A DNA stretch of 61,736 nucleotides, filler included, from Sluysia triapertura (taxonomy: Eukaryota): assembly GCA_046118255.1 (NCBI GenBank). It is 5 parts of 5 records of this genome, joined end to end, with 100 filler letters (N's around TTAATTAATTAA, not from the genome) between each part and the next. Parts side by side here need not be neighbours in the genome. Positions count along the whole stretch, not along the records: positions 11,298 to 22,552 come from JBJNIA010186736.1; 4 more parts are not named here. The stretch is one strand, 5' to 3'. Below the pieces are notes generated by a model that had not been told where the DNA came from, searched no databases, and saw nothing but the letters and a program-made list of their open reading frames with translations. This document shows positions 1 through 61,736 of this stretch, in pieces (within the stretch, counting starts at the first letter, position 1; the number at the start of each line of letters is the position of its first letter). A program made the position numbers and the translations under genes.

Positions 1-134
1 AATATTATTAAATATACATAAAATTAGAAAAAGTCATAATATTATTACAAAATATTAAATGAAATTTAAAGAGAAAAACTTGCGAAAAATTGATACAACC
101 GGTCATTTTGACCGGTCGGTGGTTCTAGTGTTAA
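1..134. mobile_element. Right end of a piggyBac-like DNA element
   Basis: Subterminal palindrome ACCGGTCATTTTGACCGGT followed by ...GGTTCTAGTG|TTAA (131-134), a TTAA target site typical of piggyBac-type ends. The other end is outside the window. Confidence 0.5.
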
Positions 135-577
135 GTAGTAAGTGTAAGTTGTGGTAACCAAACACATCACTCAAAATTTTAAACACTTCATAACACGCCA
201 ACACAAACTACTACACAACCGCAGGACAACTAAATAACTCAAAATATTAAATATTAATAACTTAAAATCTTTTCAGCCAAAAATTCAAAGTTTATCAAAA
301 TGAAATTTCTATAAAAACAGTTTCAACTTATTTTAATTCTCTTTTATAACTTTTCTAATTCACTCTCATCTCTTTTTAATCTTTTAGTTATTTGCCTTCT
401 AACTATTTACATTTATCTAACACTCCTTTTCTTAATCTTACTTCCTTCCCTTTGTCTTCACCAATTTCAAGAAAAGCAGATAAATGAAATATCAGAAAGT
501 AAAATTTGTGAATCTTTTGTCTATGCAATATCGATGCGGTGTGAAGAATTTATCGGAACTATTTTATCATCAACTTC

Positions 578-1314
578 TTGTTTATGAAAGTGTCATTGTT
601 TGATTCCAGCAGAAATACTCTGTCACACTTATCTTGTGAAAACAATTATTTCAACATTTCAAAACACTTACTTGAATTAGGTGCTAATCCAAATTTTTAT
701 CTTCAAATTCATATTATATGCCTATATGATCACAATCGTCACCTAGACAGTAATAACCAATCAAATGATGTGTTAAGTTATCTCCTTGTCAAGTTACATT
801 TGGGATATTTTATAGGTTATCTTAGCAAAATTATCAGACAAAGACATAAGAATCGCGATTTAATGCTGCGCCAGTCACATTGGAATAGAAAATTAACTAA
901 AGCACCCAATGTTTCAGAATTAGGATTCAGATGTCTTTTTCGACGTGGACAAATTCATGACAGTAATCATCGTACAATGCAGAAAATGTTAAAATACATC
1001 GATCGACAAGATATCTTACCATATTTTGATACTATCCTTTATAATACGAATTTAACAAATGCAAGTGTTGCACAATTACGTGAATATTTAAGTGATACTG
1101 TTTGGATTTTGTCAGAACATGTGATAATAGTGATTTTAATCAGATTAAAGTTGAGGATTGTTTGACACGATCTTTACGAAAACGTTTATCAATTGGTGAA
1201 TGCAGTTCATGTTTAACTTATGTTAAGAAACCAAAAGAAACATATGTTGCACAGGCCAAAATGATCATCCTATTTATACTATCATTAATACATCTATACA
1301 CGTTTTTGAAGTAG
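578..1314 (+). pseudogene. Degenerate ankyrin-repeat protein fragment
   Basis: DSSRNTLSHLSCENNYFNISKHLLELGANPN fits one ankyrin repeat (consensus G-TPLH-A...IVK-LL--GA-PN). Flanking coding-like sequence is frameshifted (ORFs 578-1165 and 1102-1314). Confidence 0.55.
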
Positions 1315-1714
1315 AAATTAGAGTTGTTTTTTTTGCTGTGCTATGGAAGGCATTTTAAAACCATGAACGATTCAAGTAATTTCATCCAATGGTTTATGCC
1401 TGGCTATTTTTAAATTAGTTTTGTGCTTACATCTGATATTTACGATTCCATGCTCAAATATGGCAAGGTGATAAAAGATTATTTATGGCTTAATCTATTA
1501 CGTCGTATTTTAGTTATCTTTTATCTGTGTTCTTCAATAACTCATCTGTTGATAAATTAATTCTTTCAATTTATTGTACCTCTAATACGTTTGTATTTTA
1601 ATGATATTTTATTACTAAAGAAAGATAAGTGTTAAAGATAAGTTTTACATCAATAATAAACATTTTGTTAACAAAAAAATGTTGTACAAGTATTTAATAA
1701 ATAATTCCCCATTA

Positions 1715-3047
1715 AAATATTATAACAAGTTAACAGTACTATTTAATAAATAAAATATGAATAAACTATTACTTATTCATAGTTTCCAATTTCAGTACAC
1801 TTTTAATTACACTATATTGCATTTAGTTAAATAAATTTCGTTTCAAAAGTATAAGACACATTATTCAAATTTTTTATTTAAAAAACTATAGAACACCTTG
1901 TACAAAATTAATATTTTATTGATGTTTCTACACACCTTTTTGTCATCGAATTAATCAATATATTTACACTTTTTATTTTAGTCTTTTCCCAAGCATCTAA
2001 TATTGCATTTTTTAAACTCAGATATATTGTTATACTGTTTTCTTTGAATGTGTAATTTGAATAGATAATTAAGACCATAAATTTTCTATTGGATTGAGGT
2101 CAGGGGATCTTGCTGGCACTCTAATACTTTAAATCCATCTTATTAAGTGTAGTTTTAGTTCAATGACAAGAAGTGTTATCCTGCTGAAAGATGACATTTA
2201 TATTTTCTGAAAGTCTGACATACGGAACTAACATTAAGAGTTGATGGAACCATACGTAAAGCTAGCTTTTATCATACATTATGGCATCCCACATTTCTTT
2301 TAATCCTTTAGATGATGCCAGTAGTATTTATGACCATCGAAATTAAATTTCTTTTCATCTGTGAATATTATCAGTGTATTTATTAATATGATTTTCGGCA
2401 AAGTTAATTCTTGCTATTTTATGTGCATCAGTAAGTGGAGGTGTAGCAATCATTTTAATGAATTCGACCTCACAACTATTTTTTAATATTCTCCATACTG
2501 TTGTTTTACTGCACTTTAACTCCAAATCTGGCATTATGCAAGTTGTAGACAATGTTGTATTTTTCGCATACCTTATTAAATTCCTTTTCTGCCAATTAGA
2601 AAATGCCTTAGGGCGGCCAATTTGTTTCAATTGGTTTTTATAACTATTATCCAAATAATTGGATATCACATGTATTGATCTGTTTAACTTTTTTTGGCAA
2701 TACTTGCATTACTTTCCCATTTTTTGAGTTAAAAAATGCAATATGGGATGCTTACAAAAAGATTGAAATAAAAAGTGTAAATACATTGATTAATTCGATG
2801 AAAAACTCAGAAACATCCATAAAAGTACTAATTTTGTACAATACGTTGTACAGTCTCTTAAATAAAAAGTTTGATTATACTTTTGAAATAAAATTTATTT
2901 AACTAAATACAATATAGTAGTTAAAAGTGTACTAAAATTTGGAAACTATAATTAAGTAATAGTTTATTCATGTTTTATTTATTAAATAGTATTGTTAATT
3001 TGTTATAATATAAATTTTGGTGTCCTATATTTTTGAAACAGAGTGTA
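1715..3047 (-). mobile_element. Decayed Tc3/Tc1-family (DD34E) transposon with about 300-bp inverted repeats
   Basis: Minus strand gives, across frameshifts, IAKKLNRSIHVISNYL...GRPKAFS...PPLTDAHKIARINFA, then IFTDEKKFNFDG, FQQDNTSCH and PARSPDLNPIENLW. 1715-2022 is an inverted repeat of 2725-3015. The right terminus reads TA|CACTCTGTTTCAAAAATATAGGACAC on the minus strand; the left terminus is missing. Confidence 0.9.
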
Positions 3048-3789
3048 TATTTAAATAAATAATTAACCGTATCTAACGTTACAGAGTATTTTCACACTTA
3101 ACAGAAATAATGTTTTACACCATCATGATCATAAGTTTATTTTTCATCTAAATTTCAAAAATATGAATAATTAAATTAATAATTTTATTATAATGAATTT
3201 TATTATTATTTAAATTTTATCTTAATTAAAAAAATTATATTTCATATTACAATATTTATTTAAAGTTGAAGTTTAGTTTTAGTTCTGTCATCACATCATT
3301 AAAAATTTAAAATATTTTTATTGGTTATTTATAAATGTTTACATTCTAAAATTCGAATTACTTTTTGAATATAACAAAATGAAAATGAAATAACTATTTA
3401 TACAATATACATTGATAATATAAATAAATTTATTATTTATAATTTAATTATATATTATTATAATTTATTTGTGTTTCAAAAATATAGAGAAAACACCAAA
3501 TAACTTAAAGAAAAGTTGATTTATAGAATATATTAACGCTATATTAAGTAACAATATTACTTATTACGTGTAAATTATTTTAGTTGAAATTTTAAATTTT
3601 ATTAAATAAATGAAATTAATTTTTATATTTATTAAATTAATAAATCAAAATTTTACAAATTTTATAATTTTAAAAATTGATAAATAAAGTTTTTTTGTAC
3701 TTTAAAATGAAAAAGCATTGAAAAATAAAACAAAATAAAATAAAATTTTGATGTAGTTGGTTATACACCTAGTGTTGCTGCACGTATCT

Positions 3790-4130
3790 CGTCTTGGATT
3801 CGGTTTAATACAAATTTTAGATACAATATCCTAAAAATTCGACTTGTTCTTTAGCCAGACACATTTTCTGAGCTTTACTTCTAATCTTTTTAAAATATTA
3901 TCATTGTCTTTTACATGAGTTTCGAAATCCTTAGAGAACCACTTGACATATTTTAATAGGTATTCTACCTTCATGAATATTACAAATTGAATCAGACATT
4001 CTATGTCCATACTTTCTTGATAGCTTTCTGAAGCTGGGAACATTATTCTACCCGTTCGTAAACTGTTTGTTTTTTATCTGTGAAAAAATCGTGGTTGTTT
4101 CTTGGCCCTCCATGCAGTCCAATTCTTCAA
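3790..4130 (-). mobile_element. Ty3/Gypsy reverse transcriptase relic
   Basis: FSKDFETHVKDNDNILKRLEVKLRKCVW, then after a frameshift AKEQVEFLGYCI...IKPNP. This is the typical gypsy RT C-terminal KC-F---V-FLG motif; YxDD is destroyed. Confidence 0.75.
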
Positions 4131-4464
4131 AATAATTTTAATGTGAAAATAAAATAATATAATTTCAATTTGTTATAATATAATTGTTCTAGATTTACTT
4201 GAAATAAACTAACACTTAAAATTCAATTTTAAATAACTTATGTTTCACCTATTTAAAAGAAATTGTAAAAGTGGCAAATAAAAATTGTTTTACTCTTTAC
4301 TGAGAAATAACATTAAATAAAATAATTTTATAATAAATTTTGTGATATTATTTAAACAATAATAAAATGGTTTTCTGAATAAATTAGATTAATTAAGTTG
4401 AAAAATTTTATTTTTCAGTTGATTTTTTTGCGTATCTAATTCGACATTTTTATAAATTGTACAA

Positions 4465-5165
4465 TAATTATAATAATAATGATGATAATAATAATAGATT
4501 AATTTATATTTCGCTCATATTTACTGCAAAATAAGTACTCAAAAACGCTTAAAATAAATCATTCACTATAATATTTTTGAAACAGAAAGAACTTTGCCTT
4601 TTTCTTAAATATTTCATAATCTTACAACAATTTGACATTCTCTGGTAACTGGTTGTATATTTTTGAAACATATTATCACTTTAGATTCTGTATGGATTAT
4701 TATGTATAGATTATTATATTCATCTTTGGTTTCCAAATTTTTTTTATTATTTCTAAGAGATATTCAGGATTTCCGTAATACAGACATTTGTAAATTATGG
4801 TCATGAATTTGAATTCTATTCTTGCTTTTATTGGCAACCAATGTAATTCTTTAAAATAAGGTGTTTTTATAATCTTCCAGCAATTTGGCATTCTCTGGTA
4901 ACTGGTTGTATATTTTTGAGACATAAACAGTATACAATCTATCACAGTGAATTCTGTCTAGATTATCATGCCTCAATGAAATATTCATCTTGGTTTGCAA
5001 TTTTCGTATTATTTCTAAAAGATATTCAGGACTTCCGTAATGTAAGCATTTATAAATTATTGTCATGATTTTGAATTCTATTCTTGCTTTTATTGACAAC
5101 CTATGTAATTCTTTAAGATAAGGTGTTACATAGAAAATTAGTCTTGCTGCTTGATTAATTATTAA
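4465..5165 (-). mobile_element. L2/Crack/CR1-group LINE 3' end, with the ORF2 C-terminus tandemly duplicated
   Basis: Two tandem copies of ARIEFKxMTIIYKCLxYGxPEYL, one preceded by intact KELHWLPIK. They are followed by a 3' UTR (...AAGCGTTTTTGAG...GAGCGAAATATAAATT) and an (ATT)n tail. Confidence 0.85.
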
Positions 5166-6680
5166 TTGTAATTTTTTCGAATATTTGATAGTTTATTTAG
5201 TTTATATTCTATATTTATTCTATATTTAATTTATATTCTATATTTATTCTATATTTATATTCTATATTTAATTTATATTCACGCTTTTTAATATTTTCTT
5301 CCATGTTCATGTTTAAATCCATATTTATACATAAATTAAGTGCATTTTTGAGGTATTTCTTTTAAATCTTTAATCTTTTTTTGCTTTAATTAAATTCATT
5401 TTAAATTAAGTTTCATTTTAAACTTATCAAAATACAATAAAAATACAATCTTTGTTATTTTTACAATCAAATTAAAAACAATGTACTTACTTTTGTACTG
5501 CTTAATTGTTTTTAAAATATTTGTTGTGGTCATTTGTCTTCCAGTATTAATTGACTGCTGCAAAAGTATCTGAGTTTTGTTATCGGTAACTAAATAAAAT
5601 TCCAATAAATGGATTTATTCACTTTACTTAATTTAAAATTGTCAGTTTCAACACAAGTGCAACTATAAAATATTATATTACAATTGTTGTTTTCTATTTC
5701 ATCATGGTTGTATGAATTGTTTGCAGAATTAATTTCCAAATGAATTACATTGTTGCTTTTTAAATTTAAGTATTGTTTACTAAAGTGCATTTATCTCTGT
5801 CTAATGTAGTAATGGAAACAACAAATAGAAAATAATTTATCTATCTTATTTTATATAAAATAAAAATGAATTAGTATAATAAGAACACAATATTAATTAT
5901 AAAATCTGGTTGGTTGTTGAGACATCATTTTCATTTATTATTAATAAATTTATTATAAATAAATAAAGATTTATTGTTAATATTCCATGGAAACTTATTT
6001 TATTCAATATTAACGTAATATTTTTATAATTATTAAAACTTACTACTTTCCGATATTATTTTCCACTAACTATTTCGATAAAATCAACATAAAATGGTTC
6101 CTTTGTTAATTAACCAATAATATTTGATTAATTAATGAGTAATGATGACTTTAATCAATTGTTTTTAATTGGTTCTTATAATTGTACATTTTTAGTATCA
6201 ACAGTGTAATAAATCATACTTTTTTTAACTAAATTCGTAAATTAAACTAAAAACAAAACAAATCAATTCACTGCAATCAACTTAAAATGTCGATAAATTG
6301 GAACAAAAAAATTCAATAATTTTATAAATTAGTATTTATGAAATATGTGATAATAAAAGTGTGAATAATATTTGAGATTAAAAATAAAGAAATTTTATCT
6401 AGATGTAGATTTGATATAATAAATAATACAAATAAAAATAATAAGATTTTATTTAAAAAATTATTATTATTAATATAAGTTTATCATTTGTAAAATTTCG
6501 AAAAGGTTTATTTAAACAATTTTATCTTCGTTCATCAATTCATAGCAATTTAAAATTGGTAATTAATTTTGTAGAATTTTTCAAACTTTATTCGACGCTA
6601 TTTCTGTAGATATAGCTGGAGTTTTTGAAATTAGTACAAGCAAATATAATTACCAATTTAGTAATTAATATAAACATCTG

Positions 6681-7215
6681 CAGTGGTGATCAAATTATTA
6701 GACTAAAGACGACCATTTTGTGATAAAATTCAACATTTTTCAAGGATACTATGAAACTATTAATCAAACGTGTATAAAAACATTGTCACGGAAAATGTAA
6801 AATTCTGCTGAAAATTAAAATATAGATAATAATAGATAAAAATAATAGATCCAAAACATACAGAAATTTTATTCATATAGAATGTGATAACACAATTTAA
6901 TACAAATCACATATGTACAAACTGTTGTATCAGTACTCTGTTATCCAATAATTTTCTGATCCTTAAAGGCATGCCATAGATGATCTTGGGGCACAAGTCT
7001 TTGATCTCGTCATCATGATGCCACACTTTTATCTGGGATTCAATAAGTTCCGACCTTGTGGTTGGTTTATGGGTAGAAAGTCTCCTTTTGACAATCTCCA
7101 CAGATTTTCTATGTGATTCATGTCTGGAGAGTTTCCAGGCCAGGGTAGCAAATATTAAGAAAACCAAAGAAAAACATATTTTTCCTGTTGTAGTCTAATA
7201 ATTTGGCCACCACTT
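6681..7215 (-). mobile_element. Non-autonomous Tc1-family element (internal deletion derivative)
   Basis: TIRs CAGTGGTGATCAAATTATTAGACTA and TAGTCTAATAATTTGGCCACCACT. The minus strand retains the transposase C-terminus LPWPGNSPDMNHIENLW...IVKRRL...GMPLRI. Confidence 0.88.
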
Positions 7216-8060
7216 ATTAACACTGTTTTTTTAAAAAATGCCAAAAGTCATTTCTTTTCTTTTCACAATTATAGAGGTATAAAAAATTCAAGCAGCAACA
7301 ATTTTTATGTAAACTATCTTTAAAATTTAATTAAACTCTTTAGTTGATGTATTATAACAACATCTAAGACTGTTTAATATTATAAAAACATTGAAAAATA
7401 TCATTTATTTAGTAGAGGAGTTTGTTTTAATAGGAATCAAATCAAATCGATAATTCAAACAAACTGAATAAACAAAGACAAATAATCAAAATAATATATA
7501 TTGTATTATTAAGATAATGACATTATGTATTGTTATAGTTTTATCTGTATTTTTTTTAAATATTGCATCCTGCTACAACCTTTTTGTCCGTAGTATATAT
7601 ATTGCAAAGTTTATCAAATTTCAAATTGTCAAATTTCTATCAATTCAGAATCAAATAAAATTTAATATCTTTTCCAAATTGAAAATTAATCAAAATTCGA
7701 TGCCAATTCGACGTTAAACCAATATTTTTATTTTTAGATTATTTTATAATTGTATAAGATAAATGGTGCCACAGCGTATCGATAAATGAAATTCCAAGTT
7801 AAAAATATTAAAGTATGACCAATTAATTTTTTATTTAATTAATATTATTTTTATGATTGTTAATAATAATAATGATAATAATAACAATAATGATGATAAT
7901 AATAATAACAGTAATAATGATAATGATAAACATTCAAAGTCTGTGTAACATATTAAATCTGCATAACATTTATATAATATGGAATCAGTTTTTAGTTTAA
8001 GTTTTTACGCATTTTCTTTTTCTGTTAATATTTACCTACTAACAATGCGGAAGTATTTGC

Positions 8061-8560
8061 TGTGGTTTGTTATAGCAAAAATTAGAAAAATCGAGCAGGG
8101 TTCGGTTACAGTAAGTGTCTTACAACGTCTCGTTGGCACTACTGCAACTAATAAGTTAAACGATTTATTTTAACTAAAACTTTAACTTACGAGGGTCAAT
8201 TAAATATTTGACGAATTCACAAAAATTACACAAATTGTATTCTTCAAAAATAAAATAAAATTACAAAATAGATCAAATAGTTATAGAACTAGTAAAAAGA
8301 TAGACAATAGTTAACAAAATTTTATTATTAAAACTGATTTTAGTCTTTAATAATTACAAATGATAAGTTTACGTTGATTTTACCCCTCAATATATCGGGG
8401 AACCTTACGAATTAGATTGCTTAAAAAATATAATTTTCGTCGATTTTAAAATATTAATTCTCTTAATTAGAATTAATATTAAACTTAACAAAAACAAATT
8501 ACTTTTCTCATGGAATGGTGAACGTGATTTTCGAATTCCTTGCTGCTGTAGTAGAATTAA
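8061..8560 (-). repeat. Solo-LTR-like dispersed repeat, copy 1
   Basis: Begins TGTGG. Shares TTACAGTAA..GTCTTACAACGT.TCGTTGGC...AACTAATAAGTTAA with the 48566 copy, and CCCTCAATAT with the 31.2 kb and 48.9 kb copies. Inner boundary approximate. Confidence 0.5.
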
Positions 8561-10199
8561 ATTTTCCAAAGGATATTGAATGATCCAACTAAGATTTAAT
8601 CACTTAACCACGATAAAAATCCAAGTAAAATTAATTGAATAATTTTAATCAAATATAATAATATAATTTGATCGAATATAATAATGATAATGACTTCTAA
8701 ACCTTTTGTACATTCTTCTGTACAATTTATGATATTATAAATTAATAAACTTGATAAGATGCAAGGAACTTTTTGCGATGAAAATAACAATGAATCATAG
8801 TCTTGAATTAAACTTAAACAGTAACAATTATTCTATTTATAGGTATTACTAATGTGAATAAAATCCTTATGATTACGAATAAAACAAACTTAGTCCTATT
8901 TGACAAAACCTTTTACTTTCATTCAATAATTATACTCTTATTCCATCAATTTTCTTTTAAACAAAGCTTTAAAGACCATTATCAAAAAGTTTCGTAAAGG
9001 ACACTTTGATCTATATAGTAGTTTAATTAATATTATATATCTAAAATAAAGTTCTTTCTACATTCGATTATTGTGATAAATGATTTATTCTAAACCCTTT
9101 GAAATATTTTATATTAAATATTTAAGTGTGTCGAATCAAAATCTGAACGAAATATTGTGTGATTTCTATTAGTAAAATTATAAATTAAGTTATCAAAAAA
9201 CATTAATTTTGTAATATTTATAGTGATTTATATATTATCAAAAAATATTTAAGCATCGATTTAGCCGTTTTGATCCCAATCACCGCGGCTTAATGACCCT
9301 ATACATTGAATTTATTAATGCCTTTCTTTAATTTAGTCACCTTCTTTACAAAGTATCGATAATAATAGAGTTAGTTCATGTAGAGTTTATTTATTGAATT
9401 ATTTTGCAACATATTTTGCAATTAAACAGTTATAATCCAAATTTACTCACTTGCAGTGTTTAATTTTTGACCTGATATTTAAATTTATAAAAATTTATTA
9501 CCTTCCGCGAAAAATGATTCTGAGATATCAATACTATTATTATATTTATTCCAGCATATAAGTCGTTATTACGTTACATATTTGAAATTAGAAATTTCGC
9601 AAGAAAAACATCTCTTTGTTTAAATATATGAATAGGTAATCCATATATTTTTAAAAAAAATATATTTTAATTACTTATAAAAGTAAGTGGAAAATTAAAA
9701 TTTAAAAAAAATAAACGTAGTTAAAAATAATTTTTTACCGCGAAGATAGCTGTACATAAAATCAATACATTCAGAAGTCAATTTGTTATTATATAATAAT
9801 TTGACGTCATATTGAAAAAATTTAATACACAATTGGATTATTTATATTTTATAATTTACTTAGTGAGTTTAGAATTATTATAAGTTGGTTCAATCGCAGA
9901 ACCTTAAAATCCACTCAAATCATTATTTAATTCATTACTTGCCCAATTTACTGAAAGTTAAAATCTGAATTTAGTTCGATTAAATATTAAAGAGTTTTAA
10001 TCTTAAAATAATATTTGTTATTGTTTCTTCTTTATTTAGTTCTTATATTTATTTAGCACATTTTAGATATTGTGATTTTGTTGACAGAAAGAAATTTTAA
10101 GAGAAAAGTATATTAAATTTTGACAGAGTTTTGTTATGATTGTTGTCAGAATAAACGAAGTTCGAATAATTCCTAGAGCAGAAGAAAAACAATAATAAA

Positions 10200-10350
10200 G
10201 AAAATAATCTACTTACGATGGTTAAATTACACGTTAAAGTTGCTCACTTACAATGTTACAGCAACGCTCACTATACGTTGTAAGTCATATACTCTAACGT
10301 GATCTTGTTAAAATTTATTTTGCCGTGGATTAAGAATAAGAAAAACCGCA
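10200..10350 (+). repeat. Solo-LTR-like repeat, inverted diverged copy
   Basis: The reverse complement starts TGCGG and contains CTTACAACGTATAGTGAGCGTTGCTGTAAC, matching the 8061 and 48566 copies. Confidence 0.45.
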
Positions 10351-10880
10351 GCAATTCAATTTTTTCTTTCTTAACATTAGTTTAGAAATGTTAATTATAA
10401 TTTAATATTTGAAAACAAAATTAAAATAAAAACATAAATATCTTCATTAATTTCACTTATGATTATGTTTTCTTTTACTATAATTTTACAAAATAATAAA
10501 TTATTAATAATAATAATTTATGACATACTAAAATGAAAATTCAATATTTTTGATTAATTATTATTAAAAACTTGTTTAAATATTTCAGATTTTTTTCAAA
10601 TAACTTGTAATTAAGTATGAATCTAATGATTTTCTTTATTCTGCTTTTACTGATTCACTTTCTAGACTTATGCGTATTACAATTTATTTTTATATTATAA
10701 TTTATATTTTTCTATCTATTTAAAACAAGATATTCCTCAAATTTTATTTAAATTTTTTTTGAAATAATATTCAAGTGAAAATATTTCTGCACGCAAACTT
10801 TTTCTTAAATATTATCTTTGAAAATAGTAACTGTGTGTAACAAATTATTCAGTTATAATAAGGTAAGTATAGGTAACATA

Positions 10881-10970
10881 CAGTTTATGTTTCAAAAATA
10901 TACAACCAGTGAAGATTATGAAATATTTCAGCAGTTTTGTAATGGATAATAATAATAATTTTTATTATTA
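10881..10970 (+). mobile_element. Internally deleted fragment of the L2-type LINE tail
   Basis: GTTTATGTTTCAAAAATATACAACCAG and GAAGATTATGAAATATTT match the copies at 4.6-4.9 kb and 60.6 kb. Confidence 0.7.
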
Positions 10971-11197
10971 AGTAAATACATAACTATTATTAAAATAATA
11001 AAATTAATATTAAGATAATAATAATTTAATAAAATATTACTTATTTTAGTAATATTAAAAAAATTAAAATGAAACATTCTTACAGATTATCTAATCTGAA
11101 AAACTTGGAAATATGGTTTTAAATGCATTTTATTTATTAAAAAATATTTTGAAATTCTTTTGTCCAGAAATAATTCATTAAATCATTGGTTCAATAT

Positions 11198-11297
11198 NNN
11201 NNNNNNNNNNNNNNNNNNNNNNNNNNNNNNNNNNNNNNNNNTTAATTAATTAANNNNNNNNNNNNNNNNNNNNNNNNNNNNNNNNNNNNNNNNNNNN
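11198..11297. other. Artificial contig linker N44-TTAATTAATTAA-N44
   Basis: Exactly 100 nt with a six-frame-stop palindrome at the centre; recurs four times. Confidence 0.97.
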
Positions 11298-11761
11298 AGT
11301 TGTTTCTTACGCTGTGTCATTGTAAATATATTTTGACACTTCGAAGTCCTAATGAAAGTATGGATGGTTTTATTCGATATAATTGGATACCATTATAAAA
11401 TTTGAAATTTCAACTTGTAAAGAAATATCAACTTGATTCATAATCTTCTGATAATAAATCGTACATTTTACCGGATAAATTGATGAATTGATAGTTCTAA
11501 AAATTGCGAGATATAATGTGTGAATTTTAATTTGTTTTAATATTATAAATTATTATATAAGAGATTATGAATATTGAAGAAATTGTCAAACTTGCTCTGA
11601 TTGTTAAAGATTACACCTATTTAAATGACTTTTATATTTTATAAATTTTATATTTTAAAAATTATGTAAAATTTTTTACTTTTATATTTTCAAAACTCTA
11701 TATGTCTAAAAATTTAAAAATTCCCATTTTTTTGATGATACTCGATTTTTGAATACCAAGG

Positions 11762-12045
11762 ACTTCCTTTTTAAAGTGTTCATAATTAGTGATGCAAAAG
11801 TCGTAAGGATATCCACGACATAATTCAAATTCATTATAACGTAACAATAAGTGTCAATTCAGCATTGAAAGAAATTTTTTCGCACGATCATAGAAAATTT
11901 AAAATGCAATTACGTAATATCGCCGGACAAGAACGATATTCATTAATGGCAAGAATGTATTATGAAGAAGCTAGTGGTTGCATACTAATGCTTGATTTAG
12001 CAGAAAAAAAATCATTTCATAATATTACGAAATGGAAAGAAGACA
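11762..12045 (+). pseudogene. Rab29(Rab7L1)/Rab32/38-like small GTPase pseudogene
   Basis: DFLFKVFIISDAKVVRIS (decayed P-loop; Rab29 has DHLFKVLVVGDAAVGKTS), then MQLRNIAGQERYSLMARMYYEEASGCILMLDL...KWKED. The IAGQE motif is diagnostic of Rab29/32/38. G4/G5 motifs are absent and no introns are evident. Confidence 0.8.
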
Positions 12046-13197
12046 GTGCACTCTTAATTAGCGAAAAGGACGATGATACGTATGGAATAGCTAAGCAAAT
12101 TTTAAAGATCGTCTTAATCGAGGATCCTGTGAACCATATTTGGGGAGCAACTTTAAATGTAACCAGTTGTACTGTGACAGTCAAGAAAACCTTAGATTCA
12201 AATTTTAAAGATCAAGTGTGAAACTCTATTTATGATGAATTAGATGTTACGTTGAAATTATTATATTTTGATGTTATTATCAATTTTTTTATTAAGTTAA
12301 AAATAGTTCAACAATTAGTACTGAACAATGATACCCCTATTCCAAAAAGATGTTTACGTTATTTAAATTTTGAAGTTAATCGAATGTATAAGCCTATTCA
12401 TTTTAGTTATGTGGACAACTTATCCATCAACAAGCGACTTAGACAGGGATATCGTTTGCTCAGTACTAAGAACAAGTTCGTAACTTTAAAAACTAGTGAT
12501 TTGAAATTTCGTTCAATTTTTTGTTTTTCGATTTTTATTTTGGACTCGATATATGATTGCCATCGAGGTATGCTTGTTTTTATCGTGCTTGGGCCTGATG
12601 AGATGACTTTTCTTAGTAAAAATGTTGGAAAGAGTGGAAGCTTAGGAGCGATATCTTACAGTCTCATGGTTGATAGTGAATGTAAGTTTTATACTATTAG
12701 ACTTATTCAATGTTTTAATGTGTCAACAATCATTGTCAATCTTGTTTTATGTGCCTATAATATAAACTTGTCATGTTATCCTTGTTCAAATGTTGTTCTT
12801 TATAATGAGATTTTCGAGTGCCTTAAGCACCGGTTTTGTTGTAATTTCAAATATTATGTAGATAAAAACCGTTGTAACAGTATGTATGACAAGAATAGCA
12901 ACGGTAACCTTAAACATTTAAATTATAAGATTAAGATCACAATAATATTAAATTAGTATTAGCTATTCTAAGCAAGGAAGATAGTTTATATAAGACTAAA
13001 GCAAGTAAATTATTAAGGAAAATATGACAAAAAGAAAGAAAAGATAATCCTAAAGAATTAATGAAAATAAGTATAATTATTAATAATGCCCTAAATATTA
13101 CCATAGAACTTCCAGTAACTTTAATTGCAAAAGATATTACAGAATTATTACAAAATTATTACTTAATGATTATATAAATGATTATGGTTATCTGTCG

Positions 13198-13988
13198 ATG
13201 AATGGAAACCATGAGGAAGCTTCAATGACTTCCGCAGTTATAATGGCATATGCAAAGCCTTCAGATGATTTAAGAAAATTAGACGAATTAATAAATGATG
13301 ACAATGATGTTGATTTAGATAGAACCCCACGTTCATTATTAAGAGAATTAATGGAAGATAATTATAATGAAAGTAAAATTATAATGATGATTACATTGAA
13401 GATAAACCTGATTAAATGGTAGATTTAAACAAAAATCCATATATAGAAACTGAAGATAAGGAAACAAACACTTTTAAAAGAAGGCCAGGTAGACTTAGGA
13501 AAAATAAAGATAACGATGATGAAACAATAATCCGAACCCCAATACGCAGAAAACCCATTGACTTAACAAAAATTACTTATAAGAATGTAGAAGAAACTTT
13601 AAGTACTAAGAATATAATATATACTATCTAATAAGTTTTCTAACTGTGATAAATATAAGATACTATTACTAGAATTAAAAGAATATAAAACGCATTATCT
13701 AAGATAATTAAAATAATTGAGGAAAAATATAAGAATATGGATATAAGTGATTTCATAGACAATGGTCAATATAAATATATAATTAACAAACAAATTAACT
13801 CAGAAATTAACAAGGAAAGACTTAAAATAATAATGGCTTACATAATAATTCAATGTAATAAAGCTGCACTCTTAACCAAAGAAAAGATAGATAAAGTTAT
13901 AAACTTTGTCTTTAAGAAATTAAGTACCTTAATTGAAAAACAAGGTGGATGGAAAAATATTATTAAAGAAAAAGAAAAAATACTTTAA
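13198..13988 (+). pseudogene. Frameshifted ORF ending in a Bcl-2-like domain
   Basis: An acidic/basic N-terminal part (ORFs 13198-13422 and 13416-13631) precedes KIIEEKYKNMD (BH3-helix-like), EINKERLKIIMAY (BH1-like, cf. NWGRIVA) and LSTLIEKQGGWKNI (BH2-like, cf. WIxxxGGW). No C-terminal TM anchor. Confidence 0.55.
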
Positions 13989-14077
13989 ATGAACCGCTTA
14001 ACATGATATGAAAATTAATTAAATATAAAGGAAATTCAAGTGAATCATTTCCACATTTTGGAATTACAATAAATAAT

Positions 14078-14731
14078 ATGTTATTTATAATTGTTTTACT
14101 AGCATTATTTGGAATTCATAAAACCAATTCTATAAAGGCTTGTGACTGTAGCGAACCCCAAATTTGAAGAAAATATTCTTTATTGGACACTGAAGATTGT
14201 CCCGAATCAAAACAAAATAGAGTCACAATGAAAGACATGAAAGTACTAAATGTTTACTGAGAAGGAAATTTAGTTACAACATTGATTAGAGAAACAATTC
14301 TTGAATTAATTCCACCTCACCAAACAATTATGTTGAATTATTACCCTAAGTTAACCTTTCCAATTTACACATGGATACTTAATGATAATGAAACAATAAG
14401 AATAAATAATTGGTCAATCACATGACCATATAATTTAGTTATACCCATCATCAAGGAAACTATAAGTAACGAACTAAATAAGAATACTCTAATTAAGCCA
14501 TTAATAACTGAAAAAACAACTAAAATACCAAACAAATTTTCTAAAATTAGCTTAATTAATCTTAAAATCTCCAAACACAATAATGACATTAAAAGTAAAT
14601 TTAAAATCAAAATTTACCTCTGCATCATTACATTCACATTTTATGCTTTGCTTGCAGTTAGTCTTACGACTGAAGCCATAAAAATGTATTTAGGGATACC
14701 TCGTAGAATGACACATACGATTAAAGTTTAA
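14078..14731 (+). pseudogene. Viral-type envelope glycoprotein relic (chuvirus-glycoprotein-like N-terminus)
   Basis: One 217-codon frame with three internal TGA stops (14165, 14258, 14423). It has a signal peptide MLFIIVLLALFG, the motif IKACDCSEP...YSLLDTEDC, sequons NET and NWS, and a C-terminal TM segment IYLCIITFTFYALLAVSL. Confidence 0.6.
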
Positions 14732-14958
14732 GATTAAACAACATATAAAAGTTACGAGTGATCGATGTTGACAGTTAATTTCTGTACAACTGGTCACCTA
14801 ACTTTACAAAAAATATTTTTCAATATCTTTCGTAGTTTTTAGCGTGTACATAATTAGGATCATAACTATAGTATTTTAATTAACTAATTAATTAACTCTA
14901 AAATATTATTACCTTATTATATTTTATCTTCTTTTTGAAATTTCAGTAAGTGTATTTT

Positions 14959-15217
14959 CATCGATGTCCAATCTGTAAACATTCTATACATAAACATTAC
15001 CTAAAAATACATTATCAATCTTTTCCACTTTACTACTAAAGAATATATGAACTGTCCATTGTGTAGGACTCCTGTAGAAGAAATTCATATTTTTTATAAG
15101 GGTAAATTCCAACATCTATATACTTTAGAGAAAGTCCAATCATATTTACTTGATCAACGTATCGAAATTCAAGAATTAGTAATCACCCATCCACAATTTT
15201 TTAAGGAAAAAAGCTAG
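14959..15217 (+). pseudogene. RING-H2 zinc finger relic
   Basis: CPICKHSIHKHYL (CxHxxHxxC with C>Y), then after a frameshift MNCPLCRTPVEEI. Confidence 0.65.
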
Positions 15218-15518
15218 ACATTCAATAGACATACCATCTCCAAATTATCCTCCTGGATTGTCAAAATCCCAAAAACATAATAGACGTCGTCGTCAAATAA
15301 GACGTCTCTATAAAAAGGCAGATTGTATAAAAAGAGCAAAATAATTATTTATTAAGAAAAATCACACTTAAGTTTCTTTTTTACTCCTAAAATACATAAG
15401 TTATTAAAACAAGATATAATATAAAAAATTAAAAAATAAACTAACGAATTATTTTGTATATTTTTATGTACTTATTTATTCTTTTTATATGTATTGTTTT
15501 ATTTAGAATATTACAACA

Positions 15519-16500
15519 TGACACAACCACAGGCAAAGCTTGTTAATAATATATCTGCATTTTACAACGGCATAGACCGTTACTGTGGCCAGAATGATTT
15601 ACCCTTAATATTTTTAAAACCAAATGTAACCCAAAACATTCTAAAGTGTGAGATTGATGAGCCGTTCCTTGTTAGAACTGTAAAAGCTCCTTTAGTAGTA
15701 AATACTCTCCAGAGGTACCCCACCGGTAATAAATCAATTCTAATCGCCGCTGCTAAAGGAAATATAAGAATTACAATGTACATAGATTTCAATCCTTTAC
15801 AGATCTGCTTACAAAGTTTCACTTCTTTGTATGCTTCTAGTAAGTATAGAATCTACATCGACACAAACGAACGACTATCATCTTATTCTGTTCTATTTGC
15901 ACAAGAGGAAATTCAGTTAGACTTAAAGAAACGGCCGCTCTTGTATATTTCGATGTAAGCTCTATGTATAAGTGGGAAGAGTGTGTGATTTTCATCCACA
16001 CTCCTGATATTTCTTTACTCGAAAAGCCTAATTTAGTTTTCGTTGCGGCACAATTTGCTTTAGATTTTAATGATAGACACCAAATTATTAGAATTTGTCT
16101 GATGCACTATCATCAATCTTTCCAGTCAACAGAAACGATTAGGCCCAGAATTAGAATAAAAAACTTCTTAACCATACATCATGGGTTAAAAGAAGAAGAC
16201 CTAAGGAATGCTAAGGATGTCAACGATATAAAAAATTTATGGCTCGCTTCATGTACAATAAAGTTCCGGTATCTTTCTATCCATAACTGGTGATTAAGCT
16301 TTCGGAATTCCATATGGTTGGTTGCGAGGAGTGATTAATTTTAACCTGCACCAACCTCGTCTCACGTTCATCATTAAATCCGATTACCAAAGCAAGAAAA
16401 GTCCTACCATTACTCTATACTTTTTCACCAAAAACATTAACGTGTGAACAACACACTAAGGATACCATTTCCATTTTTGATATTTTGTGCAAAAAGGATG
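15519..16500 (+). pseudogene. Disrupted ORF: unknown N-terminal domain plus DEDDh (REX4/ISG20-like) 3'-5' exonuclease-like region
   Basis: ORF 15964-16293 contains IRPRIRIKNFLTIHHGLKEEDLRNAKDVNDIK, matching the xxP...I...T.ihGI..edL..a segment of DEDDh exonucleases. The catalytic ExoI residues are not clearly retained, and the frame is broken at about 15958 and 16290. Confidence 0.5.
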
Positions 16501-18808
16501 AATCATTCTTGCCACAGAAGGTTGTAATCGATAACACCACTATAATAACTCCTGATGATCATAATAAAAACTCATTCTATTTTCTTCTACCTCCTCTTCT
16601 TTTCCTTTTTGTGCACATGAACTTACATAAAAAATACATGCTGCACAGATAATAAGTGTAATATTTTTCATTTTGATAAACCTATTTTACATGAACAACA
16701 CAAGCATAACATAAAACATATAAAGAAATCATCAATCACTTCGACAATCAGCAACAACTCCAAAAAAGAAAGGCAGATCCACCAACCGCAAGGTAGTCAT
16801 CTTTTCCGAATGTAAATCTGGACGAAATAGAAACGATAAACATTAATTTGGGCCGAATAGTCAACACATCAACGTCTCCGAATATCGACCTCGACGATAC
16901 GGTCGACATTGATTTCAAACATTTGGCATCAACACTTGGTGAAGACGAATTCTTTGATTGTACTGACATCATTGATTTGACATTTTAAAAAAATTGGAGA
17001 CCAATCTTATTGGTCGAGTATGCTGTGTTATGATGTGTAATGACTATGTCTTATGACTATGACGAATGTGTGTGATGTTATAACTGATACCTTTGTACAT
17101 AAATTATTGATATCCACATGCGTATTAAAAATTATTGATTTTATGATTTTTATTTGATTTTTATTTTACGATTTTGTAATTCTTGGAATAATATATTAAA
17201 TTAATTTTAATGCAAGTAATTGTTTTTATTTGATTAATTTACAATAATTGTCTTTAATTAATAATTAGTTATCAATTAGTTAAATTATTAATTTTTAATT
17301 AAGAAATAATAATTTGTTTTTTTATATTAAATAAAATAATTTGTTTTAGTCTGACTAAAACAAGTATAAATAACAATGGAATATGTTGAGCGGTTGCACA
17401 ATATTCTTCAATATTTTACAAGGTTTTTCAAGAGCTTCCACAAGATTTTTCAAGATTTTACATACGATTTAACCAAGAGAATTCATGAAACCGTCGATGA
17501 TTCTTTTTCGACGATTCTTTTTACCCTTTACTTTAAAATCTTTTATCTACAAATCCAACGGCTGCCCCTGACTGGTAAACCCAGTACGTTGGTGGGGACT
17601 CACGTTAAAATTCTGTTTTATTCTATCGTATCTACTTTTAAATTCTCACATTATTATTTATCAGACATGATAATCTGTGGATTATTAAATTTGACTTTGA
17701 CATATCTACATTAGATTTACAGTGCAATAACGACTAATTTTAATAATATTTTAAATTTTATTGATTTTGACATCAATTTAGTATCTTTAAGACTATTAAG
17801 AAAAAAAACATGTGATGCATGTTTTCTTATTTTGAAAAAATAACATAATATTTTATCTACTTTCTATGTTGTTGTACTCTTTGTTTCCATTTGCTTAAAG
17901 TTATTTTTCTTGCTTAAAAATCATTTTTGTTTTGCTTTTCTTAATATATAATATATAATAAAATATATATAGTATAATAATATCGAATAATTCATATTTG
18001 CTATTTTATGTTGTTCGTCATTTTCCAAATAAGTTATTGTACTAGTTGATGTTACTTCTTTTTGTACTTTTATTTTATTAAACTAAGATCATTTTTGATT
18101 GGTTGAAAAATGAAAAATAATATTCTTTAACGATTTTATTAACGAAATTCTATTTTAATTAAAAAAACCAGAAAAAAATTATTTCAATAATTTTAATAAA
18201 TAGCAGTAACGAAGTAATAATAAATAAAGATATATTTTTGGAAATTATCTGGATGCATACGTACATTTTATACAATAGAATTTAATAATTGTTCATGTAA
18301 TTTATAGAAAAAGTATTTAGATTATTATTATTATTATTTACTTAGTATTAATTTGTTTTAATTTATTTCAATTACAACATTTTGAAACTAGTAATTTTGG
18401 TTTTTGTTATTTAATTTTAATTTCAAATTTTGGTGGAAAATTTTGAAAAACAATTTGTAAAGTAAAATAAAACAATTAAAATGTTGTTTTACAGAAACTG
18501 TTCATTTATTCAAGGTTGTTATAATATGACCTTGACCTAACTATGACGTCAACGTAAGTATGAATTTACAAAATTTGCATCTAGCCCTATTGTTATAACT
18601 GTTTTTAATTGTGTTTTGTTATTTACTGTAAGCTTTTATCAATTTTACTATTTTATGCGATGAATTTATGGATCTTAGAAAACAAACTATTAACATGTGA
18701 TTTTTAATCGGTACCAATTTGAATAAAACAAGACAAATATACGCAAATAATTGGTTTTTGAAAAATGTTATTAAATAATCCATAATTTTCAAGTTCGTCT
18801 CTCATAAT

Positions 18809-19100
18809 AATACTGGTGAAACAATATTAACATCTAGTGTACATGCATTTAATATCGAATAGTTTAGATAACGATGTGGGACAAAATTTGAGTTTTTTTA
18901 TCCAATAACATTGCTATTATTTTAATAATATAAAATACTGATGAAACAATATTCATATTTCGTGCACATGAATTTAATTTCGAATGAGGAAAAAATTTGC
19001 TTATCTATTATATATAAATTATCGTACAGTAAAATCACGAATATTTCAACAATATAAAATACTGGTAAAATAATATTAACACCGAGTGCACATGTGCGTA
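18809..19100. repeat. Three degenerate direct repeats at about 124-bp period
   Basis: AATACTG(G/A)T(G/A)AA..AATATT(A/C)A...GTG/TACATG-like block at 18809, 18934 and 19058. Confidence 0.65.
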
Positions 19101-20400
19101 ACAATAAATGTCAAAATAGAAAACATTGTTTTAACTTTGTTTCTGAGATTCTGAGATTATCACCATCTTCTAAATAATCTCTATACATGTCGCATATATT
19201 TATATAATAATTAAAAGAGAAAGTGGCATATTTACAAATAAGATATCTTTTAAATTGTCTTTTTTGTTTTCCGTCCTTAGTATAAAGCCACATATCACCA
19301 TGTACAAATAGTTTTTGTGCATGCAAAAAATGACAATATTATGAAATTTAATTTTAATTTTACCTAAAAGTGGAATATCTCCAAATTGATTTTTATTTAA
19401 ATTAAATTAAAATATTAATAAGAATAAATATAATAATTATTTTTATTTTATTATAATGAGCTATCAAGAAATTTTTAAAATAGTCAAATTCTTCGTATTT
19501 CAGAAATATAATGTATATGTATTAATAACGAAACAACGATAATAGAATGATAAAAGATAGCGAGAACAAAAGAAATAAAAATAAATTGAGTTGGTACACA
19601 ATTTAGAAAACATAATGTTAGTTGTCCAATCTGATTCACCGCAAAATTTTATTCACGAATCATTTCAATCGACTCCATTTTTATGACAAAGAAAATTTTT
19701 CATATTAGTTCTATTACTCGTAAGAGTAATTAACATAAAATAGACTTAACTTAAAATTTGTAAATTATTTTCAAAAACCCCGATGTAATGAGTAACAAAA
19801 TTAAAGACCTTGTTAAGTTTTTAATTATAAAATAATAAATTAACCTATATTAGTTGTCTTTAATTTTTATTCTTATTAGTGTTAATTGTTTGATTTTCCT
19901 TTTGTTAATAAAGGTTCCTTTTGTTCAGTTTTGTTTCGATTAATCGATGAAGTGAGATAAAAAAATTAAATTACTTGATAGTAATTAAGACCCTCTAACT
20001 AAAATACAAAAAGTTATAGCCGAATTTTTCATATTAATTACGTTAAGACCTTTTTATGACATAACCGGAACCTACTAAATTTTATTTTACCGTATGTTAT
20101 GAATTAAGAAAACTACAGCAAATTTTGATTATTTTTGAAGCAATATTTCTTTTTTATTTCTATTTTGTTTTAATCACACCATCACCAAGGTCATATTTTA
20201 ATACAATGTCTTACTTAATTCTTTATTAAATAAATCATAAACAAAATAAATATTTTCAACGAAAACATGCAATGTTCAACATAATTTCAATTCTTAATTA
20301 AAGCAAACATTATTGAGTTGTATTTCTTTTCCAATATCGTCTATTAAATCACTGCAATATAAAGTTTGAACCTTTTTTTCGTTTTATTCTGACATTAACA

Positions 20401-20532
20401 ACTGTTGGGATATAGGCCTAAGGTACCACTTGACTATTCTAATCTAAAAATTGTTAGATGGGGCTGATAGCTCAGTGGGTAGAAGTCCAGGGCCTGATCG
20501 CCGGTCAGTCCATTTTATGAAGTCTAACACAA
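20401..20532 (+). repeat. tRNA-derived repeat (anticodon arm deleted) with conserved upstream flank
   Basis: GGGGCTGATAGCTCAGTGGGTAGA (A box)...GATCGCCGGTCAGTCCATTTTATGAAGTCTAACAC; homologous to 56346-56515 and 60411-60469. Confidence 0.75.
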
Positions 20533-20723
20533 TATATAACCCTAGTATCTACTACAAAACGCTTAAAATAGATCATTCATCATAATAATTTTGGTTTTCT
20601 CCTATTTTATTTTTTCCACAACTTCCGTAAATTAAGCATTTACAGATTATCTTATGATTTTGAATTGTATGAGGTCTGCCTTTTAAATGAAAAATTAATT
20701 GCAACTTATAATTATTATGTTGT

Positions 20724-20763
<40 letters not shown>

Positions 20764-20774
20764 AATATAATTAC

Positions 20775-21051
20775 TTTGTTGATTTATATGATCCGACAGT
20801 GATAATGTAATACCAACAAGAATGACCGTCATAACCAATAAAAATAAACCAACTCCCATAACCAATCTGGTCATCCGTTTATTTTTCTCACTACGTTGTA
20901 GTTCCAATTGATAAGATGATCTTCTAGAATCACTGCGATATTTAGCTGCTTCTTCGGAATAAGCCAACAATGCTTCCATAGTTACCGAACCGACAACATT
21001 ATTCGATTGTATATTTGTATTTGATAATTCAATTACTTCAGCAATTGACAT
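20775..21051 (-). CDS. Probable first coding exon of a small single-pass membrane protein
   Basis: 92 clean codons from ATG with one TM helix (LVMGVGLFLLVMTVILVGITLSL). A GTAATT donor lies at 20774; the ORF-track poly-Leu tail is an intronic (TTA)n. The downstream exon was not resolved. Confidence 0.65.
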
Positions 21052-22552
21052 TTCAGTAGGATTATTTTAGTAAAAAACAATTTCTATGTAAAATTCGATA
21101 AATAATTCCAACATTCGATAAAGAAAAATAAAACTTTTCAAATGAAATTTAATTATTAAATTACTAAAACGCTAATTATTGAAAGCTCTAGAGATATATA
21201 TGTATAGTAAAATGTAAATTAACGAATTAACGAAAAATAAATTTATGATTGGATAATAAATATAATAATAATTTATACAGAATTAAAAGAGAGAAGAAAG
21301 TCATGAAAAAATATTTTACACAAAAATTAGAAAATGATTTACTTTATTATTTATTTATATTTGATTTATTTATTTATATTTAGATTTTGATTTTTCATAT
21401 AATATACATAAATAAACAAATGCGATTATTTTATTTGTTTTTATAAAATATCGAATTTCATATTGTAAATAAATTTATTATATATATACTTTTTGTATTT
21501 TTATATTTTATTTTGTTGTAAAAAATTATTAAATTATTATTATTTAAAAAATTATTATTTCTTGCTGGGCTCTTATTTCTATTTGTAAATTCTTCATTAT
21601 TCGGCCACTTTGGAGAAGGTCTTTGCTCGAATTATTTTCTTTCATTATAATTTCTTGCAAATCCTCTTGCTCTTTCTTTTCTTTGATTAAAATCATTTTT
21701 TCGAGAGGTAAAATTATTTTTTCTATAAGTATTACCTCTATAATTATTATTGTTATTATTATCTGAAACGACTTATTTCTAAACGTATCGTTACTCCTAT
21801 CTCTCTTATCATCATCACTTACATAACGTACGTTGTTTTTTGCTTCAATTTTAGATCTCTCTATTCCTCTTAATATTTTGACGATCTCTTTAAATTGTGA
21901 GAAAGATAAGTGAAGTAAATAGAATAAAACTTAACTTAAAGTAAGTTCACCAAGGTACTGGACTTACCAGTTAGGGCCTATTAGTTTCAAAAATGTGCTA
22001 ATAGGACCTCAATGCTCAATCCTACCTGGAGGTAAAATTTATTAATGTCTATTATTAAGATCCTCTAATAATTGTCAAATTTAAGTTTTCTTATCAAAAA
22101 TGTAAGTACATTTGAAGTAGATCTGGAAAACTTTGATTGTAAATAGAAATAAAATTTATTTAGTAATTTTACGTAGATTCCGTTATATGGAATCGTTATA
22201 ACAGATTTAAATTCTAGCTTCTTGAAGTAACGTGATTTTAAGTGTTAACAAATTTTAAAACTATACAATTTAATTGAGTAAGTAATTATAAATAAAAAAC
22301 TTTATTATCAAAACTTATACAAAAAATTAAAGAATTTATAAAAATTATCGATAATAATAATAAATTACAGTACTATCTTATTTAGTTAACTAATAAAATA
22401 ATTTTAAAAATATATTTTACCAAGGATCCAATATATGATCCAAATGAATTAAATGAATTTCGTGGAGTTTACTTATAATATTTTAGAAAATATCGATCTT
22501 ACTGTAATTAAACTTACGCGATTGCTAATAAAATTTTTGATTAAATTCAATA

Positions 22553-22652
22553 NNNNNNNNNNNNNNNNNNNNNNNNNNNNNNNNNNNNNNNNNNNNTTAA
22601 TTAATTAANNNNNNNNNNNNNNNNNNNNNNNNNNNNNNNNNNNNNNNNNNNN
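22553..22652. other. Artificial contig linker
   Basis: N44-TTAATTAATTAA-N44. Confidence 0.97.
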
Positions 22653-23083
22653 ATATATTTAATTAGACAAATGAAATTTTTTCGCATTATTTTATGACAA
22701 CTAATTTTCTAGCTTTACAAATATTGGTAATTCATTGATATACTATGTATTTGGAAATGGATAGTACATTACTTTCACAGTGTTCCAAGTTCGATAATAT
22801 TTTCAAATATGTTTCCTTTCTTTTTCGAAGTAAATAACGTAACATTATCGATAACAAAGTTCGATAATGGATTTATTTCCAGTATGACTAATACAGGGAT
22901 CATATTTTTGTTTACAAAATACTTATTTCTCTTTGCGAAGGTCATTTCAAGGTTATATAATTGTGAATTGTTTTTCATCAAAAAACGTTGAACAATTTAT
23001 TTTTTATACTTAAAATATTGATTCTGTCACTAATGTTTGCGTGTGTACGAATAAGTTACAGTTTCAATATTGGTTGAAATAAC

Positions 23084-23542
23084 TAGGGGGTGACCAGACG
23101 TCGCAGATTTTAGTACACTGTCCCAATTTGGCCTGGAGTAGTCAGTTATATTTTTTAGAATGTTACAATCACCAATAAAAGATAAGTTGCACATAAATAC
23201 ATTATTATATCAATAAAACAGAGCGCACACATACACTAGATATACATAGTGCGTGCGCTGTCTTGTCTGTTTCGCCTAAGCATAGCTAGCAAATACTTTG
23301 TGCATGTGCTTGCGTATGTTGTATATACTAAAAATATTAATTTGAAAAAGTCTTTGTTGCATAAATGTTATGTTTTTCTATATTCATATTATCAAATAAA
23401 TTTAAAATCTTGAATAAAAAATTAAACAAAATCACGAGAAATTATATTTTGAATCTAAATGTTATTTTTATCCTTTACTATCTATGTATATTTATGTAAC
23501 TTTGACGTCCCGGATTGGGATCGAGAAAATCTGGTCACCCTA
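23084..23542. mobile_element. hAT (Blackjack-like) MITE, 459 bp
   Basis: TIRs TAGGGGGTGACCAGA and TCTGGTCACCCTA. The 8-bp flanks GAAATAAC and GTAATAAG match at 6/8, consistent with a hAT TSD. Confidence 0.85.
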
Positions 23543-24017
23543 GTAATAAGTAACATTCAAATTAATATATTTATTAAAGTTTGCTTTTTCATATAAATAT
23601 AAACATTCTTTATGATGGCGTAATAAAATGATAATTTAATTTTTCATTCAAAAATTTTGAATCAAAACAAATTTTATTAGTATAAACAAATGTGTGGAAT
23701 TATCATCATTATTATAAATATTATCATTATAGTTATTATTATCATTATTATAAATATTATCATTATTATTATAGTTATTATTATTATTATAATAATTATC
23801 CTAAAATAAAATATCTTAAAATATTCAATGAGATTAACGTTGATTTTAATGTTATAAAAACGATTAATATATATTATAATATAATATATTTAATGATTGT
23901 ACTATGATTTCACACTTGAATGACCTTGAATGATCGACGAACATTTACAATATTAAAGAATAATTAAAACAAATTTGGATCCACATTTATGCTTGCAGTT
24001 CGTAAGAAATAATACAA

Positions 24018-24054
<37 letters not shown>

Positions 24055-25677
24055 TAGTCTAACAATAATTTTAATATTTGTGTTGTTAGATTAATGTAGA
24101 AAAGCAATTTATTGAATGTGTGTATTGATTTTCAAATATATCGTATTTGCGCTTATCAATTTCAAATTATTGTTTATTTAAATTAAACGACCAAATAGAA
24201 CTAAAATTATCTTATCAATGAATTAGAAATTTAAGATGAAGTTAAATAAATGAGATAAATAAATAAAACCCTTAAAAATTAAATTTTACAAAATGTAACA
24301 AAAAAATTTAAGCATTTTGTACTACTAAAGATAGAGGTTAAAAGTAAGTCAAAGAAATTATTGCTATAAATATTAATTTCTTGCCAACATCATCAGATAT
24401 ACAAATTGTTTGTGTACATTGTTAAACATTACAAAAAAGCGTATATTTGAGTGAGAAATATATATTAAATAAAAAGAAAATAATTCAGAATAAATTACAA
24501 AATCTGTGTTGGCATTGTTATTTTGTCGACGTCAGAATAGCAGGTAATCTGATAAATATATTATTATTGATATGAATTGATATACATATACATATATATA
24601 TATATATATTATACAATGATTAAAATGAACAATGATCATTACTTGCTTTACTTGAAACAGTAAACGATGTTAAATTTTATTGTATTCTTGATAAATATAA
24701 CATTAATAAAGAATCTACAATAATTTCCATAGATTGAAAAAACTAATAGAATAAAAACCAATAATTTCTAAAAACAATTAATTGGCTATTCTTTAATGTC
24801 CTAAATTTAAGCTAGTCAGTAAAATAGATTAACAGAGTTTGCTTACAATATACGGCTTATAAGAGGTGTACTTGTAAGTACGTGAACGTAATCAATATGC
24901 AAGGAAAGATTCAATGCAGTAAGTAAGTCGTTTTTCTAGAAAATAAGATATCAAATATCTATGAATTCCTTGTTATTCTAACTCGGTGAGTAAGAGTATC
25001 AATTTATTTTTGCGTAATAAATTATGTATTGTCTTTTAATGAGAAAACTAACAAATATTCTTAAGGTATATTAACAAAATTATATAAACAAATTAATAAC
25101 AAAATTACACAAAATATATAAAAGAAATTATTAATAAAATTACACCAATGTACCAGTAACATAATAACATAATTAATGAATTATTGTAATATAATTGTAA
25201 TTAAGGTAATAATATTAACTCGAAAAGAACTAAGCTGCAAGAGATCGGTCAGTTTAAGAATAATAATTTAAAATGAATTTATCATTGGCCTCAGGGATCA
25301 ACGAAATAATGCAGTGTTAAATGGTATTTTATAATTACAGTAATAAGACTTACTACATCATAACAATAATAATTTAAGCAAAAGGGTCGTCTGTAATCTG
25401 AACACGATTAATGATAATAAGTGTCAGATAATTATGCATTCGTGATCAGGATATGATTGAAAATTATGTTTTGCGAAAACGGTTCGCCTATAATCTTATT
25501 TTTTGACATTATTTTGACAGGCGAAAACGGTGGGCCTGTAATCTTAAAATGGTTATTCATGGAAAATATTTTGACAAAATTATCCCACTTGTGACAGGAG
25601 AAATTTTGCGCTCAAACACTAACATGTTTAGCATTGATGTTGTGTCTGTTAATTTTTTGTATGTTGAAAAAAAGTAA

Positions 25678-25777
25678 NNNNNNNNNNNNNNNNNNNNNNN
25701 NNNNNNNNNNNNNNNNNNNNNNNNNNNNNNNNNNNNNNNNNNNNNNNNNNNNNNNNNNNNNNNNNNNNNNNNNNNNN
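25678..25777. other. Scaffold gap (N100)
   Basis: 100 Ns without the linker core. Confidence 0.97.
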
Positions 25778-26980
25778 AGTAATCATGTACATTATTTTGG
25801 TAAAATAGAAAAACTGTATTATTGTGCAAATGTTTGGAAATTATAATTGAAAATATTGATTTTTTTCTGATTTTGATTAACTTTTTATAGCTCTCTAAAA
25901 ATCTAGTAAACATGCAACAATTTCTCATTACCATCTTTCTTTTGCTCTACTTTACACCTATAATCACTGTTATTTCTTTTTTATTTTTATTATCTCTAAT
26001 TTCTTTATTAATCATTTTATATTAATTTTTATTATTTTTTTATAATATTAGTTCTTATTTTTCATTCTCTATTTAATTTTTTAAATTTTATTCTTAATCT
26101 AAATTTGCAGTAAATTTTTTCTATTTTTTCATTAGTTTAATTTTTATTATTAATTTAATCTTTATAATTATAAATTCATTTTTAGCTCCAAATCTGAAGT
26201 GTTTTCAATTGTAAGCCCTGAAATTAATTTATAACTCATATTTTTATCAAGTCAACTCTTAAGAATGCTAACACATTAAAGTAATGTTTTCTGAGAATGA
26301 GCACAACTTTGTGTTTTAAGCCATTCATAAAACACTATCACCTGCATCTGTCTCTTTATTTTCATCGACACTTCACTAGATGGATCACGTAGCGATCTAG
26401 GACATAGTGCAACAAATAAAATGAAAATCGATGACTAGGAAGAAAGAATGATGAAAGACATTAAGGTTAAAGAGATTAAAGAAAGTGAAATAACAGAAGT
26501 ATTCCTAAGCTATATTAAGAATAAATAATCAAATTTATTTATTCAAGAAAATGTAAATTTATTAAGAAATAATTACAAAGTTTGTTCCTACGATATTATT
26601 CTACTACTCAAAATAAAAGCCAAACCTTATCCAATCATTAATGTAAGAAAATTTTTGGTGCTGTTTTACTTTGTTATCAAAATTTCATATATTTTTAATT
26701 TAATGCTTAATTTAGTTAAGTTATTGAAATTGAATTTAAAGTGTGTAAATATTTTTTTAGATACTAAAAACAAATATTATTATTTAGTAAGTTTACGCAA
26801 TATACTACAGACAATTTCAGAATTATTGTGTTTAAATATGCCATTGTCCTTGTAATGAATAAGCACACCGATTTGAAACTTAAATAAACGTTTTATTGAT
26901 TGAATAACAGGAAGATTAGTATCTGCAGTTTTTCTCAAGCACATTTTGAATTAAAAAATAAAGTAATTAATTTAACAAGC

Positions 26981-29900
26981 ATGTGTGATATTGAGTGCGT
27001 CGAATTCGATAATAAAGAGAAAATTTACAATGAATTATGTCATATGCTGTTAGAAGGTCAATCACATAATACTGAAAATATGAGCTCTGATACTGCAGTT
27101 CTTGTTCATTCCAACAAGGATCGAATATATCAAAAAGATGAAATCAATATCACCGGTATTCCGCCTATATCAAAATTGTATGTGAAATATTCTGAAGATT
27201 TTCGAGAAAAACTAAAGCATCCTCCATCATCCAATGAAAAAACTATTGCTAGTGGCAGTTATAGTAATGAAAGTGAAAATACGTATAGTGATATATCGGA
27301 TTTATGCAGTCAGACTGAATCTGAAGATGATAAAAAGAAATTAAAGAAGCAAGAATTGAATGAGAATGATAAATCTTTGAAAAAAATGGTGGATAGTTGT
27401 GAAAGTTTTAATGATGAAGCAATACTTCATAATAACTCTGATAAAAAATCTTTGCAAATTTTAAATAATAATAAATTTTGTGTTGCAACTGAAATTGGTG
27501 ACGATTTCAATGAATTTATTAAGGAATCTCCAGAAAAAATACGACAAACTTTTTCAGGACAAGCTGATAACATTTATCATGATTTGGAACAGAAAATTTT
27601 ACCTTTTGTTCGCAATATACGAACTGTTGAATTGAAATTACTAGGTCGAGTATCTATTTTTCAAAAGGCCTGTATTAAACAAATAGCGCAGCAGCATGAT
27701 TTAATGGTCAAACAATTTGGCAAAGGACGTGATAGTTTTGTTTTGTTGAGAAAAAAGGTTGGACTTTTGGAATCCCAGAAAGTATTTTTAGAAATGAAAA
27801 AAGCAGAAAAAGAAAAAAATGAATTGAAACTTAAACAATTACAAGGTTAGTTTGTTTGGTTTTGTTTTGTGGCTTAATTCGACTATAACGAAATTTATGT
27901 ATGAAAAGAATTGATTTACATATACAGAAGGAGTAGTTAGATGTCATTTTAGTTTTTATCTCTTATTAAATAGTTATATTTAAATGCATTTAATTCATTC
28001 GGTTGATAATTATAACAATTAATTATTTGTAGTAGCATAACTTAATTTATATAGAGTAATTTATAGCAGATTCCAAACAAATTTTGTTAGGTTTGAAGGG
28101 ATTAAAAAGAATGCTGTGTACTTAAATACAATAATAATATTGCAAAATAATGGCTCAATAAGAGTTAATGTATATACATGAAATCTATTTAATAGAATTA
28201 TTTTATTTTAAATTTAAGTACTAACAAATATAAGTAGCAAATTTTTTACAAAAAATATTAAATTTATTATTTAACAGAAAAGCGAGATAAATTGCTAAAC
28301 CCACCAAAATTCACAACATCTTCATGTCAAGTCGATTTTTTGTCCGATAATACTGCAGATGCAGATGATGAAGCGCCACCATTAAGTAAACAAGCTAAGA
28401 AGCGATTGAAACACAAAAACAATGAACTAAAACGAAAGAAAAACCTGAAACGAGATTCGGCAGCTCAAACTGCTCCTGATGGGTTTTATGTATGTCCATA
28501 TTGCGAAGATGATATTCCTGAAGGTATTCGACATATCCATTATCCGTTTTGTATAGAAAAATACCGTTCTGGACAATTGAATAGTCACAATGATAAATTT
28601 AATCAGTATTTCTGTAGTCATAGCAATAGAGTTAGTTTTAACAGTTTTTATAACAAATAGTTTTTCAAAGAACAAACACAAAAATTGCTTTAATGAAAAG
28701 AAAATTAATTGCCTTTGTGCTACAAGAGCGTTATTATAAGATGTTATTTACTTCAAAGATGTTACATTGTCGTGGAATTGGAATTGGGATTCATTAATAA
28801 GATTCATCTGTAAATAAAATATTAATTTGAATTTTAAACAAATTAATTAATTACATTCTATACTTTTTTTATTACGTATTTCCATTTATTATTGACTTCA
28901 ATGTTTAAATTAGTTTTTCGTTTACTTATTAATTTAAAAGTAGTATATTATTTCTTTCAAATAAACCACATGGAAAATCCGCTAAAATTGAATATAGACG
29001 CAAACAAATACTAGCTAGCACGGTAGTATATTGTGTTTCCTCGAAAATAAGACAGGGCTTAAATTAATTTTCACTAGGACTTATTTTTTGGGTGTCCTAT
29101 TTTCATTTATCGAAAAACTATGAAATTTCTAAATATATAAAAAACATGAAAATCGATCTACATTTACTAATGAATAACATGTTTTATGTTTAAAAACCAC
29201 TAATTATAAATCTTTCAAAAATGACCATATCGTCGTCCTCTGGACTATCTTACAAGTCACACTGGATTACAAAGTTTTCATTTAACCGAGTAGTTGTACT
29301 TGTATCATCCATATCTGTTGAACAAAGAACGAGTCAAAAATATTCATGATAACCTATAATTATTAAGTAAATATTTGAATTTTAATAAAAATAAACTTAA
29401 TTTTTTTAAGACTTCTTCAAAATCACGCGATAGAAAAGTAGAAAATGTTGGCAATCAAATAGATAAATTGAAAAAAGAGCTATCAAATGTACATGACAAT
29501 GACATCAATGAAATCATAAATCGTATAAATGATATAGAAAAACGATGTTCGGTAACAGGATGCGAAAAGAAAAAATTTTGTGTTAGTTATTTTGTAAAAC
29601 AATTATCTACTTTTATTTATCAATAGATAAAGTCCAATTAAAAATACAATAGAAATGTTTTTCAATTTTTAGATTTGCAAAGAATGTAATATGGCTCTTT
29701 GTGCAACACATTTTAATTCTGATGCTTCGAATAAAAATCCACAAGTTCATTTTAATTGTCCAGTGTTGCTAGAAAAAGAAGAACAAAAAAAAGCCAATCG
29801 TCTTGGTAGTAATAATCCACTTTTAAAGACTGTACAAGAATTACGAACTCCGAATATTCCAAATGGGATGGCTGCGAAACGAGGTCGACGTGTAAAAATG

Positions 29901-30038
29901 TCGAATGCAACTACTGCATCACTGAACAGTCAAAATTCAACAAACACAAATAATCAATTATTTGATTTTGAAAGAAATATTCTTAAAAAGCAATTGAAAG
30001 AACGCATTACTTATTTAAGTGATAAACGATCTAAATAA
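26981..30038 (+). CDS. IGHMBP2/SMUBP-2 C-terminus-like protein (degenerate R3H, C2HC finger, AN1-type zinc finger), 584 aa, 4 exons
   Basis: Exons 26981-27845, 28278-28630, 29411-29581 and 29673-30038; all donors are GTTAGT, acceptors are AG, and phases 1/0/0 join in frame (1755 nt). Motifs: R3H-like FQKACIKQIAQQHDLMVKQFGKGRDSFVLLRK; CPYC...HYPFC; spliced CSVTGC...CICKECNMALCATH...PQVHFNC; tail ERNILKKQLKERITYLSDKRS resembling the IGHMBP2 C-terminus. AATAAA follows near 30117. Confidence 0.85.
29031..29101. mobile_element. Tc2/pogo-type terminal fragment in intron 2
   Basis: TGTGTTTCCTCGAAAATAAGACAGGGCTTAAATTAATTTT...CTTATTTT resembles TA|CCGTGTTTCCCCGAAAATAAGAC termini of Tc2-like elements. 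Confidence 0.5.
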
Positions 30039-30185
30039 TGTATATCTTATTATTTTATCTTTAGTTTTAATATATTTTTGATAATTAATTATTCATTTAC
30101 GTCGTATTTGTTCGTAAATAAAAAGTAAAGTTTTAAAAAATTGTAAATACGAAATATAAAACTTTTATATTAGTTAAAAATATTG

Positions 30186-30572
30186 AGATCCAAAACAAAC
30201 AGAAATTTTATTCATGTAGAATGTGATAACACAATTTGCAATACAAATCAAGTATGTAGAAACTGTTGTATCAGTACTTTGTTTGCCCTCCTTTGTTATC
30301 CAATAGTTTCTTGATCCTTAAAGGCATGCCATGGATGAGCTTGGAGTATAAGTCTTTGATGTCGTCATCGTGATGCTATACTTTTATCAGGGTTTCAATA
30401 AGTTCTGTCCTGGTGGTTGGTTTATGGGTAGAAACTCTCCTTTTGACAATCTCTCTCACATTTTCTATGTAATTCATGTCTGAAGAGTTTCCAAGCCAGG
30501 ATAGCAAATATTAAGAAAACCGAAGAAAAACACATTTTTCCTGTTTTAATCTAATATTTTAGTCACTACTCT
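30186..30572 (-). mobile_element. Second, truncated copy of the non-autonomous Tc1 element at 6681-7215
   Basis: Collinear high similarity to about 6846-7215, including the same deletion junction (GCAAATATTAAGAAAACC.AAGAAAAAC) and a decayed TIR. Confidence 0.85.
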
Positions 30573-31099
30573 AATGACTATAATAAATTCGAATTATATT
30601 AAAATGTATAATTAATACGTTCTGTGTTGAGCAAGTTCTCATTATTGGGGTTGTCAGAAAATAAAGTGACTGAAAGGATATTGCAGCTTAAAGGTAAAGG
30701 GATCAATAAAGTTATAAAGTTATGCTAAACATTTATAAGTATATTAATTAATTAATTTAATTAGAATTGTTTGAAAATCATTTTTGATCAGTAACTTTCT
30801 GTATGATGTTTGTATCACATTTAATAAAACACCATTATGAAATGTATCGATGTTATGTACACCAAGACTATGTGAAACGCATCAAAGTAGAATCAATGTA
30901 AAATCATCAGTTTTAATTAATTTTCTTTATTGTAAAGTTAAATTTCAATGTATTATAATAAACATATATAATAAAAGTATATATCAAATTAATACTCATT
31001 AAGAGATCATTCTAAATTGATTATTTAAATTGAGGTATTGCGTATTTGATTAGATTTATATTCAATTTATAAACTTATAGAATAACACAATAAATCATT

Positions 31100-31560
31100 A
31101 ACTATTTTAAATTTATCAACCAAAATCAGCAATATAACAGCGAGTAAAAGAAAACAAAAATATTTAGATGTTAAAATCAAAAGTCCTTTTTGAGATCTTT
31201 GATTTGTTTTCTAATTTAATTTGAGTAAGAAATTTTCCCTCAATATATCAGGATCCTTACAATAATAATGCTTAAATTTTATTTTAAGTGTATTTTAGGA
31301 TCTTGGCTTATAAAAAGTAAAAATCTCCTTAAAATAAAATAATTAATTCTTTCAAGGAAATTGGATCAAAAGATCCCGATACAACTTGTAACTAGAGTGC
31401 TAATACACGGAGTGGATTTAGAACGCTGATGTGAATACTGCAAAACTGCTGAGAATTGGCGATTTTCATTAAACTGATGCTAGTTTATACACTAGTTATC
31501 AGCCAATGAAAATCGATGGAATGTTCTAGAATCTAGATTATTCTAGAAGCTTCTGTTCTA
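31100..31560 (-). repeat. Solo-LTR-like repeat, internal part
   Basis: Shares CCCTCAATAT and TGGCGATTTTCATTAAACT.ATGCTAGTTTATA.ACTAGT with 48.9-49.2 kb. The minus strand has ATTGG, TATAAA and TCAGT in promoter-like order. Confidence 0.55.
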
Positions 31561-31702
31561 TTTATAGGAGCAAATCTTCTTTTTTAGAAAATTAATATTT
31601 TTAGGTATTTTTAAACATTTATAAATAATTTTAAAGCATTTCGTATGATTTGAAATGGCTGTGATGGCAACCTAACATAAGAATTAGAGATATTTTTCTA
31701 TA

Positions 31703-32258
31703 CAAAGTCGGATAAAGGGACTGCAGGCCGGGCGACTGCACGGGGCGCAAAATTTGAGGAGAGCCGATATTCATTACTTTTTTAGATTTTATAAATAAAA
31801 ATCGATCATTTTTCATGAGACATCGATTTTTTTAGCAAGCAATAAAAAGTTTTTCTTTAATAATACCAAATAAAAAGGTCACAACGCTAATTACAAACTA
31901 TTTACAAACTGCTTTTCAAAAAAATTAATTTAATTAACTGTGTTATTGAATTTTTGACAAATAGCATTACTAAAAATCTTATATGTTACACGTATGCAAC
32001 AAGAATAGCATAACTTAATTTTCAAAGTACTCGCTGCTTCGTCGCTCAAACTTCAAATGTGCTAGTTATGTTATTCCATATGTTGTATCTCTTGTAAGTA
32101 AGTAACTATTCTATTATTTTTTAAATAAATACATTTTTATTTAAGTTCTTTATTGTGTAATTTTTATTTTTAAATCGCATTAAATTTGTATATTCTTGTA
32201 TGAAAGGGTACCAGGTTTTGTTTCGCTCGGGGTGCCCAAAACCCTAGATCTAGCATTG
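31703..32258. mobile_element. hAT (Tip100-like) non-autonomous element with a nested palindromic insert
   Basis: Imperfect TIRs CAAAGTCGGATAAAGGG and CCCTAGATCTAGCATTG, GC-rich subterminal GGGGCGC/GGGGTGCCC blocks, and flanks TTTCTATA and TTCTAATA. Confidence 0.6.
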
Positions 32259-33514
32259 TTCTAATACAATCGATAATGATCAACTCTTCCATTTTTGGAT
32301 ATTTAAAATGTTGAATTAAAAATGAAAAGTACTAATTTAATAATAATTGTTATTTAAATTTATTAACATTAAAAATTTATTGATTCTTGTGTTACTAAGA
32401 ATATTTGTATGTACTGAAATCAATACTAGACAAAGTTTTAAGAAGTTTGTATTTAGTTGTCAAGGTTATTTATGTCAAATATTTGAATTAAATAAACATT
32501 AAATAGAAAATAAATGTTAAATAAGAAAAAATATTGATCTTATAAATTCTAGCTTACATTTTATCTATTTATGTCCGTATGAGTAATTATGTAATTAGCA
32601 GATAATCATACATTAAAAGTACAAAACAATGCTTAGAACTGCGTAATATAACATTAGTAATTTATAAACTAAATCAGACATTTTATTTTATTCAAAACAT
32701 AACTAGATAATTCATTTAAGTTTTTAAATAAGATTATTTAGTCAAGCTTAATTAATACGTTGAAGTATTTCTTATAATTTGATTTTGGATCCCACACAAC
32801 TTCATAAATTGAACAAGGTAATTGATATGTGTTTATAGTATTGATTGATCACAATTTTCTGTTTCTTTTGTCGGTTTTTTTAATTTATTTTAAAATTTTA
32901 TTTAATTTCAACATTAAGTAATACTTTTTGATTAGTGATAATATTTATATAGTATTACATCGAAAAAGTAATACTATTTGGATTAATGATATCAATCATG
33001 AGTTTATTAATGAATTTGGTATTTATTTTAAAATAAAAATAAAGTCTAATTTACAAAAGCTAATTAGAATACTAATTGTATTGATTTTTATGTGTTATAA
33101 TAACTTATAATAATTAAAATAGTAATAATATATCGCGGATTTAAAATATGAATAGTAATTATGTATTATTGATTGATATTTGATTTTTAAAAATAATTTT
33201 TGTATTATGTATTTAAATCTTGAATTATCTATTATATTATCATTTTTGTATTGATCATCATATAATATTAGTGTTCATGATGTCATTTTAGTAAAATATT
33301 AAAACAAAACTATTTATTACAACATATTTTTGGAAACTTAAAATCGAGTGTCTTCAAAAATGTGCAATTTCACTCACAATATAAGTTTGTTTAAATTCAT
33401 TTTAAAATGAGCGCTTCTTTTTAGTACTTAAAGTGATTGATCTACAATCATAAATGTACAAAATCAAACTTACAAACTTACAAACTTAATAACTTGTCCA
33501 CCGGATTGTAGTGA

Positions 33515-33650
33515 AAGAAGTGTGTTATAGAAAGAGTATGGAGGTCAAATTAAGTATCTATGTAATTTGAGTATATTTACTCAACTTGGGAAGAACATCT
33601 TATACCCATGGACAATTTTCTTATGGAATGACTTTAAGTAGCATTGGAGT
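33515..33650 (+). mobile_element. Possible retroviral-type integrase core relic
   Basis: VIERVWRS...YSTWEEHL across frameshifts resembles the ER-nr-ik...W---L integrase segment. Confidence 0.3.
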
Positions 33651-35465
33651 TTTTAAATGCGAAAAAATAGACACGCCACACTTTTACGACGCTGAGCTCC
33701 AAAGCAAGAACTTTATTGTCTAATGTTCAAAATAGTATTTATAAATGATTTTATAAGAAGGACTTCAAAAAAAAAGATTTTAAAATGACTCTTGAAAAAT
33801 AATAATACAATGGATTTCATGTCAAATTAAAACTATATAAATTAACTATTCTTCTTTATTTTGCGAGCTTATTTAGAATATCTCTCTAAAAGACGCTGAT
33901 ATTTATAATCAACAATAAATAAATACATAAATCCAAATTAATATTTATTCTACCACGAATTGCAAATGTTATTAAAAAATATATATATGAAAAGAGAAAG
34001 TAAGTGACAGTTTACTAAATTAAAGATGTAAAAATTTTTAATAGAATATTGCAGTTTTATTGAAATTTTATCGGTCTTTTTAAAATGACCATTTGAGAAT
34101 ACGTTTACAGATTGTCTAAGTAGGAATTTTAACACATTGTAAACTGTGCAAAACTTACTAAATAAAACTAACATAATTTGTTTTTGTAAATAAAGTCTAA
34201 TTTGATTTTAAATTTTAGGTTTATAGGAATCGTTGAATTTAACTTTGAAATAATACAACCCACTTTGATGATCGAATAATTTAATAATTTGTAATGAAAT
34301 AATCTGTTCTATTTTAAAAACCAAAGTCTTTGTAAAAACAATTAATTTTGCAACCAATGTTAAGTTAAAAAATACATAGTTAATAAGAAACTTCATAGCA
34401 CTATTTAAAAGGTAATTGCATAACTTTTATAAGTACATTTTGCATTTTAATAATTAACAATGAATACTAACAAGGCCTCCAGTCCTTTAAAATGCGTGTA
34501 GTTGTTATCGTCTGAATTATTATTATTATTTAAGATTACTGCCGTTATTTTTTAAATTATCGCTATTATATTATACAAATGCTTTTTTTGTATTTATTAC
34601 ATTGAGTAGATTGAGTAGAGTAAAGGAAAATAATAGATAATCGTAAATCAATTTTTTTGTGTTCTGTATCTAATATAGTTTGACAGTCTGTACCATGTAA
34701 TTGTCAAAGTTATTACTGTCGGATTAATTCTCAAAGAATGTTACATTGGTTTGTGTGAAAGAATATTTAATCAAAAATTTGGGAATGATTGAATAAGGAA
34801 ATATAAAAGGGAATACTAAAAAATTTTATCTCACAACAACAACACAACAGTAACAACAACGATTAATAATACAAATGAGAAGATCCATGCTTTAAGTAAT
34901 TTTTGAATTTATTTTATAATTAAAATTAATATTATTTTTGGGGGATTTCTTTAAAGTAGCTTTTGCTTTGTGTTGTTTTTAGGAAATTTATACTTGATTA
35001 TTATTATCGATAATGGTGAATAATAATTAATATTTTTCTTAGTGTTTGTTGTGTAACTCCTGGTTTCTTAGATAGATTGTTATGTTCTTGGTACCATCAT
35101 AAGCGTTATTGTTAATCTTATTATTTTAGTTATTCTTTGTATTGTTTAGTGGAGATTTATAAAAATAATAATAATTTGTGTTTGATTTTGTTTAACCAGT
35201 AAATTATTTTGTTGTTGATTTGATTTTCAAAAACTTAATTTTGGGTGAATAATTATTATCATCAAAGTAATTAAATTTATACTTGATATAGTGAGTACTT
35301 AAATTATTGAGACTTTATTAAAGTTAATTAAATTGATAATGATTTAGCGAAATTAATAATTTTTAAAGAAAAATATTATTAATCATTTTGTTGCGTCTTT
35401 AAAACTTGTTAAATATTAAACTCACTATTAATATCTTGTTCAGTTTAAATCTTAATAATTTCAAT

Positions 35466-35565
35466 NNNNNNNNNNNNNNNNNNNNNNNNNNNNNNNNNNN
35501 NNNNNNNNNTTAATTAATTAANNNNNNNNNNNNNNNNNNNNNNNNNNNNNNNNNNNNNNNNNNNN
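35466..35565. other. Artificial contig linker
   Basis: N44-TTAATTAATTAA-N44. Confidence 0.97.
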
Positions 35566-36243
35566 GTTGAATTTTATGAGATGAGTTATTATGAATATTG
35601 TGTGATGAATTGTGATTGATACCGAATGACGAGTTCCCTACATTTATAAAGTAGAGTTATGTGCTAATATTAGGAGAGGAATTTCTTTAGAATTTGATTA
35701 GAATTTTGTTTATTGATCCTATTAAAATTTTGTTTATTGATCCTATTAAAATTTTGGTACTCTTGGAATAATTTATATTAAATTATTATATTAATATTAT
35801 TATTATTATTATTAAATTAATATATTAATTATTATATATTATATTTATATTAAATTTACACTAAATTTTCATATTGAAAAATTTGTATAAGTATTATTTT
35901 GATATTCTTGGTATTATTTGACTCTTTGTGACAACTGATTCACAATGTCTAATGATTTATAAGTACAATAATTAAAATTAAAATAACAATGAAAACAAAA
36001 ACAAAATTACTTGTATATTAAATATCAGAAACTTGCTTTAACAAAAAGAAATGCTGTGGGAAAAAGCTGATTAAATACAATTATATTATTTTATTGAAGT
36101 TAAGTTATTTATGCCTTAACTTAAATTATAAAAATAATTTTAAACTTTAACTAAATGTTTATTATTAAATGAATTTTTATTTTTATCTTTAATTTATATT
36201 TATAATAAATTATAATTTCAAAATTTGTCATTATATTTTTAAG

Positions 36244-39200
36244 CTTTAAAAATGTCGACACAAATCGAGATTGTACATTTTTATTGTCAGAAGACGATCG
36301 TATGTGGAAGCAATTGAGGCATATGCATATGGCTGATGTCTCCAGGTAATTATTATTATTATATTAAAAAATTTATTACTTAAATATAAATTACTTAAGA
36401 TTATAAGAAGTATATAAATATTTAACTTCTTCGCATTGTAGTTTGTTCTACGAATACGTGATGTTATAAATTAAATAAGTCGAATTTTCGACTTATCTTT
36501 GACAGAAGAGATGGAAATGCTAACTTTAATATTTATTAATATTTAATAAATATTTAACAAATAAAGAAATTAAGTAAATACACCAAAGTTTATTCTAAAA
36601 CCAGTAATCACTAAAAGGATATAATAATTAACTATAATTTTAAAGGTGATTGGTAAAGTAATCTTAGTAATCTTAATGGTTTTACAAACTTTTTTCATTG
36701 TATGAAAATACCTCTAAGTGTGACCAATAAATAAATTTATTCATACACAAATTTATCAGACGATGAATTAAGAATGACAATAGAAAGATGTTGAAATGCA
36801 TATTCAAATGGAATTTTATTTTAGATGTATAAAGTCAAACGGAAATCATAAATATTATTATTTATAATAATAAATATTAATAAATATTATTAACAAATAT
36901 TAGATAGTATTAATAATAATATCTATTTTAATTAATTGGTGTGGTGAGTTCAACTCCACAATCGTATACAACAATCAAAGAAATTTAACAATAAGTCACA
37001 AACAACAATCAAAACTTAATTAACAACCACGTATTTTCACATTTTAAACACTTCCTCAAATTAATAAATTCTTTTACAAACTACAACAATGACAATAATA
37101 TTCATACTTACATTTTTATGAACAAATTCCTTTTCAATTCATAAACAAAGTAAATAATAAAATAAATAATATATGAAGAAATAACTGATATGCAAGACAA
37201 GACTAAATTGGTCTACTAGTTAAAATTTACATTAATCAATTTGAAACATCTGAAATTGTCCTTGAGATACAGTCGTGTTTGTTAGTCAATTAGTTTTTTC
37301 ACAATAAAAAATGAAACAATACATATATTACGATAAAATAGTAACTAAGAATCAGTAGTAAACAAGAGAAAAGTGGTAACAGTAATAAATAATAAAATTA
37401 TTATCATTGTCACTTGGTTTTCGTTATTATTGCGTTATGGTTACTATGGCCGCTGTTCTTACTACCATTGTTATGATCGTACCATTACTTATGTTCCTTA
37501 TTGTTCCTTACTGTCATTTTCATTGTTGCTTTTTTTTACCCTTATTACTGTTATAACTTTTCTCATTATTTTATCGTAATATATGTATTCTTTCGTATAT
37601 TAATTGACTAACAATCATTACAAGTATTTATCTTTCCCATTTATTCAACAGATTTATTTTTAATTTTATTATTAATAAAAATAATGCGGTTTATAATTTT
37701 ATTAGTTATAATGTTTATTTGTTGACAAACCCCAAAAAGTATTAAAATATTCGCACCATTTCTACAGATATTTTTAATTGGATTTAAAATGCAAGGGTTA
37801 AATTATATAGTTTTAATCTCGTAAAATAAGTCGTTCTTGTAAATCTTTAAAACTTCGGTTTAAATACGACGATAAAATCTTATTATTCGTCTTAGTTTAC
37901 AAAAAACTCAAATATATCATTCAAAATTCAACTGAGAAAAGCTAGAAAACAATCATAAAAAGTTAACAAAACTCAATAAAAATTCACATGGCATTAAGAA
38001 AGCCTGAAGATTGGAGTCTTTTAGTATTTTACTTCACTACACAATCTTTATAAAGTTATAGGATGGCTGCATTCGACCTCACCTAACTTTTATATTTAAA
38101 TCCTGTGGACCAGTCCTTAATTATGTAAGACTCGGATCAGAGACAAACTTTTAAATTATTGAAAAAATATTGTGATTTTAAGCTTTCATCAGGAAACCGC
38201 CTCATTTTGATGCTCCTATTTGTCTTTCTAATTAAATATACCAATTTTAAATCTATAATTCATGCTTTTCATTTTTATTTTCGTTTATTTATTTGTTTTT
38301 ATTTGTTTGTTTGATATTTCGTTTACGATTACTAAGGTGCTTTAGATTAATTTTTATAATTTTATTTTAATAGATGTTTACTGATTTATTTAAAAAATCA
38401 AAGTTAAAAATCATTTTAAAATATTACATTATTATGTTGTAGGACTTTAATCAATCCTACTCTACGGAAAATATAAAGTATAATTCCAGAAACTACTACT
38501 GAGAAATTATTTAATGTTAGTATATTTGAAATGCATCTAAGTTCAATTCTGTCTTGTTCAAATATCTTTTAATACGTTTAAAACTAAGACTTTTTGTCAT
38601 TAATGAAGAAATATTTCAATCCTTTAAGGCTTCATAATTTAAATAAAGTTTTTGCTTGTATTATAACGATTGTAATAAATGAATATTTTATAATTGATTG
38701 TTTAATTTATTTTTCAGCATTATATTTTTCTAATTTTCATAATTGAATTACAATGTACTTTAATTTATTAAACAATATAAACGCGATAGAATGTTCATTA
38801 AAAGAGAAACAATATTCTCTTCAAGATATTAGTAGCCTTGGCAAAAAATATTATCATAGACATACAATTTAAAATGTATAGTCAGATTAAGATATTGTGA
38901 CAATAAAGGAGGTAATGTTTGAAAATGTTTTTCTTATATTACTGATATAAACAAATGTTATTATACCAAACAATACTTTCTTTTACTGATAAATTAATCA
39001 GACATATTTATTGTCTTTTCGTGTTGAAATATGCATGCATGTTATCAAAGTTCTCTAATTTGAAAATTTTATCTAATAAATATTATCAAAAATATCTATT
39101 TTGACTTCTGATATTTTCGTGATATATTCGTATTATGTGATTGTTTACAATTATAATTTCATTGTTAACAATGCCAATTTACCATTTTTAAGTATAAAAT

Positions 39201-40700
39201 TATGTAAAATTATACAAAATTATAATATAAAATACAAAGATTGTACTTACTTTAAAATATCTGTAAACTTGCAAGGAAATTGAAATATATTAAAGAATGT
39301 TCAAAATATGTTAAGAGAAACTCAGAAACATTTCAAAATTACAAAAAGGTACTTTGAAAAAATTTTAAACAGGTTTCAAATAAGAAATTGAAATTAAAGA
39401 ACCCGTCATACAATTACCACGCAAAACAATCCGTGAATTAAACTAAATGAATATTAAAATGTATCAACAAATAATTGAATAAAAGTAAAAATAATATGAA
39501 ATATAATATAAAGAAAATGCACAGTCACAAAAACAATAATATGAATTATAATTAACTTAATGTATGTGTAGTACAAGGCCAAATATGTAAATTATTGTAG
39601 AACTGAATTGGTTATGTAGTATCATTATGATATGGAAATAAATTGAATATAATAAGGTTTATGAATCATGAATTTTGAAAATAATTGGTCATAATTTATT
39701 GTAAAGAAAAAGTAGTATAAATACTCTTATAAAGGAACCACAAATTCAAACAAAGATTAATCATCTTGTTGAGTAAAATATTAACGATTTTATTGTGAAT
39801 ATAAATTTTCTTTTTTTTAATGAGTGCGATGATAGGAAATGTTAAATTCTAATACAATAAAATTACAAAATATAACAAAATATTCAAAAAATTCAAGAGT
39901 TTTTAAGTGTGATAATATTCATTTGTTAAAATTATATTTCTCTTTTATGTATTAATTTAGTTGGAATGATAAATTTTTCATACTTTTATTTAGGGATTAC
40001 TTATAATTGCATTTCCATCTCTATCGAACGAGCCGAGTCAAAAGCACTCATGACGACGGATTTAAACGTTATTAAATTGAAGATCATAGTTTGAATAAAC
40101 TCTGTTAATACTCTTTATAAGTCTGTAAAGTTGTAATATAAAATTATATAAAAATAAAATGTGAATTAAAGATTATCGGAATTTTAAACTATTACACCAA
40201 GCTAAATATTTTCAACTGCACTATCATAATTTTATGAAACATTGATTTTATGTACAAGCTTTTTTTGGAGGCACAAAGAAAAATATCAGTGTGTTACATA
40301 TAATGTCCAATGAATCCAACAAAAGCACTAGTAAAAGTGCAGTTTAATTTAGTGTTTTATGATTTTTACTGAAACTTTTAAGTCACCAAATGTTACTCTG
40401 TTTGTGTATAAAATTCAATTCAAAACAATTAAAAATTATTTTATTGTTTGATTTGACACATCAAACAGCCTATAAAGTAATCGATTTATTTCAAAAAACT
40501 TGGAGACCCTAAAAATATTTTCCTCGAGCCCAAGATTTTAATACAGAACCAGTTTTACAAATTTTTCTTATTCTAACAATAACTGCAGCTTCACCTGAAA
40601 GAAGTGCACATGGCAATTATGATAACAAAAGCAACAAAAACAAAGAAAACATGGTCTTAATAAAATCAAATTAATAATGCAGTTTCTGTTGTGTCACTTA
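36244..40700 (+). pseudogene. Sec1/Munc18 (STXBP/Rop/unc-18)-like gene relic, unprocessed
   Basis: Clean AG/GT exon 36244-36345 encodes TFLLSEDDRMWKQLRHMHMADVS (Munc18-1: [22 protein letters not shown]). Candidate exon 39994-40088 encodes GITYNCISISIERAE (cf. GITEENLNKLIQHAQ). Weaker, disrupted collinear traces lie near 38.8, 39.4, 40.3 and 40.6 kb. Confidence 0.7.
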
Positions 40701-41846
40701 ACATTTTTGCAAATATATTAAATAATATCCAAATATTTATGTACTTTTGAAAACAAAAATAATGCTCATATATCTCTTAGTTGATGATGAAATCGTATTT
40801 AAACCCTTTTTTCTTCATATTTTATTTATTTATGCCACCATTATTAGTTATCATAACAAGCACGTGAGCTTCATAGACTAATCAAAATAAAAAAATATTG
40901 CGTTTCCGCTTAATGAAAGGTTTAAAGGTTATTTAAATTTAGATATTATATCAGATGTTCAATTTTTTGAGTAGTATATGAATTTGTTGAAATTTTTACT
41001 TTATTGTAGACAAAATTATTTTCTTAGTAATCAGTTAAGGAATATTTAAAAATTTAAATCAGATGTCGAAAAGATCGGCCATTGGCTCTACATATTCCTT
41101 ACGAAATGTTTGATGTTGCCTTTTGGATACGATTTACTAACTTTGGGAAACTATTGCTTTTAGGCAACCCATAATCAATAATCGCAAAATTTATTTCATT
41201 TAGTGCAGTGGCATTTATGGTGAATCTAACAAATTTCGTAAAATAACTTTGTATATTGCTTATAAAATCTTTCATCCTCAAAAAATAGTTTGATTCGTAA
41301 CCAAGAAACCATAGTTATAACAAAAGCGCACAGTTTAATAACAAGCATGATTAATAAGTTCCAAAGTAAAACAGGAATCACAACCGAATTTAAACTATAA
41401 ACTATAAACTAAACTATAGACTTGGCGAAAAAGATATTAAAGAAATAAATATAATGAAAATATTGCTGTTACACTTAAGGATGAAAACAAAGCCATTATA
41501 CAACAATCAGAACGAAAAAGACTCGAAGAACCATTTAAGTTTAACAAATCAACATCAAAGAATAAATTAAATTCTGCAAGGAAATTGTCACAATATTAGA
41601 ATTAGAATTAAATTTTTATTTTATTTTATTTTATGTATAAGAAAGATGTATAAAGAAATGTATCAAAGACAGAATAATAATTAACAAAAAGTTATAGAAA
41701 GATAAATCTTTATATAAGATTATTTGTATTATTATTTAAATTAATTCAAATCTATGTAAATTTATGTCCAGATCATGTTAAACAGAAATGCAAATAAAAA
41801 ATCAAGTTTAGAATTATAAGGATAATGCAATAGGAATAAATTAAAA

Positions 41847-41848
<2 letters not shown>

Positions 41849-41906
<58 letters not shown>
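41849..41906. repeat. (AAT)n microsatellite
   Basis: About 19 perfect AAT units. Similar tracts occur at about 20727-20761, 23700-23800, 51135-51170, 52993-53052 and (ACT)n at about 60468-60537. Confidence 0.95.
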
Positions 41907-44900
41907 TTTAATAGTAATATTTTATTCCAAATTCAATATGGTCTCCAGGCCTTGCTTTACTTAGTAGAAAAAGTTTATGGTGCATTAATATAGCTGCCAA
42001 TCCAGTGACATGTATTACCTATGTATAATTGTTATCATGTAATTTTATAGTTGCGGTTTGGTAACATTTTATAATTACAGTTTGTCATATCTTTTAACAG
42101 TCTTTTACGCAAAAAACGAATCTCCATAAAATACAATGAAAATTTAATCGAAATTCGAATGGAGACTATACTATTAGAACAGTCATGATTTGGAAAAGGC
42201 AATTGACACACCGAGCTGTTTTAAAATTTGTCCAGTGAAAAGAAGTTACTTAAGAAGATTCACACTTAATAATTTCACTAGTCAAATAAACGAACCATCT
42301 TATCATCAACCAGTTAGTAAAAGTCGATATGTAGACATTCCAGTAATTACATTTAGTTGTGCAAATAGCAATGTAAAGTGTCAATATTATTTTTCCACTT
42401 AACAATGAGTCACATCAATCTATTGGATTTTTCTGGAATACACTCGCATGTGAAGCACCAAGAATTAAAGGCGTAATTACCAGAAATATTGAAAGGTAAG
42501 TTAAATTAAATCAGTTTATTGCGCGAAGAGCTAAGGAAAACGAAATAAAATTATTAGTTGAGTTACAAAAGAAATATTTAAATGAAATATTTAACAGGGT
42601 AAAATTAACAGAATTTATACGCATTTTATATAGACTCCTAAATATATGGATTTCTTTTCATTAATAAATCAATGACTACTAAATCCAAATTTAATTAACT
42701 ATATGTGATGACATCAATTAAATTATAAAAACAATTCATTCAAACGCGTCTTCAATAAAAATATACATATAAAATGAATAACAAACCAAATATAATAAAA
42801 ACAAAAATGAAATAACAATAATAATAGTAATAATATTTTCAACGTGATGTAATTGTCACAATGAATAAACTTGTATATTATTTATTTATAATAATTAAAC
42901 GATTCAATGGCAGTTTTATTTTAGAAAATTTAATATTAAGCTATAAAATCAATATATTTCCTTAATTATAATTATTGAATAATAATTATGGTAATGATTT
43001 TATTAATAATCTAATCACCACATTGTACATGTTTAATAAAAGAAATCACATCTTTATCTATTAGTTGTTTGCGAATAATTTGATTTTTATTGATTTTCAT
43101 CTTCATTATCCAAGTATTTGCTTGTATTTTCTTTATCATAATAATACCACTGTGATGTAAATTTCACTGGCACTGAAATATTTATTTGTATATTTGTTAT
43201 CTTAAACAACTTTTTGTTTTCATTATAATGACAGATCACATTGTTCATTGATAATAATTTTAACACCAATTATTCGTCTATGATTATAAATAATTATGGA
43301 AGTGATGCAAAACAATTCTGACATTCAAAATCATATGATTGTATTTCATCAACATCAGTAAATTGTTAAAAATTTGTTATATTAACTAATCAGGAAATCA
43401 AATATTGTCCTTTTCTTTCATTTTGTTTGTACATAATAATTCATAATTTCGCATGCATAATAATTATTATTATAATTAAATTACCAAATTTATAATGAAT
43501 TCTATAAAACAATACTCATTATTTCGATAAATTAATTTTTGATTTTGTAAATAAATTCAACTCTTGTTTTCATAAAGCTATATCTTTTTCTTCATTTGTT
43601 GAATATGTGTTTGGCAAAATTTTTTTAATCAATGCGTAAAAGTTTCGACAATGACTGAACCAATTCACTTATGCAAAAGAAGATAGTTTAATGTTTAAAT
43701 GAAGGTTTTACTGGTCATTCACGTATTATGAATTTTGCAATGTGCAGAATTCATGGAAGAAACAGTATGGATTAGTATGAATATTGATATAAGATTGTAT
43801 TACTAAATTTCAAAATGACGTTAAATTGATAGTTAAATTGTCGACGTTAAATTGATAGTTTAATGTTATAAATATTCCAGATGGTTTGAAATTCAAAACA
43901 TTGAATGAAAGTTTAAAAATGCAACACAATTAAAAGCAGCTATGCTAGATGAAGTAAGGTTTTACGAGTTTAATCATGCGGAATTTACGACAATAAGTCT
44001 GGATCGGAGATAAACGTAAATTGTGAATTTAACCTCATCATCAATTTTATGTGGGGCAAAACCCGATTTAAGTCTAATGATATTTGAACTATTTGTTATT
44101 ACTTTTTTTATTGCTTTTACTTAAACTTATTTAGTAAACTTTTTTTATAAATTTAAAATTTCGAACTTTCTCTTTGATTTATTGAAAAGAACTAACTAAA
44201 ATTTAAGGTCTATTAAATGCAGCACGATATATGTAAATGTATGTGTTAGATAAGAACAAAAAACATCACACGTAATTTCAGCTAATATTCTTAAAATTTA
44301 TTTTATTTCAATGAATCTATTAGAATATTATATTATTTTAGACTTTTATTCTCAATATAATTTAATTATCAAAAGTTTCAGTTAATTCTGATTCAATAAG
44401 CTTGTTATAACTTCGATCAAATAAACATGGTAAAATTTAATTATGAATTATCACTGAAATGTTTCTCCTTATATAATTATTGTATAATAAATTTCGATAA
44501 TATTCACTTTAGTAATTTCTAATTTCAATAATTCCAATATAAATTTATTGTACTATAAATTCCAATATTGATAAATTCTATAGTTAATATTTATTTTAGT
44601 AATTCCAATTTTACTACACTATGAATTCTACAGTTATTCTATAATATAAATTTATAAATTTAATTCTATAATATAAATTCAATTATATAACTTAATTTTA
44701 TAAGTAGCATATAATAATTTATAAATTCTTATTATAAAAATATTATAGATAGGTTAAATTTTGTATTTAAATTTAAACTCTTTAATATTTGTGCATTTAT
44801 CTTTCACTTTTATTATTAATTGAGCCATAGCATGTACAAAATTATATATAAACTCGTTTCAGCATTGTCCATGGTACATCATCAGTATGTTCCAAACTAT

Positions 44901-45119
44901 AGATAATTTTGAACGTAAAGACAGTCGTTCCATCAAATTACAAGTAAAATTTAAATTAAACGATTTTGAGCCACAATTAGCTTTAAAGCTAATTAATCTT
45001 AAGTAATTGTTGCCCACAATTATGTGGAAGGTTTAATTCATAATCTCGATTTATAAATTTCGCTGTAGAGGCTTAAAACAAAATAACTTAAGTCACTAGA
45101 GTGCAAGACTTGCATCTAC

Positions 45120-45640
45120 GTTCTGAACCGAACTATACCATTTGCTCGACTCTACTTATATTACAAAAATGCTGGTGGCCGAATGCTAGTCACGATATTA
45201 AAGAATACTTAAAGAAATCCTAAACTTACAATAGATTATGTACTGAAATCTCTGTCATGAATGTTGTGATACAATATAAATATAGTTAAGTGTTATAGAT
45301 TTGCATTTCCGATTACAATTTTAAATCCAAAGCAGTGTTGTGCATCTTAATCATACATTTGAATAAGTTATTTTCCCTCTTCATAATTCCTAGAAGCATA
45401 ATTTTTGATAATGATAGAGCATTTCGTGATAAAACATTTGAAGAAAACTAAAGAAACTAAATTACATTATCATTATCTAGAAATAAATGGAATGGTGGAA
45501 AAATTACAAGGTCCATAGACCAATGAATATTAGACTGATTGTTATTAGATAGCTTTGATATGAGATATTCTTTGGCTCAAATACTGTACGTTTAAAGACT
45601 TGTCGGATCCCTTTATATATGTTTCATGGTTCTGAATTGG
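45120..45640 (+). mobile_element. Ty3/Gypsy integrase relic
   Basis: KCWWPNASHDIKEYL (H2C2 zinc-binding region), IPRSIIFDNDRAFRDKTFEE (second catalytic D) and NGMVEKL (catalytic E). Confidence 0.8.
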
Positions 45641-46436
45641 AAAATAAATTCAGCTATTACAAAAGCCTAAAATAAGTAACAAAGATCGTAGTTATTAACG
45701 GTTTTTTGCATGTGAGAAAATTATTGTCCAATAGAGGTCACAAAATCAAAAAGGATAAGAACTTATAGTTTGGTACTAAAATATGAATAAAACTTAAATA
45801 AAAAAATTAATAAAACTATATGGTTCTTCCACATTGCTTATTATGAATGACCAGTGTCAATGAAGAGTTTTATGCCCAGATAATTACTAAATATTTACAG
45901 TCAAATTAAAGTAGGAATAACTTTACGTTTAGAAATTATGACAAATTGGGATTCGAAAATCAAGTCTATTTAGTTACAGGATTAGAACGAAACCATAACT
46001 ATCAAATTCTTAATGATATTGCATAGGGAGAACAACTTCGTTCATATATCAAATCCCTTAATGAAACATAGCATATTAATAGGCTACGAATCAAATAAAA
46101 AGAATCTTACTAGTGATAGTTTCGACGCACTATTGAATACAGAACAACATTATGCACTAATACTACCCAACACCAGTATTCATCTATTCTTTGAACCAGA
46201 ACATAATCTTACATTTATTGAGGTTTGGATTTTACGTTACAATGAGATTCACGACATAATTGGATTTTGGCCAGAATATAGAGCATGCGATTTAAGGGTA
46301 CTTATTTTGGATAAACCAGATATTATCACCACTTTAACACCAATTACTACATATTGTGTGCTGGCTTGGTTTTATTGTGAAGAAATATTTTATTGTACAT
46401 TTATTTATAGGATTAATATTTTTAAATACATCTGAA

Positions 46437-46536
46437 NNNNNNNNNNNNNNNNNNNNNNNNNNNNNNNNNNNNNNNNNNNNTTAATTAATTAANNNNNNNN
46501 NNNNNNNNNNNNNNNNNNNNNNNNNNNNNNNNNNNN
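46437..46536. other. Artificial contig linker
   Basis: N44-TTAATTAATTAA-N44. Confidence 0.97.
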
Positions 46537-47299
46537 GTTTTATTTCGAATGTCGGTAAACAGTCGGGGACATTCAAATTAATAAATACAAAATGAAACTA
46601 AATTAAACAATGCAATTTCTTTATTATTGTATAAATAGAGTAAATAATCATTCATTTGGTTTTTAATAATGTGTTTTGATTTGCTGATTTCTTTTTAAAA
46701 GTAATTTTTTGTGCAATTATTTTGAAACGTTTTATAGGAAGAAAAAATTATTAAAAACATCTTTCATGTATAATTCACTTAAATAAACATGTTTAACAAT
46801 AAGTTTATATTTTGTATAATAATTAATTTCATTTCATTTTCTCTTCACATTCTCATTGATTTTTGTTCATATTTCAAATTTTGCTTTTAAAGAATTGACA
46901 AGTTAAGTGTTAATGTACTTTGTACTTAAAGAATTATAAATTGTAACATAATCTTTTATAACATATTTATTAATGAAATCAGCATTAATTATGACATAAA
47001 CACAAGAACACAGGAAATACCCTTAACGGAAATAAACGAGATTTTTTCTACAATAGTTGCTTGAAAGAAATTGTTTAAATTATTGTTTAACATATAATAT
47101 TAAAATATGAAATAGTTGTAGTATTTAAACAAAAAAATAACGTTATTACTTTGTAATATGTCAAATATGTCAACTATAATTGTTAAAAATACAAATCTGG
47201 ACTGATCAGTCTTGTTATGATCTCAGAGTGTCCTATAGTTTGTCTTTCAAGTGGAAATATTTCTCTTTATTAAGTTTAATTTTTTAGATATTCTCTATT

Positions 47300-48000
47300 A
47301 TAACAATACTGCACAAACAACTTTCTATTATTTTCAGGAATTTCCATCTCTATCGAAGCACTTCTATAGTTTGTTATTATGAGGACAGGATGATAGAATA
47401 TGCGTGTTAATTGCTCGAATTTTACTGTTTCTTGATAATAGTTTGGGTTCAAAAAGTTTTTCTAAATACAGCTTAAATGTGCAACAATTTATTGTCGTTT
47501 GAATATTGAATAATCTGTTTGACTTTCATTGGTGGTGATCCGATACAGTTAAGTCTACAAATGAATTGATTTATATAACCTTTCCTAATTTGTTACATTG
47601 TTATTGTAAAAACATTGTTTATTTGTACAATAATGAATAGAATTTTGTGAAATATAAATTTTGGATTGAAATCTTCATTATAAATCTGAAATATGTAAAT
47701 GAATTTATGCTACACTTTCGCATGTCATCAAGTTTAGAAATGTAATTAAGTCGAATTTTAGTTTTTAAGTATGTTTTTATTCAAAATTTTTCTTAATTTA
47801 TGATTATTGATAAATATATTTGAATCTAGATGTAATCGTACGGTGTAGTTCTTTTGTATAACTAAAATTTATTATCTTACAAATTCTGTTTATTGAATAT
47901 CTAATTAGGCCAAAATACAATGTTGGCTCGTCTTTCTTTCAATATGAATACCGACTCCGACAATTTCCTCATTTATTGAAACTTTACGTTTTAAATTTAT
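47300..48000 (-). mobile_element. Possible second gypsy integrase relic
   Basis: Minus-strand RRANIVFWPN resembles the RAR..VFWP H2C2 segment; the rest is highly decayed. Confidence 0.4.
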
Positions 48001-48565
48001 TAAATTTGCGCGGTTATTAATATCATCTATGGAGAACTGAATTAAAAATTAAAATTACTAATTTGGATTACCGCATACACATGCGTAATGTTATTAAAAA
48101 TTTCTTCTTGCAGTTCTCGAGTGGTAGCCTCTTTTTTATGTTGTCCTATGTTCACTTCTGAATCATGTACGACCTTAACATAATGATAGATAACTTTCTG
48201 GAAATAGATCATATTGGAACTGTAATCATTGATGCAGATTTTGACAACATTTGTTCTTATTTTATTGTCGTTTCGGTCGACTTAGAATTCATTAAGCATT
48301 GCGTCTCTGACTTTTGTTACATCTATTATGATAAAATCGACATCATCTAACTATGATTCAAATTAAAATGTTCTAAATGCTATCTCAATTTGAATTCATA
48401 TATCAAAAATAATGTGAAACTTTTAAATTTTTATTTAAAGTTATTCACTTACTGTTAATCTACCTTCTTAAGCACCCTAAGTGTGATAATAACTCTTTAA
48501 TCAATAATTATATAATTCATAATTATACTTTAAAATTAAAGAAGGAAAAATATTCTATATGCAAT

Positions 48566-49197
48566 TGTGGTGTTCTTAAAGCTAAAGCTACGGAAAATGA
48601 AAATGAGTACGGTCCGATTACAGTAAACGTCTTACAACGTATCGTTGGCGCTTTTGTAACTAATAAGTTAAGAATTTTACTATATTTACTTAAGAAATGA
48701 ATTTAGCACGTTCCGAGTGTCTTAATTTTAAATAGCACAATAAAGAAAAGACTCAATTAGTTTTAAATTATATTAAACTAAATATACGTGTACAATAGAT
48801 TATGATACAAAATAGAAAACAACAAAATACAACGTAAATAATATTTTATGATCTGAATCCTCTTTGGATATTCGATCTAATTGCTTTCAAGTTTTAAGTA
48901 GAAAATTTCCCCTCAATATTAAAGCTAAAAATTTATTTTTCCTGTATTTTAAGATCTTGACATAAAAAATCAAAATCACTTCAAAATAAAATAAACTAAC
49001 CTTTCATATAATATAAAAATCCTCATATGATAAATTTGTTCGAAGTCCAATCCAATCTGTCCAAGAGTTAAATATATTGTTTCAAAATTGCATCGGTTAT
49101 AAAGAAAAGTTGTGCATTACAAATGGCGCTAAATTTTTCTAAACTAATTATAAAATGGCGATTTTCATTAAACTTATGCTAGTTTATATACTAGTCT
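48566..49197 (-). repeat. Solo-LTR-like repeat, longest copy
   Basis: TGTGG terminus (…CCACA on the minus strand) and blocks shared with the 8061, 10350 and 31.1-31.5 kb copies. Confidence 0.55.
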
Positions 49198-49236
49198 ATA
49201 TATTAGTCTAAATAAGAATGAAGCAAAACGTAGGCA

Positions 49237-50107
49237 GTGCAACAAAATCCTAATGGCCAACGGTGGTTTTACGTTGCACTTAAGGACAAAATAGATCTGA
49301 ATGATAATATTTTTCAAAGAATTGCTAAAATAAGAAGTTCTCCTACAACAAATGATGATGTTGCGCTTCAAAGGATGAATTTTATAAAGAAATTTCACTT
49401 ATTCTTCATTGGAATTGACTTCTGTCTATAAATGGAATCTTGCACAAGGAAACGTAATATTGATTAAAATATTGAAATTTCATTTCCGGGGGATGATTTT
49501 AAACAATTAATAATATAATATCCGCGATATTGCTAGCTAAATTGGTTGTAGAGTTATTATTGTGAAGAGAACTCCACTTTATTACACTTCGATATATCAA
49601 TCAATTTCAATGAATTATTAACATGAATTGCTTGGTCAAATAACGAAAAGACGAACTTTCTCTTCAGACATGCTTCAGAATCTTCAAGTTACATCAATTA
49701 TTCAACATCAAAAGAAGATTATAAGTGATTGTACTTTATTTAATTATTTGAATAAAACAGAAATCTGTAAAGAAATTGAATCCCTACTCGCCCGTTTTGT
49801 GGTTACACTGTTAAATTAAGCTGAAAATGAATTGGAACATGAAATAATAATAAAACCAGCTAATTTTACAATGAAGGATAGATTGCAGCTGATTCTATTA
49901 ATGCACATTGTTTTTTATGCATAATTTAAGAAAAATGTTAAAAATGAATTAAAAATAAATAACAATTTTGTTTTGATTGATTGTTTTTTAAGTTTTGCGA
50001 TAATACTGCAAAATATTTTATATTTTATTATATATAAATTACTGTCATTTATCAGTAAATAATACCGATTACCGTTAATCAAATTGTCGGTAAATCTGCA
50101 ATCACTA
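49237..50107 (+). mobile_element. Possible hAT transposase C-terminal relic with right TIR
   Basis: ESLLARFVVTLL and DRL-ADSINAHCF resemble the hAT dimerisation domain; the region ends ...TCTGCAATCACTA, a TAGTGATTG-type terminus. Confidence 0.4.
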
Positions 50108-52459
50108 ATAAAATGATTTCGTACATCTGTAAGTACAAATAAACCTTATTTTAAAATAAACCTTATCACTACAATTAAATATATTGTATATATGTAATTA
50201 AATTATCGTATTATTCATAAATTCTCTTTTAAGTTGTGTGATAATAGTTAGAATCGTAATTGTATTGCCAACCTTATCACAAAATGGAGAAAATAGAAAA
50301 CGTAATAATAATATACAATAGTCTGCTTATAAAAATGTGTAGATAATAAAAATAATGATTTTAATTCAAAAAATTAATTAATAAAAAATACTGTAAATGG
50401 AGTTTTAGACACTGAATAAACACCTACTCATTCATAAAAACAAGAATCAATATCAATTCAACATTTCCGAATCTGTAGGAAAAAGAATAGCAACAACGTT
50501 TTATATATTCAAATGATGATTAGATCTGAACATAAGCATTATTGAAAGGAACAATTTCCAAAAGTGAAATAGACCTGAAATAAAAAGTATATTCATTTTT
50601 TTCCTTCATGGCTTAAAATAAAGGCAAAATATTGAACAATTTATAAACGGAATTTTATGTTGCTGTAAAATCATTTTTTATTTATTTTATTTATTGCTAC
50701 TTTATAATTTTAAAAATATTTGTTTATTCATTTATTCGTAATGTGTAATAATAGTTATATTTTAGCATTATTCTTCCAAGGCCAAAAGCGTAAGAGTGAT
50801 ACTCATACTCTTAAACATTTAACAAAATTTTAACATCCTCTATTATAATTACAAATTTAAGTGGATATTTCGTTGAAATGATTTGATAATAAGTGATAAT
50901 TTGATTTGGGGATAAGCTTAATCTATTTGAGATTTAACTTTTTTTATAATTTGTAGTATGTCCGTTACATTTTCGAAACCATTAGCAAACTAGCACAGAT
51001 TATGACTAAGTAACTTTATATTAATTGATATAAGACTACAAATAAATGAAATATTTTGTCTTATGGAATATTCTAAAATAGATATTAAATTTTATAAAAT
51101 TTTATATGGATAATAATTTTATATTCCTATTATTTTATTATTATTACTATTACTATTATTATTATTTTATTATAATTATTACTGAAATAGTAGTTGTAGT
51201 ACTAGTACTAGTAGTCGCCTATAATTTATTTAAGAATTATAATTCCTTATTTTTCTTTCGACTAATGCATTATTCGACTGCACCTTAATAATTAATAATT
51301 AATATTATCTACAATTATTTTCCGTCTTTCATTTATATTATACTTATGAATTTGATAAAAATAAATTTCAGAATTATAAATTAAATTTTTGAATTATATT
51401 AAATGAAAACTCTATTTTAATATTTAACATGATTTAATATTTAATATTTAAACTTAATCAAAATTATATTTGCATTTAGAAATTTATAATATTAATAATG
51501 TAGTCCAAGAAACTCGAATAATATATATTGGTTTTACGCCAAATGTAAATGTATAAATAAATAAGTAAAAATATTATAATTAATGATTAAAATGAAACAT
51601 AAATTACTTTGAAGTTATAAATTCACTTAAGAACAAATAAGAAATGACTTATTTGAATTTAATAATAATATTTCAGTAATTTTAATAGTATAAATAAAAC
51701 ATGCTTAATTAACAGAATTAATTCGTTCGATACTTAAATTGATTCTACTAAGAGTAAATAGAAGTATAAATAATACATTAATATCATTTTAACCAATTAA
51801 ATGTTATGCATTTTCCATAAACATTTTAGCTTTACCTCTTTAACTGCATTCAAAATATTTGAGTTTTTTTTATAACTTACAAAATTTAAACTAAATCAGG
51901 GTTCACCTATACTAAACATTTCTAATTGATTATGTAATAATTAACTTTGCTGTAATGTGATAAAGTTTTTTGTTTCTTTATTGTCTTTAACTCAATTATT
52001 TTTTACTTTCTTCTTGGGTACTTAGATTTTGCTTATCGGTTGTTAGAATACTTGAATATTATTTTATATTATTAAAATCCTCACTATATGTTATCAATTC
52101 AAGTCTCTTTATAAAACTCGTAATTATTTTAAACTTTATTAAATATTATCACTTTATATTAAACTTAACTGGAGTCGTGAATTACAATACTCGTCCTAAA
52201 TGTTTAGGATGGAAGTGCTTAGCAGTTAATATCCTTAATATTTTGGTTTATTTATGTGACTTCACTCTTAAAAGAAAATTTAACCTATTAAAACTTCGTT
52301 AATTGTTTGATTTATATAAATATTTATCCAAGATTTAAATTTAATTTGTACAAAACAAAATAATAATAATAAAGAAAAATTATTTATTAAATATTTTAAG
52401 ATTATTAAAAAATAATAAATAGTTACTTACAGATAATACAGTTAGTGTCTTTTGATAAT

Positions 52460-52797
52460 TATAAGATTATTGGCTTTTGATGATTATTGTCTTTCGATTT
52501 TTCAAATAAGATTATTGGCTTTCGATGATTATTGTCTTTCGATTTTCAGATAAAATTTATTTGTTTTCGATGATTATTGTCTTTCGATTTTCAGATCAAA
52601 ATTATTGGCTTTCGACGATTATTGTCTTTCGATTCTCAGATAAAATTATTGGTTTTCGATGATATTGTCTTTCGATTTTCAGATAAAAATTATTGGCTTT
52701 CGACGATTATTGCCTTTCGATTTTGACTTTCAACGATTATTATCTTTAGATTTTAGATGAAAATGATTGATTGGGTTTCGACGATTATTGTCTTTTT
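52460..52797. repeat. Minisatellite, about 44-bp unit with internal 18-bp subrepeat, about 7 copies
   Basis: Consensus ATAAAATTATTGGCTTTCGAYGATTATTGTCTTTCGATTTTCAG. Confidence 0.92.
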
Positions 52798-52992
52798 ATA
52801 TCCAATTAGTAAAATTTTATTTAATAATTTGATAATAAATTCGATATAATAATAATTTTTACGCTATAAATAATTCCTATAATCAATATAAATATATATA
52901 CAGTGATTAATATTTTATTGGTTAGTAATTTTTCTAAATATATACAGTATGCAATTTGAATATTATATGTCATTTTAATATACAGTTATGAA

Positions 52993-53053
<61 letters not shown>

Positions 53054-56000
53054 TAATTTAGTGAAGTTATTATGAATATTTATTATATTATTATATTATT
53101 ATTTTATTAAATGAATATTACTATCATAATTATTATTATTAATTAAATTATTATATTATTATTATTATTATTTTTATTAAATGAATAAAATGAATATTAT
53201 ATTATTATATTATTATTTTTGTTAAATGAATATTACTTAAATGAATATATTTTTATGAAAATATATTTTTATTAAATGAATATTACTATATGACAATTCC
53301 AATAATACTTTCAGTGTGTCTGAAATAGTCTTGTGCTGGATTTATAAAATCAAACCATAAATATTAAATCGTTTCCTGTTTTACTGAAGCAATAAATTGA
53401 TTTTCTTGATTTAATTTTGTGATAAAGTTACTTATTGACATAAATAAATTGATTATGTTATTTTATTTGGTGATAAAATAATAGACTCTTTAATTGCAAG
53501 ATATCCAGATCGGCGAACTTTATCGAATTGAAAGAAAGTCTTCAATCAGATTCAATTCGAGTGAATATGACACCAAGAATCTAAAAACAATGTTGCTTTT
53601 ACGGAAAACAATTAAAACTTCGTTTGATTTATGATTATTATTATGAAATAATAATTATTCAATGCAGTGTGAACGATTCTATAGAAATATGAGAATATGG
53701 CTAGAGAGAGCAAGAAGAGAAAATTTTATTTAATATTAATATATTCTTTCATATTTCTATTACTATTGTCAACTTTCGTGTATTAAAAAAAATTACCCTG
53801 AAAAACCCTTTAGAAAACCTTTTCTTTGGACATGCTTTATGAATCTATACCTTTAAATGAAATTCTTAATAAACAATGAAATATATCACTGTGTAATATT
53901 GCACGATTTTTCATAATTTGTTAAACTTATCTTACAAAATGAATCACATATAATGTAGGGTTTATATTCTTCCTAAAAGACGACGTGCCTACATAGTTTT
54001 GAAAATGTATTAATAGGGTCTGTAGGCCAATTTTATTATTTAGCAATTACTATTACGAATTCTTTCTTATCATTATCGTGTCTAATTTCAGAAATTTACA
54101 ATCTCTTAGGATTCTTCAAAAAAATTATTATTCTAATGTAAAATCGTTAATACGCTATTAAATTAAAATAAGAACGTAGAGAATCAAAACTAACATAGAA
54201 TTAATAAAAGAAATTAAATCGATATGACACTTAATACTGAGTGAAATTTTAATTTGATTTTAAATCTTCGCTTAAAGAAGGTGAAAACCTAACAAATAAA
54301 GCTTGCACGATAAAATCGAATAAGTTCCACAAATAATAGTTTTTTCACTGTTATTAAATATCGAGCAAAAAGCCACGTGATTATTGTACGATTTTTGTAC
54401 TAAGTAAATCTTGTTTATTGTTGATCTTATAAATATTTAAATATTTGATTAAATAAATCATTTTTTCATCATTTTGCGCTTTGTTCAAATGTTTCAATAA
54501 TAAATATTTAATTAATTTTCATTTTATAACGTAAATATTTAATAAACACAAATATTATTTTTCATAAATTTCCGTTATTATTATAAATATAATTTTATCA
54601 CCTATGACCATATAATATTAGTTATTTATTTTAACCCTTATTACACAATATTTCGCATGACGTCAGTAACAAAAGTCACTGAAAATAAACGAATTTCAAT
54701 TAAAATAAACAAAATTTTGATTTGCGTAACGTCCTGATAACATCAACAACTTGTGTGAACATGTGACAATTTTGTCGCATGCATTTTAAAGTGGGTTTTC
54801 AAATAATATTTATTAACCATTTGTGGTCCTCTGTCGAGACAGCCCGACGCTAATTTAACATAAACATTGATACGTTTATGTAATCTGTTATATGTCGAAG
54901 ATGGTCCAATAAGAAAATGTTTACTTATCGTATTTTCATTTTTTGTCAGGCGTTTAATTGCCAAAATTTTGTGTTTTCGCTGGAATTAAATAGGACCTGT
55001 AGAAGATTCAATGGAAATAAAATATGATCACAAAGAATTAAATCTGAGTTTATTATCGTTACCATTGTCCATATGGGAAACTTGTCTGTCAAATTTTATA
55101 TTGAAACAAAATTTTTCAGGATCACGTCATACCTTTCTCGATTGGCAAACGTTCTTGTCCCGGCAATCACTTGGCAGAAGCAACAATATTTTGTATTCTC
55201 ACCAATCTCGTACAAAAATTTCTAATTAAACCAGCCAATCCCGATAAACTAAACTCCTTACGAGACCTCGGTATTGGTTCATCTGGCCTTACTAGAGCTC
55301 CAATCAATCACAGTCTGATTTTTGTGTCAGTTTAAGGTTGACATAATTTACTTATTTCAAATTTACATATTTTGTACGTAAAGACAAGATATGTTCCATA
55401 ATTTCAGGAAGTCATAACTTTCAAACTATAACCATAACGAATTTATTATTATTATTAATTAGATTATTATTAATTTTATTATTATTATTATTTATTATAT
55501 TATAATTGTTTTATGAATTGGTTATTTAGTTTCATAACTCTCTAATTTGTCACATTTTTGCAAAATTAATTGACTTATTGATTGATAAACATTATATTTT
55601 TTCTATGGAAATATAATTCTTTGTTTAGCTTGTTACTTTGCTGTTTTATGTACAAAGGACATATTAATAAACGATTATTCCAATTATTCGGAGTATAGTT
55701 AAACAAGATATTAATTGAAAATGTTGTATATGTGCATTGTATCGTCACATTATGCCTCCCACAATGCACATCGATGTTTGTATAACAAATTTAATCAACT
55801 ACTATCCACTCCTATTAATACATAAACGATGTCAGAAAAGTGTGCCATGCGTATGACTATTACAGCTTTGGCTACTGGTTTATAATACTATATATTGTTT
55901 AGTATACTAATTGACAAATTGAAATATTTATGCAGCAACCAATGATATAAAGGTACAACAATCAATTAAACAAGTGAAATTCTTACATTTATCTTAGTTT

Positions 56001-56421
56001 TATATTAGAGTGTCTTTACAAGAATAAGGTTGAGAATATAATTTAGTAGGTAAAGACATAGATGTTTTTATAGTCACTTATAAATGGAATGTAGACGGAA
56101 TATTTCTTAAATATAAAAAATATTTATTTGGGCATTTCAAATTGTTATTTCAGAAGCATTATATAATTAAGATTTATACATCTAAGACTAAAACTATTTG
56201 GTAAAATGTGGATATATTAGCTTGTGATCTGAAAATTACATGAAAATTACATGATGAGAATATCAAATCTTCAGACAATGAAAACTTAGATCGGTAATTT
56301 CTTAGTTATTTTCCTTTAACTTGACATGACACTTAGAAGAAATTTACTGGGGTAAAAGCCTAAAGTGCCATTTAGAATAATGATATTATAATTGACTATA
56401 TTGAAATAAAATTGTTAAAGG

Positions 56422-56502
56422 GGACTGATAGCTCAGTGGTCAGACCATCGAATTGTACAGCTGTGAAGTAAAAGCGCCCGAGTTCAAATCCCGGTCAGTT
56501 CA
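56422..56502 (+). repeat. tRNA-like head (pseudo-tRNA/SINE-like) with A and B boxes
   Basis: Acceptor stem GGACTGA/TCAGTTC pairs fully, A box TAGCTCAGTGG, T arm CCGAG-TTCAAAT-CCCGG. The anticodon stem around TTGTACA does not pair. Confidence 0.8.
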
Positions 56503-56519
56503 TTTATTGAAGACTGTCA

Positions 56520-59500
56520 AATTCTACTCTGATGCAATAGTAAATACTCAAAACGATGTTTTACAATAAAATGGTGTCAGGGGAAAACCAATAAAACGCC
56601 CCTAATTACTCTCGGTACACTAAACCTCGTTTATTTTTTTGGTGTTCATAATGGTGTTAGTAATGACAATGAATTTGATTTTAATAAAAATAAACTCTTA
56701 ACAAAATTATTTGGTAAAAGTAATTTTCAAATAAATAATAAAACCAAATATAAACAAAATCTCAAAGTAAATAAAGTTCATAATATGGTAAAAAAACCAA
56801 AATAATCCTAAACCTAAGAAAGCAGGGAATAAGTATAAGATTTCTAACCAAACTCGCAATACCAATATCGATAATACCATAATAACTTGTATGAATAAAA
56901 TAAGCAACACAAGTAACTACCAAAATAAAATAGACGATATATACAATCGTCAAAAATCCACAAAGATTCTAGGGTATAATAAGCAAAACGGAAATACTCT
57001 ACTAAACACCGCATCACTACAACATACTAACATAACATTAGCCAAGAGAACACCAATTCTTCTCAAAACTTCATCTAATCACAAAATTAAAAACAGTCAA
57101 ATCCAACAGCAAAATACATTCAATCATAATAACCCTGCAATATGCGAACAGCATCAAAGCACACAAATGACTAAGTCAATCCATACTAAACATGATCATC
57201 CAAGTACAAACTCAATAAACACATGGGCAGAATTTATGCAACTCAATTCATTAAACCAAGCAACTACGAACAAAATGCCCACATTCAACTCGGTACTACT
57301 TAGCACCCACAAGGATACAACATCAATTCTAAAAAGATCACAGCTTATACCGCATCAGCACCATAAAAAGACACAACAAAAATATGTTTCTTGGTCACTC
57401 AATTCCAATGTATACCACATCATACCATCAAACACAACCCGACAAAACAAATATACTAACAAAACCGACCAAGACCAACTAATAAACAAAATTTACCACC
57501 TAAATAAAATTCTACAACAAATACGCTCAGATTTTAATCAATATTCCCTAACAAATAAGAAATCAATAAACAACAACAATAATATATCAACAATTCAAAT
57601 ACGCATCAACAATTCATGCACCAAATCCAATAAAACAGTATTAGAATCCACAGAAATACTGCAGCACATTTCCAAGAGCACAACATAAAACAATTAAGAC
57701 CGTCTCATACTGTGTCACATACCACCGCACAATACATCACCACAACAATTCTTAAACAATCTTCACATCAAAACAAACCAAACGATATCAAATAACTTTC
57801 AGACAAACACTCACAATCGAAACAGATAACACTCCATCAAAAATACCACATAATAAACACAAATCTTTCCTACCAAAACAAAATAAAAACAATAAAATAC
57901 TAGGATATGGCTTTTTCGTCAAATGCACCCAAAATATATGGTAAATAAAACCCACTTAAATCTTAAAATCACAGGATGTGCCCAACCAGGAGCGTCGTCC
58001 CACATTAAAAAACCACCACAGTATAAATGGATACCCATGAGGAACCTGTCCATCCCAATAAAACTTACGCTCAAGTATGCAAAACGGGTATACTGGGCAA
58101 ACCACAAAGTTTCACTGGATCACTTCCAAATTCACGTGCCCAGACCGACAAAACACCATACAACACAGACGAGTCGCACAAACTAAGAACGGATATCGGC
58201 AAATCAATCGTCCGCGACATCGGCTACAACAGTCAAAACAATGTTGTCCTATTTTAGCGACTCTTTTCTATTTGGCCATTGATTACTTATTTCATAGGTT
58301 CACCTCCACTGAAGATTACATCATTTCCCCCTTATATTGCCTATGCAGCTGATATTGTACTTATTGCTACTTCGCATAAACACCTCCAGCAAATACTCAA
58401 CTGCATCGTAGGACATGCTAAATCTGCTAATCTGACCTTCTATTTTCACAGTATCCATGATTCAACAAATCTTTCTGTCTTCATTGATGCCACCCCAATT
58501 GTAAATGTGAAAGATGGTGAAAATGCGATCTAAAAAACAAAACCTGATTGACCTTCTTAGGGAGAACCTAACAATGGTCCAACAAATCAAAGACTCCAGT
58601 TTAAGTTGCAAGAACAAATTTCTTATGTTTCGCATGTGCCTTTCATTTTACTTGCGCAATCTAAGTATTAATACCCAAACCTTTAGTAGTCCTCACGCAC
58701 GACAGTTCAAAAACCTCCCCCAATCTGTTGGATATGACGAAAAAATAAACAATCTATCCAAGGGCCTCCCAGGATTGAAAAACTTCCCTTTTAACAATTC
58801 TTTCTTTAATGTACACAAAAATCACGCTGATTTAAGCCTCATTTCTTCTTACGATGACTATACGTGAGAGAATTTAATTTGTGCCTTCCGCCTATTTAAT
58901 AGTCTAACAAACCTTATTCATACCCTTGCCTTGAATGAAATTCTTCGCGTCGGCAATGATTGATTAAATAAAGTTGAGAACATTTCTGATGCTGTATCTT
59001 GGCTTATTCGCAGTAACCCCGATAAGCGTTCACGACTTCTGACATGGTGGACCGAAATTCGACAATCTATTTGCATCGAAAATACCGAATTTCTGCTAGC
59101 TTCATTTGCTGTGAAAACCAAATAAAATTAAATATCAAATGCGACATCCTTGGTGAAAACAAAGCCATATTAAATCGGTTTCATAAAGAAAAAGTAGGTA
59201 AAGATCTTCATGAACTGATTGAAATTTCCAAAACCAAATCCAAGGTCGCCTTATCGAATGCTACATGAGAAGTCCTCTATCTGGTCGGCCGTTTTCTTTA
59301 CAATTAAACAACCAGAGTTGGATTTTTATGGTTAAAGCTAGGAATAGTATTCTTAAGCTTAAGTTTTCTCCACAAAACATTCGACTGCATCTTTCCATTA
59401 CTTGTCGCTAGTGTGGCTTTGAACAGGAAACAATTGTCAACGTATTATGGCTTTGCCCTCGAACTATCATTTGCCGTACAATCAGACATAATAAGATTCT

Positions 59501-60412
59501 CGAATGTTTACATAAATGGGCTTCTCTGTCAAAATGCATATGCAAACCCCCAAACTGGTGACTATCGAAGGCCTGATATACAAGCGTAAGGTACCAATTC
59601 CTCCCAACTTTTTCTCATTGACGTCAAGTCGCCGATTGATGATTATGAGAAATTTAAGGCGGCCTGACCTGAAAAATAAGTTCCAAAAGTTAGGTTTCCA
59701 TTGAAACATTTGTCGTTGGAGCACTTGGTTCTTGGGATCTTGAAAATGATATCCTTCTGAAAAACTAGGGTTCCAATATAACTGGTTTAGCACACCATTG
59801 TATCAAACTCTCCATTGAATTCTCCTTTAATATCTACAAGGACCATTCCCTCCAATATCCAACATAAATAATATTGTTGTTTTATGTGACTTAATCTTGG
59901 TTTGTTATTCTCTATCTTGGGGGCTTTTAATTTTTAATCTTATGCCTTTGGAAAATAATCAATCTATTATACAACAACTGATATTTTCTTTCACATTTTC
60001 AACTTTCATATCCTTCTTCTTCTTTTCATTTTGCATTCAATGGTTTTTATTTCTTTTTTCTAATCTTTCACTCTTATTTATTTATTTTTTCCCTTATTTA
60101 TTTTCCTATATTCTCATTTCTTTATTTAACCTACTTAATTGTATGTCTGTGACTTATCATTGGTGTGATTGTGATTTAATATCTTTCTTTGTTCTTTCTG
60201 ACTTATCAATTATTCAACAACAATTATTAAAATTTTCCTTATAACCTTGTAGCACGAACAACAATTTTTTAAATGGACAATCAGTATCAGCCTTATTACA
60301 TTAACTACTTTTTATATAAATGTGATCCATTTATTTATATTTAATGTACCATATTATTTTATTATATAAGTACTTGTTTTTGTTGTGGAATGAAAGTTTT
60401 CAATTCAATTCA
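56520..60412 (+). mobile_element. Decayed RLE-type non-LTR retrotransposon (NeSL/Utopia-like)
   Basis: RT motifs KQCCPILATLFYLAIDYL and IAYAADIVLIA. CCHC region WIFMVKARNSIL...CR*CGFEQETIVNVLWLC...RHNKI. RLE nuclease RRPDI...LIDVKSP...FVVGALGSWDLENDILLKKLG...SFNIYKDH. A T-rich 3' UTR ends in (TTCAA)n. The low-complexity ORF 56891-57688 is probably its 5' part; the 5' boundary is approximate. Confidence 0.9.
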
Positions 60413-60469
60413 TCACACTGTACAGCGAGAGGTCCCTGGTTCGATCCTCGGTAAGTAGAAGTCTAACAC
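60411..60469 (+). repeat. 3' half of the tRNA-like repeat (anticodon arm to tail)
   Basis: CATCACACTGTACAGCGAGAGGTCCCTGGTTCGATCCTCGGT...GAAGTCTAACAC; B box at 60438-60447; no A box upstream. Confidence 0.8.
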
Positions 60470-60537
60470 TACTACTACTACTACTATTACTATTATTACT
60501 ACTACTACTAGTATTAATACTACTACTACTACTACTA

Positions 60538-60868
60538 ATCTTAAAAATAATGAAAAAATTCGAAACCAAGATGAATATTTCATGGAGACATAATAATAAT
60601 CTATACAGAATCCACAGTGATAATAAGAGTAAGTAAGAGTAAAAGGTTGTATACCGTTTATGTTTCAAAAATATACAACCACCACTACCAGAGAATGTTA
60701 AATTACTAGAAGATTATGAAATATTTAAGAAAAGGCAAAGTTGTTTTGTTTCAGAAATATTATGTGAATGATTTATTTTAAGCGTTTTTGAGTCCTTATT
60801 TTGCAGTAGATATGAGCGTAATATAAATTAATATATTATTATTTTTATTATTATTATTATTATTATTA
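60538..60868 (+). mobile_element. 5'-truncated L2-type LINE 3' end
   Basis: Collinear with the reverse complement of 4465-5020; ends in (ATT)n. Confidence 0.85.
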
Positions 60869-61547
60869 AATTAATTTATTATCATTGTTAAGCGTTACCA
60901 TTGCAACGCATTTCATTATTGTATTATGCAAATGAGCAATTCTTAGTTCTCTTACGTTCTACAATTTAATCCTGACGCGACGTGTACGTAGGTTTTAAAT
61001 ATTTTTCTTTTACTTCCCTTATTTCTTTTGTTATTTCTCTTTTAAATGCGATTATTTATACGGTGCATTTCCAACATTTGTAAACATATATCAAATTTAA
61101 TTTACATTTAAATTATTAGTTTAAATAGCAACAGTAAGTAAATTATTTATTATTTCAGACACAAAACAATCTCAAAATGTTACAAAGGTCTTTGGAAACT
61201 CTACGATATTCTTTAATGTCTCTTTTTAACAATATATTTTGTTTATCTAATTTATTTACATTTATTTTATATTTTATTATACGATAGTGTCATTAGTAAC
61301 TGTAAGAAATTGCTGAAATAATGTCATCTAATTTTTTAAAAATAAAGATTATTGTGAATTTTGATTAATGTGTATATTGTTTCTTATTTTCTATCATTTT
61401 CTCACATCAGCAATAACGTTATACATGGTATATAAATAGAAAATGAATTCTCATTTCCTTTTATAAATACATTTGATCTTTATTAAATTCATGTGAATAT
61501 TATTTACATATATGATTTATTAATTGGAATTATGAGAAATATTTATT

Positions 61548-61736
61548 CATAATAATAATGATAATATATTAATTTATATTGCGCTCATATCTATTACAAA
61601 GTAAATCATTCACCACAATATTTCTGAAGCAGAAGAACATTCACTTTTTCTTAAATATATCATAATCTTCCAGTAATTTGACATTCTCTGGTAGTACTGG
61701 TTGTATATTTTTGAAACATAAACGGTATACAACCTA
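61548..61736 (-). mobile_element. L2-type LINE 3' end, runs off the window
   Basis: Reverse complement of the 60645-60850 sequence with a small deletion. Confidence 0.85.

Follow-up and report, generated by a model that had tools for sequence, protein, structure and literature searches.

A dead retroelement copy in Sluysia triapertura, probably an internally deleted derivative of a Burro-like GAG-ENV-POL Gypsy retrotransposon

In the planarian giant Gypsy LTR retrotransposons Burro/GYPSM1, a single polyprotein carries Ubi/SUMO-like, BCL2-like and Env domains, in this order, ahead of PR-RT-RH-IN, and the elements have accessory ORFs, thousands of copies and decayed fragments in one species (PMC6431247, in the part of its text available). 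Burro elements are placed by RT/IN phylogeny (Burro1-4), exceed 25 kb, have long LTRs and occur in planarian hosts. GAG-ENV-POL elements with a gB-type env were described in Platyhelminthes, Nematoda and Bryozoa, with six Schmidtea elements present in 1-215 intact copies (PMC13524379, likewise available in part). Burro1 was reported to guard planarian stem cells against apoptosis via an IAP gene (as cited in PMC13465017). The locus compared here with these systems lies in a stretch of S. triapertura DNA of 61,736 nucleotides, filler included, the whole of which is referred to as the window.

Coding relics were found on the + strand from approximately 12935 to 16290. They are co-oriented, intron-free and broken by stops and frameshifts, as the first-pass annotation had described for four relics, but the series starts about 260 nt further upstream than had been noted. 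The left pieces correspond to consecutive polyprotein domains of intact relatives (a likely ubiquitin-like domain (UBL), a Bcl-2 fold and the start of env) with similar spacing, and the right piece corresponds to the separate exonuclease gene found after the polyprotein in relatives. With a probability of roughly 0.85, this copy is a dead, internally deleted, Burro-like GAG-ENV-POL Gypsy retrotransposon, truncated on its 5' side. It produces nothing functional. When 30 window frames were scanned directly against Pfam, no Bcl-2, env, RING or RNase_T match emerged, so the Bcl-2, env and exonuclease calls needed the relatives; by this route all three held in profile searches. Each of four profiles built from relatives only gave its best match of the 61.7-kb window inside 12950-16233, on a single strand and in the order of the relatives, and the best iE of the reversed-window controls was 0.22.

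Two of the relatives, L001 and L002, are intact and contain a single frame of 3426 and 3703 aa, respectively, with env, PR, RT, RH and IN, followed by a separate RNase_T gene. The polyprotein order in intact relatives is gag-UBL-Bcl2-env-PR-RT-RH-IN, of the Gypsy type; gag upstream and pol downstream of env are present in L002 and L004, and pol in L001. In all relatives with enough sequence, env is located upstream of protease/pol with Bcl-2 directly before it. Both share one frame in L001, L002, P0001, P0004, P0006 and P0015, and a single stop lies between them in L003. Pfam scans of the relatives revealed Gypsy-type pol domains and none of the families regarded as BEL/Pao-specific.

The locus had been proposed to be a four-gene 3' cassette downstream of pol, in an enveloped BEL/Pao element with a chuvirus env or in an endogenous DNA virus. 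Such a cassette would fit the common orientation of all parts, the chuvirus-like env family, and the stop and frame change that separate Bcl-2 from env in the window copy. However, in intact relatives Bcl-2 and env are domains of the main polyprotein upstream of pol, so the cassette arrangement is wrong; a BEL-type gag/pol with env after pol was not found, as judged on the relatives, in which env precedes pol. The relatives look like Gypsy instead, no DNA-virus hallmark genes were detected in the 30 window frames, and no related locus appeared in viral-contig scans, which makes the cassette extremely improbable. What stands of the enveloped-retroelement reading is that one element holds the pieces. 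The absence of gag and pol, pointed out earlier, was borne out by gag, RT, RH and IN profiles, which gave no match over 11300-22550. Lacking gag before env and PR-RT-RH-IN after it, the copy is a derivative and not an autonomous GAG-ENV-POL member, and since it contains no gag, pol or LTR it is not placeable in an RT clade. A prokaryote-genome scan showed no related locus, and Rfam and ARAGORN scans gave no match.

The polyprotein remnant begins with a helical segment and a likely ubiquitin-like domain (12935..13210, + strand), interrupted by one in-frame stop and one frameshift. The relatives' pre-UBL and UBL profile had its best window match here, with an iE of 0.005 (6 sequences) or 0.1 (8 sequences), versus 0.22 and 0.75 in the respective reversed-window controls. 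The relatives match Pfam ubiquitin weakly and the window piece had no relevant match in PDB, and the domain is regarded as likely on weak similarity. An acidic and basic linker with several frameshifts follows (13211..13670, +), in which the motif at 13476-13502 is presumably AT-hook-like; similar basic GRP motifs occur at the equivalent place in P0005, P0013, P0016 and L003.

The next piece (13671..13985, +) corresponds to the C-terminal part of a Bcl-2-fold domain, with a GGW (BH2-like) motif at its end. A Bcl-2 profile from 7 relatives recognised it with an iE of 5.5e-7, the top match of the whole window. The domain of relative L003 yielded a model (pLDDT 75) for which all 41 listed Foldseek rows were Bcl-2 family members (probability 1.00, best E 8.6e-3), as were the top 27 of 50 VIA rows (Z 9.3, rmsd 2.8, 117 aligned). 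The modelled fold confirms a Bcl-2 helical domain in the relatives, the window piece being tied to it by the profile, and the Bcl-2-like call made earlier is confirmed in this way. Taken alone, the window piece matched PDB entries weakly (phmmer, E 0.38 and 2.1), and its single-sequence AlphaFold model (pLDDT 62) gave no Foldseek match at E 0.001 and a VIA list headed by unrelated helical bundles. A word-index homologue search with this piece among longer proteins found no match.

The third piece (14078..14305, +) corresponds to residues 1-75 of an envelope fusion protein of class III (Monjiviricetes/chuvirus-like, gB-type) and contains two in-frame stops. When the glycoprotein frame was searched with phmmer, eight of the nine matches were PF24664 proteins, covering query residues 1-77 only; in five of these a retroviral protease or a zinc-knuckle domain is also present, and in one, P0008, RT-RH-IN. 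The env profile of the relatives detected positions 6-80 of about 710 in the window (iE 9e-19). At the sequence level, gB-type/class III env homology is confirmed for residues 1-75 only, and the earlier glycoprotein call stands for this part but not for the other 140 codons of the frame, which matched nothing tested. The in-frame tail (14306..14728, +), with a transmembrane segment predicted by hydropathy near 14600-14680, likely comes from the 3' side of a deletion. No significant match was obtained between it and the env C-terminus or polyprotein tails. A weak match to a coiled-coil ORF of L002 (z 3.6, best of 11 targets) was given no weight.

The spacing between UBL and GGW is 764 nt in the window and 729-996 nt in relatives, and that between GGW and env is 194 nt versus 243-261 nt. 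In contrast, env and exonuclease are separated by 1901 nt in the window versus 8916 and 9685 nt in relatives. This difference (1.9 kb against 8.9-9.7 kb) indicates that the region from env to pol was likely deleted. An internal deletion of about 7-8 kb likely removed pol completely and env for the most part, and the compact arrangement of the copy is a likely result of it. Its right end is unmapped because neither the tail nor the zinc-finger ORF has a match in the relatives.

This small zinc-finger ORF (14959..15214, +, one frameshift) had been read as RING-H2. By eye, five of the eight C3H2C3 ligands fit, but a Di19-type C2H2 profile outscored RING: with X placed at the break, Pfam gave DUF7837 at 8e-8, zf-Di19 at 5e-6 and the best RING family at 1.7e-3, while the RING-H2 models reached E values of 0.28 and 3.8. 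In PDB, the TRIM30 RING (E 0.066) and the RNF125 C2H2 region (E 0.14) were matched. The ORF is more likely to encode a C2H2 finger of Di19 type, together with a CxxC knuckle, than RING-H2.

The right piece (15518..16290, +), recognised through the relatives' genes, is a frameshifted N-terminal domain plus the first half of an ISG20/REX4-like DEDDh exonuclease. It is the relic of a 3' accessory gene that likely extended to about 16650. A profile of the L001 and L002 exonuclease genes matched the window with an iE of 3e-8, and BLASTP against L002 gave 30% over 89 aa (E 3e-8). In a shuffle test, the score of the N-terminal domain was reached by 21/1000 versus L002 and 155/1000 versus L001. The L001 gene matches Pfam RNase_T and ISG20L2/ISG20. 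The catalytic D-E-D-H-D set is complete in L002, and L001 has E at the third position. This set is not present in the window copy, in which the first two catalytic acids (ExoI D and E) are absent and the remainder is not alignable. The DEDDh call thus holds, via the relatives, for the N-terminal half of the domain, but the C-terminal ExoII/III half gave no significant match. The relic matched neither Pfam RNase_T nor solved cellular ISG20, and a word-index homologue search with it found no match.

The one sequencing run that matched (X1) shows the stretch to be repetitive; all parts of the locus have diverged copies there, and no single contig covers the whole stretch. The summed contig depth was 180-2100 for the exonuclease versus 18,000-144,000 for the Bcl-2/env part. 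One contig joins 15366 to 16649, omitting the exonuclease, and another has a junction from 15320 to 15457. The low depth and the contig that skips the exonuclease suggest that this gene is perhaps present in only some family members. Depth differences of 10- to 100-fold among parts, and a tail and zinc finger with no match in the relatives, would also fit a Burro-like 5' fragment (UBL-Bcl2-env start) lying by chance beside unrelated repeats or nested insertions (tail, zinc finger, exonuclease). That explanation is nevertheless very unlikely. The relic of the exonuclease corresponds to the gene that elements of this lineage carry, and not to Pfam RNase_T or solved cellular ISG20. It shares the strand of env and follows it on the 3' side, just like the gene in L001/L002, and other contigs connect 15320 with 15457 and 15366 with 16649.

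In 36 contigs of the run a variant occurs 13 nt beyond the end of the env homology, so the deletion junction is likely common to several copies. At three in-frame stops of the window copy, the majority of contigs have a different sequence. All three stops of the env frame are TGA and a host reading TGA as a residue was considered; it was ruled out because TAA, TAG and frameshifts break other frames and most contigs differ at the TGA stops. A naturally short pol-less family under selection, with a membrane-anchored Bcl-2, a zinc finger and an exonuclease serving helpers or the host, would account for the shared junction, for an env start in frame with a tail bearing a predicted transmembrane segment, and for stops that look like private decay. 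This is distinctly unlikely: an in-frame deletion junction is expected by chance in 1/3 of cases, full-length parents can supply the high Bcl-2/env depth, and contig depth is lowest around the junction.

Towards the 3' end, a short acidic reading-frame relic (16710..16985, +) showed no Pfam match and has diverged copies in the run. A PPT and short LTR had been proposed at 17021..17118 (+). The letters are present, yet purines make up just 7 of the 15 bases preceding TG, a content equalled or exceeded at 66% of the 3217 TG sites in the window. No partner repeat was found within the window, and contigs cover the proposed LTR at a far lower depth than the internal parts; the proposal is unsupported. 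Paired LTRs, PBS, PPT and target-site duplication were not found for the copy.

The Burro-like parent of this deleted copy would have copied itself by reverse transcription, with proteases cleaving its polyprotein. Judging from their folds, the gB-type env would let the element enter other cells, the Bcl-2 domain would protect the host cell from dying (BH3 binding and a block of apoptosis are predicted), and the exonuclease would act on RNA or single-stranded DNA by trimming or degrading it, most likely blunting small-RNA or nucleic-acid sensing by the host. Shortened derivatives would likely spread with the parent's enzymes. It is also conceivable, though doubtful, that the wider lineage pairs an anti-apoptotic Bcl-2 with an active ISG20-like exonuclease and that the host has a pol-less multi-copy satellite keeping this kit. 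If true, Bcl-2 and exonuclease would form a counter-defence kit, which the satellite kept as a membrane-anchored Bcl-2, a zinc finger and an exonuclease while shedding the replication genes.

Compared with Burro, the window copy has the same Ubi/SUMO-like, BCL2-like and Env order, the UBL part at an iE of 0.005-0.1, and one relative (P0016, 4844 aa) also contains ankyrin repeats. The earlier statement that no element with this combination is known does not hold for UBL-BCL2-env, which is published for Burro (PMC6431247, available part). In contrast to Burro, the copy is devoid of gag, pol and LTR. BIR/IAP, MATH and dUTPase were found neither in the window frames nor in the scanned relatives, and ankyrin was not found in the window frames, from which most of the polyprotein is missing. 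The available Burro text likens its env to gypsy Env and mononegavirus fusion proteins and names no 3' DEDDh gene (PMC6431247), whereas the window env belongs to PF24664 and the present lineage has such a gene. The errantiviruses with HSV/gB-type env share a gB-type env between gag and pol with the relatives; in the part available, that report covers intact elements, unlike the deleted relic described here, and its main text does not mention Bcl, exonuclease, ubiquitin or Burro (PMC13524379). Anakin-type BEL/Pao elements with a chuvirus glycoprotein have the same broad env family (PMC7642597, partial text), but in the relatives env precedes a Gypsy-type pol in a single polyprotein. Troyka elements have no env and were set aside as irrelevant (PMC12440569, partial text). 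The bdelloid rotifer LTR elements Juno/Vesta likewise have, 3' of pol, a separate gene for an exonuclease of the DEDD superfamily, but their ORF3 is of DEDDy/RNase D type and a true env is absent (PMC5408684, available part); the present lineage has an ISG20/REX4-like DEDDh with an extra N-terminal domain, and env and Bcl-2 in the element. The literature covered, which includes the Burro literature incompletely, did not mention a 3' DEDDh gene in this lineage. Most of the design is already described for Burro; what may be new for the group is the exonuclease gene alone. In view of the anti-apoptotic IAP reported for Burro1 (cited in PMC13465017), further accessory genes of the lineage are candidates for retroelement handling of host defence. 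The locus itself is a dead repeat, of value as a pointer to the intact L001 and L002, in which the known combination of Bcl-2 and env is extended by a gene for an ISG20-like DEDDh exonuclease.

The window DNA is AT-rich and eukaryotic (GC 0.18-0.38 per kb), probably from an animal as judged by its repeats and by the relatives described below. Its gap-free part at 11298-22552 carries disrupted reading frames on the + strand from about 12935 to 16290, possibly as far as 16650. This copy is non-functional. The first-pass annotation had described it as a virus-like accessory cassette. When 30 window frames, including 11 from the relics, were searched against Pfam, none matched a Bcl-2, env, RING or exonuclease family; these labels could therefore be tested only through relatives. 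The locus is very probably (about 85%) a decayed, internally deleted derivative of an enveloped Gypsy element resembling Burro, the giant planarian LTR retrotransposon. Just 5' of it lies an intron-free Rab-like GTPase relic (11793-12221, +; Pfam Ras 8e-15), repeated as judged by a summed depth of about 1300, which may represent an accessory ORF upstream of the element or an independent repeat. The 244-codon stop-free frame between the two (12222-12956, +) had no Pfam match.

The frame 14078-14728, with X at three stops, gave nine phmmer matches among 1.84 billion representatives. Eight were Monjiviricetes-type fusion proteins (PF24664), aligned to query residues 1-77 only; the ninth, a CUB-repeat protein, was judged spurious and left out. 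A profile built from nine full-length relatives matched the window at 14078-14302 (profile positions 6-80 of 710, iE 9e-19), with no second match anywhere in the window. The last 140 codons contain a predicted transmembrane segment and matched neither the env C-terminus nor the polyprotein tails. The envelope glycoprotein call thus stands for the start of env and not for the remaining 140 codons.

The env relatives are Gypsy polyproteins. In four of them (P0004, P0005, P0007 and P0008) env runs on into a retroviral protease (Pfam), followed in P0008 by RT, RNase H and integrase. Although labelled as a Flavobacteriaceae MAG protein, P0008 is a complete Gypsy gag-env-pol polyprotein and likely stems from animal DNA that was wrongly assigned to a bacterial bin. 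A metagenome scan confirmed four loci among 594 candidate stretches. L001 and L002 are single frames (3426 and 3703 residues, respectively) encoding env, PR, RT, RH and IN, the latter also with zinc knuckles and a weak ubiquitin match. L003 is a 5' part only; in L004, which has env, no Bcl-2-like region was apparent by eye. Several tandem aspartic-protease-like domains, internal signal/transmembrane segments, ankyrin repeats and C2H2 fingers were observed in polyproteins of this lineage (P0016; L001 2-10279).

The proposed Bcl-2-like piece was upheld through the relatives. P0001 has a weak Pfam Bcl-2 match (E 1e-3) immediately upstream of env, and a profile of this region from seven relatives had its top window match at 13671-13976 (iE 5.5e-7). 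The L003 domain, modelled from an eight-row alignment (pLDDT 75), retrieved Bcl-2-family chains in 41/41 listed Foldseek rows (probability 0.99-1.00; best listed E 8.6e-3, none <1e-3). In VIA, the best 27 of 50 rows were Bcl-2 family (best Z 9.3, rmsd 2.8, 117 aligned); a Z of this size is frequent among helical proteins, and the weight rests on the uniform family ranking. By itself, the window piece aligned to solved Bcl-2 proteins only at E 0.38 and 2.1, and its predicted structure was uninformative. For the relatives' helical and ubiquitin-like region, the top window match was 12950-13174, weak at iE 0.005 and weaker still, at 0.1, when two further sequences were added.

A separate gene with a Pfam RNase_T match was found 3' of the polyprotein in L001 and L002, the two of the four loci with sufficient 3' sequence (L003 and L004 end too early). 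The L001 domain resembled solved ISG20L2 (E 3e-7) and ISG20 (E 1e-6), and the profile of both genes matched the window at 15763-16233 (iE 3e-8), with 30% BLASTP identity to a relative over 89 residues. L002 has the full set of five catalytic residues; the window copy is without both ExoI acids. Its N-terminal domain matched that of L002 weakly (reached by 21/1000 shuffles) and not that of L001 (155/1000); for the nuclease's second half, three frames gave nothing significant. The DEDDh exonuclease is thus recognised in the first half of its domain only. Beside this gene both intact relatives carry a second, coiled-coil-like 3' ORF with no Pfam match (L002 11375-12040, L001 12229-12663).

The frame 14959-15214 (X at the frameshift) had been taken for a RING-H2 protein. 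Pfam ranked DUF7837 (8e-8) and zf-Di19 (5e-6) well ahead of RING families (1.7e-3 at best, last knuckle only), which makes a Di19-type C2H2 finger likelier than that label. The frame holds a complete C-x2-C-x11-H-x4-H pattern; fingers of the related polyproteins P0013 and P0016 follow C-x2-C-x12-H-x4-H. Judged on sequence, half a RING is possible (solved TRIM30, E 0.066). Downstream of pol, L001, L002 and L004 showed no comparable zinc-finger ORF.

The spacing from the ubiquitin-like domain to the BH2-like GGW motif is 764 nt in the window versus 729-996 in relatives, and from GGW to env 194 versus 243-261, so that both distances resemble those of the relatives. From env to exonuclease, by contrast, it is 1901 nt versus 8916 and 9685, and gag, RT, RH and IN profiles had no match in 11298-22552. 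The simplest reading is that some 7-8 kb were deleted internally. With the window reversed as a control, none of five profiles scored better than iE 0.22. The sole RT profile match in the window (3947-3789, -) lies across a gap from the locus, in a Gypsy RT relic (3753-3980, -; iE 4e-6) resembling the relatives' RT, on the opposite strand.

The public run X1 contains the stretch (38% of sampled words) and may be its source material, hence not independent support. Unique contigs had depth 9-15. Summed depth, which is not copy number, was 15,000-144,000 over 12842-14209, 1,300-5,900 around the end of env homology, 36,000 in the transmembrane tail, 1,100-10,400 in the zinc-finger region and 180-2,100 in the exonuclease. 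Diverged copies were found for every part, and 36 contigs carry a variant just beyond the env-homology junction. Single contigs link 15320 to 15457 and 15366 to 16649; none covers the entire stretch.

A polypurine tract and short LTR had been proposed at 17021-17118. Purines make up 7/15 of the bases preceding the TG, equalled or exceeded at 66% of 3217 TG sites, and no purine run or partner repeat was found in the window. A true LTR ought to match or exceed the element interior in abundance; the depth here (152) is lower, and the proposal is unsupported. A high-depth repeat adjoins the 3' side (17370-17714; 22,865 over 17459-17600), with no upstream partner in the window.

Elsewhere, a Tc1/mariner-type transposase relic (2355-2708, -; Pfam 4e-8) lies within 1717-3011, flanked by two inverted-repeat pairs. 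The segment 20324-20699 (summed depth 136,000) has a tRNA-like head by eye near 20460-20500 and no ARAGORN or Rfam match; it is likely a SINE. A likely host gene at 26900-30038 (+) is multi-exon, with a weak DUF4303 match only in Pfam and cysteine/histidine-rich segments that may be R3H- and AN1-like. Marked strand skew at 56001-60000 (GC -0.53 and AT +0.38 at 57001-58000), where an N/Q/T-rich frame of 298 codons lies at 56792-57688, probably marks a further retroelement relic. A tandem array of about 45-nt units occupies 52465-52804. The joins (11198-11297, 22553-22652, 35466-35565, 46437-46536) each consist of 44 N, a 12-base all-frame stop linker and 44 N.

Homology, order and spacing were observed directly for the element, and its functions are read from the families. 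The parent would have followed a Gypsy replication cycle, its class III fusogen serving cell entry, its Bcl-2 fold perhaps blocking apoptosis and its exonuclease perhaps trimming or degrading RNA or ssDNA 3'-5'. In the accessible text of the sources, no description was found of one element joining Bcl-2, a gB-type env and a DEDDh gene, although it may already be annotated; that of PMC8532177 added nothing further on domain content. Rotifer LTR elements carry DEDDy ORF3 genes (PMC5408684), and the 3' ISG20-like gene may be the sole feature without a published precedent found, if not already annotated. Burro1 has a BIR-RING gene reported to protect stem cells (cited by PMC13465017), and a RING would therefore also have a precedent in elements of this sort. 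Elements of GAG-ENV-POL type with a gB-type env are the subject of PMC13524379, whose main text mentions neither Bcl nor exonuclease. A single Burro polyprotein carries Ubi/SUMO, BCL-2, Env and PR in that order, and accessory ORFs are also mentioned (PMC6431247). The element functions like, and derives from, a known kind, and is called Burro-like without strict assignment to Burro.
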